Sequence record: SRR2962707_2232
Direction: 5' to 3' (one strand)
DNA: 64,000 bases
Shown here piece by piece: positions 1 through 64,000 of this stretch. The position numbers were made by a program, and so were the translations under genes. The first letter of the stretch is position 1; every line of letters starts with the position of its first letter. The notes under the pieces are model-generated. The model saw only the letters and a list, made by a program, of their open reading frames with translations, did not search any database and was not told the origin of the DNA.

Positions 1-450
1 ATTGCGCCAGAACACTTCGGCATAACCGCCCAGCGAAGCAACACCTTCTTGAATGCGCGCGCCGCCAGAATCATTAAGGCCGATAATTGGCACGCGGTTT
101 TGCACCGCAAGATCCATCACCTTGCAGATTTTTTCTGCGTGGGTTTCTGATAGAGAGCCGCCAAAGACCGTGAAATCTTGGCTATAGGCATAGCAGGGGC
201 GGCCATCAATTTTGCCCCAGCCAACGACAACGCCGTCGCCATAATAAATTTGTTCTTCCATGCCAAAATCGGTGCAGCGATGGGTTTTGAAGGTGTCGTA
301 TTCTTCAAATGAGTTTTCGTCGAACAGGATTTCAAGACGTTCGCGCGCAGTCAGCTTGCCCTTGGCATGCTGTGCATCAATGCGTTTTTGCCCGCCGCCT
401 AGCGCTGCGTCGGCGCGCTTTTGCGCTAGTTGGTCTAATATATCTCGCAT
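1..450 (-). CDS. pccB: Acyl-CoA (propionyl-CoA) carboxylase beta subunit, 5' part; continues beyond the window start
   Basis: Missing from the ORF track because it is truncated. Hand translation from ATG 450 gives [44 protein letters not shown]...GDGVVVG...[26 protein letters not shown]...[12 protein letters not shown], the carboxyltransferase signature. GGAGG RBS upstream. Confidence 0.9.
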
Positions 451-577
451 GAAACGCCTCCCAGCGCCTTTTAGCACTTCTAAATTCTATGATCACCCAA
501 TGGTCTACACCATTTCTAGCGATTTGTGACGCGAAGTGCATTAGTAAATCGTATGACGTGCAAAAGTATAAGGCCGC

Positions 578-1480
578 TTAGCCTTGCTCTTGCAGGGCCT
601 CACAGAAAGCGCGACCAGCCAACTCAAATTTGATCGCTTGGCGGCGTAGATGATCTGAGATGAATTGCTTGGAAACCCAAAATAGACCGCGGCGGCGCGG
701 CAGTTCCCAGCCAAGAAGGCCATTGTCTTCTGATTTTTTAAACAATCGCTTTGCGTTAGATGAAGAGAATGAAAACTTTTCAGCTAGTTTAGGAATGCTG
801 AACGATCCGATATAGATCTTTTCATCTTCATACGGGCCATTGGGCAGGCCGGTTACGATATGATGCAGCAAAATGCCGCCGCTTTCTGTATTTAGAAAAT
901 CGTTCATCGCCGTTGGGATATCGTGCCATTCATCGTCTTTAAGCACTGCAGCTATCATTTTGGATTGCGCATTAAACACCAAATTGGGGTGCTTTAAGGA
1001 AAGAGCCGTTCTCTGTTGACCATCCAATTGGTCTAAACACAAAAGGTGGCCGTCATACCATCGCCGCATGCCCTCTTCAGCCATTTGGGTTGGTTTGAGC
1101 AGGTTTATCCTTTTGTCGGTGCTGTTGGTTACGCGTTCGAGTAAACCAAAATCGCGCATGTCTTCCAAATATGAGCTGAGTGTTTTGCGGCTAACAGGCA
1201 GATCTTCGTTTAGCATGCGCCGCAAATTTGTTGGGGTTAGGCCAGAATTACAGTCGCTGGGCGCACGGGTTTTTGCGAGCGCGAAAAGAGCATGCGAAAA
1301 AAGCCAATTTTTGTAAGAACCCATCGCGCGCGACATTTGTGGGTTTTCGTGATGAATGACGATAAGACGTGCCGCTATTTCTTTTTCAATGGCAATGAAA
1401 TTTGGATGGCCGATGAGTTCGTCGCGGCTGAGCGGCGTGCAACAAGCTTCTGCTGTAGACCTTGATTCGGCGTCTTGCAT
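578..1480 (-). CDS. Hypothetical protein with two winged-helix (MarR-like) segments
   Basis: Long ORF; track start 1567, ATG 1480 (MQDAES...) is more plausible. Segments VSRKTLSSYLEDMRDFGLLERVTNSTDKRINLL (MarR-type wing DxR) and SIPKLAEKFSFSSSNAKRLFKKSEDNGLL look like wHTH units. Confidence 0.55.
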   Translation of the reverse strand: MQDAESRSTAEACCTPLSRDELIGHPNFIAIEKEIAARLIVIHHENPQMSRAMGSYKNWLFSHALFALAKTRAPSDCNSGLTPTNLRRMLNEDLPVSRKTLSSYLEDMRDFGLLERVTNSTDKRINLLKPTQMAEEGMRRWYDGHLLCLDQLDGQQRTALSLKHPNLVFNAQSKMIAAVLKDDEWHDIPTAMNDFLNTESGGILLHHIVTGLPNGPYEDEKIYIGSFSIPKLAEKFSFSSSNAKRLFKKSEDNGLLGWELPRRRGLFWVSKQFISDHLRRQAIKFELAGRAFCEALQEQG

Positions 1481-2078
1481 GTTTTTTTGCCATAAACGGG
1501 GGTGTATAGAGCGTATGATGAGTGGGGTTGTTTTTACGTTTCTACGAGCCCTTGTTGTTCTTATCAAGTACCTCCTGTATTTTATGAAATTTCAAATAAA
1601 ATATAGCCTAATTCGGGTGCCGACCCATTAATTTTTATTCCGGTTAGACTTTGAAAGCTTGCTTTTGTTGCGCAGCAATTTTGACGATTACTTAATGTCT
1701 CCGGCAGGGGTTAACAGTGCGTATTTTGAAAACATTTGACGATTTTTGGGGAAGTTCGCGGTTAAATAATAAATTTCCGCCATCATTCCATTCAGCAAAT
1801 GGCCGGCGCTAAATTTATCAAATTATGTCTTATGATTTCACCCAATGTTGCGCGCTTTGAAGCAATCAAGCTGCTTTTAATGCTGGTTTTCCCGTTCTTG
1901 AACGATATGCAAAGTCGACCGTCTCGATGACCTAGCGCAAAGTGAAAAAGTATTAACTTATTGATATTATTATTCTATTTATCATATATGTTGCATATTT
2001 TATTGGCAGTGGGTTTGCAAATTGCTGTCAATTATCCACACTGCAATCGATGCGGGAAATTTTGTAATTCGGTCGCGC

Positions 2079-2107
2079 TTTACAAAAGTAATAAAGTATT
2101 ATTTAAT
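2079..2107 (+). promoter_or_regulatory. Candidate sigma70 promoter of the ytfQ operon with a palindrome in the spacer (possible FadR-family operator)
   Basis: TTTACA (2079-2084), 17 nt, TTTAAT (2102-2107). TAATA-AAG-TATTA palindrome at 2089-2101. Confidence 0.3.
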
Positions 2108-2144
2108 CCCTTTTGAACGAAGTTCCGTTCTGGAGGAGGAAATT

Positions 2145-3098
2145 ATGAACATTAAAACAGCGCTCTTAGCGAGCGTAATCGCATTCGCGCCTGTTGCAGG
2201 ATTTGCAGCAGATATGACTATTGGCTTTTCACAGATCGGTTCAGAATCTGGTTGGCGTGCGGCGGAAACGACCGTGACCAAACAGCAAGCTGAATCACGT
2301 GGCATTGACCTAAAATTTGCTGACGCTCAGCAAAAGCAAGAAAATCAGATCAAAGCGATCCGTTCTTTCATCGCGCAGGGTGTTGACGCAATTCTACTAG
2401 CGCCAGTTGTTGCTACGGGTTGGGACGAGGTTTTGGAAGAAGCCAAGGATTCTGACATTCCAGTTATCTTGCTTGACCGTACGGTTGATGCCTCTGACGA
2501 TCTTTATTTGACAGCGGTTACATCTGACCTCGTTCACGAGGGCAATGTTGCTGGTCAGTGGCTTGTTGATGAAATGGCAGGCAAAGATTGCCGCGTTGTT
2601 GAGCTTCAAGGTACAACTGGTTCATCACCTGCGATCGACCGCAAAAAAGGTTTTGAAGAAGGTATCGCTGGACACGACAATCTTGAGATCGTGCGCAGCC
2701 AGACAGGTGATTTTACCCGTTCACAGGGTAAAGTTGTTATGGAAAGCTTCTTGAAAGCTGAAGGTGGAGCAAACATTTGTGCGCTTTATGCACATAATGA
2801 TGACATGGCTGTTGGCGCTATCGAAGCGATCAAAGAAGCGGGTCTTGCACCAGGCAAAGACATCAAAATCGTTGCTATTGATGCTGTTCCAGACGCGCAT
2901 TTGGCCATTGCAAAAGGCGAAATGAACGCAACGATTGAGTTGACGCCAAACATGGCTGGCCCAGCGCTCGATGCTTTGGAAAAATTCAAAGCTGATGGCA
3001 CAATGCCGCCAAAATGGATCCAAACTGAATCACGCCTTTACACAAGCGCAGATGACAACAATGCCATCTACGAAGAAAAGAAAAATCTAGGCTACTAA
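2145..3098 (+). CDS. ytfQ: Sugar (galactofuranose-type) ABC transporter substrate-binding protein
   Basis: Signal peptide followed by GFSQIGSESGWRAAET and QQKQENQIKAIRSFIAQGVD, typical of YtfQ. GGAGGAGG RBS precedes ATG 2145. Confidence 0.9.
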   Translation: MNIKTALLASVIAFAPVAGFAADMTIGFSQIGSESGWRAAETTVTKQQAESRGIDLKFADAQQKQENQIKAIRSFIAQGVDAILLAPVVATGWDEVLEEAKDSDIPVILLDRTVDASDDLYLTAVTSDLVHEGNVAGQWLVDEMAGKDCRVVELQGTTGSSPAIDRKKGFEEGIAGHDNLEIVRSQTGDFTRSQGKVVMESFLKAEGGANICALYAHNDDMAVGAIEAIKEAGLAPGKDIKIVAIDAVPDAHLAIAKGEMNATIELTPNMAGPALDALEKFKADGTMPPKWIQTESRLYTSADDNNAIYEEKKNLGY

Positions 3099-3105
3099 GA
3101 CAGAT

Positions 3106-3132
3106 CCGGGCAGATTTTTTTAATCTGCCCGG
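3106..3132 (+). other. Intercistronic stem-loop after the binding-protein gene
   Basis: CCGGGCAGATT / AATCTGCCCGG perfect inverted repeat with no downstream U-tract; probably stabilises the upstream mRNA. Confidence 0.6.
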
Positions 3133-3209
3133 TCTATCCATTTGCGCAAAATGTGACTTTTGGTGTTAGGCTTCAAATCGAAGTGATCGGCGGGAGGCTA
3201 GGTCGAATT

Positions 3210-4715
3210 ATGCTCAATGAGAAAACGCCCGTTCTTGTGGCGAAGAATGTTTCCAAATTTTTCCCAGGTGCCATCGCCCTTGATGAAGTCGATTTTACAC
3301 TTCATGCGGGAGAAGTGCATGCGCTGCTTGGCGAAAATGGAGCAGGAAAATCGACATTGATCAAATGCCTAACCGGTGCCTATCGGCGTGATGGTGGGCA
3401 AATATTCTTGGACGGTGAAGAAATATCGCCGCGTGATACGCTGGCTAGCCAAGCCCTTGGCATTGGTACTGTCTATCAAGAAGTAAATTTGCTAGGCAAT
3501 TTGACCGTTGCAGAAAACCTATATTTGGGTCGCCAGCCAATGCGCGGTGGTCTCATTTCTAAATCTCGGATGAATAAAATGGCCCGCGAAGAGCTCGCGG
3601 AGTTCGGCCTGTTCATTGATCCATCTGAACTGCTTTCGTCTTATTCTGTGGCCATTCAGCAGGTGATCGCGATTGCCCGCGCCGTTGCGCTTTCGGGTAA
3701 AGTTCTCATTTTGGATGAACCGACTGCGAGTTTGGATCAAGAAGAGGTTCAATTGCTTTTTGACGTTATTCGCGGCTTGAAAGAGCGCGGTTTGGCGATT
3801 GTTTTCATCACACATTTCTTAAACCAAATTTTTGAAATCTCAGATCGCGCCACAGTTTTGCGCAATGGAAAATTCGTTGGCACGTGCGAGATTAAAGACG
3901 TTACCCAGACCGATATCATCACCATGATGCTTGGTCGCCAATTGGAAGCTAAATTGAAGAAAACGATGCCTGACGAAGTGGGCAAGTCGTTGTTAGAATT
4001 GCGTGATTTTGGCAAACGCAACGAGATCGAAAAGTTCGATCTTGATTTACATGAGGGCGAAGTTATTGGCCTTGCAGGGCTTTTGGGGTCGGGTCGTACA
4101 GAGGTTATCAATCTCATATTTGGCGCAGTGCCAGCTGACAGTGGTACGGCGACTTTGCGCGGTGAAAAAGTAACACTGCGCAATCCACGCGAGGCAATTG
4201 CGCAAAAGATTGCGCTTTGCCCCGAAGATCGCAAAACCGACGGCATCGTTGGCGATTTGAGCGTTCGTGAAAATATCATTCTTGCATTGCAGGCGCGCCA
4301 AGGTTGGCTTCGCGCATTACCGCGCGCGCAAATTAATGAAATTGCAGAATCCTACGTCAAAGCGCTCGACATAAGGCTGGCCTCGTTGGATATGCCAATC
4401 CGCCTGCTGTCTGGCGGCAACCAACAAAAAGCGCTGCTTGCACGCTGGCTGGCGACACAGCCGGATATTCTGATTTTGGATGAGCCGACACGCGGTATTG
4501 ATGTGGGCGCACACGCAGAAATTATTACATTGATCGAAGATTTGCGCCAAAAAGGGATGTCGCTGCTCGTCGCTTCATCAGAGATGGAAGAGCTTGTCGC
4601 CTATTCAACGCGTGTGATTGTTTTGAAAGACCGAAAGCAAGTTCGAGAACTTGTTGGCGATGACATTACGACTGACAATATCATCAGCGCTATTGCAGAA
4701 GAAGAGGTGGCTTAA
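3210..4715 (+). CDS. ytfR: Sugar ABC transporter ATP-binding protein (two ABC domains)
   Basis: GENGAGKST Walker A, LILDEPT twice, LSGGNQQK signature, position in operon. ATG 3210 preferred over the track start 3153. Confidence 0.88.
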   Translation: MLNEKTPVLVAKNVSKFFPGAIALDEVDFTLHAGEVHALLGENGAGKSTLIKCLTGAYRRDGGQIFLDGEEISPRDTLASQALGIGTVYQEVNLLGNLTVAENLYLGRQPMRGGLISKSRMNKMAREELAEFGLFIDPSELLSSYSVAIQQVIAIARAVALSGKVLILDEPTASLDQEEVQLLFDVIRGLKERGLAIVFITHFLNQIFEISDRATVLRNGKFVGTCEIKDVTQTDIITMMLGRQLEAKLKKTMPDEVGKSLLELRDFGKRNEIEKFDLDLHEGEVIGLAGLLGSGRTEVINLIFGAVPADSGTATLRGEKVTLRNPREAIAQKIALCPEDRKTDGIVGDLSVRENIILALQARQGWLRALPRAQINEIAESYVKALDIRLASLDMPIRLLSGGNQQKALLARWLATQPDILILDEPTRGIDVGAHAEIITLIEDLRQKGMSLLVASSEMEELVAYSTRVIVLKDRKQVRELVGDDITTDNIISAIAEEEVA

Positions 4716-5782
4716 TGGCGCATTTGTTTCGTATTATGATTAAGCGGCTTGCGCCGCAGCTCATTATTTTTGTCTGTGTGATTTTACTTAATTGGATTGT
4801 TTTCCCTGACTTTTTCAAAGTCGTATTCCAAAATGGAAAACTGTTTGGCAATTTGGTTGACGTGTTTAATCGCTGTGCTCCCACTGCATTGTTATCGATA
4901 GGTATGACGCTGGTGATCGCGACAAAAGGTATTGACCTTTCGGTTGGTGCGGTCATTGCGATTGCAGGTGCTGTTGCTGCGTCTGTTGTTCAAGGCGGGA
5001 GCGACTGGACCGTTGCTTTGATTGCAGCATTGGCTGCAGGCACGCTTTGCGGTCTTTGGAACGGTGTGTTGGTCTCGTTTTTGCGTATTCAGCCGATTGT
5101 TGCGACCTTGGTTTTGATGGTCGCAGGACGCGGCATTGCGCAGCTTATCACTGAGGGAACGATTTTGACGTTCCACAATGAAGGTTTGATCTTTCTAGGG
5201 TCTGGCGGAATTCTTGGTCTGCCAACGCCGATTTGGCTGTGGCTTGCAACTGGCATCATCATCACTGCAATTGTGCGGCGCACGGCGCTGGGTATGTTGA
5301 TTGAAGCGATTGGTATTAACGAAGCCTCATCGCGCCTTGCTGGTATTAATTCGCGGGCTTTGCTGGTTTCTGTCTATCTAATCTCCGGCTTTTGTGCAGC
5401 CTTGGCTGGCGTCATCGTGGCGGCGGATATTAAGGGCGCGGATGCCAATAATGCTGGTCTCTGGCTTGAGTTAGACGCTATTCTTGCCGTTGTTATTGGC
5501 GGCAATTCATTGCTTGGTGGACGGTTCTCAATTCCGGCATCGCTGCTTGGTGCTTTGATTATTCAATCGGTGAACTCGCTGATTTTGCTATCGGGTATGC
5601 CGCCAGAGTTCAATTTGATCATCAAAGCGTTGATTATTCTGGTTATATTGGTGATCCAATCACCGCGTATCAAACATGCTTACTATATTTTGCGTGCCTC
5701 GTCGGGCGGTGTCATGGTCAAACCTGTGATCGCCCAACCCGTAGATTCAAATAATAAAAAAGAAAAAGCGAGCCAGTTATGA
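4715..5782 (+). CDS. ytfT: Sugar ABC transporter permease
   Basis: Hydrophobic; GIDLSVGAV and ADANNAGLWLELDAILAVVIGG motifs. Confidence 0.85.
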   Translation: MAHLFRIMIKRLAPQLIIFVCVILLNWIVFPDFFKVVFQNGKLFGNLVDVFNRCAPTALLSIGMTLVIATKGIDLSVGAVIAIAGAVAASVVQGGSDWTVALIAALAAGTLCGLWNGVLVSFLRIQPIVATLVLMVAGRGIAQLITEGTILTFHNEGLIFLGSGGILGLPTPIWLWLATGIIITAIVRRTALGMLIEAIGINEASSRLAGINSRALLVSVYLISGFCAALAGVIVAADIKGADANNAGLWLELDAILAVVIGGNSLLGGRFSIPASLLGALIIQSVNSLILLSGMPPEFNLIIKALIILVILVIQSPRIKHAYYILRASSGGVMVKPVIAQPVDSNNKKEKASQL

Positions 5783-6771
5783 TCCGCTCTTCCCATCTGC
5801 CGCTCATCATAACAATAGCGACTTTTTTCGTGGCGTTTCTGCTTTGTGGCTATGCCTATCCTATGATGTTATCGACCCGCGTTATCGCCAATCTTTTAAC
5901 GGATAACGCATTTTTGGGCATTGTCGCTGTCGGCATGACCTTTGTGATCATTTCAGGCGGTATCGACCTTTCTGTTGGCTCGGTGATTGCGTTTACCGGC
6001 GTGTTTTTGGCTATTATCCTTCGTGATACTTCCATCCACCCGCTAGCCGCGTTTGTTCTTGTGTTGGTCATTACCACGGCCTTTGGCGCGGCGATGGGCG
6101 CAACAATTCATTTTCTTGAAATGCCGCCCTTCATTGTCACGCTGGCGGGCATGTTTTTGGCACGCGGCGCAGCCTATGTGCTTTCCACTGAATCCGTCTC
6201 TATCGATCATGCTTTCTATGACACGTTGCAAGACATCTATTGGAAAACGGAATCTGGCGGTCGCTTCCGCCTCATTGGCGGCGTGATGCTTGTTACGTTT
6301 GTTGTTGGCAGCATATTGGCGCACCGCACACGCTTTGGCCAAAATGTATATGCGCTGGGCGGCGGTGCTTCGACGGCAAAATTGATGGGCGTACCCCTGG
6401 CGGCAACGACCATCGGCATTTACGCGTTGTCAGGCGGATTGGCCGGATTAGCAGGAATCGTATTTTCCCTTTATACTTCCGCAGGTTATTCACTGGCGAC
6501 TGTCGGCGTAGAACTTGATGCTATCGCTGCTGTTGTTATTGGTGGTACTTTACTAACCGGCGGCAGTGGCTATGTTGCTGGAACCTTTTTCGGCATTTTA
6601 ATAATGGGACTGATTCAGACCTATATTGTGTTTGATGGAACCTTATCGAGTTGGTGGACTAAAATCGTAATTGGCGGCCTGTTATTCGCATTTATTCTTC
6701 TGCAGAAGGGACTGACTTGGGCAACGAAGGCGCAGAAAAAAGTAGCGAGCGAATTCGTCGAGCCATCATGA
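5779..6771 (+). CDS. yjfF: Sugar ABC transporter permease
   Basis: TDNAFLGIVAVGMTFVIISGGIDLSVGS and FDGTLSSWWTKIVIG motifs; ATGA overlap with ytfT. Confidence 0.88.
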   Translation: MIRSSHLPLIITIATFFVAFLLCGYAYPMMLSTRVIANLLTDNAFLGIVAVGMTFVIISGGIDLSVGSVIAFTGVFLAIILRDTSIHPLAAFVLVLVITTAFGAAMGATIHFLEMPPFIVTLAGMFLARGAAYVLSTESVSIDHAFYDTLQDIYWKTESGGRFRLIGGVMLVTFVVGSILAHRTRFGQNVYALGGGASTAKLMGVPLAATTIGIYALSGGLAGLAGIVFSLYTSAGYSLATVGVELDAIAAVVIGGTLLTGGSGYVAGTFFGILIMGLIQTYIVFDGTLSSWWTKIVIGGLLFAFILLQKGLTWATKAQKKVASEFVEPS

Positions 6772-7472
6772 CCTTTGCGACAGTTGGCGGGTTCGGCGAA
6801 CGTGCGAACAATCATACGGCTCATGTTGTTGAGCAGCTAGGCCGCGCTATTGTTGCTGGCGAATATCCAGCACGAACAATGATCCCGCTGGATCCAGATA
6901 TTTCTGAAATGTTTGATGTGTCTCGAACCGTGGTTAGAGAAGCCAAAAAGACGCTGATCGCAAAAGGTCTTATTCAATCAAAAGCCAAAGTGGGCACCCA
7001 TGTGCGCGAACCGCGCGAGTGGAACATGTTCGACCCTGATGTTCTGCGTTGGCATGCGGCTTTGCGCAACCCAACACCATTTTTAAACGAACTTTTGGAA
7101 ATCCGCCTGATTTTTGAACCAGCGGCTGCGGGGCAAACTGCAAAACTTGCAAACGAGGCCGACTGCATTGCGCTCGCAAATTTATGCGACGATATGGAAG
7201 CGGCCGACAGCCGCGCGGCGTTTGCTGCGGCTGATCTTGAGTTTCACAAGCTCGTCCTCAAACTATCAGGAAATCGGTTTTTGCAATCCTTGGGCGATAT
7301 TGTTCAAACCGCGCTCTATTCGCTTTTTGTCGCGCAAGTTGAAGATCGCTCCAGTGAAGAGCTGCTTGATGTGGCGCAGCGCCATCGCGCCATCGTTGAT
7401 GCGATTTCAAATGGTAATGCCGAAGACGCGCAGTCGAAAATGCACTCTGCTATTCTCGAAGGTCATATTTAG
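6768..7472 (+). CDS. FadR/GntR-family transcriptional regulator
   Basis: N-terminal HTH (FDVSRTVVREAKKTL..KGL) and FCD domain (ADLEFH...GNRFL). ATG 6768 overlaps the yjfF stop (ATGA). Confidence 0.88.
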   Translation: MTFATVGGFGERANNHTAHVVEQLGRAIVAGEYPARTMIPLDPDISEMFDVSRTVVREAKKTLIAKGLIQSKAKVGTHVREPREWNMFDPDVLRWHAALRNPTPFLNELLEIRLIFEPAAAGQTAKLANEADCIALANLCDDMEAADSRAAFAAADLEFHKLVLKLSGNRFLQSLGDIVQTALYSLFVAQVEDRSSEELLDVAQRHRAIVDAISNGNAEDAQSKMHSAILEGHI

Positions 7473-7508
7473 CGGCAAAGAGGGTCTCTGGTAAGCGTGT
7501 GCCGCACT

Positions 7509-8963
7509 TTAGGATGCCAAACCACTCATCAACATATATTTGAGTTCCGTGAATTCTTCGATGCCATGGCGCGACCCTTCGCGGCCGGTGCCGGACTCTT
7601 TGACGCCGCCAAAGGGCGCAACAGCGGTCGATAACATACCGGTGTTGATGGCAACCATGCCGTATTCAAGTGCTTCGGCAACGCGCCAAATGCGTCCGAT
7701 ATCACGGGAATAAAAGTAGGAAGCCAGTCCAACATCGGTTGCATTGGCAAGTTCGATAACTTCTTCATCAGTTTCAAACTTGTAGAGCGGCGCAACGGGG
7801 CCGAAAATTTCATCCTGCGTTACGTTCATATTGGTTGTCACATTAGTGAGAACTGTTGGTTTGTAAAAACGTCCGCCAAGCGCATGTTTTTCGCCGCCGG
7901 TTGCGACATGCGCGCCCTTATCGACCGCGTCTTTGACAAGGCTCTCGACCTTTGAAATTGCCGCATCATTGATGAGCGGTCCAAGGGTGACGCCTGGTTC
8001 ATTGCCTGCGCCTACGACGATCTTGTTTACTTCAGCTGTCAGTTTTTCGGCAAATTCGTCATAGACACTTGCCTGAACATAAAGCCGGTTTGAGCAGACG
8101 CATGTTTGGCCCGCATTGCGGTATTTAGATGCGAGCGCCCCTTTGACAGCCTCATCAATATTGGCATCATCAAAAACAATAAACGGTGCGTTGCCGCCCA
8201 GCTCAAGGCCCATGCGTTTAACGGTATCGGCGCATTGTTTAATCAGTAGCTTGCCGATGGGTGTTGAGCCGGTAAATGTCATCACGCGCACATCTTTGCT
8301 GGCGCAAAGTGCGTTGCCGATTGCCACCGCATCGCCCGAAATCACATTGAGCGCGCCATCGGGCAGGCCGGCCTGCTGCGCAAGCGCCGCCATCGCAAAA
8401 GCTGTGAGCGGTGTGTCGGGCGCTGGTTTTACAATGGCGGTACAACCTGCGGCCAGCGCAGGCGCAACTTTGCGCGCGATCATCGCCGCTGGAAAATTCC
8501 ACGGCGTAATGGCGGCAACAACCCCAATTGGTTGGCGCAAAATGACGATGCGTCCATCTTCAAACGGGCTTGGAATTGTTTCGCCATAGATGCGCTTTGC
8601 TTCCTCGGCATAAAACTCCACAAAAGAAGCAGCGTAAAGGATTTCGCCTTTTGCTTCTTGAAGCGGTTTGCCTTGTTCTTCTGTGAGGATTGCTGCCAGC
8701 GTGTCAGCATTTTCTACGATTAGGTCAAACCATTTTTTGAGAATTGCAGAGCGGGTTTTGGCCAGTGTTTTTGACCAAGTTTTAAACGTGGCCGCCGCGG
8801 CATCAATGGCTTGATTGGCCTCAGCTTCACCAAAATTGGGAACCTTTGCAATCTCTAAGCCATTGGCAGGATTGATGATAATGTCTTCGCCGCTCCCGAC
8901 CCATGCACCATTGATAAAGCATTGGGTTTTTCTAATGTCGAGTGCGGCGTTGTCCATTGTCAT
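7509..8963 (-). CDS. gabD: NAD(P)-dependent succinate-semialdehyde dehydrogenase
   Basis: EQGKPLQEAKGEI..FYAEEAKRIYGETIP, ITPWNFPAAMIARKVAPALAAGC, ELGGNAPFIVF, NAGQTCVC (catalytic Cys), APFGGVKESG.GREGS. Confidence 0.9.
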   Translation of the reverse strand: MTMDNAALDIRKTQCFINGAWVGSGEDIIINPANGLEIAKVPNFGEAEANQAIDAAAATFKTWSKTLAKTRSAILKKWFDLIVENADTLAAILTEEQGKPLQEAKGEILYAASFVEFYAEEAKRIYGETIPSPFEDGRIVILRQPIGVVAAITPWNFPAAMIARKVAPALAAGCTAIVKPAPDTPLTAFAMAALAQQAGLPDGALNVISGDAVAIGNALCASKDVRVMTFTGSTPIGKLLIKQCADTVKRMGLELGGNAPFIVFDDANIDEAVKGALASKYRNAGQTCVCSNRLYVQASVYDEFAEKLTAEVNKIVVGAGNEPGVTLGPLINDAAISKVESLVKDAVDKGAHVATGGEKHALGGRFYKPTVLTNVTTNMNVTQDEIFGPVAPLYKFETDEEVIELANATDVGLASYFYSRDIGRIWRVAEALEYGMVAINTGMLSTAVAPFGGVKESGTGREGSRHGIEEFTELKYMLMSGLAS

Positions 8964-8997
8964 TGTTCCATCTGATGTATTGGTTATCGTAAACGCG

Positions 8998-9921
8998 CTA
9001 TTTTTTTCCTGCTAACCAGTCCGCTACAACCTTAACCTGCTCTTCGTTGCGAAGCGTTGGTGTGTGTCCGGTGTCATCAAATTCAACCAAGGTCGCTTTG
9101 GGGCCACAGGTCAGCATTTTCTGTGCTGTTTCTTCTGACAAAAAGCTTGAGTTCTTCCCGCGCAAGACAAGAACAGGGCAGGAAATTTGTTCCCATGTGT
9201 TCCACATATCGACATTGTGATAAGAGATTGAATCGCGGAATGCTTCGCCAACTTGCCTGTCGGTTTTCAAGCGCCATGTGCCCCTTTGGGTGCGGCGGCT
9301 TGAATATTTAGCCATGTGCTCCCAGTCTTCATCGGTCATTGGCGCAAATTCGGTGTGAACCGAGCGCAAATAGTTTTCGACATCTTTTTGACTTTGGAAT
9401 TCGCCTTCTTTGCCGATGTATTCGCCCAGTGAAACCAATGCACTGCGCGACACTTCTGGACCAATATCATTGACGATGAGACGGCGTATCGGCGATTGCG
9501 GCATCGACGCGAGTACCATGCCGATAATGCCGCCCATTGAGGTGCCGAGCCAGTTGCATTCAGTCACGCCAAGGCGCGCGATCAATGCGTTCATGTCTGA
9601 ATTGTACTGGAGATAGTTATAACCATCATCTGAATCGATATGGTCGCTGTCGCCGCGCCCCACAACATCGGGGCAGATAACGCGGTATTTTGAACATAGA
9701 TGGGAGGCGATAAAATCAAAGTCTCGCGAATTGCGCGTAATGCCGTGAACACAAAGCAATGTTTCTTGGGTATCAAACTTTTCCGCATCACCCCATTCGA
9801 GGTAGTTGATGCGGTGAAATCCATGGAATCCTAAACCCAAATAATATTGCTTGGAATAGGCCTTTTCGGGCTGAAATATTTTCTTTGGCACGGGCAAATA
9901 TGATCCTGATAATTTGAACAT
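8998..9921 (-). CDS. Alpha/beta hydrolase, PhaZc(PhaY2)-like intracellular hydroxybutyrate-oligomer hydrolase
   Basis: HRINYLEWGD, CVHGITRNSRDFD, CPDVVGRG, GTSMGG nucleophile elbow, NDIGP and GHTP match my recollection of Cupriavidus PhaZc. Start overlaps the phaR stop (TAATG). Confidence 0.72.
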   Translation of the reverse strand: MFKLSGSYLPVPKKIFQPEKAYSKQYYLGLGFHGFHRINYLEWGDAEKFDTQETLLCVHGITRNSRDFDFIASHLCSKYRVICPDVVGRGDSDHIDSDDGYNYLQYNSDMNALIARLGVTECNWLGTSMGGIIGMVLASMPQSPIRRLIVNDIGPEVSRSALVSLGEYIGKEGEFQSQKDVENYLRSVHTEFAPMTDEDWEHMAKYSSRRTQRGTWRLKTDRQVGEAFRDSISYHNVDMWNTWEQISCPVLVLRGKNSSFLSEETAQKMLTCGPKATLVEFDDTGHTPTLRNEEQVKVVADWLAGKK

Positions 9922-10583
9922 TATTTAAGCGATTTGAGACGTTTTTGTAGCTGATCAATTTCCGCTTGCATTCGCTCTAATTCATCTTGGCGGCTTTTAT
10001 CCTCTGCTAAATGACTAACTTCGTCAGATTTTTGATCATCGGTGCTTGAAGGGGCGACCGTCTCGTTCATCGCGCCGATCATTTGCCAAGATTTTTTGAA
10101 AAGTTCCATATTCTGGCGTGCAATGCTCTGACTGAAATCCATCATGGCCTGCGCATTGCGGTTCACAACCGAGCCCATGGCCTCAGACATCCGATTTTTC
10201 TCTGAGAAAAACAGATTCATCGATTCTGTTAGATAGTCGGGTACCATCGCTGCATAGGTATCGCCATACATGCTGATAAGCTGCTTTTGAACTTCTAGCG
10301 TCAAATGGTAGTCGCGCGGCTTAACTTCCCGCTCAAAGATAATTTGATTGAGTATGCTGCGAGTAATGTCTTCGCCCGTTTTTTGGTCGATAATGACAAA
10401 GGCGGTGTTGGCTTTGATAAGCTCAACGATGTCATCGAGCACGATATAAGCGCTCGACGCTGTGTTGTAGAGCCGACGATTGGGATATTTCTTGATTAGG
10501 ATTGAATCTGGGTCAATCGCCGGTGTTTGAGCATCATTTCGCTTCGCTCCTTTTGCAGGTGTTTTTCTAAGCGAGTTTGGCAT
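9921..10583 (-). CDS. phaR: Polyhydroxyalkanoate synthesis repressor PhaR
   Basis: IKKYPNRRLYNTASSAYIVLDDI...DQKTGEDITRSILNQIIFE DNA-binding domain, VPDYLTESM accumulation domain, C-terminal coiled coil. Confidence 0.93.
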   Translation of the reverse strand: MPNSLRKTPAKGAKRNDAQTPAIDPDSILIKKYPNRRLYNTASSAYIVLDDIVELIKANTAFVIIDQKTGEDITRSILNQIIFEREVKPRDYHLTLEVQKQLISMYGDTYAAMVPDYLTESMNLFFSEKNRMSEAMGSVVNRNAQAMMDFSQSIARQNMELFKKSWQMIGAMNETVAPSSTDDQKSDEVSHLAEDKSRQDELERMQAEIDQLQKRLKSLK

Positions 10584-10602
10584 TTATTCCCTCAATGCAT
10601 GT

Positions 10603-10674
10603 TGCGGCGCACAATATGTATAAAAACCTAGAGCATTTAGTGCTGGAATTCTACATAAATGTTGCGCCGCACAA
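10603..10674. promoter_or_regulatory. Two PhaR-type operators upstream of phaR
   Basis: TGCGGCGCACAA (10603-10614) and TGCGCCGCACAA (10663-10674), exactly 60 bp apart. Both fit the TGC-N3-GCA / TGCRNYGCASMA PhaR motif. Confidence 0.7.
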
Positions 10675-10690
10675 CAAAAATATTCCAACG

Positions 10691-10727
10691 AAAAACCGCT
10701 GGTCAGAGTGATCTGGACCAGCGGTTT
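10691..10727 (-). terminator. Rho-independent terminator of the phasin gene
   Basis: AAACCGCTGGTC...GACCAGCGGTTT inverted repeat; on the minus strand the hairpin is followed by TTTTT. Confidence 0.75.
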
Positions 10728-10756
10728 AAAACTTTAACATTTATACTAAGAAAAGC

Positions 10757-11140
10757 TTAGAATGTTACAGCGAAGCCTTTTGTGTAAGCTGCGCGGCCAG
10801 CGTCTGTTGTATCTTTCATTGCTTTAGTTGAAAGCTCAGCAACAGTTTTTGACTGCTCCATCATACGCTCAGCGCTTGCTGCTGCTGTTGATGTTGCTAC
10901 TTTGTAGAATTCAGCTGCGTCTTTAGTTTTGTTAAGTGCTTTAACACCGTCAAAAGCTGCTGCTACGTTAGCAAGGTAGTTGTCGTACATTTTTTTAGCG
11001 ACAACTTCACCGCTTTTCATTACAGCGCTGTTGAATTCAACCATGCTTTCGAAAGCTTTTTCTGTGCTCGCGATTTGCTTTGTTGCGAATTCTTGTGTTT
11101 TTTCCATTGTTTCTTTTACTTCGGCTTTAGCTGCAGACAT
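10757..11140 (-). CDS. phaP: Phasin (PHA granule-associated protein)
   Basis: 127 aa, Ala/Lys/Thr-rich, helical (NVAAAFDGVKALNKTKDAAEFYKV...MEQSK). AGGAG RBS, own terminator, next to phaR and PhaR boxes. Confidence 0.82.
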   Translation of the reverse strand: MSAAKAEVKETMEKTQEFATKQIASTEKAFESMVEFNSAVMKSGEVVAKKMYDNYLANVAAAFDGVKALNKTKDAAEFYKVATSTAAASAERMMEQSKTVAELSTKAMKDTTDAGRAAYTKGFAVTF

Positions 11141-11230
11141 TTTTGATCTCCTGATCATTGGTTGCGGGGGTACGCATTACTTGCTGTAAGGTTCTTGGGA
11201 GGACCTCTTTCGTTATTAATAGCAGATTTT

Positions 11231-11338
11231 TTGTGCATTGCAACAGAAAATATTGCACTGCACCATTTTTGGCTCGGAATTGATGTTTTACTGGATGCCA
11301 ACTATCTGATAATTCTGCGTTTTTGTGGCGCTGCACAA
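11231..11338. promoter_or_regulatory. PhaR-type operators in the divergent phaP / PHA-operon intergenic region
   Basis: TTGTGCATTGCA (11231-11242; reverse complement TGCAATGCACAA), TGCACTGCACCA (11254-11265), and imperfect TTGTGGCGCTGCACAA (11323-11338). Confidence 0.65.
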
Positions 11339-11524
11339 ATTTAATTTATTTGACAATGAGCCCATTATGTATTCGTCTGTCATTACAGTCACACTGAAAA
11401 ATGTAAGTGTGACATGGGCGCTAAGATTCGGATTCACTCGTTTGTTGGTCGCAAAGATCAAGGTGAAGTTTTCTTAGGGTCAGGAGTGGAATTAATCGAG
11501 TTCTAAGCACAACGGGAACACAAT

Positions 11525-13177
11525 ATGACAAATACGATGAATGCAGCTCAACTCTTGGTGAAATGCTTAGAAAATGAAGGTGTAGAATATATTTTTGGTA
11601 TTCCCGGCGAAGAAAACATTGCCGTAATGGATGCGCTTCTCGATAGTCCCATTAAATTTATTATTACGCGCCATGAGCAAGCGGCAGCGTTTATGGCTGA
11701 TGTTTATGGCCGATTGACCGGCCGCGCTGGCGTATGCATGTCAACGCTAGGACCTGGCGCGACAAACTTGGTGACCGGCGTTGCTGACGGTAATATGGAC
11801 CGCGCGCCGATGGTAGCGATTGCAGGGCAGGGCGCGACGACACGTATGCATAAGGAGAGCCATCAGGTTCTCAACTTGGTCAATTTGTTTGATCCGATCA
11901 CTAAATATAGCGTTCAGATACGCGAACCTGAAATTGTGCCAGAAATTGTCCGCAAAGCGTTCAAATTTGCACAGGCTGAAAAGCCCGGCGCTTCGTTTAT
12001 CGATTTTCCTGAGAACATTGCCGACATGGAAGTCGGAGATGCCATTCCGCTTCGTGTGCAATCGCCAACAATGCCAACAGCGGCTGTTGGTAAATGTGGG
12101 CAGGCGGCGAGCGTTATCAGCGCTGCGAAAAATCCTATCATCATCGCGGGCAATGGCATTATTAGAAATGGAGCCTCACAGGCGCTTGTTGATTTTGCCG
12201 AAGAAATCAACGCGCCGGTGGCAACAACCTTTATGGCCAAGGGCGTTATGCCTTCTTCGCACCCTCTAAGCCTTGGTACAGTTGGCCTTAAAGCGCATGA
12301 TTTGGTTGCCTTTGGTATTGATGAGGCCGATCTGGTTATCTGCGTTGGCTATGACATGGTTGAATATGACCCTGCCTTCTGGAACGGTAAGCGTGATAAG
12401 ATCATCATTCATGTGGATGCGACGCCTGCTGAGGTGGATGCCAATTACATCGTTGAATTGGGCGTTATTGGCGATTTGAAAGATTCATTGAAACGCATTT
12501 CAGCGCGTTGTGAACGCTCGCCGAATAAGCCGATGGCTAAATTGCGCGAAAAAATCGTCAAAGAGTTGACTAAACATGCTGACGATACGGGCTATCCGGT
12601 TAAACCACAAAAAATCATTTGCGATATTCGCAAGGTGCTTAATCCAGAAGACATCGTGATTTCCGATGTAGGCGCCCATAAAATGTGGATGGCGCGCATG
12701 TACCAAGCCGAACGGCCGAACACTTGCATCATCTCTAACGGCTTTGCTTCTATGGGTATTGCGCTACCGGGCGCTATTGCGGCCAAATTGGTTTATCCTG
12801 AGCGTAATATTCTGGCGGTTGCTGGCGATTCCGGCTTCATGATGAACAGCCAAGAAATTGAAACGGCTGTACGTCTTGGTCTCAATATTACTGTCATCAT
12901 CTTCAATGATAACAAATATGGCCTCATCGAATGGCATCAGCTTCGCCATTATGGACGCAAGAGCCATATTGATGTGACCAATCCTGATTTTAAAATGTTT
13001 GCAGAAAGCTTCGGCGCGAAGGGCTATAAAGTCGAGAGCGCAGACCAGTTGCAAGGCATTTTGGAAACTGCACTTAATGACGGAACTGTTTCTATTATTG
13101 ATTGTCCTGTGGACTACTCGGAGAACATGAAGTTAACTGAGCGTCTCAAGGCAATGAAATCCATAGATCAGGAATAA
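11525..13177 (+). CDS. ThDP-dependent enzyme of the acetolactate synthase large-subunit family; OgdA-like, putative 2-oxoglutarate decarboxylase
   Basis: RHEQ catalytic Glu and GDSGFMMN...FNDNKYG ThDP motif. LENEGVEYIFGIPGEEN, MHKESHQ, PVKPQKII, ISDVGAHKMWMAR and RPNTCIISNGFASMG track my recollection of the cyanobacterial OgdA subfamily. No ilvH or ilvC nearby. Confidence 0.75.
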   Translation: MTNTMNAAQLLVKCLENEGVEYIFGIPGEENIAVMDALLDSPIKFIITRHEQAAAFMADVYGRLTGRAGVCMSTLGPGATNLVTGVADGNMDRAPMVAIAGQGATTRMHKESHQVLNLVNLFDPITKYSVQIREPEIVPEIVRKAFKFAQAEKPGASFIDFPENIADMEVGDAIPLRVQSPTMPTAAVGKCGQAASVISAAKNPIIIAGNGIIRNGASQALVDFAEEINAPVATTFMAKGVMPSSHPLSLGTVGLKAHDLVAFGIDEADLVICVGYDMVEYDPAFWNGKRDKIIIHVDATPAEVDANYIVELGVIGDLKDSLKRISARCERSPNKPMAKLREKIVKELTKHADDTGYPVKPQKIICDIRKVLNPEDIVISDVGAHKMWMARMYQAERPNTCIISNGFASMGIALPGAIAAKLVYPERNILAVAGDSGFMMNSQEIETAVRLGLNITVIIFNDNKYGLIEWHQLRHYGRKSHIDVTNPDFKMFAESFGAKGYKVESADQLQGILETALNDGTVSIIDCPVDYSENMKLTERLKAMKSIDQE

Positions 13178-13183
13178 TTAAAA

Positions 13184-14338
13184 ATGCAGTCATTTCAGTT
13201 TCAGACTACTAAATCTATCCTATGCGAAGTCGGTGCAACAGCAAAAATCGGCGAAATCATGGCCGCGATGGGCTGTAAGAAAATTGCCTTTGTTACCGAT
13301 AAAATGATCCTTGATCTTGGCTTGGCGAACGCCGCACTTGAAGGCTTTAAAAAAGCAAATCTTGGCGTGCATATCATTGATGAAGTTGTTGCTGATCCGC
13401 CAGAAGCGATGATTTTGAAAGCCGTTGAGGACGCTAAACGAGAAGGCGTTGACGGCGTTGTATCTGTTGGCGGCGGCTCGTCGCTTGATACGGCTAAACT
13501 GATTGCTGTTTTGGTCAATTCAAAGCAGCAAATCAGCGAAATGTATGGTGTGGGTCTCGTAACTGGAAGTCGTTTGCCACTCGTTTTGGCGCCAACAACA
13601 GCGGGCACCGGTTCTGAAGTGACGCCGATCTCGATTGTGACAACGGGCACAAATGAGAAAAAAGGTGTTGTATCACCGCAGCTATTGCCAGACTGGGCGA
13701 TTTTGGATGCTGAACTAACCGTTGGGCTTCCAGCCCATGTGACGGCAGCGACCGGCATTGACGCGATGGTGCATGCGATTGAAGCCTACACATCGAAATT
13801 TAAGAAGAACATTGTGTCTGACACATTGGCGCGTCAGGCATTAGAATTGCTGGGCGGGAATATCCACACGGCTTGTACCAAAGGTGATGACCGCGAGGCG
13901 CGTTCAAACATGCTGCTTGGCTCAATGCTTGCGGGTATGGCCTTTGCAAACGCACCTGTGGCGGCCGTTCATGCGCTTGCTTATCCGCTTGGCGGCCATT
14001 TCCACGTGCCGCACGGCCTGTCGAACGCCTTGGTTTTGCCATACGTGCTTGATTTTAATATGAGCGAAGCCTCTGCGCTTTACGCTGAGATTGGCCCGAT
14101 TATTTTCCCGCACTTGGCTGGAAAATCAGCAGCAGATATCGGTGCTGGCATGGTCGAAGGCTTTAAAGCGATGGGACCTGAGCTTGGTATGAAAAGCAAA
14201 CTTTCTGAGGTTGGCGTCAACCATAATAATCTACCTATGTTGGCCGAAGACGCCATGAAACAAACCCGTTTGCTGGTCAATAATCCACGTGAAATGACTT
14301 ACGAGACGGCGCTCGAGATCTACACACAAGCGCTATAA
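13184..14338 (+). CDS. Iron-containing alcohol dehydrogenase, omega-hydroxyacid (BlcB/AttL, 5-hydroxyvalerate dehydrogenase-like) subfamily
   Basis: GGGSSLD, PTTAGTGSEVTPISIVTTG, TAATGIDAMVHAIEAYTSK, APVAAVHALAYPLGGHFHVPHGLSNA (Fe ligands), DAMKQTRLLVNNP. Confidence 0.8.
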   Translation: MQSFQFQTTKSILCEVGATAKIGEIMAAMGCKKIAFVTDKMILDLGLANAALEGFKKANLGVHIIDEVVADPPEAMILKAVEDAKREGVDGVVSVGGGSSLDTAKLIAVLVNSKQQISEMYGVGLVTGSRLPLVLAPTTAGTGSEVTPISIVTTGTNEKKGVVSPQLLPDWAILDAELTVGLPAHVTAATGIDAMVHAIEAYTSKFKKNIVSDTLARQALELLGGNIHTACTKGDDREARSNMLLGSMLAGMAFANAPVAAVHALAYPLGGHFHVPHGLSNALVLPYVLDFNMSEASALYAEIGPIIFPHLAGKSAADIGAGMVEGFKAMGPELGMKSKLSEVGVNHNNLPMLAEDAMKQTRLLVNNPREMTYETALEIYTQAL

Positions 14339-14368
14339 ATTTGTGATTAGCAAAGTTGGGAGACGATA

Positions 14369-15172
14369 ATGGCTGACAAAGACAACTTCGAGCAAATGAT
14401 GGACATCTGGAGTGAAGGCCAGGCAAGTTTTTTCAAAGCGCAGCAAGAAGTAATTAAGGGCTTTGAAAAGTCATTATCGTCATTCGGCGGCGCGACAAGT
14501 TCAAATCCGATGGCCGATTCGATGGCAACATCAATGGCCAGTTGGCAGAGCTTTATAAAATCTTGGGCGCCTGATTGGGACCCAAGCTCTATGATGATGA
14601 ACAACGATAACTCACAAATGTTCACGCGGGGCCGTGATGCCTTTATGGCGATGTTTGATCCGGCCAATTGGACGAATTATGCACCAGAGCAATTGCGCAT
14701 TATCTTGCAGAGTATTTCGCAAGGACCGCAATTTGCCGATATTGCAATGCCGCAGATTGATGCTGCTGAAGCTTGGCGCGAAACGCTGGATTATCAGCAA
14801 GCCTCCATTGCGATGGCAAAAGTGTTGCAAGACGCATGGGCACGCACTTTTGAGCGTTATTCAGAAAAATATACGCTTGATGATCTGCGCTCTGGCAATG
14901 TGAAAGAAGCGCTGGATGAATGGCTGAAAGCGGCCAATGCTGAGTTGCTTGAAACACAGCGCACACAAGCCTTTATGGATGCACAGCGCGGTATGCTGCG
15001 TGCTTCGATGGAAATAAAAGCGCGGCAGCGCGAGACGGCTGAAGCGTGGAGCGATGCTTATCAAATGCCAACGCGCACAGAAATTGATGATCTTGCAAAG
15101 ACGGTTCATGAAATGCGCCGTGAAATGCGGATATTGAAACGTCAGGTAGCGTCGATGAAGGTGGGCAAATAA
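14369..15172 (+). CDS. phaE: Class III PHA synthase subunit PhaE
   Basis: Helical protein ending WLKAANAELLETQRTQAFM...MPTRTEIDDLAKTVHEMRREMR, typical of the PhaE C-terminus; directly upstream of phaC. Confidence 0.85.
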   Translation: MADKDNFEQMMDIWSEGQASFFKAQQEVIKGFEKSLSSFGGATSSNPMADSMATSMASWQSFIKSWAPDWDPSSMMMNNDNSQMFTRGRDAFMAMFDPANWTNYAPEQLRIILQSISQGPQFADIAMPQIDAAEAWRETLDYQQASIAMAKVLQDAWARTFERYSEKYTLDDLRSGNVKEALDEWLKAANAELLETQRTQAFMDAQRGMLRASMEIKARQRETAEAWSDAYQMPTRTEIDDLAKTVHEMRREMRILKRQVASMKVGK

Positions 15173-15176
15173 AGTG

Positions 15177-16376
15177 ATGCCAGTGCGTAGAGATAAATCT
15201 GGCAAACCCATTAGTTCAATGGAAGCCGCGGGCGAGGCGTGGACGCTTGCTTGGAAACAAATGATGGATATTGGGCAGCAGTCTGTCCGCTCAAATTTGT
15301 TTCTCAATGATATTACCAATGGTGAAGTTGAGATTGCTGAAACACCGTCTGATGTGGTGTTTCAGATCGATAAGGTGCGTGTGTCGCGCTACCGGCCATT
15401 GGCTGCGCCCAACAAAGATGCCGACCCTATATTGATTTGCTATGGTCTTTTTGGTCGTCAAACAATGATCGACCTGCAAGAAGATCGCTCGCTTGTGCGC
15501 AATTTGTTGATGGCAGGCATTGATGTCTATGTGGTTGATTGGGGCAATCCTACACGGGCCGATCAATATCTGACATTTGACGATTACATCGACCTTTACC
15601 TTGGCTCTTGTGTCGAGCATTTGGTGGAAGCCAATGGCGGCAAACCCATTCGCATGTTTGGCATTTGCGAGGGCGGCACATTTTCAACCGCGCTTGCAGC
15701 CATGCGGCCTGAACTGTTTTCAGGCCTTGCGCTGGCGATTACGCCAATTGATTTTGAAGGCAAGCCGGATGAGTTTTGGGCTGGCGAAGGTTTTTTGAAC
15801 TCATGGTTCCAGAACTTGACCGAAGACGATGTGAATTTGGTTATTGATACGCTGGGCATGTTACCGGGCGCGATGACGGGCGCAGTGTTCTCTTCGCTTT
15901 CGCCGGTAAATAGCATGACGAAGTATAATGTCGGCTTAGCGAAGCTCGATGGCAATCATGATGCGATGCTCAACTTTTTGCGTATGGAAAAGTGGATTGC
16001 TGATCGCCCTGACCACCCAGGCGAAGCTGCGCGACAATGGATCAACCAGCTTTACCGCGAAAACCAATTGGTGAAGGGTGAATTTGTTGTCAGTGGCGAG
16101 AAGATTGATCTAACCAAAATCGCCTGTCCGGTTTTAAACATCTTTGCTGAGCAAGATCATATCGTGCCGGTAAGTTGTTCTAAAGCGCTGGGCGACTATG
16201 TTGATACTAAGCTTTATGAGGAAATTGGGTTTCCAGGCGGTCATGTGGGAGTGTTCGTCAGTCGCAAAGCGCAAGGCGTTGTGGCCGATGGATTGATTGA
16301 CTGGATGACACGCACGACCAAAGCGCCAGCGCGTGCCAAGGCAAGTCCGCGGAAAAAGCCAGCAGCTACAAAGTAA
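15177..16376 (+). CDS. phaC: Class III PHA synthase subunit PhaC
   Basis: About 400 aa. TPSDVVFQIDKVRVSRY, DLQEDRSLVRNLL..GIDVYVVDWG, lipase box GICEGG, NFLRMEKWIADRPDHPGEA, catalytic Asp (EQDHIV) and His (GGHVG). Alternative GTG start at 15174. Confidence 0.92.
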   Translation: MPVRRDKSGKPISSMEAAGEAWTLAWKQMMDIGQQSVRSNLFLNDITNGEVEIAETPSDVVFQIDKVRVSRYRPLAAPNKDADPILICYGLFGRQTMIDLQEDRSLVRNLLMAGIDVYVVDWGNPTRADQYLTFDDYIDLYLGSCVEHLVEANGGKPIRMFGICEGGTFSTALAAMRPELFSGLALAITPIDFEGKPDEFWAGEGFLNSWFQNLTEDDVNLVIDTLGMLPGAMTGAVFSSLSPVNSMTKYNVGLAKLDGNHDAMLNFLRMEKWIADRPDHPGEAARQWINQLYRENQLVKGEFVVSGEKIDLTKIACPVLNIFAEQDHIVPVSCSKALGDYVDTKLYEEIGFPGGHVGVFVSRKAQGVVADGLIDWMTRTTKAPARAKASPRKKPAATK

Positions 16377-16399
16377 TTTAAGCGGAGGAATAATAGGCC

Positions 16400-18340
16400 A
16401 TGGTCGACAAAGTTGTACGCTTGGAGGATGCAATCGCCACAATCGCTGATGGTGATACTGTTTGCGTATCGGGCTTTGTTGGCATTGGCACACCAGAATG
16501 TTTGTTGCGTGGATTGCAAAAGCGTTATTTGTCTCACGCATCTCCGAAAAATATATCGCTACTTTTTGCGGCCGCCCCCGGTGACGGCAAAGAGCGCGGC
16601 CTCAACCGTCTGGCGATTCCAGGTTTGGTAAAGCGGGCCATTGGTGGGCATTGGTCTTTAGTGCCTAAGCTTGGCGCGATGGCAATGCGCAATGAAATTG
16701 AAGCCTATAATTTACCGCTTGGCTGCATATCGCAGCTTTACCGCGATATTGCGGGCGGCAAGCCCGGCATGTTTTCAAAAGTTGGCTTGCGCACATTCGT
16801 CGATCCACGCCAATCAGGCGGTGCTATCAATGAATGCACGACCAAGCCGCTTGTTGAACTAAAAGAGCTTAATGGCGAAGAATGGCTATTCTATCATTCG
16901 GTGCCCGTTGACGTAGCGCTTATTCGCGGCACTACAGCTGATAGCCACGGCAATATCACCATGGAGCGCGAGGCGCTGACCTTGGATATGTTGCCGATAG
17001 CGATGGCCGCAAAAAACTCTGGCGGTTTGGTCATTGCACAAGTTGAGCGGATCGCAGCGGTTGGTTCGCTTGATCCTAAACAGGTGGTTGTGCCTGGCAA
17101 TTTGGTTGATTGCATCGTGATCTCCGAGCCTGATGAACATCAGCAAACCTATGCGTCCGCCTATCAGCATAGTTTTACCGGTCGCATGCGCGCAGACATT
17201 AAAAATGTTCAGCCTATGGAATTAAATGAGCGCAAGATTATTGCGCGGCGTGCGGCGATGGAATTGCCGGTCAATGGTGTCGTCAATTTGGGTATTGGGA
17301 TGCCGGAAGGTGTTTCGGCGGTAGCCAATGAAGAGGGCATTATCAACAATATCACGCTGACAACAGAAGCGGGTGTGTTTGGCGGTGTTCCGCAGTCTGG
17401 GCTTGATTTTGGCGCTGCGATTAATGCCGATGCGATTATTCAGACCAATCAGCAATTTGATTTTTATGATGGCGGCGGCTTGGACCTCGCTTGCCTTGGC
17501 ATGGCGGAAGCCGATCAAAACGGCGATGTAAATGTGAGCCGGTTTAAAGATCGGTTTGCCGGCGCTGGTGGATTTATCAATATTTCGCAAAATGCACGCA
17601 AAGTTATTTTTGTCGGCACCTTCACGGCTGGCGGTTTGAAAATACAAGTTGCCAACGGGCAGATGAGTATTTTGCAAGAAGGGCGCAATCGCAAATTTAT
17701 CGATAAGGTGGAGCAGATCACTTTTAACGGCCGTTATGCCGCCGAGCAGAACAAAGAAGTGCTTTATGTCACGGAACGCTGTGTTTTCCGCCTAACGGAT
17801 AATGGCCTGAAACTTGCAGAAGTTGCGCCGGGCATTGATATAGAAAAAGACATTCTTCAGCAGATGGATTTTAAACCGATTGTTGACGATCCTTGTCTGA
17901 TGGATCTGCGTATTTTCCAAGACAAGCGTATGAATTTGCGCAGCCAGCTTTTGGATATGCCGCTTAAAAACCGCTTGGTTTATGACAAGCAGCAAAACAT
18001 TGTGTTTGTGAATTTGAGCGGATTGCTGATTGAAAATGAAGAAGACTTGGCGGCTTTCGATAAGGGGCTAAATGAGTTTTTCTCCTCGCTCGAAACGCGC
18101 GTAAATCTTATTTCAAACTATGATGGCATTTCAGTTTCACCGCATATGGCGCCTAAATTTGCCAATGTGTTGGGGCAGTTGGAATATGATTATTATCTGA
18201 CCGCGACCCGCTACACGACAAGCGCCTTTTTGCGCAAGAAATTGGGTGAAGACCTTAAAACGCGCTCTATAGCGCCGCATATCTTTGAAACGCGCAAAGA
18301 AGCGGCCGACTATGTGTTGGCCAACCGTTCAGATCGGTAA
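16400..18340 (+). CDS. Family I acyl-CoA transferase (YdiF/Pct-type, fused alpha-beta) with an extra C-terminal domain
   Basis: IGGHWSLVP, AYNLPLGCISQLYRDIA, KVGLRTFVDPR, VNLGIGMPEGV, catalytic Glu in TTEAGVFGG, QQFDFYDGGGLD, GAGGFINISQNA. Roughly 125-130 residues extend past the usual end. Confidence 0.88.
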   Translation: MVDKVVRLEDAIATIADGDTVCVSGFVGIGTPECLLRGLQKRYLSHASPKNISLLFAAAPGDGKERGLNRLAIPGLVKRAIGGHWSLVPKLGAMAMRNEIEAYNLPLGCISQLYRDIAGGKPGMFSKVGLRTFVDPRQSGGAINECTTKPLVELKELNGEEWLFYHSVPVDVALIRGTTADSHGNITMEREALTLDMLPIAMAAKNSGGLVIAQVERIAAVGSLDPKQVVVPGNLVDCIVISEPDEHQQTYASAYQHSFTGRMRADIKNVQPMELNERKIIARRAAMELPVNGVVNLGIGMPEGVSAVANEEGIINNITLTTEAGVFGGVPQSGLDFGAAINADAIIQTNQQFDFYDGGGLDLACLGMAEADQNGDVNVSRFKDRFAGAGGFINISQNARKVIFVGTFTAGGLKIQVANGQMSILQEGRNRKFIDKVEQITFNGRYAAEQNKEVLYVTERCVFRLTDNGLKLAEVAPGIDIEKDILQQMDFKPIVDDPCLMDLRIFQDKRMNLRSQLLDMPLKNRLVYDKQQNIVFVNLSGLLIENEEDLAAFDKGLNEFFSSLETRVNLISNYDGISVSPHMAPKFANVLGQLEYDYYLTATRYTTSAFLRKKLGEDLKTRSIAPHIFETRKEAADYVLANRSDR

Positions 18341-18350
18341 AATACCAAAT

Positions 18351-18377
18351 AAGCCCGCTGAGAAAACGCGGGCTTTT
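18351..18377 (+). terminator. Rho-independent terminator of the PHA biosynthetic operon
   Basis: AAGCCCGC-TGAGAAAAC-GCGGGCTTTT, 10 nt after the CoA-transferase stop. Confidence 0.75.
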
Positions 18378-18566
18378 AATATAATTCGGCTATCTCAACT
18401 CAGCCGTGTATAATCGCGTAACTCGCTTGATCTCTAAACCTGCGCTTTGTTTTAATTTGTTGCTCGCTGCTGCAGATATATGTGTGATAGCACTTTGCTG
18501 GCTTGCTAAATTGCCTAATTATTGTCCACTCAATCTGCTTGACAGTTATTTAAGCACAACATAAGA

Positions 18567-18586
18567 TTTTTACCAATTGGTAAAAA
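18567..18586. promoter_or_regulatory. Perfect 20-bp palindrome, RutR-box-like operator
   Basis: TTTTTACCAATTGGTAAAAA, 14 nt upstream of the BMP gene start; resembles the RutR consensus TTGACCAnnTGGTCAA. Confidence 0.6.
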
Positions 18587-18600
18587 ATGGAGCGCCCCCA

Positions 18601-19587
18601 ATGAAAAAGAATCTCATTATTTCCCGCCGTACCGTTCTAGCGTCCGGCCTTGCCTTGGGCGCTAGCGCCTATATTTCTCCACTTCGCGCAGCTGAAGTGA
18701 TTAAAGTGGCCGGTATTCACGGCTCACCTGTTGAAAACGCTTGGAACTCAATTTTGCACAAAGCTTTGCAGGATGCAGCTTCTGAAGGCATTATTGAATA
18801 TGTGTTCTCAGAAGGCGTATCCGGCACAGATTATCCGCGCGCCATGAGCGAATATGCGGAGCAGGGCGCTAAGCTGATTATCGGCGAAACATTCCCAGTA
18901 GAAAAACAGGCGCGTCAGGTAGCTGCTGATTATCCTGAAACATCATTTGTCATGGGCTCGAGCGGCCAAGCATCAGGCGATAACTTCGGCGTTTTTGGCA
19001 CTTGGAATTATGACGGCGCATATCTTGCAGGCATGCTTGCTGGCAGAATGACGAAATCGAACATCGTTGGCACAGTTGGTGCGATTCCAATTCCAGAAAT
19101 CAATATGCTGATCAACGCATTTGGCGAAGGCGTAAAAGCGACCAACCCTGAAGCAAAACATCTCGTTTCCTTCATCGGCACATTCTTTGATCCGCCAAAA
19201 GCGCGCGAAGCGGGCTTAGCGCAGATTGATGCAGGCGCTGATATTTTGATGGGTGAGCGTATCGGCACAGCAGATGCTGCTAAAGAACGTGGCATTTTGT
19301 CGATTGGTTCATTGGTCGATTATTCAGCGCGTTATCCTGACACGGTTTTTGCAAACGCATTGTGGAACTTCCGTCCTATTCTTGATGCGGCGATTGCTGA
19401 TGTTGCAGCTGGAAAACCAACGGGCCGTGACTACACAGCCTATGGTTTGATGAAAGAGGGCGGCAGCGACATTTCCTTCGTTGAGAGCATGATCCCTGCA
19501 GAAGATATTGCTGAAATGGAAGTCGTTCGTGCGCAGATTAAAGCGGGCACATTTGTTGTGCCGCAGAACGCAAACGAGCCTACATGA
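18601..19587 (+). CDS. BMP-family (nucleoside/nucleobase) ABC transporter substrate-binding protein
   Basis: Tat-like SRRTVL signal, AYLAGMLAGRMTKSNIVG, FFDPPKAREAGLAQIDAGAD. ATG 18601 follows GGAG. Confidence 0.85.
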   Translation: MKKNLIISRRTVLASGLALGASAYISPLRAAEVIKVAGIHGSPVENAWNSILHKALQDAASEGIIEYVFSEGVSGTDYPRAMSEYAEQGAKLIIGETFPVEKQARQVAADYPETSFVMGSSGQASGDNFGVFGTWNYDGAYLAGMLAGRMTKSNIVGTVGAIPIPEINMLINAFGEGVKATNPEAKHLVSFIGTFFDPPKAREAGLAQIDAGADILMGERIGTADAAKERGILSIGSLVDYSARYPDTVFANALWNFRPILDAAIADVAAGKPTGRDYTAYGLMKEGGSDISFVESMIPAEDIAEMEVVRAQIKAGTFVVPQNANEPT

Positions 19588-19593
19588 TCCATT

Positions 19594-20991
19594 ATGCAGG
19601 CAGATGCCACATCACTTGCTGAGGCAATTGCCCAAGGGCATCAAACCGCAAGCGGCGCTTTAGAAGCGTCGCTTGCGGTTGCTCAATCGAAATCTGATCT
19701 GGGTGCAGTATGTTTTATCAATGCTGATTTAGCCCGTGAAACAGCGCGTTCATTTGATGAAGGCGCACAGACTCCTAAAATTGCTTTTGGCGGTGTGCCT
19801 ACTTTGGCAAAAGATCTAGGTGGACCTTTTAATGGTTTTGCCGTGCGGGCTGGTTCCCACCTTTTTCAATCCGGCGGTAGCCAAGCAGACAGCGATTTAG
19901 CTGTGAGGTTTCGCCGTGCGGGATTAAACGTGTTTGGGCTGTCCACATGTCCTGAATTTGGCCTTTCTTTAGACAGCGCCCCTAAAATTGGTCCAATTTG
20001 TAAAAATCCGTTAGCGCCCGATCTTACTGCAGGTGGTTCATCAGGCGGTGCGGCTGCAGCGGTTGCGGCTGGTCTTGTTTCCATTGCCCATGCGACCGAT
20101 GCGGGCGGATCCATTCGAGTGCCAGCTGCGTGTTGTGGTTTGGTTGGCTTAAAGCCCAGCCGTGGCGCGATGCCCGCTGGGCCAAATTTTGGCAATTATC
20201 TTGGCGGCATTGCCACCGAACTAGGTGTGACCCGCTCGGTGCGTGACAGTGAAACGCTATTCAATGCGATCAACGGTAAAGCCCGCGGACCTTTGCCGCC
20301 ATTAGCGTCGATGGATGTAGGTGATAAAAATTTACGCATTGGCTTGCTCGAAGATACGGGCCAAGCATTGCCAACGTCCGATGCACGGCTTGGTGTGGTC
20401 AAATCTGCTGCGTCATTTCTAGAAAAGCAGGGACACACAATTGTGCCGCTTCCATGGAAAGCGTTTGAGACAATGGTGCTGACCAGCGGCACGGTTTTTA
20501 GGGCAATTGTCGCGGCAAATTTGGCCACCATTGCCAAGAACTCTAGCCTTGATTTTTCCCAAACAGAAGTGATGACGCAGGCCGTTTTAGCCGAAGGGCA
20601 AGCCATGTCGGCTGCGGATATTTCGGGCGCGATGGATGAACTTAATCTCGTTTGTCATCAAATGTGGTCTCTGTTTGATGATGTTGATTGTATTTTGACG
20701 CCGATTTTGACGTCTGCGCCGCTGCCGCTTGGCTCTTTTTCCACCGATCACAGCGATGTTGATAAGCATTTCCGCGCGATGATGAAATTTGCGCCGCTTG
20801 CGGCTCTCGCAAATATTTCAGGCGCTCCGGCAATCACCTTGCCGTTTGGTGCAGACAAGAATGGTTTGCCTTTGCCAGTACAGATTTTCGCGCCGATGGG
20901 CGGGGATCCTCTTTTGTTGTCCCTTGCTAAAAACTTAGAAAAGGATGCACGATGGCAGCATCGCTTTCCAATCCACGGGATGCCTCAATGA
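19594..20991 (+). CDS. Amidase-signature family amidase
   Basis: Catalytic Lys (GVPTLAKDL), GGSSGGAAAAVAAG, ATDAGGSIRVPAACCGLVGLKPSRG. Confidence 0.88.
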   Translation: MQADATSLAEAIAQGHQTASGALEASLAVAQSKSDLGAVCFINADLARETARSFDEGAQTPKIAFGGVPTLAKDLGGPFNGFAVRAGSHLFQSGGSQADSDLAVRFRRAGLNVFGLSTCPEFGLSLDSAPKIGPICKNPLAPDLTAGGSSGGAAAAVAAGLVSIAHATDAGGSIRVPAACCGLVGLKPSRGAMPAGPNFGNYLGGIATELGVTRSVRDSETLFNAINGKARGPLPPLASMDVGDKNLRIGLLEDTGQALPTSDARLGVVKSAASFLEKQGHTIVPLPWKAFETMVLTSGTVFRAIVAANLATIAKNSSLDFSQTEVMTQAVLAEGQAMSAADISGAMDELNLVCHQMWSLFDDVDCILTPILTSAPLPLGSFSTDHSDVDKHFRAMMKFAPLAALANISGAPAITLPFGADKNGLPLPVQIFAPMGGDPLLLSLAKNLEKDARWQHRFPIHGMPQ

Positions 20992-22511
20992 CCGAAAATG
21001 TGCTTGATATATCCGGTGTCAGCAAACGCTTTGGTGACAATTTAGCCAATGACAATATTTCGCTGACACTTGCTGAAGGTGAAATTTTGGCCCTGCTTGG
21101 CGAAAATGGCGCGGGCAAAACAACTCTCATGAATATGCTGTTTGGACATTATGTACCTGATAGCGGAACAGTTTCAGTTTTTGGCAAGCCACTACCGCCG
21201 GGCGAGCCCCGCGCTGCTATCGCGGCAGGGGTGGGCATGGTCCACCAGCATTTCTCACTCGCACCCAATCTAACTGTGCTTGAAAATGTGATGAGCGGCA
21301 CAGAGAGCCTTTGGTCTATGAAATCCAAAGCCGCGCCAGCGCGCAAGAAATTGATGGCGCTTGCGGATCGGTTTGGCCTTTATGTGGACCCTGAAGCGCG
21401 GCTTGGCGATTTATCCGTAGGCGAGCAGCAGCGGGTAGAAATTCTCAAAGCGCTTTATAATGATGCGCGCATTTTGGTGCTTGATGAACCGACTGCGGTT
21501 CTCACAAATATCGAAGCTGAAAAGCTGTTTTCAACGCTCAAAGGCATGGTGAACCAAGGCTTCTCCTTTATCTTCATTTCTCACAAATTGGATGAGGTTA
21601 TTGCCACAGCAGACCGCGTTGTCGTGCTGCGTGGCGGTAAATCTGTTGCCGAACGCTATACACGAGACACCAATAAGGCGGAACTTGCCGAACTCATGGT
21701 TGGGCGCGCCGTTCACCGGCCTGTTCGCGATGCGGCAACACCGGGCGAAGTGGTTGTCGAGGGCGTGGGCATTAGCGTGCGCGTTGATGGTGTCGACAGG
21801 TTGAAGTCGATTGATTTTAACATTCGTGCCGGTGAAGTTTTGGGAGTGATTGGTGTCTCGGGCAATGGTCAGTCCACGCTTGCGCAATTGCTCAGCGGCA
21901 CGGTGCAGATGAGTTCGGGCAGTTTGGTTTTATTCGGTAAAGAAGTTGGCGACATGTCGGTTTCTGATTTCGTGCATTCTGGTATTGGCCGTGTGCCCGA
22001 AGACCGAAACCATGAGGGTGCAATCGGCGATATGGCCATTTGGGAAAATGCGGTGCTTGAGCGCATTTCAGATTATTCCAAAAATGGCCTTGTTGATCGC
22101 AAAGCGGGCGTTGCCTTCGCGCAGAAGATTATTGATGAATTTGATGTGCGCGGTGGCTCCCCAATGAGCCGCATTCGGCTTTTGTCCGGCGGTAACATGC
22201 AAAAGCTTATTCTTGGGCGTAATCTGATTAACCGTCCGCGTATTCTGTTGGCAGCGCAGCCAGCCCGCGGACTGGATGAGGGCGCTGTTGCTGCTGTTCA
22301 TGAGCGCATATTAGAAGCGCGAAGGGCAGGCACAGCTGTACTCCTGATTTCGGAAGATCTTGATGAAGTGATGGCACTTGCCGACCGCATTCAGGCCATT
22401 GTGAGCGGTTGGCTTTCGCCGCCAGTTTTGGCTGATGATGCTGATGCGCGTCAATTGGGTTTGATGATGTCTGGCTCGTGGATGCAAGAGGAGAAGCCTA
22501 ATGCGGTTTGA
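20988..22511 (+). CDS. Nucleoside-type ABC transporter ATP-binding protein
   Basis: GENGAGKTT, GMVHQHF, LSVGEQQRVEILKAL, LSGGNMQK. ATG 20988 forms an ATGA overlap with the amidase stop. Confidence 0.88.
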   Translation: MTENVLDISGVSKRFGDNLANDNISLTLAEGEILALLGENGAGKTTLMNMLFGHYVPDSGTVSVFGKPLPPGEPRAAIAAGVGMVHQHFSLAPNLTVLENVMSGTESLWSMKSKAAPARKKLMALADRFGLYVDPEARLGDLSVGEQQRVEILKALYNDARILVLDEPTAVLTNIEAEKLFSTLKGMVNQGFSFIFISHKLDEVIATADRVVVLRGGKSVAERYTRDTNKAELAELMVGRAVHRPVRDAATPGEVVVEGVGISVRVDGVDRLKSIDFNIRAGEVLGVIGVSGNGQSTLAQLLSGTVQMSSGSLVLFGKEVGDMSVSDFVHSGIGRVPEDRNHEGAIGDMAIWENAVLERISDYSKNGLVDRKAGVAFAQKIIDEFDVRGGSPMSRIRLLSGGNMQKLILGRNLINRPRILLAAQPARGLDEGAVAAVHERILEARRAGTAVLLISEDLDEVMALADRIQAIVSGWLSPPVLADDADARQLGLMMSGSWMQEEKPNAV

Positions 22512-23550
22512 GCGACGACAACATCGCCCGATTTGGCTGGTGGTTTCTACACCGGTCATCGCCGTTATCGTGGCTTTGGCTTTGTCTGGCATTTTGATCG
22601 CCATGGCGGGCGCGCCAGTCTTTGAGGCTTATTGTGAAATTTTAAAAGGCGCATTTGGTTCGCGCCTTGCTGCCACTGAAACCTTAACCCGCGCGACGCC
22701 GCTTATTTTTACCGGCCTTGCTGCGGCAATCGCCTTTCGCGCACAGCTTTGGAATATCGGCGCTGAGGGGCAGCTTTATTTGGGTGCGATCACCGTCGCT
22801 GCTGCCAGCTCGCAGGTTTTGGGCGGCCTGCCGGGCATCATTCAAATTCCGGTTTTGATGCTGCTTGGCGCGATGGCGGGCATGGTTTTGCTGCTTATTC
22901 CGCTGTGGCTGCGTTTGAAGTTTTCCGTCGATGAAGTGGTGACCACGTTGCTGCTCAACTTCGTCGCCGTGCTGATTGTTTCAATGTTGATTGATACGGT
23001 TTTAAAAGACCCACTTGCATTTGGTTGGCCGCAGTCAGAAGCGGTTTCAGACAATGCCATGCTGCCCCGCATTTTGTCTCGGTCGCGGCTGCATATCGGT
23101 TTGATCATTGCGATTGTGATGGCTGTGATTGTTTATTTCGTCCAGTCGCGCACGGTGTTTGGTTTGCAGTCGCGTGCCGCTGGTCTTAACCCCACCGGCG
23201 CAATTTTTGCCGGTGTCCCGTTTAGCCGGACTTTGGTATTTGTCGCGATGCTCTCTGGCGGTTTTGCCGGTCTTGCCGGCGCAGTCGAGGTTTTGGGCGT
23301 AACAAGTTATGTGACGACAGAACTATCGCCTGGCTATGGCTATTCAGGCATTGTGGTCGCGATGCTGGCCAATCTTAATCCCATTGGTGTGATCTTCTCG
23401 GCCTTGTTTATCGCAACCATGTTCGTGGGCGCTGACGGCATGAGCCGCATCATGGGCATTCCTTCTTATATCGCCGATGTCACCGTGGCGCTGTCGCTTC
23501 TATCGATGCTGATCGCCATCTTCTTTACTCAATATAGGATTGCGAAATGA
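22501..23550 (+). CDS. Nucleoside-type ABC transporter permease
   Basis: WNIGAEGQ and GYGYSGIVVAML motifs; hydrophobic. Confidence 0.87.
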   Translation: MRFERRQHRPIWLVVSTPVIAVIVALALSGILIAMAGAPVFEAYCEILKGAFGSRLAATETLTRATPLIFTGLAAAIAFRAQLWNIGAEGQLYLGAITVAAASSQVLGGLPGIIQIPVLMLLGAMAGMVLLLIPLWLRLKFSVDEVVTTLLLNFVAVLIVSMLIDTVLKDPLAFGWPQSEAVSDNAMLPRILSRSRLHIGLIIAIVMAVIVYFVQSRTVFGLQSRAAGLNPTGAIFAGVPFSRTLVFVAMLSGGFAGLAGAVEVLGVTSYVTTELSPGYGYSGIVVAMLANLNPIGVIFSALFIATMFVGADGMSRIMGIPSYIADVTVALSLLSMLIAIFFTQYRIAK

Positions 23551-24491
23551 ACGAGGTTGTCGACATCATCACATCCGCGGGCCTTTGGGGCGCCGTATTG
23601 CGTATTGCCACGCCGCTGATCTTTGGCACTTTGGGCGCTTTGCTTTGTGAGCGGTCGGGGGTTTTGAACCTTGGCATTGAGGGCATCATGACCTTTGGCG
23701 CGATGATAGGCTGGCTTGCGGTTTATAATGGCGCTGATTTGTGGACCGGCGTTTTGGTCGCGGCAATAGCGGGCGGCGCATTCGGATTTTTACACGCGAT
23801 CATGACAGTGACGCTCGGCCTGTCGCAGCATGTGTCGGGGCTTGGCGTGACGCTGTTTGCCTCTAGTTTTAGTTATTATGTCTTTAGGCTATTGGTGCCG
23901 GTTGCGGGCACACCGCCAACAATTGAAGCATTTCAGCCAATTGATATTCCCGGCCTTTCAGATTTTCCATTCTTTGGTCCAGCCTTCTTTTCACAAACGC
24001 CGCCCACCTATTTCGCAATCATTATTGCTGTTGTTTTTGCCTATGTGCTTTTCAAGACACCGATTGGTTTGGCGATACGCATGACCGGCGAAAACCCGCA
24101 TGCTGCCGAAGCACAGGGCATCAACCCAATGGCTATTCGCTATGGCTCAGTTATCATTGGCAGTGCTTTGATGGGTGTTGGCGGCGCGTTTTTGACGTTG
24201 TCCGCATTCAACAGTTTCTTCCCAACAATGGTGCAGGGGCGTGGGTGGATTTGTATTGCTCTGGTGGTTTTTGCTTCGTGGAAGCCTTCACGGGCGCTGC
24301 TGGGCGCGCTGCTGTTTGCGTTCTTTGATGCATTTCAGTTCCGCCTTCAAACGGTGCTGAGCGGCGTTGTGCCCTATCAGACATTTTTGATGATCCCCTA
24401 TATTCTTTCTATCGCAGCGCTTGCTATTATGGCGCGGCGTGCACGGGTGCCGCAGGCCTTGATGCAACCTTATCGGCGCGGCGAGCGCTAG
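23547..24491 (+). CDS. Nucleoside-type ABC transporter permease
   Basis: CERSGVLNLGIEG, GENPHAAEAQGI, GRGWICIALVVF motifs. Confidence 0.87.
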   Translation: MNEVVDIITSAGLWGAVLRIATPLIFGTLGALLCERSGVLNLGIEGIMTFGAMIGWLAVYNGADLWTGVLVAAIAGGAFGFLHAIMTVTLGLSQHVSGLGVTLFASSFSYYVFRLLVPVAGTPPTIEAFQPIDIPGLSDFPFFGPAFFSQTPPTYFAIIIAVVFAYVLFKTPIGLAIRMTGENPHAAEAQGINPMAIRYGSVIIGSALMGVGGAFLTLSAFNSFFPTMVQGRGWICIALVVFASWKPSRALLGALLFAFFDAFQFRLQTVLSGVVPYQTFLMIPYILSIAALAIMARRARVPQALMQPYRRGER

Positions 24492-24510
24492 CCTTAACTG
24501 AGAGACAATT

Positions 24511-25803
24511 ATGTTCGATTTGATAGTACGAAATGCTAATCTTCCTGATGGGCGCATGGGCGTTGATATTGGCATAGCAGCGGGAAAAATCGCGGCAATT
24601 GAAAGCCATATTGATGCGAACGCTGGAGAGGAAATTGAGGCGAGCGACCGTCTTGTTAGTCCTGCCTTTTGCGATCCGCATTTTCATATGGACGCAACGC
24701 TTTCGCTTGGCATGCCGCGCATGAATGTATCCGGCACATTGCTTGAAGGCATCGCCTTATGGGGTGAACTTAGGCCGCTTCTGACCAAAGAAGCGCTGAT
24801 CGACCGTGCTGTGCGTTATTGCGATCTGGCGGTGAGCCAAGGGCTTTTGAATATTCGCAGCCATGTTGATACATCTGATCCACGGCTTGTAACTGCTGAA
24901 GCGCTTTTAGAAGTGCGCGAGATTGTTGCGCCCTATATCAATTTGCAGCTCGTTGCCTTTCCGCAGGATGGCTATTATCGCAACCCAGAAGGAGTGGCAG
25001 CCTTAGAGCGCGCGCTTGATATGGGTATTGAGATTGTCGGCGGGATTCCACACTTTGAGCGCACGATGGACGATGGACGGCTTTCGCTTGAGGCTTTGTG
25101 CCGTATTGCGGCGGATCGCGGGTTGGGCGTTGATATCCACTGTGATGAGACAGATGACCCGATGTCGCGCCATGTTGAAACATTAGCGGCGCAGACAATT
25201 CGATTTGGCTTGCAGGGCCGTGTTGCTGGTTCGCATCTCACATCTATGCACTCAATGGATAATTATTACGTGTCGAAGCTGATCCCGCTGATGGCGGAAG
25301 CTGAGATGAATGTCATTCCCAATCCGCTTATTAACATCATGCTGCAGGGGCGTCATGACACCTATCCAAAACGCCGGGGCATGACGCGCGTACGCGAGCT
25401 GATGCAAGCGGGCCTTAATGTTTCATTTGGGCAGGATTGTACGATGGACCCTTGGTATTCGATGGGTTCGGCAGACATGCTGGAAGTTGCTCATATGGCA
25501 ATTCATGTGACGCAGATGGGCGGTATCGAAGAGAAGAAGCAAATCTTTGATGCGATCACGGTCAATAGCGCCAAAACAATGGGCCTCACCGATTATGGCC
25601 TTGATATTGGTTGCAATGCCGATTTGGTGATCTTGCAAGCGGCGAATGTTGTTGAAGCGCTGCGGCTTAAACCAACGCGGCTCTATGTGCTTAAAGCTGG
25701 AAAAATCGTCAGCAAAACACCGGCGCGTATTAGTGCACTATCGCTAGATGGCCGCCCAGCATCGATTGATATGGGCCGCGATTATGTGCCTGTGGCGGGC
25801 TGA
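24511..25803 (+). CDS. Cytosine deaminase-like amidohydrolase (CodA family)
   Basis: DPHFHMD (HxH), SGTLLEGIALW, GGIPHFE, HCDETDD, SHLTSMHS, GQDCTMDPWY. Confidence 0.85.
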   Translation: MFDLIVRNANLPDGRMGVDIGIAAGKIAAIESHIDANAGEEIEASDRLVSPAFCDPHFHMDATLSLGMPRMNVSGTLLEGIALWGELRPLLTKEALIDRAVRYCDLAVSQGLLNIRSHVDTSDPRLVTAEALLEVREIVAPYINLQLVAFPQDGYYRNPEGVAALERALDMGIEIVGGIPHFERTMDDGRLSLEALCRIAADRGLGVDIHCDETDDPMSRHVETLAAQTIRFGLQGRVAGSHLTSMHSMDNYYVSKLIPLMAEAEMNVIPNPLINIMLQGRHDTYPKRRGMTRVRELMQAGLNVSFGQDCTMDPWYSMGSADMLEVAHMAIHVTQMGGIEEKKQIFDAITVNSAKTMGLTDYGLDIGCNADLVILQAANVVEALRLKPTRLYVLKAGKIVSKTPARISALSLDGRPASIDMGRDYVPVAG

Positions 25804-25805
25804 AG

Positions 25806-26405
25806 TTAAATTAGTTCGTCGAGCACTTTTGCAAAAGTGCGCGCGAGTGTTTTTCGCTCGCGCGGTTTACCGGCAAATTGGTCCTGCATGAGATAGCGAA
25901 ATGTGCCGTCGATCATTGCGTAAGCGATGTCAATTTCGGTTTTATTTTCGCGTCCAGTTTTCGCAAAACTTTTGCCTATCGCGTCTATTAGCGCCGTTTC
26001 AATCTCGCGGACCGCTGGCTTGAAACGATCATCAAACATCGCCTGTGTGCGGATGTCATACCAGAGCCGGTGCGTTTGCGCCTCGTCTGCAATGGCATAG
26101 GCAAGGACGTTTGACAGGGCTTCAATCACCTGTTCACGCCCATTGGCATTCTCGAGCGCCATATTTATGTTTCGCACAAATTCTTGCTTATAAAGCTGCA
26201 CGCAAAAGACGATTAGCTCGATTTTGTCTTTGAAATAATAGTGCAATGCGCCCAGCGACATGTCGCTGATTGCTGCAATGTCGCGCAAAGAAGTGTTGGC
26301 GTAACCCAATTGCTTGAGCGCATCCATTGCGCTTTGCGCCAGCTCGATTTTCTTTTTGGTGCGGTTGGCGCTATTGCGCTCAACAGCATCGGTAGTGGCG
26401 GTCAT
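25806..26405 (-). CDS. TetR-family transcriptional regulator
   Basis: GYANTSLRDIAAISDMSLGALHYYFKDK HTH. Confidence 0.9.
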   Translation of the reverse strand: MTATTDAVERNSANRTKKKIELAQSAMDALKQLGYANTSLRDIAAISDMSLGALHYYFKDKIELIVFCVQLYKQEFVRNINMALENANGREQVIEALSNVLAYAIADEAQTHRLWYDIRTQAMFDDRFKPAVREIETALIDAIGKSFAKTGRENKTEIDIAYAMIDGTFRYLMQDQFAGKPRERKTLARTFAKVLDELI

Positions 26406-26411
26406 TTCTGA

Positions 26412-28139
26412 CTATCCCCTGAGTGCATGATAGAAGATTTTAGGCAGTTTCCACCAACGCGGCTTATACTGAAAGTCTGTCAGCGCTTTGCCAATTTTGT
26501 CTTGCTGCTTATTGGTGATGAAAAATGGCGGACGCGGAAGCAAAGTAAATTGCAAGGATAGAAGCCCGCGCGGGAACGGTCTCCATGGCGCGTAGACCAC
26601 TGTTTTTTCAGTTTCCTCTAGCATGAAAGAATTGTGAACCGTGCCGATGCCTGATTGCACATCATCAATCGTATGGCCGGGATAGGCGCCCCAAGGACAG
26701 CTATTGATCAAGAAGCCGAGGCCGCACCACGCATTGATGCCAATCGTGCCGTATTTTAGATCAGCAATAATGCCTTCGAATTTTGCTTTGCCAATTTCTC
26801 TAATGGTGCGGGGATGGATGACAATATTTGCGCCTAAGGTGCCCCATAGTTCTTCATTGGCATAGGCAATGGCGGCGCGAAGATAGGCCTCAGGATTTTC
26901 CGCGTCGATTTTGTGGATACCTAGAGCAGGACCAAAGACCTCGGCCTCGCGCTTATGGTCTTCAATATCGCCAATCACGAGGGCGGGGCTTTGCGAACCA
27001 CGATAGACCTTTTGAACCGCGCCAGCATGGCTTTCATAAGTAGCAAGTCGTGCATCAGTGCCAGGATACCACGCAGGGCGCAGTGATTTGGCTGCCACCT
27101 GTTTGATCGCTTGCAGAAGTTTTGTTGCCTGCGGCCAGTGCTCAGGTATGATCAGCGCTTGAGTCGCAATGCAATTATGGCCGCTATTGTGCAGCTTCAT
27201 GGTTGCGATGTGTTCTGCTTGAAATTTTATGTCTGCTGCGGACCAAGGGCCGGGCACAACAATCGTTGGGCTGACCGATCCAAGTTCTGATGTAAAGCGC
27301 TTATTGTTGCGCGGTGTGCCAGCCTTCTTATTCTTTTCGCCTTCAGCGGCCACACCCCAGACGATGGTATCGTGGGTCTTATCAGAGCCAGTAATGTGCA
27401 ATTCTTCAACGAGCGGATGGTCGCATAAATAGGAGCCGACTTTCCCGTCACCCTTCACAATGCGCAGTGCATTGATTTCGATGAATGCTTTGAAGGCGAT
27501 TTTATAATAATCGACCAGATAGTCATTGATTGGGTTCATTTTCAAAATGACGACCTGATTTTCGATCATCAATTTATGTAAGACATCAAGCGGTGTGATG
27601 GCATTGATATTGCCAGCGCCCAAAACCAAGGCGACTTTTCCTTTGCGCTCTTTTGCTGGCGTATCATAGGCGGTAGCCGCGTGATCTTTAAGGTTTGCTG
27701 CAGTGACGGTCTTTTGCATCCACACATCGGCATGAACACCAGACAGAAGCAGGCGATCCCAAATGGAATGGGGCAGCACCTGCACGGCCAGTTGGCCTGT
27801 GACCAATGTGCGCGTGGGCAAATGGTCGATAAATTTCTTGCCGTCCATTTGGCTGAGCGTGAGGCGCAAAGCGTCTACACCGGTCAACGTTGCATAGGGC
27901 CCTGAAATCCATTCTTCACCGGAGACCGGCATCGCGGCTGTCAGGCCTTTTTTGCGAGCTGAAATTTCTGCCCAACCCTGTGCTACGCGCATAATGCCTT
28001 CCTTGGTTACATCAAGGAGTTTCAGGCGCTCAGCAATTGTCTTTTGTGCCCAAATATTCTTGGCAGCATCGAGCGTAGCCAAATCCGCATCATAGTTACG
28101 ATAAATGTCTTTGTTTGTCTTCGCCTGAGCACGCGCCAT
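26412..28139 (-). CDS. Aldehyde dehydrogenase family protein (long, atypical subfamily)
   Basis: LVLGAGN, LKMNPIN, HITGS, SELGSVSP, HNSGHNCIA (catalytic Cys), EVFGP. Confidence 0.8.
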   Translation of the reverse strand: MARAQAKTNKDIYRNYDADLATLDAAKNIWAQKTIAERLKLLDVTKEGIMRVAQGWAEISARKKGLTAAMPVSGEEWISGPYATLTGVDALRLTLSQMDGKKFIDHLPTRTLVTGQLAVQVLPHSIWDRLLLSGVHADVWMQKTVTAANLKDHAATAYDTPAKERKGKVALVLGAGNINAITPLDVLHKLMIENQVVILKMNPINDYLVDYYKIAFKAFIEINALRIVKGDGKVGSYLCDHPLVEELHITGSDKTHDTIVWGVAAEGEKNKKAGTPRNNKRFTSELGSVSPTIVVPGPWSAADIKFQAEHIATMKLHNSGHNCIATQALIIPEHWPQATKLLQAIKQVAAKSLRPAWYPGTDARLATYESHAGAVQKVYRGSQSPALVIGDIEDHKREAEVFGPALGIHKIDAENPEAYLRAAIAYANEELWGTLGANIVIHPRTIREIGKAKFEGIIADLKYGTIGINAWCGLGFLINSCPWGAYPGHTIDDVQSGIGTVHNSFMLEETEKTVVYAPWRPFPRGLLSLQFTLLPRPPFFITNKQQDKIGKALTDFQYKPRWWKLPKIFYHALRG

Positions 28140-28141
28140 AA

Positions 28142-29770
28142 CTATTCTCCCCGTTCAATCAGGATGTTGCCGAACTGCGCACGTAGTTTGTTTTTGAGCA
28201 TTTTTCCGGTGCCGCCAATTGGAATAGAATCCGTGAAAATCACGGCATCTGGCTTTTGCCATTTGGCGACTTTTTCTTCAAACAGTGCCAAGATTTCTTC
28301 TTCGGTTGGGTCGCAGCCTTGTGCTTTTACCGCAATGATAATCGGGCGCTCATCCCATTTGGGATGTTTTGCGGCAATCGCTGCGGCCATGGCAATGCCC
28401 GAATGTGAAATGGCGATGCCTTCAAGTTCCACCGATGAAACCCATTCACCGCCCGATTTAATGATATCTTTTGTGCGGTCTCGAATGACCATAAAGCCAT
28501 CGGGATCGATGGTTGATACATCACCGGTGTCAAACCAGCCGTCAGCAGTTTTGGCGCTTTCCGCATTGCCAAAATAGGTGTCGACCACCCAATGGCCGCG
28601 CACCTGCAGTGCGCCTTGCGTGGCACCATCATGCGGCAAGATGCTGCCATCTTCATCGACAATGCGCAGATCAACGCCAAAGGGCGGTCTGCCCTGACCT
28701 AGTCTTAGGGCCGCCATTGCGTCAGGTGCTAGGTTTAAATGTTTGGCTTTTAGTTGGTTTGCAGTGCCAACGGGGCTTGTTTCGGTCATGCCCCATGCGT
28801 GGATTGTTTCGCAATTATAGTCGTCTCTAAATGTTGCAATCATGGATGGTGCCGCCGCAGAGCCGCCAATAACATTGCGGCGCAGGCTTTCCAATTTGCT
28901 GTCGAGTTTTTTGGCTGAAACAAGCAACATTTGCCAAATGGTTGGCACGCCGAGCGCGAGTGAAACTTTAAACTCATCAATCATGCCAACAAGGCTATCA
29001 CCATCAAGGCCCGGGCCCGGCATCACCATTTTTACGCCGTTCATAGCAGCTGCGTAAGGAATGCCCCACGCATTGACGTGGAACATGGGAACCACTGGCA
29101 TGATCGTATCGAGCGCAGAAATGCCGAGCGTATCTGGCAGCGAAATAGCAAAGGAATGCAGCACCGTTGAGCGGTTTGAGTAGAGCACGCCTTTTGGCTG
29201 ATCTGTTGTGCCCGATGTGTAGCAAAGCGAACACGGGGTTTTTTCATCGAGCTGCGGCCAGTCGAAGTCCTCACTGCCAGTTTCAATGAGTTCGTCAAAG
29301 AAAATAGCATAGGGCATTGTTGCAGCGATATCTTCGTCGCGTGCGCCCATGAAAATGAAATGCTCAATGGATTTGATATGTTCACGTGTCGCAACAATGA
29401 GGGGCGCAAATGTTTTATCAAAAAACATCGCCTTATCGCCAGCATCATTGCAGATGAAAATAAACTGATCGGGCGCAAGGCGCGGATTGAGCGTGTGGCA
29501 GACCATGCCGCTGCCTGAAACGGCAAACCAGATTTTCAAATGGCGCTGATTGTTCCAAGCTAAGGTGGCAAGCCGGTCGCCCTGCTTAAGGTCGAGTTTT
29601 TTTAACGCATTGGCCAGTTTGCGCGCGCCAATGCTAATGCCCGCCCAATCTGTGGTACTAATCTCACCGGTCGTCTCGCGTGAAATGATCTGTGTGTCGC
29701 CATGGAATTTTTCTGCGTGAACAATTAAATCGCTCACCAGAAGAGGGCGGTCCATCATTGAGCCAATCAT
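28142..29770 (-). CDS. Medium/long-chain acyl-CoA ligase (AlkK/DmdB-like)
   Basis: LCYTSGTT..PKG, VPMFHVNAWG, HAWGMTETSP, DRTKDIIKSGGEWVSS, HPKWDERP. Confidence 0.88.
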   Translation of the reverse strand: MIGSMMDRPLLVSDLIVHAEKFHGDTQIISRETTGEISTTDWAGISIGARKLANALKKLDLKQGDRLATLAWNNQRHLKIWFAVSGSGMVCHTLNPRLAPDQFIFICNDAGDKAMFFDKTFAPLIVATREHIKSIEHFIFMGARDEDIAATMPYAIFFDELIETGSEDFDWPQLDEKTPCSLCYTSGTTDQPKGVLYSNRSTVLHSFAISLPDTLGISALDTIMPVVPMFHVNAWGIPYAAAMNGVKMVMPGPGLDGDSLVGMIDEFKVSLALGVPTIWQMLLVSAKKLDSKLESLRRNVIGGSAAAPSMIATFRDDYNCETIHAWGMTETSPVGTANQLKAKHLNLAPDAMAALRLGQGRPPFGVDLRIVDEDGSILPHDGATQGALQVRGHWVVDTYFGNAESAKTADGWFDTGDVSTIDPDGFMVIRDRTKDIIKSGGEWVSSVELEGIAISHSGIAMAAAIAAKHPKWDERPIIIAVKAQGCDPTEEEILALFEEKVAKWQKPDAVIFTDSIPIGGTGKMLKNKLRAQFGNILIERGE

Positions 29771-29789
29771 GTTCGTACTCCCGTTTGTT

Positions 29790-31409
29790 TTAATTAGAAT
29801 ATTGCGCTTTGATCATGTCGGCGCATTTTTCGCCGATCACGATTGTCTGCCCATTTGTATTGCCTGAAATCAGAGTGGGGATGATGGATGCATCTGCTAC
29901 CCGCAGACCTTCAAGTCCTCGCACTTTAAGCTCAGGGTCAACCACCGCCATTTCATCCACGCCCATTTTGCAGGTGCCGACAGGGTGATAGATTGTGTCA
30001 GAGGTTGAGCGTATCAGGTCTTCCCATTCTTTATCTGTCATATTGTCATGAACGCCCAGCAGCTCCTTGTCCGCATATTTTTTCATGGATGTTTCCATCA
30101 TAATTTTGCGGATGATTTTGCCGCCTTTTATCAGCGTTTTTAGGTCACGCTCATCGGACAAGAATTTTGGATCAATGCCCGGCGCATCAAAAGGATTTGC
30201 TGAATGCAAGAAAACTTCACCGCGCGAATGGGGATGCAGCACACAGACATGGCAAGAATAGCCATGGCCGAGGTGCAAATTGCGTGCGTGATCATCAACA
30301 ATTGAAATGGTGAAGTGGGTTTGCAGGTCAGGCCGGTCGAGGCTTGGATCGCTTTTGATAAATGAACCGGCTTCGGCAATGGGTGTTGCTACCATTGACG
30401 TGCCATTCTTGCGCCATTTTAAAATATGGCCCAGCAGGGCTAAGCCAGCTTTGATGCCGATGCCAAGCGTATTCGTCTCTTTGGTGGTATAGGATAAAAT
30501 GAGATCAAGATGGTCCTGCAGATTTTGGCCCACGCCCTGCAATTCATGCACCAAATCAATGCCGTGGCGGCTCATTTCATCCTTGTTGCCTACGCCAGAA
30601 AGCATAAGCAATTGCGGAGACTGGAAGGCCCCGCATGATAGAATAACTTCTTTAGAAGCGTGGGCTACGCGCGATTGTCCGCCAGCAACAAAGGCAACGC
30701 CAGTAGCGCGTTTGCCCTCGAAGATAATTTTCGTTGCGCGGGCCTTGGTGACAATTGTCAAATTGGGTCGTTGATCGCGCACGGGATGCAGATAGGCTGC
30801 TGCTGCCGAGCAGCGCTCGCCGATTTTATCTGCCGTGTGAAATTGGGTTACTTGGTAGAGCGCTGCGCCTTCATTGTCGCCAGTGTTAAAATCCTCGGAA
30901 GCGCGAATTTGCATTTCCGTATTGGCCTGTACAAAAGCTTCAGAAATGGGGCGTGGTGCACGCTGGTTTGCAACTTGCAAAGGGCCGCTTGCCCCGTGCA
31001 TGGCATCGCCGCCATTCTCGTTGTTTTCAGATTTTTTAAAATAGGGAAGAAGGCTATCCCAGTCCCAGCCTTTGCATCCTTGTTCTGCCCAGTCGTCGTA
31101 ATCTTTTTTGTGGCCGCGCACATAAAGCATCGCATTAATTGCGCTTGATCCGCCAAGCCCGCGTCCGCGCGGTTGATAACCGCGCCTGCCGTTAAGGCCG
31201 GGCTGCGGCTCGGTGTTAAATGCCCAATTGTTGATTTTGCCATAGCCGGGCAACATGGCGACAACGCCAATGGGAGCGCGGATCAAAATGTCGTTGCCTT
31301 CGCCGCCAGCTTCTAGCAGGCAGACCGTGACATTTGGATCTTCGGTAAGCCGTGAAGCAATGGTTGCGCCGGCGGAACCGCCGCCGACAATAACGAAATC
31401 GTAGTGCAT
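29790..31409 (-). CDS. GMC-family flavoprotein oxidoreductase (AlkJ-like alcohol dehydrogenase)
   Basis: DFVIVGGGSAG, GRGLGGSSAINAMLY.RG, VGQNLQDH, YHPVGTCKMG, GNTN. ATG 31409 follows GGAGGA. Confidence 0.88.
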   Translation of the reverse strand: MHYDFVIVGGGSAGATIASRLTEDPNVTVCLLEAGGEGNDILIRAPIGVVAMLPGYGKINNWAFNTEPQPGLNGRRGYQPRGRGLGGSSAINAMLYVRGHKKDYDDWAEQGCKGWDWDSLLPYFKKSENNENGGDAMHGASGPLQVANQRAPRPISEAFVQANTEMQIRASEDFNTGDNEGAALYQVTQFHTADKIGERCSAAAAYLHPVRDQRPNLTIVTKARATKIIFEGKRATGVAFVAGGQSRVAHASKEVILSCGAFQSPQLLMLSGVGNKDEMSRHGIDLVHELQGVGQNLQDHLDLILSYTTKETNTLGIGIKAGLALLGHILKWRKNGTSMVATPIAEAGSFIKSDPSLDRPDLQTHFTISIVDDHARNLHLGHGYSCHVCVLHPHSRGEVFLHSANPFDAPGIDPKFLSDERDLKTLIKGGKIIRKIMMETSMKKYADKELLGVHDNMTDKEWEDLIRSTSDTIYHPVGTCKMGVDEMAVVDPELKVRGLEGLRVADASIIPTLISGNTNGQTIVIGEKCADMIKAQYSN

Positions 31410-31488
31410 CGTTCCTCCTCCCAAAGGTATCTGGCTGAAGCTCTCCCAAGCGCCAGATATGTGCAACGATTTTGAGACTACGTCCTTT

Positions 31489-31506
31489 TCTGGACGCTTG
31501 TCCAGA
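31489..31506. promoter_or_regulatory. Inverted repeat upstream of the GMC operon, candidate TetR operator
   Basis: TCTGGAC-GCTT-GTCCAGA. Confidence 0.45.
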
Positions 31507-31541
31507 TATTTAATCTATGACAGAAAATTGAAAAAGTCAGC

Positions 31542-32171
31542 TTAAAGAAGGCTTTCTAAATCGCCGGTTTCAAGCGCCTCGACATGGCGCTCGATTTTGT
31601 CGATCTCCCAATCCCACCACGCAATATCAAGCAGCGAAGCGATGGTTTCATCGCTAAAGCGCTTTCGGATTTCTTGGGCAGGGTTGCCGCCAACAATGGT
31701 GTAGGGTGCAACGTCTTTTGTCACAACCGAGCCTGCCGCGATAATCGCGCCGGAACCAATCGTCACGCCGGGCATAATGATCGCGCCATAACCAATCCAA
31801 ACATCATTGCCGATGATCGTATCGGCAAAGGGCAGATCAGGATAACCGCCGGTTTCGGCTAAGTTAAATATACGAAATGGATAGGTGGTTAGCCCTTCCA
31901 TTGGATGGTTGGCAGACGAAGTGATGAATTTGACGCCGTGCGCGATCTGCACGAATTTACCGATCATCAGCTTTTCGGTGCTAAAAGCAAAAAGATAGGG
32001 CGCAAGCGTGGATGCCCAATCCTTGGGCGCGGAAAAGTCGCTGGCGTATGAATAGGCACCGATCTCTATTCTTGGATGGTCGATAACATTGGCAAGATAG
32101 ACAGTGTTTTCGATGATTGTGCCATCAGGTGCTGTGACCGGATGAGATAGGGAAGATTTTAAAAATGGCAT
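31542..32171 (-). CDS. Vat/CatB-related O-acetyltransferase (hexapeptide xenobiotic acyltransferase)
   Basis: [22 protein letters not shown]...[43 protein letters not shown] 32171 follows GAGGT. Confidence 0.88.
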
Positions 32172-32280
32172 AATAAGACCTCGCATCAATAAGATGGGTT
32201 TGCCGTTTAGCGGCTTACCCTTGTTTGTGATGGTGCCGCTTAAGTGCGGTGGGTCTTAGTTGTTCATCTGCCTAAACTCC
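32172..32280 (-). promoter_or_regulatory. Structured 5' leader with a 3-codon uORF (MNN, 32267-32256); putative translational attenuator
   Basis: Minus strand reads GGAG-tttaggcag-ATG AAC AAC TAA. TAAGACC can pair with GGTCTTA, which overlaps the downstream RBS. Nested hairpins CCGC/GCGG and GGGT..GCCG/CGGC..ACCC lie between. Confidence 0.55.
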
Positions 32281-32340
32281 AATTGAGCTAAATATAAAAC
32301 GCTGGGCATATTTATCAACCCAAGAGGGGCCAGTTTCAGA

Positions 32341-35300
32341 TCAATAATCTTTCTCGTAAAAAATGCCGAGACTTGTATCACTATCCGAATTGACGGCGCC
32401 TCTGGCGGTCAGGCTGTCTGTAATATCAAGGTTGATGGTCGCCTCGGTCTGTTGGCCGGTTTGTACGCCCAGATAGACATTGTCATTGATATATTTGCTG
32501 GCTTTCACGGCGGCATTGCCGTCTTGGTCTTGCACAATATCAAGATCATCAAGGCCAAGACCTGAGCGCAATTGATCGACAAGGCCGGGGCTGTTGCCGC
32601 CGGTCAATTCCGCAGCGATTGACGCCAGACGCGCGATCTGCGCTGGCGAAAGCGTTGATAGGCCTTTGCCGAAAATGATGATCGCCAAAACTTCATCCTG
32701 CGGTAATTCTGGCGATGAGGTAAAGCTAACCTGCAAATCAGATGCACGGCCAAAAAGTGTAATATAGGCGGTTGTATCAGCCGATTGTGTCCGCGCCACA
32801 AAGCGTAGTTGCGGATCAAGATCGCCTGTCAGCGTGACGGAACCTTCGTCCAAATCAAGACGCTGACCCAAAATGCTTAAACGTCCACGGCGCAGATCAA
32901 ATTGGCCACTTGGGCGCACATTTGTCGTTGGCCCTTTAACTGAGAGCGTGCCGCCAAGTTCTGCATCAAGTCCGCGTCCGCGCACGAATATGCGGTTTGG
33001 TGCGATGATTTGCACATCGAGCTGCAAAATAGAGGGGCGGCTGGAAGGCGTTGGCAGCGGTGATGCTTTTGCAATGAGGTCTAACGTACGCTGCGTTGCG
33101 GCATCAGGATTGACGTTTGTCACATCAAGCAGTTGCACGTCGCCGCCAAAAGTTTCGGGAACGGTGATTTCTGTTTCGCCCAGATTGATCTGACCAGATA
33201 GCAATGGATCACGCAGCAGGGGACCGCTCAAGTTTAAATTGCCATTGACGCTGGTGGTGAATGTTTGCCCATCGCTATAGCGCGAACCGGCCAATACGAC
33301 AGATAGATTGGCGGGCAGGTCGCCAGAAATGCCAACCGTACCCGTTGCCGAAACGGAGCCGCCGCGGGCTAATTTCGCGTTGAGCTTTTGGATTGAAATC
33401 GTATCACCCGAAAGACCGGCCATAAGGCCAATATCTGTGACTTTTACGTTTGAAAGTGGGTCGGTGAAGGTGCCAGCGCCAACGGACAATAAGCCTCTAA
33501 GAGATGGATTATTGATGCTGCCGGTTGCGGCCACATTAAAGCGCGCAGTGCCGGTCACTTTTGCGCCGCGATCAGCGAGAAACAAATCTGCGATATTAAG
33601 CGGTGCGGTGCCATCTGCATTGAAATTGAGGCCGTTGCCTTCAAGCGGAATTTGGCCCGAGCCGTTGACAGATATGCCCTGCGCATTGGTAATCGCCAGC
33701 GCATTTAAGGATAGGACGCGCTTGGCATTAAAATTACCTCTGGCGTTAATGCTCAGCGGTGAAATTTGATTGTCGGATAATTGCCGTGCTGTCACGCCAT
33801 TGCCCGTAAAACTAAAATCAGCAGTGGGCGCTAAGGGCGATCCTTTAAGGGTCGCATTGCCATTGATGGTGCCGCCAATGCCGAGGCTCGCATTGAACGC
33901 ATTGGCGATGGAAAGCGGCAGGTTTGTAATTTTTGTGGCCAAGTCGAGTTTGTCGCCAGCCATGCCGTCAATGGTGATCGAACCGCCGGCAACATTGAGT
34001 TTCGCGTTGTTAAAGGTGGCATTGCCATTGGCGATATCAATTGTCGTGGGCGCGGCAAGGGCGGCATTGCCTAAATCAGAGCGCAGATTAAGCCTATCAA
34101 ATGTGACCGATTGTTTGGCTGGTGACTGAATGACATTACCGCTTGTTTCTAACCGAGCATTGGCTTCCACCAAGTCAGAACGCAGATCAAATGTGATTTC
34201 GTCGCCATTGGTTGATACATCGCTATTCAGCGTGCGCAGCGCAACGCCGCTGACGAGTACATCGCTCGCGTCAATCGTTGCATTGACTTTAGGGCTGGTT
34301 AAAAGCGCATCCACTTGCGCTTTGATCGCAGCCTTGCCGATTTTATTTTTTGCAAGCGTTAGCTGGTTCGCATCAATTGTTGCGGACGCAGATTGCTTGC
34401 CATCGTTTTCATTAAGGTCAATGACCGCATCAATCGCGCCCGAAGCCTCTTGTAGTGCAAGTGCGGCAAGCGAGGAGATATCAAGCGACTTGATTGTCGC
34501 TTTGCCATCCATCAGGCCGGTTTCATTGTTTCGCGTCAGGTCAGCTGCAATGCGCGAAGCCCCCACTTCTGCCAACAGTTTTGAAATGACCAGCTGTGTT
34601 TCATCGCGCGATAATTGACCATCCAATGACACGGTTTGGCCATCAAGTGAGCCGTTACCTGTCAAAGTGCCGTTCACAGATTTAGCGTCGATTTTGCCGC
34701 TGAATGCCGTTGTTAATCCGCTGACTCGCTTTTTGGCCAGTGTGCCATTTGGCATCGAAAGCGCAAGTTCAGCATCATAGGGCTGAGCGGTGCCGTTGAT
34801 TGAGGCGGTAAGCGAAACAGCACCTGAACTATTTTCAGAAATTGTCGCGATATCTCTAATGTCGATACGCGCATCAAGATCAGCAAGCGTTGAGGCATAA
34901 CGTCCATCAAGCAAAATATCCGTCTGATTGTTGGTGACGCGGAATTTATCAAAGCCAAGGCCGGCTTCGTCGCGCAGCACGTTGCCTGAAAGGCGTGTCG
35001 ATCCATCAAGCAACGCATCAAGTGCGGCTATATCGGTTTTCAGCGCATTGCCTGCACCGCTTAAATTGAGATTGAATGCACCTGAGAGCGGCGAAATTTG
35101 CCCTGTAGCGAGCAAGCCAATGCTGCCGCCTAAGCTGCGGTTCGCAAGGGCTGAAAATGAGTTTAGATTTGCCGCTTCAACGCCAATTTGGCCATCAAAT
35201 TGGGTGCCTTTTAGCTCGCCATTGCTGCGCAGTGCATAGTCTTTGCCTTCGATATTTAGCTTGGCAAATTGTAGCGGTGTGCCGCTTTTCCAAGAGCCAA

Positions 35301-36621
35301 TTGAAGACATGGCTATATTCGAGCCGATGGCGCTTGCGAGTGCAGTGTCTTTGGCATTGATACCCGCAATTTTACCGTCCGTGGTAAAATTGATTTCACG
35401 CGCAATTGCGTCGGTAAAATTAGCGATTGTGCCGGTGGTATTAATCGCAATGTCTTGAACGGTGAAGTCTGCAGATTTGACCGCACTGACATTGAGCGTT
35501 TGCAAAAATTCATCGCTAACTTCTGCATCATAGCGCACATCTAGATTTGCTTTTTCAAATGTTGTCGGTGGTCCTGCGCGGGGCAGTGTGATCGCATCGC
35601 CCGATGGGTCAACCACTTTGGCTTGCAGGTTGAGCGCGCTTAAAAATCCATCGGCGAGCAGTTTCGCATTCGCGCTTAATTGTATAGCGCCACTATCTAG
35701 CGTCAGTGAATCGATGGATGTTTCGCCGCTATTCTGCATCAAGACATTGGTTGACAACCGGCTATTATCACCCATCAGCACCTTATAATTTTCAGGCATG
35801 ATTGAGGACAGCGGACCGCCCAAATTGGCTATAATGCTTCTGCCTTGTTCGCCATCGCTGATAGCCAAATCGCCATCAAGGATATGTTCGCCATCAACGG
35901 CAAAAACAAGCGTGCCTTGTAGCTCGCTGATTGGGGCATCCGCTTTTACGGTAAGCGAAACCGGTGGTTTGCCGCGCAAATCTAAAAGATTGGCTATGAT
36001 ACCATTTTCAGGCTCATTGAGCTGTGCATCTAATTTTAGCTGCTTGTCGCTCGCACCGTAATTGGCTTCCAGCTTTAAATCGCCGCCTGGGCCATCTAAG
36101 CGAACAATATCTAGATTGGTTTTCAAAGAGCCGTCAGCAAGTTTAATTGAACCTGCAATCGACATTTCCGATTGAAGGCCAAACACCGCATTGCCGAAAG
36201 CTATTTTCGGAATGTCGAGTTCGTTTAGGTTCACCGATACGGGCAATTTTGGCAGTTGAAAACCGGATGCTTCGGGTGCAGGGGCACTTTCATCGGTAAT
36301 CGGCCCACGCGGCATATCAATGCTTTTTGCCGCCAAGCGATCAATTTCCAAGCGGCCAAGCAGCAGAGCGCTGCGGCTCCATACAAGCTGCGGCTCTACA
36401 ATGGTCAGCCACACGCCTTGATCATCCGAGATTGTTATGCTGTCGAAGGATACATTGGAAGAGAGCGTGCCTCTGATCCCGTTTAATCGTATTTGCCTAT
36501 TGGGCGCAGAGAGCTGGTTTTCAACATAGTTGATCAGCGACGAACGCTCGGCTTCCTCTTGCGCAAAGAGTGATCCAGTCAACGCGATAAGAATGAGAAG
36601 GCTTGCAAAAATTCTTTTCAT
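32341..36621 (-). CDS. tamB: Translocation and assembly module TamB
   Basis: 1426 aa beta-rich repeats with a C-terminal DUF490-type region (APNRIFVRGRGLDAELGG, FTSSPELPQDEVLA, GIFYEKDY). Confidence 0.9.
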   Translation of the reverse strand: MKRIFASLLILIALTGSLFAQEEAERSSLINYVENQLSAPNRQIRLNGIRGTLSSNVSFDSITISDDQGVWLTIVEPQLVWSRSALLLGRLEIDRLAAKSIDMPRGPITDESAPAPEASGFQLPKLPVSVNLNELDIPKIAFGNAVFGLQSEMSIAGSIKLADGSLKTNLDIVRLDGPGGDLKLEANYGASDKQLKLDAQLNEPENGIIANLLDLRGKPPVSLTVKADAPISELQGTLVFAVDGEHILDGDLAISDGEQGRSIIANLGGPLSSIMPENYKVLMGDNSRLSTNVLMQNSGETSIDSLTLDSGAIQLSANAKLLADGFLSALNLQAKVVDPSGDAITLPRAGPPTTFEKANLDVRYDAEVSDEFLQTLNVSAVKSADFTVQDIAINTTGTIANFTDAIAREINFTTDGKIAGINAKDTALASAIGSNIAMSSIGSWKSGTPLQFAKLNIEGKDYALRSNGELKGTQFDGQIGVEAANLNSFSALANRSLGGSIGLLATGQISPLSGAFNLNLSGAGNALKTDIAALDALLDGSTRLSGNVLRDEAGLGFDKFRVTNNQTDILLDGRYASTLADLDARIDIRDIATISENSSGAVSLTASINGTAQPYDAELALSMPNGTLAKKRVSGLTTAFSGKIDAKSVNGTLTGNGSLDGQTVSLDGQLSRDETQLVISKLLAEVGASRIAADLTRNNETGLMDGKATIKSLDISSLAALALQEASGAIDAVIDLNENDGKQSASATIDANQLTLAKNKIGKAAIKAQVDALLTSPKVNATIDASDVLVSGVALRTLNSDVSTNGDEITFDLRSDLVEANARLETSGNVIQSPAKQSVTFDRLNLRSDLGNAALAAPTTIDIANGNATFNNAKLNVAGGSITIDGMAGDKLDLATKITNLPLSIANAFNASLGIGGTINGNATLKGSPLAPTADFSFTGNGVTARQLSDNQISPLSINARGNFNAKRVLSLNALAITNAQGISVNGSGQIPLEGNGLNFNADGTAPLNIADLFLADRGAKVTGTARFNVAATGSINNPSLRGLLSVGAGTFTDPLSNVKVTDIGLMAGLSGDTISIQKLNAKLARGGSVSATGTVGISGDLPANLSVVLAGSRYSDGQTFTTSVNGNLNLSGPLLRDPLLSGQINLGETEITVPETFGGDVQLLDVTNVNPDAATQRTLDLIAKASPLPTPSSRPSILQLDVQIIAPNRIFVRGRGLDAELGGTLSVKGPTTNVRPSGQFDLRRGRLSILGQRLDLDEGSVTLTGDLDPQLRFVARTQSADTTAYITLFGRASDLQVSFTSSPELPQDEVLAIIIFGKGLSTLSPAQIARLASIAAELTGGNSPGLVDQLRSGLGLDDLDIVQDQDGNAAVKASKYINDNVYLGVQTGQQTEATINLDITDSLTARGAVNSDSDTSLGIFYEKDY

Positions 36622-38546
36622 TAGAATGCCTGCCCTATGCCTGCATAGAGGCCAAACCGTGGGTCATTTGCCTGCTTGTTCATTGGAATTGCGACATCAA
36701 GGCGGATCGGACCAAGGCCAGTAAAGTAACGTACGCCGATACCCAGACCCACTTTCAAATCCTGATCGAAGGTGGGAATTGAGTTGGCTGAAACAGTGCC
36801 CGCATCAACGAATGCGACCCCGCCGAATGTTTCGTTAAAGCGCATGCGCGCTTCCAGCGATGTTTCGATAGTTGAGCGTCCACCTGTGATGGTTCCGCCC
36901 GGTTCGACAACGCCGATGTTTTTGAAGCCATAGCCGCGCACAGAACCGCCGCCGCCTGCAAAAAACAGCAAATTATCTGGCGTTTGATCGCGCTCAGGCC
37001 CAACAACGGAACCGACTTTTAAGCGGCCAGCGAGGACAAATTGATCATCTTGGCCAAAGGGTAGATAGGCACGTGCCTCTGCTTCAGAGCGGAAGCCGAA
37101 ATTGGCGTTTGTGAACTCATAAAACGGCTTTAAGTCTATACCGAAATAATAGCCCGAGGTTGCATCAAGTTTATTGTTGCGGCCATCATAAATTGCTGAG
37201 GCATCTAGACCAACTATCGTAAAATCACTCACGCCTTTGGCGCGGTCAAATTCGCTATATTGCGCAAATACGCCGCCATCGAGCGTCAGCCTATCTGAAT
37301 AGTAATAGGTTAGGGATGCCGAACCGCCGCCTGTGGTTTCGGTGTAATTATCATTAAATTCGCGCTTGGCGAAAAGCTTAAAGTTCAAATCTGTGTCAGG
37401 CGTAAAAATGCCAGGCTTGGTGAACGCTGCGCCCAAATTATAATCAAATTTTTGGTAGTCGAACGTAGAGCCAAGGCCGCCAACTGAAGCATCAAGGCGC
37501 AAACGCTCGGCTTTGCCAAATAGGTTTCGGTGCAGCCAGTAGGTTTCAATGCCAGCGCCATCAATGCTTGATAGGGTTGCGCCCAAACCGATGCGGCGCA
37601 ATTTGCGCTCTTTGACGGTGAGGCTGAGCGGCAAAGTGTCGTCTGCATTGACCGTTTCGCTTTCATCAAGTTTTTGCGTAGAGAAAACGCCAAGTCGATC
37701 AAGACGCTTTTTTGCGCGGGCAAGATCGTCAGGATCAAACTCTTCGCCCTTCACAAGACCAGTCTGTCGCGCAGTAAAGGCCGGATCCATGCGCTCTGTG
37801 CCAGTCACCTCAACATCGCCGTAAGTAGCCAATGGGCCCGACTCAACTTGGAGTTCAACATTGAGCTGGTTTTCTGGATGGACGGCTGTGGCCTTGCGGT
37901 CGGTCACTTTGGCGGTTGCATAGCCTTGTTGGCGCCAAGCATCACGTGCAAGCTTTGCAGCCTTGCCAACGCTGCCTGCTAATGCGGGAAGCCCAGCGGC
38001 AAATCCAACATCGGTGAAGGTCGGCACTTTGTCTTTTTTTGTGTTGGTGGCAGGCGCAGCGCCAATTACTTCGGCGGTTCCAAAGGTGTATTGGGTGCCA
38101 GCGTCCACTGTAATTGCAATAGTAGAGCCGTTGGTAAATTCAGTGCCAACGGGCAAATTTGCCGCTTCTGTACCGTTAATTTTTATCGAGATTGAGCCGC
38201 CATAGTGGCCTTCATTATAGAGCCCCGCTAAAATACGGCGATAGTCGCCTTTTGCACGGGCTATAACGCCTGCTGAACCACCAACGGCGCTTTCACGGCC
38301 TTGCCACAGCGCAGAGGCAGATTTTACTGCGCTATCTACGGCTTCATTGCTGGATGAAAAGTCAATCGTGACATCATAGCGCTTTGCGTCGATTAATTGT
38401 GCCGCATCGGCCGCTTGGGCATCTTCACAAGGACCAATGATGCAACGCCCAAATAATTTCAGCGCGTGGGCTTGCGACGGCGCTGACGTGGTCGCAATCA
38501 CGCTCAGCAAAGCAATTTGGCTCAGTAGGTAAATTTTTCTACCCAT
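36621..38546 (-). CDS. tamA: Translocation and assembly module TamA (Omp85 family)
   Basis: POTRA-like N-terminus, WLHRNLFG, FFAGGGGSVRGYG, GPIRLDVAIP, ends YAGIGQAF. Start uncertain (ATG 38546 or GTG 38603). Confidence 0.9.
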   Translation of the reverse strand: MGRKIYLLSQIALLSVIATTSAPSQAHALKLFGRCIIGPCEDAQAADAAQLIDAKRYDVTIDFSSSNEAVDSAVKSASALWQGRESAVGGSAGVIARAKGDYRRILAGLYNEGHYGGSISIKINGTEAANLPVGTEFTNGSTIAITVDAGTQYTFGTAEVIGAAPATNTKKDKVPTFTDVGFAAGLPALAGSVGKAAKLARDAWRQQGYATAKVTDRKATAVHPENQLNVELQVESGPLATYGDVEVTGTERMDPAFTARQTGLVKGEEFDPDDLARAKKRLDRLGVFSTQKLDESETVNADDTLPLSLTVKERKLRRIGLGATLSSIDGAGIETYWLHRNLFGKAERLRLDASVGGLGSTFDYQKFDYNLGAAFTKPGIFTPDTDLNFKLFAKREFNDNYTETTGGGSASLTYYYSDRLTLDGGVFAQYSEFDRAKGVSDFTIVGLDASAIYDGRNNKLDATSGYYFGIDLKPFYEFTNANFGFRSEAEARAYLPFGQDDQFVLAGRLKVGSVVGPERDQTPDNLLFFAGGGGSVRGYGFKNIGVVEPGGTITGGRSTIETSLEARMRFNETFGGVAFVDAGTVSANSIPTFDQDLKVGLGIGVRYFTGLGPIRLDVAIPMNKQANDPRFGLYAGIGQAF

Positions 38547-38751
38547 CAAACGGGGACACCTAACACTATTTCCTCGTACGCTCGGGCTTCTTGGTAGCCG
38601 CACCTAAATTATAAATATGTTCCAAAAGGGACATGCTAACCAGTATATATTAACATAGTGGAATTTAAGGCGATATTCAAACTTAATTGATCGTACAAAT
38701 CAGCTATGCCATGAGTTGTAAAAAGCCCAAAACAGAAAAACGGAGCGCTAA

Positions 38752-39759
38752 ATGTCGGTTTCAAAACCAAAATTCATGCAGCCAAAAGCGGATGATGGTC
38801 TTTTGTTTGGATGCGTGCTGAACGGAGATGGCACAGCGAAGTTGATCGGTTGGGCGGAAGCGGAAAACTGGAAAGATGGTGATCCGACGATTTGGGTTCA
38901 TCTTGATCGCGATTCGCCGCGGGTCCAAAAGTGGCTGAACAAAAAAAGCGGGCTGACATCACCGACCACTGACGCATTGCTGGCCGAAGAAACACGGCCG
39001 CGTGTGTTTCATGGGAATCAGGGATATGTCACAATTTTGCGCGGCATCAACACCAATCCTGACGCGGATGCGGAAGATATGGTGGCGATGCGTATGTGGT
39101 CAGATGGCAAGCGTGTTATCACGATACGGCAAGAGCGTTTGATGACACCGCGCGATGTGCTGGAGCAACTCATCGACCACGGAACAGGGCCGCAAACCGC
39201 CTCGCAGCTTTATGAAAGGCTGATCCACCGGATCAATGAACGCATGGCTGATGCTATTGACGCGTTAGATGATGACCTTGATGTAATCGAAGAAAATATA
39301 GATCTTGACAATGTAAAGTTAGTGCGCGAGCAATTGTCAGAGTTGCGCCACAAAACGGCGACCTTCAGACGCTATATTTCTCCGCAAAAGGAGGCGTTGA
39401 GCAATTTGCTTGGCGATTCACCAAAATGGTTTGGCGAAGATTGTAAGATGCGTTTGCGCGAAACGATTGACCGTCTATTTCGCTATCAAGAGGAAATTGA
39501 TTCAGCGCGTGAGCGCACTTCCGTGATCAAAGATGACATTGCCAATCAGCTTGCAGAAGCCAGCAACAAGACGCTTTATGTGCTGGCAATCGTTTCGGCA
39601 ATCTTTTTGCCGCTTGGCTTTTTAACAGGCCTTTTGGGCATCAATATTGGTGGGATACCGGGCGTTGATAATCACTATGCTTTTTGGATTTTCTGCGGCT
39701 TTATGGTTTTGTTGTTAGGCGTTGAATTGGCGCTTTTCAAAAAGCTAAAATGGCTGTGA
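38752..39759 (+). CDS. zntB: CorA-family zinc transporter ZntB
   Basis: WVHLD, LLAEETRPR, LRGINTNP, FLPLGFLTGLLGINIGGIPG (GIN motif). Confidence 0.85.
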   Translation: MSVSKPKFMQPKADDGLLFGCVLNGDGTAKLIGWAEAENWKDGDPTIWVHLDRDSPRVQKWLNKKSGLTSPTTDALLAEETRPRVFHGNQGYVTILRGINTNPDADAEDMVAMRMWSDGKRVITIRQERLMTPRDVLEQLIDHGTGPQTASQLYERLIHRINERMADAIDALDDDLDVIEENIDLDNVKLVREQLSELRHKTATFRRYISPQKEALSNLLGDSPKWFGEDCKMRLRETIDRLFRYQEEIDSARERTSVIKDDIANQLAEASNKTLYVLAIVSAIFLPLGFLTGLLGINIGGIPGVDNHYAFWIFCGFMVLLLGVELALFKKLKWL

Positions 39760-39768
39760 TGCGCGAAA

Positions 39769-40554
39769 TTATTGCGCCTGCACTTCCTGCATATTGCGCA
39801 CGGTTTTGAGCGTGTAGCTTTTGGGCAAAAATGGCATGAGCCACATTAACAGGCGGCGCTGGCGGCTCACACCGGCAAAGACATCGAGATCGCCGCGCAA
39901 CATTGCTTCATAGCCAATTTTTGCGACTTCAGCCGCTGATGTCGTATCAGTGAAGAGTGCCGTTTTGTCCATGCCGGATGTGGCGGCAAATTCGCTGGCT
40001 GTTGCCCCGGGCAATAGGGTCGTTACCGTCACATTGGTGTCGCTTAGTTCTTCGGCAACTGCGTTGCTCAAATAATGCACGAACGCTTTTGAAGCAAAAT
40101 AGATCGCCTGGAGCGGACCGGGCACGAGTGCCGCAGTGGATGCCACATTCAATATGCCTCCCTGATTGCGCGCAACGAGGCTCGGCAAAAAGAGGCGGGT
40201 CAGCGCTGAGAGGGCGATGACGTTCACCTGTATCATCTCTCGATTGCGTTCCCAGTCTTGCTCGTGGAATTTACCGCGTAGCGCAAAGCCTGCATTGTTA
40301 ATGAGGTAGGTGAGTTCGATTGCCTTTGCAGCAACTTTATCAAAAATGCGCTGAGGCGCCATTTCATCGTTTAGGTCTTCAGCGATTACTAGGACTTGCG
40401 TGCCATGCGCTGCTTCAATCTCTTGTTTTAGCGCATTTAGCCGGTCGAGGCGGCGGGCGACAAGAACTAGATCGCCGCCGCGGCTGGCATGAAGTCGCGC
40501 CATTTCTTGGCCAATACCGCTCGAAGCGCCTGTGATCAAAGCTACATTTCTCAT
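39769..40554 (-). CDS. Short-chain dehydrogenase/reductase
   Basis: ALITGASSGIG, LINNAG, YFASK. ATG 40554 preferred; the longer track ORF overlaps the divergent TetR gene. Confidence 0.88.
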   Translation of the reverse strand: MRNVALITGASSGIGQEMARLHASRGGDLVLVARRLDRLNALKQEIEAAHGTQVLVIAEDLNDEMAPQRIFDKVAAKAIELTYLINNAGFALRGKFHEQDWERNREMIQVNVIALSALTRLFLPSLVARNQGGILNVASTAALVPGPLQAIYFASKAFVHYLSNAVAEELSDTNVTVTTLLPGATASEFAATSGMDKTALFTDTTSAAEVAKIGYEAMLRGDLDVFAGVSRQRRLLMWLMPFLPKSYTLKTVRNMQEVQAQ

Positions 40555-40574
40555 TTTGTTTTTTAGTCCTTGCC

Positions 40575-40646
40575 TAAACCGAATTAATATTCTGTTTTGA
40601 CAGAATGAGAAAACTTTGTCAATAAACCGAATAAGTATTCTGTTTA
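40575..40646. promoter_or_regulatory. Two TetR-type operators between the divergent SDR and TetR genes
   Basis: TAAACCGAATTAATATTCTGTTT (40575-40597) and TAAACCGAATAAGTATTCTGTTT (40623-40645), each an imperfect palindrome. Confidence 0.7.
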
Positions 40647-40655
40647 GGGTGACGC

Positions 40656-41309
40656 ATGAGCAAAAATCGTTGGGTTTCGGAACTGCATTGGCGGCGTGAA
40701 GGCCAGCAAACGCGCAGCGGTCGCACACAAACCGCATTGCTGGATGCTGCTGAAGCGCTCATTTTGGAGCGGGGCACCGAGGCGACATCCATTGCGGATA
40801 TTGCTGCGCAAGCCGGTTTTTCCGTGGGTGCGGTCTATCACCATTTTAAAGATAAGCAGGCGCTATTCTTTGCGCTGTTTCATCGGATGACGGATGCCTT
40901 TGAAGCGCTGAATATAAAAGCTTCGGACCCTGCGCTCTGGGAAGGTGCGACCATTCGTGATCTGCTGCGCGGCTATATGGAAATTTCGCTCAATATGGCT
41001 AAAGAGGCAGGCTCCGCAAAGGCTGCTGTGTCCGCTGTTGTGGCCGACTATCCCGAACTTGCGCAACATTATGCCGAAATTCAGGGCCAATCGCGCAAAG
41101 CTTTGCTTGGCTTGATGATGGCTCGGCGCAGCGAAATTGGTACTTTAAATCATGAGCAGGCTGCCGCTTTTGCGATCGACCAACTTGCGGCAATGGTGCG
41201 TGCCCGTGTCGATCCGGCCCAACGCTTGGCGTCACTTCAATCTATCGACGATGAAGCTTTTATGCAGGAAGCCATGTTAATGTTGGCTGAGTATTTGATG
41301 CTGGACTAG
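40656..41309 (+). CDS. TetR-family transcriptional regulator
   Basis: QQTRSGRT..ALLDAA, TSIADIAAQAGFSVGAVYHHFKDK. Confidence 0.9.
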   Translation: MSKNRWVSELHWRREGQQTRSGRTQTALLDAAEALILERGTEATSIADIAAQAGFSVGAVYHHFKDKQALFFALFHRMTDAFEALNIKASDPALWEGATIRDLLRGYMEISLNMAKEAGSAKAAVSAVVADYPELAQHYAEIQGQSRKALLGLMMARRSEIGTLNHEQAAAFAIDQLAAMVRARVDPAQRLASLQSIDDEAFMQEAMLMLAEYLMLD

Positions 41310-41318
41310 GTCGTCAAC

Positions 41319-41346
41319 AAAAAGGCGCACCGTTTGGCGCGCCTTT
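41319..41346. terminator. Probable bidirectional terminator between convergent genes
   Basis: AAAAAGGCGC...GCGCCTTT inverted repeat. Confidence 0.6.
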
Positions 41347-41369
41347 GATTGTTTGATTGATTAGGCTCT

Positions 41370-42929
41370 TTATTTGACGACGGTAATACGACCATCTGTG
41401 TAAGGTGTATATGGGCCTTTTTCAGCAAGATAGTCGCCCAAAACGTCTGCTAGATCAGGGCCGAAGTCGTAGACTTTACTGGCATCGACGAACATTTTAT
41501 AGCCATCGCCGCCATTGCGCACATAGTTGTTTGATACGAGCAAATAAGATTTGGCTTCATCAATCGGTTCGCCAGCAATTGTTACATCTGAAATGCGTTC
41601 GCCAACTGGCTTCGTAATATCGGCTGTAAAGGTCATACCTGCGACTTGCGGGAAGCGGCCTGCGACCTCTTCATATTGGCTCACGCCATTTTCCAATGCT
41701 GTTTTAATCGCAGCACCTGTTGTCTCAAAAGTTGAAAGTGTGTTCTGGAATGGCAATACGGTGAGCACTTCACCCATGGTTACTTCACCGGCGTCAATCG
41801 ATGAGCGCAATCCGCCGCCATTGGTAATCGCTGCAACAACGCCTTGATCCGCCACACGCGCGAGCATGGCATCGGCAACAAGATTGCCCATCTGACATTC
41901 TGCTGCACGGCAATTATCACGCGACCCATCGATAGCATCGGCGGTTTCTGCGACCACTTTATTGCGGATTTCGTCAAGCGGTACAGCAAGTTCTGCGATA
42001 CGTGCAACAGTGGTTTCGTCTTCGCTTACGGACGCGTCCATTACAAGCGGTTCGCCGGTTGCGGATGTTACATTGCCTTCATCATCAAAAACGACGTTCA
42101 GTTCACCCAAAAATTTGCCGTAGGCATAGGCTGAAACAATTGCCGTGCTGCCAACCATTGTTGGATAGTCGCCTTCTGCGCCGTCCATTTTGCCCAAGAG
42201 TGTGTTGGTGTGACCGCCCACAATCACGTCTACGCCAGTTGTGTTGGCTGCAACATCTTTATCAACGCCATATCCAGAGTGTGAAAGTACGATAATTTTA
42301 TTGACGCCTTCTGCCGTCAATTTATCAACTTCGCCCTGAACAGCTTCTGCAGGCGGTGTGAAGATCACATTTGGGCCTGGTGATGAGAGTTCATCCGTAT
42401 CAATCGGTGTAAGGCCGATGAGGCCAATTTTTTCGCCGTCTTTTTCAATAATGACAGATTTTGCCAATTTATCGGCTAGTTTCGGTTCGCCTGATACGTC
42501 TGCGTTTGACATCAGCACAGGAAAATCGACAGCATCCATAAAGCCGGCAAGCACTTCTGGGCCGTCGTCAAATTCATGGTTGCCGACAGTCATTGCGTCA
42601 TAGCCAAGCTTGTTCATGAACTCGGCGGCCATTTTGCCTTTATAATAGGTGTAGAAAAGCGTGCCTTGGAATTGGTCGCCGCCATCGACAAGAATTGAAT
42701 TTGCCGTTTTGGCACGGGCATCTGCAATCGCGGTGATAAGGCGCGCTGTGCCGCCAAAGCATTTGCCTTCAGTGTTGTCTTCCGCACTACATGTTGAATC
42801 ATATTTCGATACTGGTTCGAAACGGGCATGGAAGTCGTTTGTGTGGAATATTGTTAGTGAATAGTCCGCAGCAGCGATCCCTGTGCTAAGCGCGAGGATG
42901 GCGGTTGATGCAAGAAAACGTTTGAGCAT
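41370..42929 (-). CDS. Periplasmic 5'-nucleotidase / metallophosphoesterase (UshA-like)
   Basis: Signal peptide, HTNDFH, DGGDQFQG, GNHEFD, LSHSG, VGGHTN, NGGGLR, LPFQN. Confidence 0.9.
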   Translation of the reverse strand: MLKRFLASTAILALSTGIAAADYSLTIFHTNDFHARFEPVSKYDSTCSAEDNTEGKCFGGTARLITAIADARAKTANSILVDGGDQFQGTLFYTYYKGKMAAEFMNKLGYDAMTVGNHEFDDGPEVLAGFMDAVDFPVLMSNADVSGEPKLADKLAKSVIIEKDGEKIGLIGLTPIDTDELSSPGPNVIFTPPAEAVQGEVDKLTAEGVNKIIVLSHSGYGVDKDVAANTTGVDVIVGGHTNTLLGKMDGAEGDYPTMVGSTAIVSAYAYGKFLGELNVVFDDEGNVTSATGEPLVMDASVSEDETTVARIAELAVPLDEIRNKVVAETADAIDGSRDNCRAAECQMGNLVADAMLARVADQGVVAAITNGGGLRSSIDAGEVTMGEVLTVLPFQNTLSTFETTGAAIKTALENGVSQYEEVAGRFPQVAGMTFTADITKPVGERISDVTIAGEPIDEAKSYLLVSNNYVRNGGDGYKMFVDASKVYDFGPDLADVLGDYLAEKGPYTPYTDGRITVVK

Positions 42930-43184
42930 GGGAAGTCCTCTTTAGGTTTTGCCGATGGTTGAAGTTTTGATAGTGAACATATTTGACCATCGAGTCAAAG
43001 CTATGTTTATGAATTTTTTGTTCTGTGGATGCTGGCATTATTTGACAGTTGTGAACGCGTCATTTGTAGATTTTAATTTCCCAATTTTCGCAAGCCATTG
43101 CGTGCATCGCCAATTAAATTATAAAGTTGTTTCAATATCTTTGGGGCGCACTGGTTCGTCTCCTTCCTCTATAGGAGCCAAAAA

Positions 43185-44432
43185 ATGTCCCGTTGGATGT
43201 GGTTTTACTCAATTGTTACGAAACTTTTATGGCTACGCGCCAGCTTGTTTGGTTTGGCGGCTGTGATAACCACTGCGCTCGCCATTCTCGTTCAGGACTA
43301 TATTCCCGATAGCATTCCAGAACTTATTGGCGCTGCTGCTATTGATGATATTTTGAATATTCTGGCATCCAGTATGTTGGCAGTTACAATATTTTCCGTC
43401 AGCAGCATGGTCGCGGCCTATGGCTCTGCGACCAGTAATGTTACCCCACGTGCGACGAAATTGCTGATTGAAGACCGTCTGTCCCATAACGTGCTGTCTA
43501 CTTTTATTGGCACGTTCATCTTCAGCCTTGTGGGAATTATAGCTCTGAAAACAGGTGCTTATGATGCATCTGGCCGCGTCTTATTGTTTGTTGTCACGCT
43601 TTTGGTCATTGTTCTCATCGTTGTTACTTTGCTGCGCTGGATAGAATATCTTGTGCATTTGGGGCGTGTTAATGAGACCATTGAGATGGTGGAAAATGTC
43701 GTGACCGAAGGCTTGTTGGAGCGGCTAAAAGTTCCATATTTCGGTGGCAATCCGCTTCTTGATTTTGATGATATTCCGACTGGTTCAATGCCGATTTATG
43801 CCGACAAAGTTGGCTACGTTCAATATCTGGATGTTGCAGCTCTCAATGAAATTGCTGAAGAAGCAGGTGGGCAGATTTATGTGAAGGCATCGCCCGGTAC
43901 GCTTGTCCATCCGGCGATGGCATTGGCGTTTGTCTACAACATTCCCTTGGAAGACTACCACACGCGATTGCACAAGGCATTTATTGTCGCCCGCGAGCGG
44001 TCGTTTCGCCAAGATCCGCGATTTGGCATGGCGGTTTTGTCTGAAATTGCGTCCCGTTCTCTTTCGACCGGTATTAATGATCCGGGAACGGCCATACAGG
44101 TGATCAGCGTGGGCTTGCGCATTTTGCTCCAATGGGCAAAGCGCAGTGAGTTTGCCGAAGGCGGGGATGTTGCTCATCCATTGGTGTATGTGCCTAGCCT
44201 AGACGTCAGTGATCTTTTCGACGACTTCTTTTCACCCATAGAGCGCGACGGCGCGGCCATTTATGAGGTGGCTAACCGCCTCCAAAACGCCTTCGGCGCG
44301 TTGGCGCAAAGCGGTGATCCTCAGTTGGAAGAAGCTGCGCGTGCGCATTCGGCAACGAGCTTTTTGCATAATCAAGCGGCAATGCGTCTGGAAATCGATG
44401 TGGAAAAATTATTGCCCCATTGCCTAAAATAG
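43185..44432 (+). CDS. DUF2254-family membrane protein
   Basis: ILASSMLAVTIFS...ATSNVTPRA, ERSFRQDPRFG, EIASRSLS.GINDPGTA, IERDGA. Confidence 0.82.
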   Translation: MSRWMWFYSIVTKLLWLRASLFGLAAVITTALAILVQDYIPDSIPELIGAAAIDDILNILASSMLAVTIFSVSSMVAAYGSATSNVTPRATKLLIEDRLSHNVLSTFIGTFIFSLVGIIALKTGAYDASGRVLLFVVTLLVIVLIVVTLLRWIEYLVHLGRVNETIEMVENVVTEGLLERLKVPYFGGNPLLDFDDIPTGSMPIYADKVGYVQYLDVAALNEIAEEAGGQIYVKASPGTLVHPAMALAFVYNIPLEDYHTRLHKAFIVARERSFRQDPRFGMAVLSEIASRSLSTGINDPGTAIQVISVGLRILLQWAKRSEFAEGGDVAHPLVYVPSLDVSDLFDDFFSPIERDGAAIYEVANRLQNAFGALAQSGDPQLEEAARAHSATSFLHNQAAMRLEIDVEKLLPHCLK

Positions 44433-44478
44433 GCAGCAGCGCATTTGGCGGATTATTGGCGATTAAACATGCAAATTC

Positions 44479-44958
44479 TTAACCCTGCCAAGGGCCATAG
44501 TCTTCGGGAAAATGCGTTTTATCGTCTCTGGTTTTTAAAGCGTACTGCGCATTGCAGATGTGGCATGTTTTCGCAAATTCGTCGCCTTGGAGTATGCTTT
44601 TTATCCCTTTTTCTTTGCAATGGGGGCAGAGAAAATGAACTTTTTCGCCCGCTTTTTCGGTGGTTTTTAGGCGATAAACAATAGAGCCGGCGGGTGTCTC
44701 AAACAACGCATAGCGTGCAAAGTCATGCTCGTTGGCTTCTTCCAGCGCGACAATCGACTCAAGCAAATGAGTTTCCACAGTTAGATTGGCAAGCTTTGCA
44801 TCTTTGATTTCTCGTATCAATTGGACAATACTTTGTTGAGACGGTGAGTTGTCTGTCAATTTTTCAACAGTTGTCAGTGACGATTCTAATGTATCATTGC
44901 CTGTTTTTACGAGCTTAAGCGCCGTCTTAATGCTGGTGATAATCGTCATAGGGTCCAT
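44479..44958 (-). CDS. Hypothetical protein, helical N-terminus plus C-terminal Zn-ribbon
   Basis: AAGGA RBS; HFLCPHC...KSILQ...CHIC. Confidence 0.65.
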   Translation of the reverse strand: MDPMTIITSIKTALKLVKTGNDTLESSLTTVEKLTDNSPSQQSIVQLIREIKDAKLANLTVETHLLESIVALEEANEHDFARYALFETPAGSIVYRLKTTEKAGEKVHFLCPHCKEKGIKSILQGDEFAKTCHICNAQYALKTRDDKTHFPEDYGPWQG

Positions 44959-45204
44959 AATTGTTTCCTTTGGCTTTCTCAGCTGTCGATTTGCTTACAC
45001 CTTATTCTAACATAGGCACTGAAGTTAAGTTTTCCAACGCAATGATCTGATGCTGATCTAGATCAACGTTCGCGTTTCCCAACAGGTTGATGATTACACC
45101 AAAGACAGAAGTGTCGCGCATTTGCGATACAAGCGAATGAATTTACGCAGCTTTTTGGCTGTTTTAATTCAGTGTTGTGCGCTGTTTCAGAAAAGGAACT
45201 AATC

Positions 45205-45549
45205 ATGCAAATTATTATAAATACGGACGAGAATATAAACGGCAGCGAGGAATTGACGGCTTGGGTGTCAAAAGAAATCAGCACGCGTCTAGACCGGTTC
45301 AGTTCCCACATCACCCGAATTGAAGTTCACTTGAGCGATGAAGATGCCGATAAAACGGGCGGTTCTGACAAACGCTGCCTGATCGAAGCGCGCCTTGAAG
45401 ATCGGCAGCCAGAAGCGGTGAGTGATCAGGCCTTTACACTTGAAAGCGCTGTATCAGGTGCGTCGAAAAAACTGCAACACTCGTTGGAATCAACGCTTGG
45501 CAAGATCAACCACTTTAAGGGCGGCGCGACCATTCGCAATGCGGGTTAG
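45205..45549 (+). CDS. HPF/RaiA-family ribosome-associated protein (short form)
   Basis: MQIIINTD, LDRFSSHITRIEVHLSDE, DKRCLIEARL. AAGGA RBS before ATG 45205. Confidence 0.82.
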   Translation: MQIIINTDENINGSEELTAWVSKEISTRLDRFSSHITRIEVHLSDEDADKTGGSDKRCLIEARLEDRQPEAVSDQAFTLESAVSGASKKLQHSLESTLGKINHFKGGATIRNAG

Positions 45550-45590
45550 CACCACCTTCTTTACTCGCTTCGCAGAATTAGCCCAAGCTT

Positions 45591-47663
45591 TTAGTCTTGG
45601 GCTAGCTCCGCAATTTCACGGCGGAATGGCAGAGCGTCGCCGATGTCCTCGCCGTCCAATTCACGGGCATAGCGGTGCCCTGCATAAGTTGCCCATGCAA
45701 TTGGACCTGGTGCATTGGCGTCGCCGATAATTTTGACTGACTTGATGCCTGCATCGGCCCAATCTGCTTCGCGTGCCATCAAGTCGTTATAGACAGCGTC
45801 ATTGGAAATGCGCGATGCCACCATGACAACTGCATCCGCTGCATGTTCCTGTGTTCTATCAGTGTAGGTGCAATTTGTTGTCACTGACCCTTTGCCGACA
45901 GAAACGACACCGCGGTTAAGCTGAATGTCCACGCCCATTTCAACAAGACGGCGATGGATGGTTGCTTGCTCTAATGTGTTATTTGTCCAATCGGAGACAT
46001 AGGCACACGGCGTAACCAATGTCACTGTACAGCCGTTTTTCACCAAAAGTTCGGCTAATACACCGCCCATATAATAGTGGTCATCGTCATATATGGTCAC
46101 GTTGCCGGTGGGCAATTTGCGAGCCATCAGATCATCTGGCGTAAAGATAGGCATGGCCGTATCAATTGGCATCGGGACAACATGTTGGCGCGATACACCA
46201 TCGGCACGCCACTTCGAGCCGGTCGCGATACAGATATTTTCAAAACCAAATTCGAGAATCTGTTCCGCGTCTAGCCGTGAATCAAAGTAAATATCGACAT
46301 TGGTTTTCTGCGACAATTGATAGTCGCGGTAATCGACGACACGGCCCCATGCAGAAAGGCCAGGCAGCAAACGCTCTTTTGCCACGCGGCCGCCAACCGC
46401 TAAGCCAGCCTCAGCTAAAGCCACATCATAACCACGTTCAGCGCAAGCCCGCGCCGCTTCTAGGCCAGCTGGGCCTGAGCCAATGATTAGCACATTGGAT
46501 GAGCCGCCTTGTTTATTCATTATTTCAGGATGCCAGCCTTTACGCCATTCTTCCATGAAGGTTGGGTTCTGCGTGCAGCGGCTGATCGACATCGTCATAT
46601 CGCCGGTGATGCAGATGTTGCAGCCGATACATTCACGGATGTCTTCAATGCGGCCTTCTTCAACCTTCTTAGGAAGGAACGGATCGGCAATTGATGGGCG
46701 GGCGCAGCCGATAAAATCCAGCGTGCCAGATTTGATCTGTTTGACCATCACATCGGGGCTGGTGAAGCGGCCAACGCCAACGACGGGTTTTGATGTGATC
46801 GATTTGATGCCCGTTACCAAATCAAATTGTGCTGCTTCTTCCTTAAACCTTGAGGGGCCGGAACAATCTTCCCAAGCGCCATGGGCCAAATCCCATAGAT
46901 CGGGCAAGTCTTTGTGCATCTCTATAAAGTCACGCACCTCAGAGTTTGCAAAGCCAAGATCGCCGATCATCTCGTCAAGCGAAAGGCGCAAGGTGATACC
47001 CATTTTATCGCCAACTTCATTGCGAATATCTTCAACGACTTCGCTGACAAAACGTGCGCGGTTTTCAAGGCTGCCGCCATATTCGTCTGTGCGGTGGTTT
47101 GTGGCACGGGATAGAAAGTGCTGGAAAATGCCAAACCCATGAGCGCCATAAAGGCAGATCAAATCAAAGCCTGCGGTGCGCGAGCGCTTTGCTGCATTTA
47201 CGAACCAGCGCCGCAGATTTTTAATATCTTGTTTGTCTAGCGCTCGTGCCTGAACGGGGTCATTGGTAAAGGTGCGAATAGGCATCGCGGACGGCGCTAG
47301 TGGCACTTCCTTGGTATAAAGGTTGGGTCCATTAATCCCTGAATAGGCGAGCTGAATGCCCGCCAGTGCGCCGTGTTCTTTCATCCGGTCCGCCATCTTG
47401 GCGATCATTGGAATGTCTTTATCTTCCCAAAGACGCAGCTCAATGAAAGGCGTAATTTCCGATGTGTGGTGCATTTCGCACTGCTCGGTAAAGATGACAC
47501 CCCAACCGCCCTGGCTTTTTATGCTTCGCATTTCTGCCGCTGCTGAAGGGTCGCGGTAACCGCCACCATTACAATGGGGGACCTGATAGAAACGATTTTT
47601 TGCCGTAACTGGACCGATTGCCATCGGTTCAAATAAAATGTCGTATCGGCTGTCACGAGACAT
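45591..47663 (-). CDS. Histamine dehydrogenase-like flavo-iron-sulfur enzyme (trimethylamine dehydrogenase family)
   Basis: KNRFYQVPHCNG.GYRDPSA (Cys for 6-S-cysteinyl-FMN), PFIELRLW, YGAHG, GVGRFTSPD, RECIGCNIC...RCTQNP [4Fe-4S] motif, EEWRKGWHPE. As recalled, closer to histamine dehydrogenase than to TMADH. Confidence 0.8.
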   Translation of the reverse strand: MSRDSRYDILFEPMAIGPVTAKNRFYQVPHCNGGGYRDPSAAAEMRSIKSQGGWGVIFTEQCEMHHTSEITPFIELRLWEDKDIPMIAKMADRMKEHGALAGIQLAYSGINGPNLYTKEVPLAPSAMPIRTFTNDPVQARALDKQDIKNLRRWFVNAAKRSRTAGFDLICLYGAHGFGIFQHFLSRATNHRTDEYGGSLENRARFVSEVVEDIRNEVGDKMGITLRLSLDEMIGDLGFANSEVRDFIEMHKDLPDLWDLAHGAWEDCSGPSRFKEEAAQFDLVTGIKSITSKPVVGVGRFTSPDVMVKQIKSGTLDFIGCARPSIADPFLPKKVEEGRIEDIRECIGCNICITGDMTMSISRCTQNPTFMEEWRKGWHPEIMNKQGGSSNVLIIGSGPAGLEAARACAERGYDVALAEAGLAVGGRVAKERLLPGLSAWGRVVDYRDYQLSQKTNVDIYFDSRLDAEQILEFGFENICIATGSKWRADGVSRQHVVPMPIDTAMPIFTPDDLMARKLPTGNVTIYDDDHYYMGGVLAELLVKNGCTVTLVTPCAYVSDWTNNTLEQATIHRRLVEMGVDIQLNRGVVSVGKGSVTTNCTYTDRTQEHAADAVVMVASRISNDAVYNDLMAREADWADAGIKSVKIIGDANAPGPIAWATYAGHRYARELDGEDIGDALPFRREIAELAQD

Positions 47664-47755
47664 AAAGAGGCTCCTAAGTGGCTGGACGGATTTATATTAG
47701 GCTAGTTCAATAGTGCTTGAGGCGTTTGGAAAAGAAACCACTTCCAAAGTAGTGC

Positions 47756-47805
47756 TTAGCGTAAACCTAAACAAATTCGTTTTTGTCTGATTAGCCGTTA
47801 CCCAA
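47756..47805. promoter_or_regulatory. LysR-type T-N11-A boxes in the divergent promoter region
   Basis: TTAG-CGTAAAC-CTAA (47756-47770) and TTAG-CCGTTAC-CCAA (47791-47805). Confidence 0.45.
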
Positions 47806-47909
47806 CCCATGATTAACGAAAACATTTTTGTATGCTTTTGATTGTCTGCATAGATTGCTCTGAATTCCAAAATCTGACTTCGAGCCAAAATGTTTAAGGA
47901 TCCATATTG

Positions 47910-49154
47910 ATGACGGTTGAAAAGGTTGAGACGCTCGTTGTGGGAGGCGGGCAGGCTGGTGTTGCGGTTAGCGAACATCTAACAAATCTGGGTATTAAAC
48001 ATGTGGTTATTGAACGCGGGCGTATCGCTGAGCGTTGGCGCTCGGAGCGTTGGGATTCGCTCGTGGCGAACGGACCAGCTTGGCATGATCGTTTTCCGTC
48101 AATGGAATTTTCCGATGCTGATGGCGATGCTTTCATCCCTAAAGAAAAAGTCGCTGACTATTTTGTCGAATATGTCGAAAAGTTCGACTTACCTGTTCGC
48201 TGCGGCGTTGAAGTGATTGAAGTGCGCAAAAAGATGGGCGCTATCGGCTTTGAAGTCGATACAGACGCCGGATCATTTGAGGCCGAAAATATTGTGGCGG
48301 CGACGGGGCCGTTTCAAAAGCCAATCATTCCGCCATTAATTCCGCAAGAAGCTGGCGTGACGCAGATGCATTCGCGCGATTATCGCAATCCTGCTCAATT
48401 GCCTGAGGGCGGTGTTTTGGTTGTTGGGGCCGGTTCTTCGGGCGTTCAAATTGCGCAAGAATTGATGGAAGCGGGCAAGCAAGTTTACTTGTCCGTTGGT
48501 CCTCATGATCGTCCGCCTCGCGCCTATCGTGGTCGTGATTTTGTTTGGTGGCTTGGCGTTTTGGGTAAATGGGATGCCTCGACAATGGAGCCGGGCAAAG
48601 AACATGTGACAATCGCGGTGAGCGGTGCTCACGGCGGACAAACCATAGATTTTCGAGATCTTGCGTCTAAGGGCATTACATTGCTCGGACGCACAAATGC
48701 CTATGCTGACGGCGTGGTCACATGTGGTTCTGATCTTGCTAAAAACATCGCGGATGGTGATGCAAATTATCTATCGGTCTTGGATGAAGCGGATGCGTAT
48801 ATTGAACGCAACGGTCTTGATCTTCCTGAAGAGCCGGAGGCTCGTATCATTGCTGCTGATCCCAAATGTATGACAGATCCAATCCTGAAACTCGATCTTG
48901 CTGCCAACGGTATCACGAGTGTTATCTGGGCGACTGGGTTTGTTCAAGATTATAGCTGGTTGAAAGTGGGAGCCTTTGGAGAAAATGGCAAACCAGATCA
49001 TAAACGCGGGATTTCAACGGAGCCTGGCGTCTATTTCTTAGGCCTGCCATGGCAATCGCGGCGTGGATCGTCTTTTATTTGGGGTGTTTGGCACGATGCT
49101 AAATATGTTGCGGACCATATTTTAACGCGGCGAACCTACACAAATTATCGTTAG
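47910..49154 (+). CDS. Flavin-containing monooxygenase, HinF-like
   Basis: VVGGGQAG, ERWRSERWDSLVANGPAWHDRFP, VVGAGSSG, HDRPPRAYRGRDFVWWLG, IWATGF, RGSSFIWGVWHDA. Confidence 0.8.
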   Translation: MTVEKVETLVVGGGQAGVAVSEHLTNLGIKHVVIERGRIAERWRSERWDSLVANGPAWHDRFPSMEFSDADGDAFIPKEKVADYFVEYVEKFDLPVRCGVEVIEVRKKMGAIGFEVDTDAGSFEAENIVAATGPFQKPIIPPLIPQEAGVTQMHSRDYRNPAQLPEGGVLVVGAGSSGVQIAQELMEAGKQVYLSVGPHDRPPRAYRGRDFVWWLGVLGKWDASTMEPGKEHVTIAVSGAHGGQTIDFRDLASKGITLLGRTNAYADGVVTCGSDLAKNIADGDANYLSVLDEADAYIERNGLDLPEEPEARIIAADPKCMTDPILKLDLAANGITSVIWATGFVQDYSWLKVGAFGENGKPDHKRGISTEPGVYFLGLPWQSRRGSSFIWGVWHDAKYVADHILTRRTYTNYR

Positions 49155-49190
49155 AGCTAAGTTTGCAGCACTTTAGTTTTTAAGCATTTG

Positions 49191-49222
49191 AAAACGCGCC
49201 AGATTGGCGCGTTTTTTGTTTT
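49191..49222 (+). terminator. Rho-independent terminator
   Basis: AAAACGCGCCA-GAT-TGGCGCGTTTTTTGTTTT. Confidence 0.8.
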
Positions 49223-49338
49223 TAGGCGGGCGCTTAGCGGTAAATCAATGCCGAAAAATCGTTTATTTTAAGAGCAGGTTGCGTCTTATTTAGGCACTAA
49301 AACATCAATAATTGCTCGGTTTTTGAGCAAATTTTGAC

Positions 49339-49355
49339 GTTAGGCAAAACCTAAC
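49339..49355. promoter_or_regulatory. LysR-type operator upstream of the GMC/ABC operon
   Basis: GTTAGG-CAAAA-CCTAAC inverted repeat, same TTAG-N7-CTAA core as at 47756. Confidence 0.55.
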
Positions 49356-49428
49356 CTAGGCCTTGGCACTTATTAATTCACCGCCGTGTTGCTTTGATGC
49401 AATTCTCTTGAAATTCTAAGAGGACACT

Positions 49429-51027
49429 ATGCACGAAAACGCGTTTGATTACATTATTGTGGGTGCCGGATCGGCTGGATGTGTGATGGCAAATAGGCTA
49501 TCGGCCGATGCGCGCAATTCAGTCTGCATCATCGAAGCCGGCGGCAAGGACACATCACCGCGCGTGCAAATTCCTGCAGGCATTTTAAGTCTCTATGGCA
49601 GCCCGAAATATGACTACGGATATAAAGGCGTGCCACAGCCGGAACTTAACAATCGTTGCCTACCAGTCAATCGTGGCAAAGCATTGGGCGGATCATCGGC
49701 TATCAACTCAATGATTTATATTCGCGGCGCGGCATCAGACTATGATGAATGGGCCGAACTCGGCTGCGAAGGTTGGGCGTGGAATGATGTGTTGCCAGTG
49801 TTTAAGGGCTTTGAGGATAATCATATTGGCCAGTCGTCTGAGTATCACGGCACAGGCGGCGAGCTACATGTTGATCGCGCGCGTGATCCTAACCCTGTTT
49901 CAAAGATGTTTATCGAGGCGGGTAAGGCTGTCGGCTTAGCTGAAAATCTTGATATGAACGCCAAAGAGCAAGAAGGTCTTGGTGTTTATAATGTGACGCA
50001 ACATGACGGCAAACGCTGGTCTTCTTTCCGGGCGTTTTTGCATCCGATTATGAATAGCGCAAACCTGACGGTCAAAGCGCAAACGGACACCGATCATATT
50101 ATTATTGAAAATGGCAAAGCGACGGGTGTTGTTATTCAAACACCGGCAGGCCCTCAGACTTTGACCGCCCGTAAAGAGGTAATCTTATGCGCTGGCTCAA
50201 TTGGCACCCCGCATTTGTTGATGAAGTCTGGCATTGGTCCTGCGCAAATGCTCAAAGATGCGGGCGTAAAAGTTGTCGCAGATATTGCCGGTGTTGGTCA
50301 GAATTTGCGCGACCATTTTGATGGCATGATTACAGTGCGATCAAAATCCACAAAGACATTAGGCCTCTCGCTCGCTAACCTGCCTGAAATGCTAGCAACG
50401 CCATTCAAATGGTTGTTTGCGCGCAAGGGTATGCTGACAACAAACTACGTCGAGGCCGGCGGTTTTGCGCGTACAAAATATGCAAACCAAGAACCAGATA
50501 TTCAATTTCATTTTGTGCCAGGCTACCGCAGCCATCGCGGTAAGTTGGTGGAATATGGCCATGGCTATGCGATCCATACCTGTGTGCTTCGGCCAAAATC
50601 AATTGGCGAAGTGCGTCTGTCAAAGGCCGGTGATTTAGAAATTGACCACAAAGCTTTTATCAATCTTGATGATGCAAAAGTTTTGGTGGAGGGAATAAAA
50701 GTTGCCCGCCAGATTTTAGCTGACAACACGTTTGATGATATCCGCGGAAAGGAAATGCTTCCGGGGGATGATGTAAAAAGTGATGAGGATATTCTTGCCT
50801 ATCTGCGCGACGAGGCTTTGACCGTCTATCACCCTGTTGGCACGTGCAAAATGGGTGTCGATGATATGGCGGTTTGTGATCCTACAACTTTAAAAGTGCG
50901 CGGACTGGAAGGTTTGCGTATTGCTGACGCGTCAATCATGCCGACCCTGATCGGCGGCAACACAAATGCGCCTTCAATGATGATTGGTGAGAAATGTGCG
51001 GCGATGATCTTGGCGAAGCACCATTGA
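49429..51027 (+). CDS. GMC-family flavoprotein oxidoreductase
   Basis: DYIIVGAGSAG, GKALGGSSAINSMIY.RG, YHPVGTCKMG, GGNTNAP. Confidence 0.88.
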   Translation: MHENAFDYIIVGAGSAGCVMANRLSADARNSVCIIEAGGKDTSPRVQIPAGILSLYGSPKYDYGYKGVPQPELNNRCLPVNRGKALGGSSAINSMIYIRGAASDYDEWAELGCEGWAWNDVLPVFKGFEDNHIGQSSEYHGTGGELHVDRARDPNPVSKMFIEAGKAVGLAENLDMNAKEQEGLGVYNVTQHDGKRWSSFRAFLHPIMNSANLTVKAQTDTDHIIIENGKATGVVIQTPAGPQTLTARKEVILCAGSIGTPHLLMKSGIGPAQMLKDAGVKVVADIAGVGQNLRDHFDGMITVRSKSTKTLGLSLANLPEMLATPFKWLFARKGMLTTNYVEAGGFARTKYANQEPDIQFHFVPGYRSHRGKLVEYGHGYAIHTCVLRPKSIGEVRLSKAGDLEIDHKAFINLDDAKVLVEGIKVARQILADNTFDDIRGKEMLPGDDVKSDEDILAYLRDEALTVYHPVGTCKMGVDDMAVCDPTTLKVRGLEGLRIADASIMPTLIGGNTNAPSMMIGEKCAAMILAKHH

Positions 51028-51087
51028 AATTATTCTATTTTTTACGCTGCTCCGCAGCGTGATGGGTAAACCACTGAGGGATGCCAA

Positions 51088-52161
51088 ATGACCAGTAATA
51101 CAGCCGTTGAGGTGATTGATGTCTCTAAGCAGTTCGGTTCTTATACCGCGCTTGACCATGTGACATTTAGCATTCGCCAGAACGAGTTCTTCACGTTGCT
51201 GGGTCCTTCTGGCTGCGGTAAGACGACGTTGCTGCGTATGATCGCTGGTTTTACAGCGCCTTCTAACGGGACAATACTCCTAAATAATCGTGATATTGCG
51301 CAGATGCCTGCGCACAAACGGCCAGTGAACACCGTATTTCAAAGTTATGCGCTGTTCCCGCATATGACACTAAGCCAGAATGTAGCCTTCGGGCTAGAGA
51401 ATCTCGGCTGGGATAAAACACGTGTAAAAAACCGTGTCGGCCAAATGCTTGAAATGGTGCATATGTCGCCCTTCGCAGACAGAAAGCCAGACCAGCTATC
51501 GGGTGGTCAACGCCAGCGTATTGCTTTGGCGCGTGCCTTGGCGTGCGAGCCAGAAGTGTTGTTGCTCGATGAGCCGCTGTCAGCACTGGACCTTAAATTA
51601 CGCCAGTCGATGCGCGATGAATTGCGCAAACTGCAGCGCGAAACTGGCATCACTTTTGTGTTCGTGACCCACGATCAAGAAGAAGCCTTGGATATGTCTG
51701 ATCGCATTGCGGTTATGGGCAATGGCCGTGTGCAGCAACTTGGCACGCCGGACGAAATTTATGAAAATCCAGAAAACCGTTTTGTCGCCGACTTCATAGG
51801 AGAAACGAATTTCCTTGAAGGTGAGGTGGTTGAAATCATTGGTGATAAGGCCCGTATCAAAACGGAACTTGGTACAGATGTTACCACGTTTCACCATGGT
51901 TTAGAGGGCCTTGGCCCCGCGACGCTTTCTATCCGCCCTGAGAAAATCAGTATTGGTGACAACCCTTCCGGAACGGTTCGCACGGGTACGGTTATGAACA
52001 CAAATTATATGGGCGGCTATACCCATTATACGGTTCATACCGGCGGTATCGATCTTCGTGTGTCAAAGCGCAATGCCGTCTCACGCTTCCAAAAGCTACA
52101 GGTTGGCGCAGAAGTTCAAATTGGCTTCCTAGAAGAAAATGCGCGGGTGCTGGGCAAATGA
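51088..52161 (+). CDS. Polyamine-type (PotA-like) ABC transporter ATP-binding protein
   Basis: GPSGCGKTT, RPVNTVFQSYALFPHM, LSGGQRQR, C-terminal TOBE region. Confidence 0.88.
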   Translation: MTSNTAVEVIDVSKQFGSYTALDHVTFSIRQNEFFTLLGPSGCGKTTLLRMIAGFTAPSNGTILLNNRDIAQMPAHKRPVNTVFQSYALFPHMTLSQNVAFGLENLGWDKTRVKNRVGQMLEMVHMSPFADRKPDQLSGGQRQRIALARALACEPEVLLLDEPLSALDLKLRQSMRDELRKLQRETGITFVFVTHDQEEALDMSDRIAVMGNGRVQQLGTPDEIYENPENRFVADFIGETNFLEGEVVEIIGDKARIKTELGTDVTTFHHGLEGLGPATLSIRPEKISIGDNPSGTVRTGTVMNTNYMGGYTHYTVHTGGIDLRVSKRNAVSRFQKLQVGAEVQIGFLEENARVLGK

Positions 52162-53033
52162 TGAAATCATTTCGCTTCTGGGGCCTTGTGCCTGTTTGGG
52201 CATTGATGCTGTTTTCGCTGATCGTACCGGTCTTGATTGTTGCCGGTGTGAGCGTTGCAAATCGCGGTGCCTATGGCGGGTTTGAATGGGGTTTTGATCT
52301 TTCTTCCTATCGCGAAATTTTATTCACATTGGGATGGACGGACGAATTGGAGTTCGATCCCAAATACCTCATCATCATTGGGCGCACACTTTTATATGCT
52401 GGGCTTGCAACCGGTATTGCCGTTATGCTGGCTATTCCCGTTGCCTATTATATTTCGCTGCAATCAGCGCGCGTTAAAGCGGTGCTCATCTATCTTGTGA
52501 CACTTCCATTTTGGGTTTCGATGATTGTGCGCGTCTATGCGTGGTTGATCATTTTGGGCAATGATGGATTGGCCGAAGATGTCTATAAGTTTTTTGGCGG
52601 CGGTGATGTTTCGACGTTCCTATTCACGCCCGGCGCGATGCTCGTTGGCATGGTTTATAGCTATATTCCGTTCATGATCTTGCCGGTTTTTGCGTCGATT
52701 GAGAAAATTGAACCAGCGCTTATTGAGGCGAGCCATGACCTTTATGGCAATCGCTGGGTCGCGGCGCGGCGGGTCATTTTACCTTTGTCTGCACCGGGCA
52801 TTGCCGCCGGCAGTATTCTCGTTTTCGTGCCTTGTCTTGGCACTGTGCTTGAGCCGATGCTTTTGGGCGGCGGTAAGCAGTTGATGATGGGTACGCTCAT
52901 TCAAACGCAATTTGGCGGTGGGCGAAACTGGCCATTTGGCGCGGCTATCGCGATGGTGTTGTTGATCCTCGTTATCAGCGTTTTGGTGATGAATGCGCGG
53001 CGCGCCAATCGCTTTGCGAGGGCTGCAGCATGA
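52158..53033 (+). CDS. Polyamine-type (PotB-like) ABC permease
   Basis: LPFWVSMIVRVYAW, EASHDLYG (EAA loop), RNWPFGAA. Confidence 0.87.
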   Translation: MMKSFRFWGLVPVWALMLFSLIVPVLIVAGVSVANRGAYGGFEWGFDLSSYREILFTLGWTDELEFDPKYLIIIGRTLLYAGLATGIAVMLAIPVAYYISLQSARVKAVLIYLVTLPFWVSMIVRVYAWLIILGNDGLAEDVYKFFGGGDVSTFLFTPGAMLVGMVYSYIPFMILPVFASIEKIEPALIEASHDLYGNRWVAARRVILPLSAPGIAAGSILVFVPCLGTVLEPMLLGGGKQLMMGTLIQTQFGGGRNWPFGAAIAMVLLILVISVLVMNARRANRFARAAA

Positions 53034-53830
53034 GTAACAAAGACGATATTCGCACCTATCCGGGCCTTCGTTCATTGTCCATCGTGTTCTTTGCTTGGCT
53101 ATATCTGCCGATCATTGTTGTTGTGGTGTATTCATTCAACGAGAACCGGTTGGTATCCGTTTGGACGCAATTTTCAACGCATTGGTATGTTCAGGCATTG
53201 CAAAACCAGTCTTTGCTTAATGCTCTTGAGGTATCGTTGATCGTGGCCTTTGTGGCGACGATATTTTCGACGTCTATCGCATTGCTCGCTGCATTGGTAC
53301 TGACGCGATACAGCGATTTACGCTTCAAGCGTCTGAGCGAGACCGTTGTGAACTTGCCGCTTTTGCTGCCAGAAATTGTGCTCGCTGTTGCTGTGCTGAT
53401 TTTGTTTTCGCGCATTGGCCTTTCTAACGGCATTGTTAAATTGATCATTGCGCATACGGCGTTTTGCGTTCCTTTCGCATTTTTGCCGATCCGCGCGCGC
53501 CTGCAAGGCATGTCACTCGATTATCAAGATGCTGCACGTGATCTTTATGCCACGCAGCTAACGACTTTTCGGCGTGTCACACTGCCGATGATCATGCCCG
53601 GTGTATTTGCCGGTATGATGACGGCGTTTGTTATTTCGATGGATGATTTCATTACGTCGAACATGCTCAATTCTGGCGGCGCGACCACACTGCCGGTCTA
53701 TATTTTTAGCCTAATTCGCCAAGGCACCACACCGGAACTCAATGCGATTTCTACCCTACTAATTCTTGCTTCACTCTGTCTGGCCAGCATTGCGCTTTTG
53801 CTCAATGCGCGGGCGATGAGGCGGCTTTGA
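53030..53830 (+). CDS. Polyamine-type (PotC-like) ABC permease
   Basis: LYLPIIVVVVYSFN, DAARDLYA, SMDDF, TPELNAISTL. Confidence 0.87.
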   Translation: MSNKDDIRTYPGLRSLSIVFFAWLYLPIIVVVVYSFNENRLVSVWTQFSTHWYVQALQNQSLLNALEVSLIVAFVATIFSTSIALLAALVLTRYSDLRFKRLSETVVNLPLLLPEIVLAVAVLILFSRIGLSNGIVKLIIAHTAFCVPFAFLPIRARLQGMSLDYQDAARDLYATQLTTFRRVTLPMIMPGVFAGMMTAFVISMDDFITSNMLNSGGATTLPVYIFSLIRQGTTPELNAISTLLILASLCLASIALLLNARAMRRL

Positions 53831-53894
53831 TCACTTGCCTAGCCCGAAGGCAAAACCTTCACACCCACGAAACGGGCCAACACGGAGAACATTT

Positions 53895-54911
53895 ATGAGA
53901 AAACATTTATTACTTGCAACTACGTTGATGCTGCCATTCGTAACGCCTGCGGCCGCTGAAGGTTCGTTGAATGTTTACGCATGGGCGGATTCAATTTCGC
54001 CGGAACTTATTGAAAAGTTCACAGCAGAAACGGGTATTGACGTGACGGTTGATACATTTTCTTCAAACGAAGATGCGCTGACAAAACTGCAGGCTGGCTC
54101 ATCTGGTTATGACTTGGTGACACCTTCTCAGCACTTTGTAAAAATCATGGCTGACGAAGGTCTGCTTGAAAAAATCAATGCGTTTGAAATGGACGCCTAT
54201 GGCCAGCTTGATGACCGCTGGAAAGGCCAGTGGTGGGACCCGAAGAGTGAATATTCCGTACCGCTTGCCTATGGTACAGCCGGATTTACAGTCAACCGCG
54301 ACAAATACCAAGGCCCTGTCGATACCTGGAAAGTTTTGTTTGAACCAACGGATTTGGCAGGCTCAATTGCCATGTTGTCTTATCCAGACGAAGTTGTTGG
54401 TGCGGCGCAGCTTTATCTTGGCGTTGAGTTTTGTTCTGAGGACAAATCAGAAATGAAGCGCGTTTATGATCTGCTTGCAGCACAGAAACCAAGCGTTGCA
54501 GCCTACACTTCTGATAACATTGAAAACCGTATCGGTTCTGGCGAAGTCGCAGCCCATTTCTGGTGGGATGGCAACACATTGCGTCTGCGCAATGATGGCG
54601 CGAACATTGAATACGCAATGCCAAAAGAAGGCCTCGTTGGCTGGCTTGATAGTTTTGTAGTGCCTGCCGGTGCAGCAAACATTGATAATGCAAAAGCGTT
54701 CATGAACTTCATGTCGACTGTTGAAAACGCAACAATCCAGTACAACTATTATGCGCACGCAGCGCCGATGGAAATTGACGCAAGCAAAGCGCTTTACACA
54801 AAGGAAAATGCACCAGAGCTTTTCCCTGATGTACCGGTTGTTTTCTCAAAAGCATGTAGCCCAGCTGCACAGGATCTTGTGACCAAAATCTGGTCTGACC
54901 TTCTGCAATAA
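53895..54911 (+). CDS. Polyamine-type (PotD-like) ABC substrate-binding protein
   Basis: Signal peptide, LNVYAWADSI, FSSNE, GYDLVTPS, PKEG..GWLDS. ATG 53895 follows GGAG. Confidence 0.87.
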   Translation: MRKHLLLATTLMLPFVTPAAAEGSLNVYAWADSISPELIEKFTAETGIDVTVDTFSSNEDALTKLQAGSSGYDLVTPSQHFVKIMADEGLLEKINAFEMDAYGQLDDRWKGQWWDPKSEYSVPLAYGTAGFTVNRDKYQGPVDTWKVLFEPTDLAGSIAMLSYPDEVVGAAQLYLGVEFCSEDKSEMKRVYDLLAAQKPSVAAYTSDNIENRIGSGEVAAHFWWDGNTLRLRNDGANIEYAMPKEGLVGWLDSFVVPAGAANIDNAKAFMNFMSTVENATIQYNYYAHAAPMEIDASKALYTKENAPELFPDVPVVFSKACSPAAQDLVTKIWSDLLQ

Positions 54912-54925
54912 TAGATTATAAATAG

Positions 54926-54953
54926 GCATCCGCCCTCATAAGAGGGCGGATGC
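54926..54953 (+). other. Intercistronic 12-bp stem-loop after the binding-protein gene
   Basis: GCATCCGCCCTC-ATAA-GAGGGCGGATGC, no U-tract. Confidence 0.65.
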
Positions 54954-55006
54954 AACACATTTGATGATAGGCACATGGAACCATGCTGCTGTTAACGGAG
55001 ACTAAA

Positions 55007-55435
55007 ATGACACATACCCGCATCCGCAAGTTCAATACTAAGGAAACCTATCCTGAGCAGAACCTAGACAATGATCTTTGTCAGGCGGTTGTCACGCAAG
55101 GCGGGAAAACGGTTTGGCTGCGTGGCCAGTGTCCGCAAAATTTGGACGATGCCAAAAATATTGATAGCCATGATCCTGTAGAGCAGACCCACAAGGTGAT
55201 GCAAAATATTCGCCAGCTGATCGAAGAGGCGGGCGGTTCGATGGAACATCTGGTTAAGATCGTCGTCTACATTACAGATGTGCGTCACCGCGAAGCGGTT
55301 TACCGCACAATGGGTGAATATATTAAAGGCGTGTATCCTGTTTCAACTGGCATCGTGGTGCAGGCACTTGCGCGCCCTGATTGGTTGGTTGAAATCGATG
55401 GCACGGCCGTCATTCCCGACGATTATAAAGGTTGA
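55007..55435 (+). CDS. RidA/YjgF-family protein, HinL-like
   Basis: THTRIRKFNTKETYPEQNLDNDLCQAV, YPVSTGIVVQALARPDWLVEID. ATG 55007 follows GGAG. Confidence 0.83.
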   Translation: MTHTRIRKFNTKETYPEQNLDNDLCQAVVTQGGKTVWLRGQCPQNLDDAKNIDSHDPVEQTHKVMQNIRQLIEEAGGSMEHLVKIVVYITDVRHREAVYRTMGEYIKGVYPVSTGIVVQALARPDWLVEIDGTAVIPDDYKG

Positions 55436-55439
55436 TTTT

Positions 55440-56114
55440 ATGACATTTTCAATTGTCGCTCGTTGCGCTGAAACAGGCATGTTTGGGATGGCGATTTCGT
55501 CTTCATCTCCAGCCGTTGCGGCGCGGTGCGCCTATGCACGTGCAGGTGTTGGCGCTGTCGCCTCGCAAAATATTACCGATCCAACATTGGGGCCGTTGAC
55601 ACTTGACCTGATGGAGAGCGGTTTGTCTGCGCCCGATGCGATTGCGCAAGTGCAGGCGCAGAGCCAGTTTATGGAATACCGCCAAGTAATTGCGGTTGAC
55701 GCGGAGGGTAAGACTGCGATCCACTCTGGCCCAAACTCGTTGGGAATATGGACGCAGGTTTTAGCTGAGAATGTTGCTTCGGGAGGTAATTTGCTTGCCA
55801 ATGATACGATCCCGCAGGCGATTGTGGACGCGTTTTTAGCCACTAAAGGCCATATTGGTGATCGCTTGATCGCAGCGATGCGCGCAGGCTTAGAAGCTGG
55901 CGGTGAGGCTGGTCCTGTTCATTCTGCAGGCATGATGATCGTTGATAAGGTTGCATGGCCCGTCGCAGATTTGCGCTGCGATTGGACCGAAGATTGCCCG
56001 ATTGAGGCGATTGCAACGGCTTGGGAAATCTACAAGCCGCAGCTGGGCGCTTACGTTCAACGCGCGCTCGATCCGCGCGAGGCGCCATCTTATGGCGTCC
56101 CGGGTGATGAATAA
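55440..56114 (+). CDS. DUF1028-family Ntn-hydrolase-like protein, HinH-like
   Basis: N-terminal TFSIVARC..TG.FG.A.SSSSPAVAARC, AGGEAGPVHSAG, RALDP..APSYGVPGDE. Confidence 0.83.
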   Translation: MTFSIVARCAETGMFGMAISSSSPAVAARCAYARAGVGAVASQNITDPTLGPLTLDLMESGLSAPDAIAQVQAQSQFMEYRQVIAVDAEGKTAIHSGPNSLGIWTQVLAENVASGGNLLANDTIPQAIVDAFLATKGHIGDRLIAAMRAGLEAGGEAGPVHSAGMMIVDKVAWPVADLRCDWTEDCPIEAIATAWEIYKPQLGAYVQRALDPREAPSYGVPGDE

Positions 56115-56156
56115 TTATGGCGCTGACGCGTCTTACAAATATTACGAGGTTTTAGA

Positions 56157-57650
56157 ATGGAACTGACTTATGCGCAGTGGCAGGCCGAAGCGGAAAAACT
56201 GACCTTTCGCACCAAGGCTTATATTGATGGTAAATTCGTCGATGCTGTATCGGGCAAGACCTTCGATACAATAAACCCTGCAACAGGCGAAGTTTTAGCG
56301 AAAGTCGCTGAATGTGACGCGGCCGATGTTGATCTCGCGGTTGCCGCAGCGCGTAAGGCATTTGAGGACGGGCGTTGGTCGCGCATGGACCCAGCCGGTC
56401 GCAAGGCTGTGCTACTGAAACTCGCTGATCTAATCCGTGAGAACTGGATTGAACTCGCGCTGCTCGACAGTCTGGATATGGGTAAATTGGTGAAAGATGC
56501 CGCAACGGTTGATGTGCCGGGGTCTGCGCATTTTTTCCAATGGTACGGCGAAGCCATCGACAAAATTTATGATGAAGTTGCACCAACGGCTGTTGGCAAT
56601 CTAGCGCTTGTGCGCCGCGTGCCGCTTGGCGTTGTTGGCGCGGTTGTGCCATGGAATTTTCCGCTTGATATGGCGACATGGAAGTCGGCGGCAGCGCTTG
56701 CTGCGGGCAATTCGGTTGTGCTTAAGCCAGCAGAGCAATCGCCATTATCGGCTTTGCGTCTGGCTGAATTGGCAACTGAGGCCGGTGTGCCGGATGGCGT
56801 TTTCAACGTGGTTCCGGGTTTTGGCGCAACGGCGGGCAAAGCGCTCGGTCTGCACATGGATGTTGATTGCCTCGCATTCACCGGCTCTACAGCGACTGGA
56901 AAACGCTTCATGGAATATTCGGGCCAGTCAAACCTCAAACAGGTTTGGCCAGAAACGGGCGGGAAAAGCCCTAACATCGTTTTTGCCGATTGTGAGGATC
57001 TCGAAGCTGCCGCTGATATGGCCGCTTTTGGCATATTCTTTAATCAGGGCGAGGTTTGTTCGGCCAATAGCCGACTTTATGTTGAACGGTCGATTCAAGA
57101 TAAGTTTCTTGCCTTGATGGCAAAGCGGGCAGAAGCAATGCAGCCCGGTGATCCGCTAGACCCAGCTTCAACCATGGGCGCTATTGTGGATGAGCGACAG
57201 ACAGTTTCCATCATGGAAAAAGTTGAAGCCGCTAAACTAACCGCTCGTCTTGTGACCGGTGGAACGCGGAGCGATGTTAAAGGCAAGGGGTGCTTTATCA
57301 CGCCGACGATTTTTGGCGATGTGGCGCAATCTGATCCGATTGCGCAGGATGAAGTGTTTGGGCCTGTACTTGCGGTGATCCCATTTGATAGTGAGGAAGA
57401 GGCCATCGCGATGGCCAATGATTCCATTTATGGATTGGCCGCATCCGTCTGGACCGATAATCTAAGCCGTGCTTTGCGGGTTTCGGAAAAATTGCATGTT
57501 GGCACAGTGTCGGTGAATACAGTTGATGCACTTTCGGCTCAAACGCCTTTTGGCGGGATGAAACAATCGGGCTTTGGGCGCGATTTGTCTTTGCACTCAT
57601 TCGATAAATACACCGCGTTGAAGACAACGTGGATAAAGTATAAGACTTAG
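56157..57650 (+). CDS. Aldehyde dehydrogenase (PuuC-like; HinD-like imidazoleacetaldehyde dehydrogenase by context)
   Basis: LDMGK, VVPWNFPL, LKPAEQS, FTGST, ETGGKS, FNQGEVCSA, PFGGMKQSGFGRD. Confidence 0.85.
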   Translation: MELTYAQWQAEAEKLTFRTKAYIDGKFVDAVSGKTFDTINPATGEVLAKVAECDAADVDLAVAAARKAFEDGRWSRMDPAGRKAVLLKLADLIRENWIELALLDSLDMGKLVKDAATVDVPGSAHFFQWYGEAIDKIYDEVAPTAVGNLALVRRVPLGVVGAVVPWNFPLDMATWKSAAALAAGNSVVLKPAEQSPLSALRLAELATEAGVPDGVFNVVPGFGATAGKALGLHMDVDCLAFTGSTATGKRFMEYSGQSNLKQVWPETGGKSPNIVFADCEDLEAAADMAAFGIFFNQGEVCSANSRLYVERSIQDKFLALMAKRAEAMQPGDPLDPASTMGAIVDERQTVSIMEKVEAAKLTARLVTGGTRSDVKGKGCFITPTIFGDVAQSDPIAQDEVFGPVLAVIPFDSEEEAIAMANDSIYGLAASVWTDNLSRALRVSEKLHVGTVSVNTVDALSAQTPFGGMKQSGFGRDLSLHSFDKYTALKTTWIKYKT

Positions 57651-57663
57651 ATTTGCACAAGAC

Positions 57664-58620
57664 ATGGACCACTTAATGATCCGCTATACACTGCGTCAGT
57701 TGGAATATTTTGTGGCCGTTGGCGCAGCTGGCAGCATTACGCTGGCCGCGGCTAAGGTGAATGTTTCGTCGCCTTCAATTTCGGCGGCGATTGCGCAATT
57801 GGAAGCTGAGTTTGGCACGCCCCTATTTGTGCGCCAACATGCACAGGGTCTGTCTCTGACCCAAACAGGGCGCGTCTTGTATGAGCAGGCGCAAATAGTG
57901 CTGCATGAAGCAAACAGGCTGGTTGATCTAGCTGGCGATGTATCGGGTGACGTACGCGGCCCATTATCTGTTGGCTGCATGGTGTCGTTCGCACAGGTTG
58001 TTTTACCCGCTTTGCGTAAAGGGTTTGTCGAACAATATCCTGACGTGCGCATTTCTCAGCGTGAACAGGATGCAACTGATTTAGTCAGTTCTTTGCGCCG
58101 CGCTGAAATTGATATTGCGTTGTCCTATGATTTGCTGGTTCCAGACGATCTAAAATTCTTACCCTTGCTCAATTTGCCACCGTTTGTGCTGATCAGCAGT
58201 TTGCATCCGCTTGCCACACGCACGGAAATTTCAATTGAAGAACTGCGCGATGAGGATTTGATCCTGTTGGACCTACCGCAAAGTGCAGATTACTTCCTGT
58301 CATTTTTCAGTGGTAATGGGGTTAAGCCGCGCATTGTTGAGCGATCTCGAGATCTGGCTGTTGTGCGCAGTCTGGTTGCCAATGGATTTGGTTATTCGAT
58401 AGCCAATATGCGTCCATTGAACGGGCTATCGCCGGACGGTAATCCGCTCAGCTTTATTCCGCTTTCTGGTGATTTGCGGCCGATGAAAATGGGCTTGTTA
58501 ATGCCAAAGAGTGCTGAAACCAGAAATGTTGTGAAAAGTTTCGTAGAATTTGCGCAGCACTGGGTCCAAAACGGTCAATTGCCGAAGTCAGTTGGTGGCC
58601 CTGACGCTTCACCTCATTAA
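57664..58620 (+). CDS. LysR-family regulator (HinK-like by context)
   Basis: RYTLRQLEYFVAV..GSITLAA..VNVSSPSISAAIAQLE HTH; LILLDLP.S.DYF; alternative start 57676. Confidence 0.88.
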   Translation: MDHLMIRYTLRQLEYFVAVGAAGSITLAAAKVNVSSPSISAAIAQLEAEFGTPLFVRQHAQGLSLTQTGRVLYEQAQIVLHEANRLVDLAGDVSGDVRGPLSVGCMVSFAQVVLPALRKGFVEQYPDVRISQREQDATDLVSSLRRAEIDIALSYDLLVPDDLKFLPLLNLPPFVLISSLHPLATRTEISIEELRDEDLILLDLPQSADYFLSFFSGNGVKPRIVERSRDLAVVRSLVANGFGYSIANMRPLNGLSPDGNPLSFIPLSGDLRPMKMGLLMPKSAETRNVVKSFVEFAQHWVQNGQLPKSVGGPDASPH

Positions 58621-58636
58621 TTCTCCAAGGCGTGAA

Positions 58637-59779
58637 ATGAAAACAGTAGAAATTCTTGAGAGATTGGTTGCGTTTGACACGACCAGCGCCAAGTCAAATC
58701 TCGCGCTTATCGACTTTGTTGATGCATTTTTGCGCGAACGTGGTTTTAGCATTCACCGCGTGATGGCGCCTTGCGGACAAAAGGCTGGGCTTTATTGCTC
58801 TTATGGTCCCGATGGTGCGGGCATTATGCTGTCCGCCCATACTGATGTTGTGCCTGTCACGGGTCAAAATTGGTCGCGTCCCCCATTTGAATTAACGCGT
58901 GAAGATGCTCGATTATACGGGCGCGGTACGACAGATATGAAGGGATATCTGGCCGCTATGCTAAGCGCCGCTGACCGTGTAACGAAGCTAGATTTGCGCG
59001 AACCTTTGAAACTAGCGGTTTCCTATGACGAAGAAGTTGGCTGTATCGGCATTCAGCATATGATTGACCAAGTTGAGCACACGATTGGGTTGCCGCGCGC
59101 TTGTTTTGTGGGTGAGCCGACATCAATGCAAGTTGCAACGGGGCATAAGGGCAAGGCTGTGATGCGCGCTATCTGCCATGGAACAAGTGGCCATTCCGCG
59201 CTCGCGCCGCTCTTTACCAATGCTTTGCACCTTGCGACCGATTTCGTTGCGGCTTTGCGTCAGATACAGGCAGACTTAGCGGGCGGCCATTTGCAGGATG
59301 AAGCTTATAGAATTCCCTATAGCACCATCCATGTTGGCCAAATGAGCGGCGGCGAAGCACTTAATATTGTGCCAGATCATGCAGAGGTTTTGTTTGAATT
59401 TCGCCACTTGGCCGAAGATCGTCGTGAAGATTTGCAACGTATAATCGAAGATGCTGCAGCATCGGTTGTCAGCCGCTATACGCACGATGACCCGAGCGCG
59501 GCCATAACTTTAAAACTTGAAAATGCTTATCCTGGGCTGAATGTTGATCCAAATAGCGATTTTGTGAGTTTTGCGAAAAACATCGCCCAAAGTAATCATA
59601 CGACAAAGGTTGCGTTTGGTACCGAGGCTGGTTTTTTTGATGCTTTGGGCATTCCCACAGTTGTTTGCGGACCTGGCTCCATGGAAGGGCAGGGACACAA
59701 AGCAGACGAATTTATTGAGGAGAGCGAATTGCTCGCCTGCGATAAAATGCTGGACCGGTTGCTCGCGAGCATGTGCTAG
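58637..59779 (+). CDS. M20 family ArgE-like deacylase (HinG-like by context)
   Basis: SAHTDVVP, GRGTTDMKG, YDEEVG, VGEPT, GHKADE. ATG 58637. Confidence 0.85.
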   Translation: MKTVEILERLVAFDTTSAKSNLALIDFVDAFLRERGFSIHRVMAPCGQKAGLYCSYGPDGAGIMLSAHTDVVPVTGQNWSRPPFELTREDARLYGRGTTDMKGYLAAMLSAADRVTKLDLREPLKLAVSYDEEVGCIGIQHMIDQVEHTIGLPRACFVGEPTSMQVATGHKGKAVMRAICHGTSGHSALAPLFTNALHLATDFVAALRQIQADLAGGHLQDEAYRIPYSTIHVGQMSGGEALNIVPDHAEVLFEFRHLAEDRREDLQRIIEDAAASVVSRYTHDDPSAAITLKLENAYPGLNVDPNSDFVSFAKNIAQSNHTTKVAFGTEAGFFDALGIPTVVCGPGSMEGQGHKADEFIEESELLACDKMLDRLLASMC

Positions 59780-59787
59780 TAATTATT

Positions 59788-60726
59788 TTAAGGCGCATCA
59801 TGACGTGCGCGGACAGATGACAAAATGGACGAAACGTCGCTAGCAAGCAAATCTGCAACCTTTGTTGCAATGCGAGGTAGGGCACGGCGTGAGCTGATAG
59901 CCAGCGTAATATTTTGCGGCATGATATTTTGGCCGACGACGGCGATGCCAACGAGCCTGCCATCCATTAATTCTTGCGCGGCATCGAGTTCCGAAGTCAG
60001 CGCAACATGACTGCCAGAGACAACCAGTTGCTTTAGAAGTTGCAGCGAGTTGGTAACCACTGGTGCGCGGTTTTCCGAAAACATCCAAGCATGGCGTGCT
60101 TCCAGCATACGCCTGATCGCAAGCGCCGGACTTTGCACGGCGGTCGCATAGTCGCGCACGTCTGACAATCGAACTTCCTTGAGCGCAGCCAATGGATGAT
60201 CTGGTGCCGCAATGCAGAACAATGGAAGCTCTTCGGTCCAAATTATATAAATATCTTTTTGTGGGCGAAGATTAAACGAAAGCGCTAAATCTGCCTCTCC
60301 TGCATCGAGCGCTAATAACGCATCGTCCGGCGTCGCGATTTCAACATCAATACGCACTTTTGGATAGATTTCAGCAACATCGTGAAGAAATCGCGGCAAG
60401 ACGCTGTTTACAAGGCTGTCCATAGTAACCAAGCGAATGTGCCCAAAACTCACACCCTGCATCTGCTTTACATCAGACCATATTCTATCTTCGTCCGCTT
60501 TCCACCGCCGTGCGAGAACGACGAACATTTCACCAACAGGTGAAATGCTCATGCCTGTTGTTGTTCTGTCGAAAAGCTGCACGCCGAGGCGATCTTCCAG
60601 CAATTTGATCTGACGATCAATGGCCGAAGCAGCTATGCCAATTGCGCGTGATGCCGCTTGAATTGAGCCATGCTCGGCGACAGCTTCCACATATTGTAGT
60701 GCCCTTGGGACGAGATGTAGCGCCAT
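59788..60726 (-). CDS. LysR-family regulator
   Basis: HGSIQAASRAIGIAASAIDRQIKLLEDRLGVQLFDR HTH; divergent from the uraD-TRAP unit. Confidence 0.9.
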   Translation of the reverse strand: MALHLVPRALQYVEAVAEHGSIQAASRAIGIAASAIDRQIKLLEDRLGVQLFDRTTTGMSISPVGEMFVVLARRWKADEDRIWSDVKQMQGVSFGHIRLVTMDSLVNSVLPRFLHDVAEIYPKVRIDVEIATPDDALLALDAGEADLALSFNLRPQKDIYIIWTEELPLFCIAAPDHPLAALKEVRLSDVRDYATAVQSPALAIRRMLEARHAWMFSENRAPVVTNSLQLLKQLVVSGSHVALTSELDAAQELMDGRLVGIAVVGQNIMPQNITLAISSRRALPRIATKVADLLASDVSSILSSVRARHDAP

Positions 60727-60832
60727 GAGTATCCATTCTAATAATTAGTACGGATAGTTGTCGATAATGTCATGGATTGCAATGCAAAAAGAGTGAAGGA
60801 TCAAATCAAGAGAAAAGCAAACAGAGCAAAAA

Positions 60833-61390
60833 TTGTCCTACACAGTTGAAAATTTAAACGCTGCAACACGCAAACAGGCAATTGAGATGATGGAACCTCT
60901 TGTCGAAGGTGCGTTGTGGGTTTCAGCCGCAGCGGTTGATCACCGCCCATTTTTGGAAGCATCTGCGATTGCTGATGCGCTCGTTGAAACAATCTTGGCG
61001 GCTGATGAAGGTGCGCAAGTTAAAATGTTTAGCGCTCACCCTGAACTTGCTGGGCGTGAAGCCATTGAAGGCCGAATGACGCAAGCTTCTACCAGCGAAC
61101 AATCGCGGCTGGGTTTACTTTCATTGACGTCTGCTGACGCCAATCGGTTTCGTGATCTTAACAAGGCCTATCAACATCGATTTGGGCACCCATTCATCAT
61201 TGCGCTTCATGGCGTTCCAGATCTCGGCACACTGTTTGAAATATTTGAACGCCGCTTGGCCTCAACCCAAGAGGAAGAGCACGCATCGACACTGACAGAA
61301 ATCGCCTCCGTTATTCGTTCACGTGTGGATCGGACATTTGGATCCCACAAGAATAGTCAACTTGATATTTCCCCCCAAAACCAGGAGTAA
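60833..61390 (+). CDS. uraD: OHCU decarboxylase family protein
   Basis: AHPELAG, STSEQSRLGL, LNKAYQHRFGHPFII, FERRL..EIA. TTG start. Confidence 0.75.
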   Translation: MSYTVENLNAATRKQAIEMMEPLVEGALWVSAAAVDHRPFLEASAIADALVETILAADEGAQVKMFSAHPELAGREAIEGRMTQASTSEQSRLGLLSLTSADANRFRDLNKAYQHRFGHPFIIALHGVPDLGTLFEIFERRLASTQEEEHASTLTEIASVIRSRVDRTFGSHKNSQLDISPQNQE

Positions 61391-61396
61391 ACTAAT

Positions 61397-62392
61397 ATGA
61401 AATCACTCATCAAACTTTTGACCTCTACCGCCGTCACATTGACTCTGCTTAGCGCTGCCAACGCAGCAGAAACGATCCGTGTGGCGGGCAATTTCGCCAC
61501 TGAACATTCATCTTCACTTGCAATGAAAAAATTTGAGGAAGAATTAGAACGCCTTTCAAATGGTGAAATCGACGTAAACATATTCCCTGCACAGCAACTT
61601 GGTGGCGCGGCTGAAAATGTGCAGGCTGTTAAAATTGGTGCAATTGAACTGATGTGGGTCGGCACCGCCTATTTGACACGCACCGTGCCCGGCTTGGAAA
61701 TTGTGGGCCTTCCATTCCAGTTTGAAAGCCGCGAACAGGCATTTTCCATCGTCGATGGCCCTGTTGGTGTTGCGCTTGATTCAAAGCTTGCTGATGAGGG
61801 CATCACATCTATGGGCTATATGGAACTCGGGTTTCGCCAATTGACCAACAATGTGCGCCCCATCGAAAAAGTTGAAGACATCGAAGGTTTGAAAATTCGA
61901 TTGCAACCAAACGAAACACACCTTGCGACTTTCCGCGCATTGGGTGCGAACCCAGTGGCAATGGATGTGAAGGAATTATACTCGGCGCTTGAGCAGGGTG
62001 TGATCGATGGACAAGAAAATCCGTTCGCGATTATTAATGTTGCAGGTTACGCTGAGGTGCAGAAGTATCTTTCTAACACTGGCCATTTCTTCGATTTCAT
62101 CTCTGTTGTTGGAAACAAAAAATGGTTTGATGGATTAGATGCCGATACACAAGCAATGGTCAAAGAAGCCATGACAACCGCCATTGCCTACCAGCGGGAA
62201 TTGGCAAAGGAACAAGATGCTGCAGGCTTAGACACACTGATTGGAAAGGGCATGAGCTATACTGAAGTATCGCCAGAGCTAGCGACCGCGCTACGCGAAA
62301 AAACAGCTGGAGTTGCTGCTGACACAAAATCTAGGATCGACCCAGAACTTGTTAAACTGCTGGATGGCGAACTCGCCAAGCTTAGCAACTAA
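61397..62392 (+). CDS. dctP: TRAP transporter substrate-binding protein
   Basis: Signal peptide, FPAQQLG, GFRQLTNN.RPI, GLKIR, ELYSALEQGVIDGQENP. Confidence 0.9.
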   Translation: MKSLIKLLTSTAVTLTLLSAANAAETIRVAGNFATEHSSSLAMKKFEEELERLSNGEIDVNIFPAQQLGGAAENVQAVKIGAIELMWVGTAYLTRTVPGLEIVGLPFQFESREQAFSIVDGPVGVALDSKLADEGITSMGYMELGFRQLTNNVRPIEKVEDIEGLKIRLQPNETHLATFRALGANPVAMDVKELYSALEQGVIDGQENPFAIINVAGYAEVQKYLSNTGHFFDFISVVGNKKWFDGLDADTQAMVKEAMTTAIAYQRELAKEQDAAGLDTLIGKGMSYTEVSPELATALREKTAGVAADTKSRIDPELVKLLDGELAKLSN

Positions 62393-62395
62393 CCG

Positions 62396-62881
62396 ATGTG
62401 GCTCGACCGCTCATTGACTTCACTTCTTGCGCGTGCCGATTTCGGCGCGCGCATGATGGTCATCACATTTGCCGCGGCAATGGTTGTCGTGGTCTCATCC
62501 CAAGTCTTCATGCGCTATGTGCTCAATGGATCATTTGATTGGGCTGATGAAGTGAGCCGCCTAGCATTTGTTTGGACGATCTTCCTTGCAATACCGCTTG
62601 GCATTCGCGACGGGACCCATGTTGGTATTGACCTATTCGTCCAGCGGGTGCCCGAAAACCTGCGTTCGCCAATAGCGCGATTGATGAATCTGCTGGCTGC
62701 GGCAATGATATTGGTTGTCTTCTGGACCTGTTTAACGGTCGCTATAGCAACATGGTCCGAGCGTTTGGGTTCGATTAACATAACTTCAAGCGTTTTCTTC
62801 TTTCCGCTGATAATCGGCTCATTACATTCGGCACTTCACCTAATTCAACTTGGCCTATTTCCGTCAGGACAAAGCAAATGA
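62396..62881 (+). CDS. dctQ: TRAP transporter small permease
   Basis: QVFMRYVLN, WADEVSR..FVWTIFL, HVGIDL. Confidence 0.88.
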   Translation: MWLDRSLTSLLARADFGARMMVITFAAAMVVVVSSQVFMRYVLNGSFDWADEVSRLAFVWTIFLAIPLGIRDGTHVGIDLFVQRVPENLRSPIARLMNLLAAAMILVVFWTCLTVAIATWSERLGSINITSSVFFFPLIIGSLHSALHLIQLGLFPSGQSK

Positions 62882-64000
62882 GCCTCCTTGTTATTCTAAT
62901 TTTTTTGGTGCTTGCGTTTTTGGGTATGCCTTTGGCCTTTTCATTGGGCGTGTCCGCAGTTGCGGGACTTTTGTTCGCCGGTTTTGATCTGAATGTGATG
63001 GCCCCGCGCTTATTAAATGCGGTTAATTCGTTCCCACTTATGTCAATTCCGCTTTTCATGATTGCGGGTGAGTTGATGTTGAAAGGCGGAATAATGGACC
63101 GCATAATCGACTTCGCAAACGCTTTTATTGGCCGGGTTAGAGGTGGGTTGGCACAAGTCACGATTATTGCTGGCGCAGGGCTTGCTTCAGTATCGGGCGC
63201 AGCGGTGGCTGATGCTTCTGCCTTGTCCTCCACGCTGGTTCCATCTCTTCGCAAGCAATATGGCCTTGGGTTTTCTACCGGCATTGTGGCCGCGGCCGCT
63301 AATCTTGGACCGATTATTCCGCCGTCGGGCGCGATGATTGTCTACGCATTTATGGCGGGATCCACTGTTTCAGTTGGTGGGCTGTTTATGTCCGGCGTTA
63401 TTCCAGGCCTGATCCTGTTTTTAACCTTTATGGCGCTTTGCTGGTTCATCGCTTGGAAGCGTGATTACCCGCTCGCCGGTGAGCCGATTTCAATCTCAAA
63501 TATTTTGCGCGAAACTAAACGAAGCCTCGTTGTTTTCATGATGCCGGTGATCGTTATTGGGGGCATTGTAGCTGGTGTTTTTACACCAACTGAAGGGGCT
63601 GCAGTGGGCGTATGCTACGCGCTTTTTCTTGGTTTCTTCGTTACAAAGAAGCTTAAAGTTAAGGACCTACCGCATGTTCTTCTAGACGCGGCAAAGACAT
63701 CTGCTCTGGTCGGCGCAATGATCGCGTTTGCCTCTACAATCACATTCCTTTTTACAATCGACCTTTTGCCCATGAAGTTGGCAGGTCTCATGCAAGGTTT
63801 GACCACAAGCCCATTTCTATTTTTGTGCTTAGTTGCTGTCATGCTTTTGGTGGTTGGAATGTTCTTGGAATCCAACGCTGCCTACATCATGCTTGTCCCG
63901 CTTTTCCATCCAATCGCGGTCCAATTTGGCATTGATCCGCTTCATTTCGGTTTCCTATTTGTCCTTAACCTTGTCATAGGCATGCTTACGCCGCCTGTTG
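62878..64000 (+). CDS. dctM: TRAP transporter large permease; continues beyond the window end
   Basis: Missing from the ORF track because it is truncated. From ATG 62878: MSLLVILIFLVLAFLGMPLAFSLG...SFPLMSIPLFMIAGELM...SGAAVADA...GPIIPPS...FTPTEGA...GIDPLHFG...GMLTPP. Confidence 0.9.
   Translation, partial: MSLLVILIFLVLAFLGMPLAFSLGVSAVAGLLFAGFDLNVMAPRLLNAVNSFPLMSIPLFMIAGELMLKGGIMDRIIDFANAFIGRVRGGLAQVTIIAGAGLASVSGAAVADASALSSTLVPSLRKQYGLGFSTGIVAAAANLGPIIPPSGAMIVYAFMAGSTVSVGGLFMSGVIPGLILFLTFMALCWFIAWKRDYPLAGEPISISNILRETKRSLVVFMMPVIVIGGIVAGVFTPTEGAAVGVCYALFLGFFVTKKLKVKDLPHVLLDAAKTSALVGAMIAFASTITFLFTIDLLPMKLAGLMQGLTTSPFLFLCLVAVMLLVVGMFLESNAAYIMLVPLFHPIAVQFGIDPLHFGFLFVLNLVIGMLTPPV

Follow-up and report, generated by a model that had tools for sequence, protein, structure and literature searches.

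A marine gene cluster predicted to encode a decarboxylase-fed storage cycle for 4-hydroxybutyrate polyester

The 64,000-nucleotide stretch of DNA analysed here (sequence record SRR2962707_2232, hereafter the window) carries, between positions 7509 and 18377, a compact locus whose products, judging from homology and gene context, probably form a self-contained cycle of 4-hydroxybutyrate (4HB) polyester storage, which would leave the TCA cycle at 2-oxoglutarate and return to it at succinate. The core of such a cycle has already been proposed in rhizobia; what is new here is a decarboxylase-fed, self-contained marine version.

An ORF check of the window reproduced the nine genes, the coordinates and the gaps given in an earlier note on this DNA, with four genes on the minus strand and five on the plus strand, the latter separated by 6, 30, 1 and 23 bp. 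Gene families were assigned by Pfam and NCBIfam profile searches. The features of the locus are the following:

7509–8963, minus strand: gabD, succinate-semialdehyde dehydrogenase (TIGR01780), predicted return step from succinic semialdehyde (SSA) to succinate
8998–9921, minus strand: cluster-specific alpha/beta serine hydrolase (Abhydrolase_1)
9921–10583, minus strand: phaR, PHA granule-responsive repressor (PHB_acc_N, PHB_acc)
10599–10674, no strand: 16-nt direct repeat in the phaR-phasin interval, two copies (ATGTTGCGGCGCACAA and ATGTTGCGCCGCACAA; repeat family D2)
10757–11158, minus strand: phasin, granule surface protein (Phasin_2)
11159–11524, no strand: divergent promoter region with TGCA-containing repeats (D4 and I2)
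11525–13177, plus strand: ThDP enzyme of the NF006187 family (PRK08322, 'acetolactate synthase large subunit'; TPP_enzyme_N/M/C)
13184–14338, plus strand: GhbD/BlcB-type iron alcohol dehydrogenase (Fe-ADH and ADH_Fe_C domains), predicted SSA reductase / 4HB dehydrogenase
14369–15172, plus strand: phaE, class III PHA synthase subunit (PF09712, PHA_synth_III_E)
15174–16376, plus strand: phaC, class III-type PHA synthase catalytic subunit (best match TIGR01836)
16400–18340, plus strand: GhbT-like family I CoA transferase of the YdiF/Pct type (CoA_trans; 2ahu), extended at its C-terminus by about 130 aa
18351–18377, plus strand: intrinsic-terminator-like hairpin and T tract at the operon end (AAGCCCGC, 9 nt, GCGGGCTT, then TT)

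The terminator described earlier can be read directly in the sequence as a hairpin at 18351–18375 (stem of 8 bp, loop of 9 nt) with TTTT next and its end at 18377; a terminator consensus scan missed this hairpin, and the sites it returned were no more numerous than in shuffled sequence. The two copies of the D2 repeat (94% identity, spacing 60) form a candidate operator. The TGCA-containing repeats of the promoter region (11230–11249, 11255–11269 and 11320–11342) are candidate PhaR sites by analogy with the TGC-rich boxes of PhaR. The locus was said to lack phaA, phaB, phaJ and phaG, and indeed thiolase, SDR reductase and MaoC hydratase are absent among its nine genes; moreover, tblastn with PhaJ and class-I PhaC probes from one relative gave no match in the whole 64-kb window.

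In the proposed cycle, the ThDP enzyme would decarboxylate 2-oxoglutarate to SSA, which the Fe-ADH, 55–58% identical to two enzymes for which this activity is reported, would reduce to 4HB. The CoA transferase, by orthology to GhbT, would then form 4HB-CoA, with acetyl-CoA as the probable donor, and PhaEC, whose catalytic triad is present, would polymerise it. Among the divergent genes, the phasin would coat the granule, PhaR would exert control and, more speculatively, the hydrolase could release 4HB or oligomers. The return path would run through the reversible Fe-ADH and GabD, from 4HB via SSA to succinate. This route from 2-oxoglutarate through P4HB to succinate, already drawn in the earlier note, is the reading best supported by homology and context; the label PhaZc-like for the hydrolase and the claimed novelty of the core did not hold.

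The ThDP enzyme matches the NF006187 profile with 800.4 bits (cut-off 509). Its second-best profile, AlsS (NF006378), is also above its cut-off (530 versus 510 bits), which counts against the proposed decarboxylase activity. The enzyme carries the ThDP-binding motif (G434-D435-S436 ... N461-D462-N463) and a cofactor-activating glutamate, E51; the third residue of the GDG motif is Ser, Ala or Gly among the 80 related loci examined below. Like the Microcystis KGD (MaKGD), it has 550 aa, and 13 of the 17 named residues of that enzyme are found at the identical residue number, including the pocket residues K386, V382, A408 and L467. Six of the positions shared with KGD differ in the B. subtilis AlsS structure, among them K386 and A408 (Gln in AlsS). 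E51, V382, A384, H385, K386, A408, M410, L467 and H471 are invariant in all 80 loci, whatever the partner gene. The last of these counts against the proposed activity, since Lys471 of MaKGD, which the Microcystis KGD paper paired with the substrate carboxylate by docking into a model, is thus replaced by His in 80/80 loci; MaKGD Q254 has a probable counterpart in K/Q256 of the window clade. The nearest sequence linked to MaKGD through these residues is a protein from a Methanoperedens cluster, 50% identical to the window enzyme, with 16 of the 17 at a constant offset. Members of NF006187 share as little as 36% identity with one another, so that they need not all act on one substrate. We propose that the window enzyme is a 2-oxoglutarate decarboxylase; the label 'OgdA-like' reflects family membership, named residues and context.

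Linkage was counted over the best 80 ThDP loci. The order ThDP enzyme, Fe-ADH, (PhaE), PhaC, CoA transferase occurs in 32 of them, from alpha- and gammaproteobacteria, and this places the five-gene arrangement far beyond chance; the gene-neighbourhood search suggested earlier thus found the linkage conserved. The sources include Ahrensiaceae-like MAGs, Pseudahrensia aquimaris, Paramylibacter, Amylibacter, Pacificoceanicola, Fulvimarina and Ruegeria, and, for the gammaproteobacteria, Leucothrix and Arenicella. The gene directly after the ThDP gene encodes an Fe-ADH in 39/80 loci and an aldehyde dehydrogenase (ALDH) in 14/80; the latter pairs suggest that the product of the ThDP enzyme is an aldehyde, which cells oxidise or reduce. 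In one locus (L044) a GabD-type ALDH (57%) lies directly before the ThDP gene, and three haloarchaeal plasmids have an annotated succinate-semialdehyde dehydrogenase (SSADH) at the ThDP match. Against the main reading, no CoA transferase gene was found in locus L022 despite sufficient room.

The genomes of four relatives each encode SucA and exactly one protein above the NF006187 cut-off, and none encodes a PhaB above the TIGR01829 cut-off, the best match in one of them (G001) being FabG within fabD-fabG-acpP. In the two genomes compared for this (G001 and G002), the NF006187 gene lies about 2 kb from a class III phaC. The presence of SucA means that these relatives have no TCA gap to fill and, together with the absence of PhaB, makes the decarboxylase look like a dedicated supplier of the polymer pathway and not a means of closing the TCA cycle; the polymer is therefore expected to be rich in 4HB or a P4HB homopolymer.

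The same gene order is found on plasmid pMl1 of Sinorhizobium meliloti ml21 and on a plasmid of Bosea vaviloviae, with NF006187 enzymes only 36–41% identical to that of the window. The Bosea operon comprises acnA, an isocitrate dehydrogenase (IDH)-like gene, the genes for the ThDP enzyme, Fe-ADH, PhaE, PhaC, CoA transferase, phasin and hydrolase, then acs, ppa, adk and a citrate:H+ symporter gene. The symporter belongs to CitMHS (575 bits, cut-off 259.7); the IDH-like protein, below every NCBIfam cut-off, has isocitrate dehydrogenase as its best match (443 bits, cut-off 510). The context of aconitase, IDH-like gene and citrate symporter points to 2-oxoglutarate as the substrate of the ThDP enzyme.

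A natural P4HB cycle has been proposed for pSymA of S. meliloti HM006 (Geddes et al. 2025, Research Square, PMC12636752), based on the loci pha-1/pha-2 (ghbD-phaE-phaC2-ghbT-acs) and attKLM. The preprint reports that purified GhbD can reduce SSA with either NADH or NADPH, and the knockout phenotype reported is that of ghbD only. The words NMR, GC-MS, methanolysis and composition do not occur in its main text, which thus offers no chemical proof of the polymer even for rhizobia, nor do acetolactate, decarboxylase and oxoglutarate (PMC12636752). The earlier statement that no natural operon of this kind had been described hence fails for the core, ghbD-phaE-phaC-ghbT with attKLM, and stands for the decarboxylase feed as far as the main text of the preprint goes. 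In HM006, the ThDP homologue is frameshifted and split over two reading frames, whereas Bosea and a different S. meliloti plasmid carry it intact. This suggests that the cycle normally uses 2-oxoglutarate or citrate and not host GABA.

Over its full length, the Fe-ADH of the window shares 55% identity (213/385 aa) with BlcB/AttL of Agrobacterium fabrum C58, the type named in the earlier note, whose gene stands between the SSADH gene and attM in the blc operon. Identity is 55.5% over 384 aa with GhbD of HM006 and 57.5% with the S. meliloti ml21 homologue. Membership of the Cupriavidus-type 4HB dehydrogenase family (NF058672) was ruled out (232.4 bits, cut-off 500), which counts against the main reading. 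GabD, also named earlier, passes the TIGR01780 SSADH cut-off (696.8 versus 646.35 bits) and shares 59% identity over 480 aa with BlcA/AttK from pAt of A. fabrum C58. Of the 32 complete loci, 13 have a gabD at the corresponding divergent position; in two loci (L004 and L038) it lies downstream of the operon.

PhaE is recognised by PF09712 (53 bits, cut-off 25.7), and its gene ends 1 bp before phaC; it remains below the TIGR01834 cut-off with 54.6 bits, and PhaC reaches 315.2 bits with TIGR01836, its best family, whose cut-off is 365.3. Both shortfalls count against the main reading. The PhaC proteins of all four relatives are likewise below the TIGR01836 cut-off, and by these scores they and the window PhaC appear as a divergent class III subgroup. 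In an alignment with C. necator PhaC (5hz2), Cys165 (in a G-I-C165-E-G-G box), Asp328 and His357 fall on its catalytic triad region. The CoA transferase aligns over residues 5–512 with the E. coli YdiF structure 2ahu (459.8 bits) and is 55% identical over 640 aa, C-terminal extension included, to its counterpart in the S. meliloti cluster and 57.7% identical to the Bosea enzyme; residues 501–646 gave no Pfam match at E <= 10. Equivalence to FadX was rejected (432.6 bits, cut-off 750). We propose that this protein is a 4HB-CoA transferase.

PhaR exceeds the Pfam cut-offs for both PHB_acc_N (91.9 bits) and PHB_acc (31.4 bits) and falls slightly below that of TIGR01848 (108.3 versus 109.45 bits), and the phasin matches Phasin_2 (46.1 bits, cut-off 24.9). 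The hydrolase (Abhydrolase_1, 70 bits) contains a nucleophile elbow, G-T-S-M-G. It had been called PhaZc-like, a label that is not borne out by its score with the intracellular scl-PHA depolymerase model NF050089 (66 bits, cut-off 300), which is on par with that of MenH (66.6 bits); its best PDB match is a 'putative hydrolase' (4ose, 194 bits). It clusters with hydrolases from 32 loci and is 43.5% identical to that of the Bosea cluster, and is a candidate 4HB-polyester or oligomer hydrolase, or a lactonase.

Among the known systems nearest to the window, the HM006 cluster has an orthologous core in identical order (Fe-ADH as above, PhaC 45%, CoA transferase 55% and PhaE 31% identity) and an AttK/GabD-type SSADH as the return to succinate. 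It differs from the window, where an intact ThDP gene heads the operon, a phasin, PhaR and an alpha/beta hydrolase replace the AttM lactonase, and acs is missing. The ThDP enzyme of the window comes from a different clade of the family (36% identity), and HM006 is a nodule symbiont whereas the window host is a free-living marine bacterium. The blcABC (attKLM) operon of A. fabrum C58 pAt, which converts GBL via GHB and SSA to succinate (PMC3907764), encodes the named proteins nearest to the Fe-ADH and GabD of the window, with the chemistry from GHB via SSA to succinate in common. It is purely catabolic, with IclR-type control by BlcR and a lactonase of the metallo-lactamase fold; no lactonase of this fold is encoded in the window, where the Fe-ADH gene is part of a biosynthetic operon. 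The cyanobacterial OgdA/SsaD bypass (SynPCC7002_A2770/A2771, sll1981, Microcystis MAE_06010) likewise starts from a ThDP enzyme, OgdA, which has about 550 aa, bears the acetolactate synthase annotation and yields SSA, and its pairing with an ALDH recurs in the 14 ThDP-ALDH loci. That bypass only oxidises SSA, whereas the window route would reduce and polymerise it, and Lys471 of the Microcystis enzyme contrasts with His in the window.

The same four steps as in the window (a decarboxylase or SucD to SSA, 4HB dehydrogenase, CoA transferase, PHA synthase) have been engineered in Synechococcus 7002 with ogdA, gbd1, cat2 and phaABEC and in E. coli with sucD-4hbD-orfZ of C. kluyveri (PMC7147479, PMC8659255). 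These routes combine parts from several organisms and use the CoA transferases Cat2/OrfZ, whereas the window version is a single natural operon that comes with a regulator, a phasin and a return path of its own and has a transferase of the YdiF/Pct type. Until now, a route from 2-oxoglutarate to 4HB polyester has been described chiefly in engineered strains and in a single recent rhizobial preprint. The clostridial 4HB dehydrogenase of the engineered routes presumably belongs to another Fe-ADH subfamily than that of the window.

Several other readings have to be weighed. PhaEC could make P3HB or another 3-hydroxyacyl polyester while the ThDP enzyme and Fe-ADH serve as a co-regulated redox or overflow valve from 2-oxoglutarate to unpolymerised 4HB, a reading that is unlikely but the most probable of the alternatives. 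The CoA transferase could activate 3HB, two loci (L035 and L036) have the ThDP-FeADH pair without PHA genes, and phaC double mutants of HM006 keep their symbiotic phenotype, attributed to GHB formation (PMC12636752). Yet PhaB was not found in the four relatives, the one relative examined for this has a distinct locus with PhaJ and a class-I-like PhaC for 3-hydroxyacyl monomers, the five genes, 1–30 bp apart, stay together in 32 loci, and HM006 strains without the loci lose granules and Nile-red signal (PMC12636752). It is somewhat less likely that the polyester is made of 4HB while GABA transamination or some other source supplies most of its SSA, with the ThDP enzyme acting on another 2-oxoacid or as an accessory. 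The preprint does trace SSA to GABA in HM006 (PMC12636752), where the pathway apparently works despite the split ThDP gene; the replacement of Lys471 would also fit, as would one locus (L064) with PhaC and CoA transferase genes near the ThDP gene and no Fe-ADH. The position of the ThDP gene speaks against a minor role: it opens the operon, only 6 bp from the Fe-ADH gene, keeps this neighbour in 39/80 loci as well as in a divergent second clade, and in Bosea directly follows the aconitase and IDH-like genes, while the ThDP-ALDH pairs indicate an aldehyde product.

A substrate of another chain length, either oxaloacetate (via malonate semialdehyde to 3-hydroxypropionate) or 2-oxoadipate (to 5-hydroxyvalerate, the C5 analogue already named in the earlier note), would yield poly(3HP) or a 5HV polyester and seems still less probable. 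The substrates of the decarboxylase and of the YdiF/Pct-type transferase are predicted from sequence, and the Bosea dehydrogenase scores 342 bits with the homoisocitrate dehydrogenase model; its best match is nevertheless isocitrate dehydrogenase, beside aconitase and the CitMHS symporter, and in the window the flanking redox enzymes resemble the GHB/SSA enzymes BlcB and BlcA, GabD passing the SSADH cut-off. Finally, a true catabolic acetolactate synthase in a coincidental neighbourhood is very improbable. 'Acetolactate synthase large subunit' is the name in every source, among solved structures AlsS comes closest (389 bits) and the AlsS cut-off is passed, but the NF006187 score is far higher, acetolactate decarboxylase and the small subunit were not found nearby, the six KGD-shared positions differ in B. 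subtilis AlsS, and the next gene encodes an aldehyde-using enzyme in 53/80 loci.

The preferred reading, a 4HB polyester cycle fed from 2-oxoglutarate, bears on biotechnology as well as on physiology. P4HB is the PHA of approved medical devices, and its production from cheap unrelated carbon has been limited to recombinant strains, bar a few unexplained wild-type reports (PMC7147479, PMC8659255). A natural compact operon would provide production parts: a decarboxylase, an SSA reductase, a non-Cat2 CoA transferase, a PhaEC that accepts 4HB, and a phasin with its PhaR. Since culturable isolates carry the operon, the nature of the polymer is directly testable. The 2025 rhizobial finding also appears in a new light, with a ThDP gene broken in HM006 and intact on other plasmids. 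We regard as roughly evenly balanced the broader proposal that many marine Alpha- and Gammaproteobacteria and some soil plasmids share a native, mobile operon of five genes, headed by that of a dedicated 2-oxoglutarate decarboxylase, for a 4HB-rich polyester or P4HB homopolymer made from the TCA cycle, and that the rhizobial case is a decayed copy of this ancestral system with its decarboxylase feed. If true, PHA storage would have a second entry, one that does not start from acetyl-CoA, stores reducing power and re-enters metabolism at succinate, and abundant marine groups, among them the Ahrensiaceae-like lineage, Amylibacter/Paramylibacter and Leucothrix, would gain a dicarboxylate-linked store of carbon and reductant.

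The nine open reading frames that the earlier note had assembled into a native poly(4-hydroxybutyrate) (P4HB) storage cycle were all recovered at the positions proposed, with the gaps and families as described (ORF coordinates, Pfam and NCBIfam). The genes below were assigned with Pfam and NCBIfam, and the hairpin was read from the sequence.

7509-8963, minus strand, gabD
8998-9921, minus strand, alpha/beta hydrolase gene
9921-10583, minus strand, phaR
10757-11158, minus strand, phasin gene
11525-13177, plus strand, gene for the ThDP enzyme (550 aa)
13184-14338, plus strand, Fe-ADH gene
14369-15172, plus strand, phaE
15174-16376, plus strand, phaC
16400-18340, plus strand, CoA transferase gene (646 aa)
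18351-18375, with a T tract to 18377, hairpin closing the plus-strand operon

The plus-strand genes, from the ThDP enzyme to the CoA transferase, are separated by 6, 30, 1 and 23 bp. A scan for consensus promoters and terminators returned no more sites than in shuffled sequences and did not call the hairpin at 18351-18375. Upstream of these genes are sugar-ABC permease genes and one for a GntR-type regulator; downstream are those of a BMP-type ABC system and an amidase. All of these flanking genes are unrelated, and the unit is therefore 7509-18377. Between phaR and the phasin gene (10599-10674) are two 16-nt direct repeats with TGCG(G/C)CGCA, and the divergent promoter region (11230-11342) has three repeats that contain TGCA; both sets are possible PhaR operators. 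Further along the window, the minus strand encodes a row of three proteins at 26412-31466 (GMC oxidoreductase, AMP-binding acyl-CoA synthetase and one of 575 aa whose aldehyde-dehydrogenase match is weak and partial). At 32341-38603, also on the minus strand, a TamB-like protein of 1426 aa is paired with an Omp85/TamA-like one of 660 aa, which together make an ordinary outer-membrane translocation and assembly module.

The proposed route leads from 2-oxoglutarate through succinic semialdehyde (SSA), 4-hydroxybutyrate (4HB) and 4HB-CoA to a polyester, with a return from 4HB through SSA to succinate via GabD. A protein search of a plasmid collection matched the Fe-ADH along its entire length to a pAtC58 gene product (55.3% identity; 213/385 by BLASTP). 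We identify this gene as blcB/attL from its place downstream of blcR, between attM and the gene for an SSADH. GabD shares 59% identity with the product of the neighbouring gene, BlcA/AttK, and exceeds the cut-off of the SSADH model TIGR01780. According to a review that cites Chai et al. (2007), blcABC takes gamma-butyrolactone by way of 4HB (GHB) and SSA to succinate (PMC3907764). For the putative Fe-ADH and GabD steps, the basis is an identity of 55-59% to enzymes whose activity has been reported.

In PhaC, Cys165 within a G-x-C-x-G-G box, Asp328 and His357 align with the corresponding residues of Cupriavidus necator PhaC; the protein scores under the TIGR01836 cut-off, as do four orthologues. 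Residues 5-512 of the CoA transferase match Escherichia coli YdiF, and a Pfam search with the last ~130 residues gave no match (E <= 10). This C-terminal extension is conserved in GhbT of Sinorhizobium meliloti HM006 and in 49 plasmid records (at least 80% coverage). It is not specific to PHA clusters, since a Tsukamurella tyrosinosolvens plasmid (L097, 6631-9932) encodes a full-length, 49%-identical long CoA transferase including the extension, beside an acyl-CoA dehydrogenase and with PHA genes absent. We infer the CoA-transfer step, the polymerisation step and the nature of the polymer. The hydrolase, described in the earlier note as PhaZc-like, is not a recognised PHA depolymerase (66 bits versus a cut-off of 300). 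Among solved structures, uncharacterised hydrolases match it best; it groups with the hydrolases from 32 loci and shares 43.5% identity with the one in a Bosea cluster. Our guess is that it mobilises the polymer or opens a lactone formed from 4HB-CoA.

Conservation of the gene order was scored by tblastn of the nine window proteins against 80 loci. These hold the best 80 of 585 confirmed ThDP-gene relatives from species-representative genomes; as they are the closest ones, the fractions apply to this clade rather than to the family as a whole. Most of the 80 are marine 'Rhizobiaceae-group'/Ahrensiaceae MAGs (79-85% identity); the other carriers include Pseudahrensia aquimaris, Paramylibacter, Amylibacter, Ruegeria and Fulvimarina, and the gammaproteobacteria Leucothrix arctica and Arenicella. 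The linkage that the earlier note had proposed to follow across genomes is kept: 32/80 loci show the order ThDP-FeADH-(PhaE)-PhaC-CoA transferase. Two more have ThDP-FeADH-PhaC and no CoA transferase match, one of them stopping 4 kb past the ThDP gene and the other (L022) offering 10 kb of room. ThDP-FeADH is followed by the contig end in three loci and stands alone in two (L035, L036), PhaC-CoA transferase occurs without Fe-ADH in one (L064), and an aldehyde dehydrogenase (ALDH) lies directly 3' of the ThDP gene in 14. The sequence stops less than 1.5 kb from the ThDP gene in five loci, and the remaining 21 have other neighbours.

The quick tree of the ThDP enzyme (80 rows: the window, Bosea, S. 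meliloti ml21 and all but three of the 80 loci, L030, L072 and L076 being left out for stops in the HSP; support by SH-aLRT only) places the window together with 31 loci in one group of 32 rows (support 91), every one of them PHA-linked. Within it, the sister of the window is the gammaproteobacterium L. arctica (support 98), whose locus (L029, 5915-17000) has the cluster in full, with gabD, hydrolase and phaR, and a ThDP enzyme 85% identical to that of the window. This position suggests that the operon moves between bacterial classes and that the L. arctica case may be a recent transfer. The close clade keeps the divergent phasin-phaR-hydrolase arm; in a second arrangement (L030, L031, L034, L038 and L051), the hydrolase gene is located 3' of the CoA transferase gene.

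Family, named residues, partner genes and a Bosea operon bear on the substrate of the ThDP enzyme. The window enzyme scores 800 bits on NF006187 versus 530 on the AlsS model, and its Bosea homologue 820 bits on NF006187. As a residue checklist, we used the 17 residues and the 550-aa length given in the paper on the Microcystis enzyme MaKGD, whose substrate contacts were derived by docking into a model. The window protein, also of 550 aa, shares 13 of the 17 at the same number (V382, A384, H385, K386, A408, M410, G434, D435, G437, D462, Y465, L467 and Y531), and its cofactor Glu is one position off the MaKGD numbering. Bacillus subtilis AlsS differs at six of these 13 (I382, S384, A386, Q408, L410 and M467). 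On the other side, Lys471 of MaKGD, a contact that rests on docking, is His in the window clade (80/80 loci). A search of the ESM Atlas for a cyanobacterial counterpart returned 'acetolactate synthase' clusters only. No cyanobacterial OgdA (2-oxoglutarate decarboxylase) was found among the 120 homologues listed for the window enzyme, all of at least 70% identity, and no cyanobacterial record matched it in the plasmid searches. The nearest sequence tied to MaKGD by the named residues is P0124, from a representative search, which has 16 of the 17, is 50% identical to the window enzyme and belongs to a Methanoperedens cluster; the named entries among its 120 listed homologues are archaeal. Zhang and Bryant (2011) are said to have linked the cyanobacterial enzyme to methanogen homologues. 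This link is absent from PMC5160925.

An aldehyde-using partner lies directly 3' of the ThDP gene in 53 of the 80 loci (Fe-ADH in 39, ALDH in 14), and the active-site columns of the enzyme are invariant regardless of the partner. A GabD-type ALDH (57%) is encoded just 5' of the ThDP gene in L044, and three haloarchaeal plasmids carry an annotated SSADH at the ThDP match. The ALDH of the gammaproteobacterial loci has plant ALDH21, which we take to be an SSADH, as its best solved relative (278.6 bits), in a mixed match list that points to no one substrate. The putative decarboxylase step rests on family, residues and a strong context. Two other roles were rejected: sulfoacetaldehyde chemistry, Xsc being absent from the 25 families listed out of 55 NCBIfam matches, and an acetoin/butanediol role, no AlsD having been found.

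Several neighbourhoods are worth recording separately. Four gammaproteobacterial loci (L050, L056, L057 and L075) have, 3' of the ThDP gene, the ALDH gene and then one for a ~507-aa protein like the FMN domain of the glutamate synthase large subunit, with a Na+/H+ antiporter in three of the four sets and a gamma-glutamyltransferase upstream in L075, a context with a glutamate/2-oxoglutarate flavour. Directly 5' of the ThDP gene, three loci, L031 (5072-8346), L034 (6316-9521) and L036 (6732-10013), encode a TRAP solute-binding protein of the TAXI family together with a fused TRAP permease; two of these loci have the PHA operon and one ThDP-FeADH only. Such a transporter may hint at glutamate or 2-oxoglutarate uptake. 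On a mobilisable plasmid of Leisingera sp. S132 (L092, 4688-12808), a 69%-identical ThDP gene has ALDH and cupin genes on its 5' side and adjoins a TRAP transporter and a TetR regulator.

The Bosea vaviloviae Vaf18 plasmid (L096, 1-15926) carries one co-oriented run that begins with acnA, an isocitrate/isopropylmalate-family dehydrogenase and the genes for ThDP enzyme, Fe-ADH, PhaE, PhaC and CoA transferase, and continues with phasin, alpha/beta hydrolase, acs, ppa, adk and a citrate:H+ symporter. The best model for the dehydrogenase is isocitrate dehydrogenase (443 bits, under the cut-off of 510), and the symporter scores 575 on CitMHS versus a cut-off of 259.7. Read plainly, the gene content would lead from citrate through isocitrate, 2-oxoglutarate, SSA, 4HB and 4HB-CoA to polymer, with acetate recycling; the run looks like a complete plasmid-borne citrate-to-polyester module that would recycle acetate, PPi and AMP.

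We also checked four cluster-bearing genomes of relatives (P. aquimaris, L. arctica, P. ulvae and a complete MAG chromosome). None has a PhaB match at the model cut-off (best 258-270 bits versus 302), and the best match in P. aquimaris is FabG within fabD-fabG-acpP; these relatives thus lack the usual acetoacetyl-CoA route. SucA is above cut-off in all four, so that closing the TCA cycle does not depend on the decarboxylase. Each genome has a single NF006187 match above cut-off, ~2 kb from a class III phaC in the two whose coordinates were compared (P. aquimaris, G001, and G002). A second, class-I-like PhaC, under cut-off, is present in three of the four. In P. aquimaris (L089, 6133-12624), it has 584 aa, scores under the TIGR01838 cut-off and is encoded with an acyl-CoA synthetase, a MaoC (PhaJ-like) protein and an alpha/beta hydrolase, a WS/DGAT gene being divergent alongside; 3-hydroxyacyl monomers therefore have a synthase of their own in these relatives. 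The window holds no counterpart of this second locus.

The earlier note knew of no described natural operon of this kind, but the core of its idea had already been proposed for S. meliloti HM006 in the main text of an October 2025 preprint on Research Square (PMC12636752). There, the pSymA loci pha-1 and pha-2, near attKLM, each encode an Fe-ADH (GhbD), PhaE and PhaC, and pha-1 extends to a CoA transferase (GhbT) and Acs; granules and Nile-red signal require the pha loci, nodules have raised SSA and GHB, and purified GhbD reduces SSA with NADH or NADPH (PMC12636752). The words NMR, GC-MS, methanolysis and composition are absent from this main text, which thus presents no polymer chemistry that we could see. 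It takes GABA as the source of SSA and contains no occurrence of acetolactate, decarboxylase, oxoglutarate or ketoglutarate; the decarboxylase step is therefore the unpublished part as far as our literature search reached. In S. meliloti ml21, pMl1 encodes an intact 529-aa 'acetolactate synthase large subunit' (L094, 7392-8981, one ORF; 647 bits on NF006187) directly 5' of Fe-ADH, PhaE, PhaC, a 655-aa CoA transferase and acs. Compared with ml21, the window proteins are 57.5% (Fe-ADH), 46% (PhaC), 35% (PhaE) and 55% identical (CoA transferase, over 640 aa, C-terminal extension included), whereas the ThDP enzymes are only 36% identical. In HM006, the ThDP gene matches in two frames (L095, 5299-6881; residues 1-171 and 172-528), which fits the 'two annotated pseudogenes' upstream of ghbD, a stretch that the preprint treats as two pseudogenes and a promoter (PMC12636752).

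The observation of the gene cluster is thus confirmed, and a 4HB-polyester pathway is its best available reading, one that we consider fairly probable. In two reviews, P4HB from unrelated carbon is otherwise described only in recombinants, bar a few unexplained wild-type reports (PMC7147479, PMC8659255). The window system is a variant of the recently proposed natural system and not the first, to which it adds the decarboxylase feed, a wide marine distribution, an apparent transfer between classes and a granule-regulation arm.
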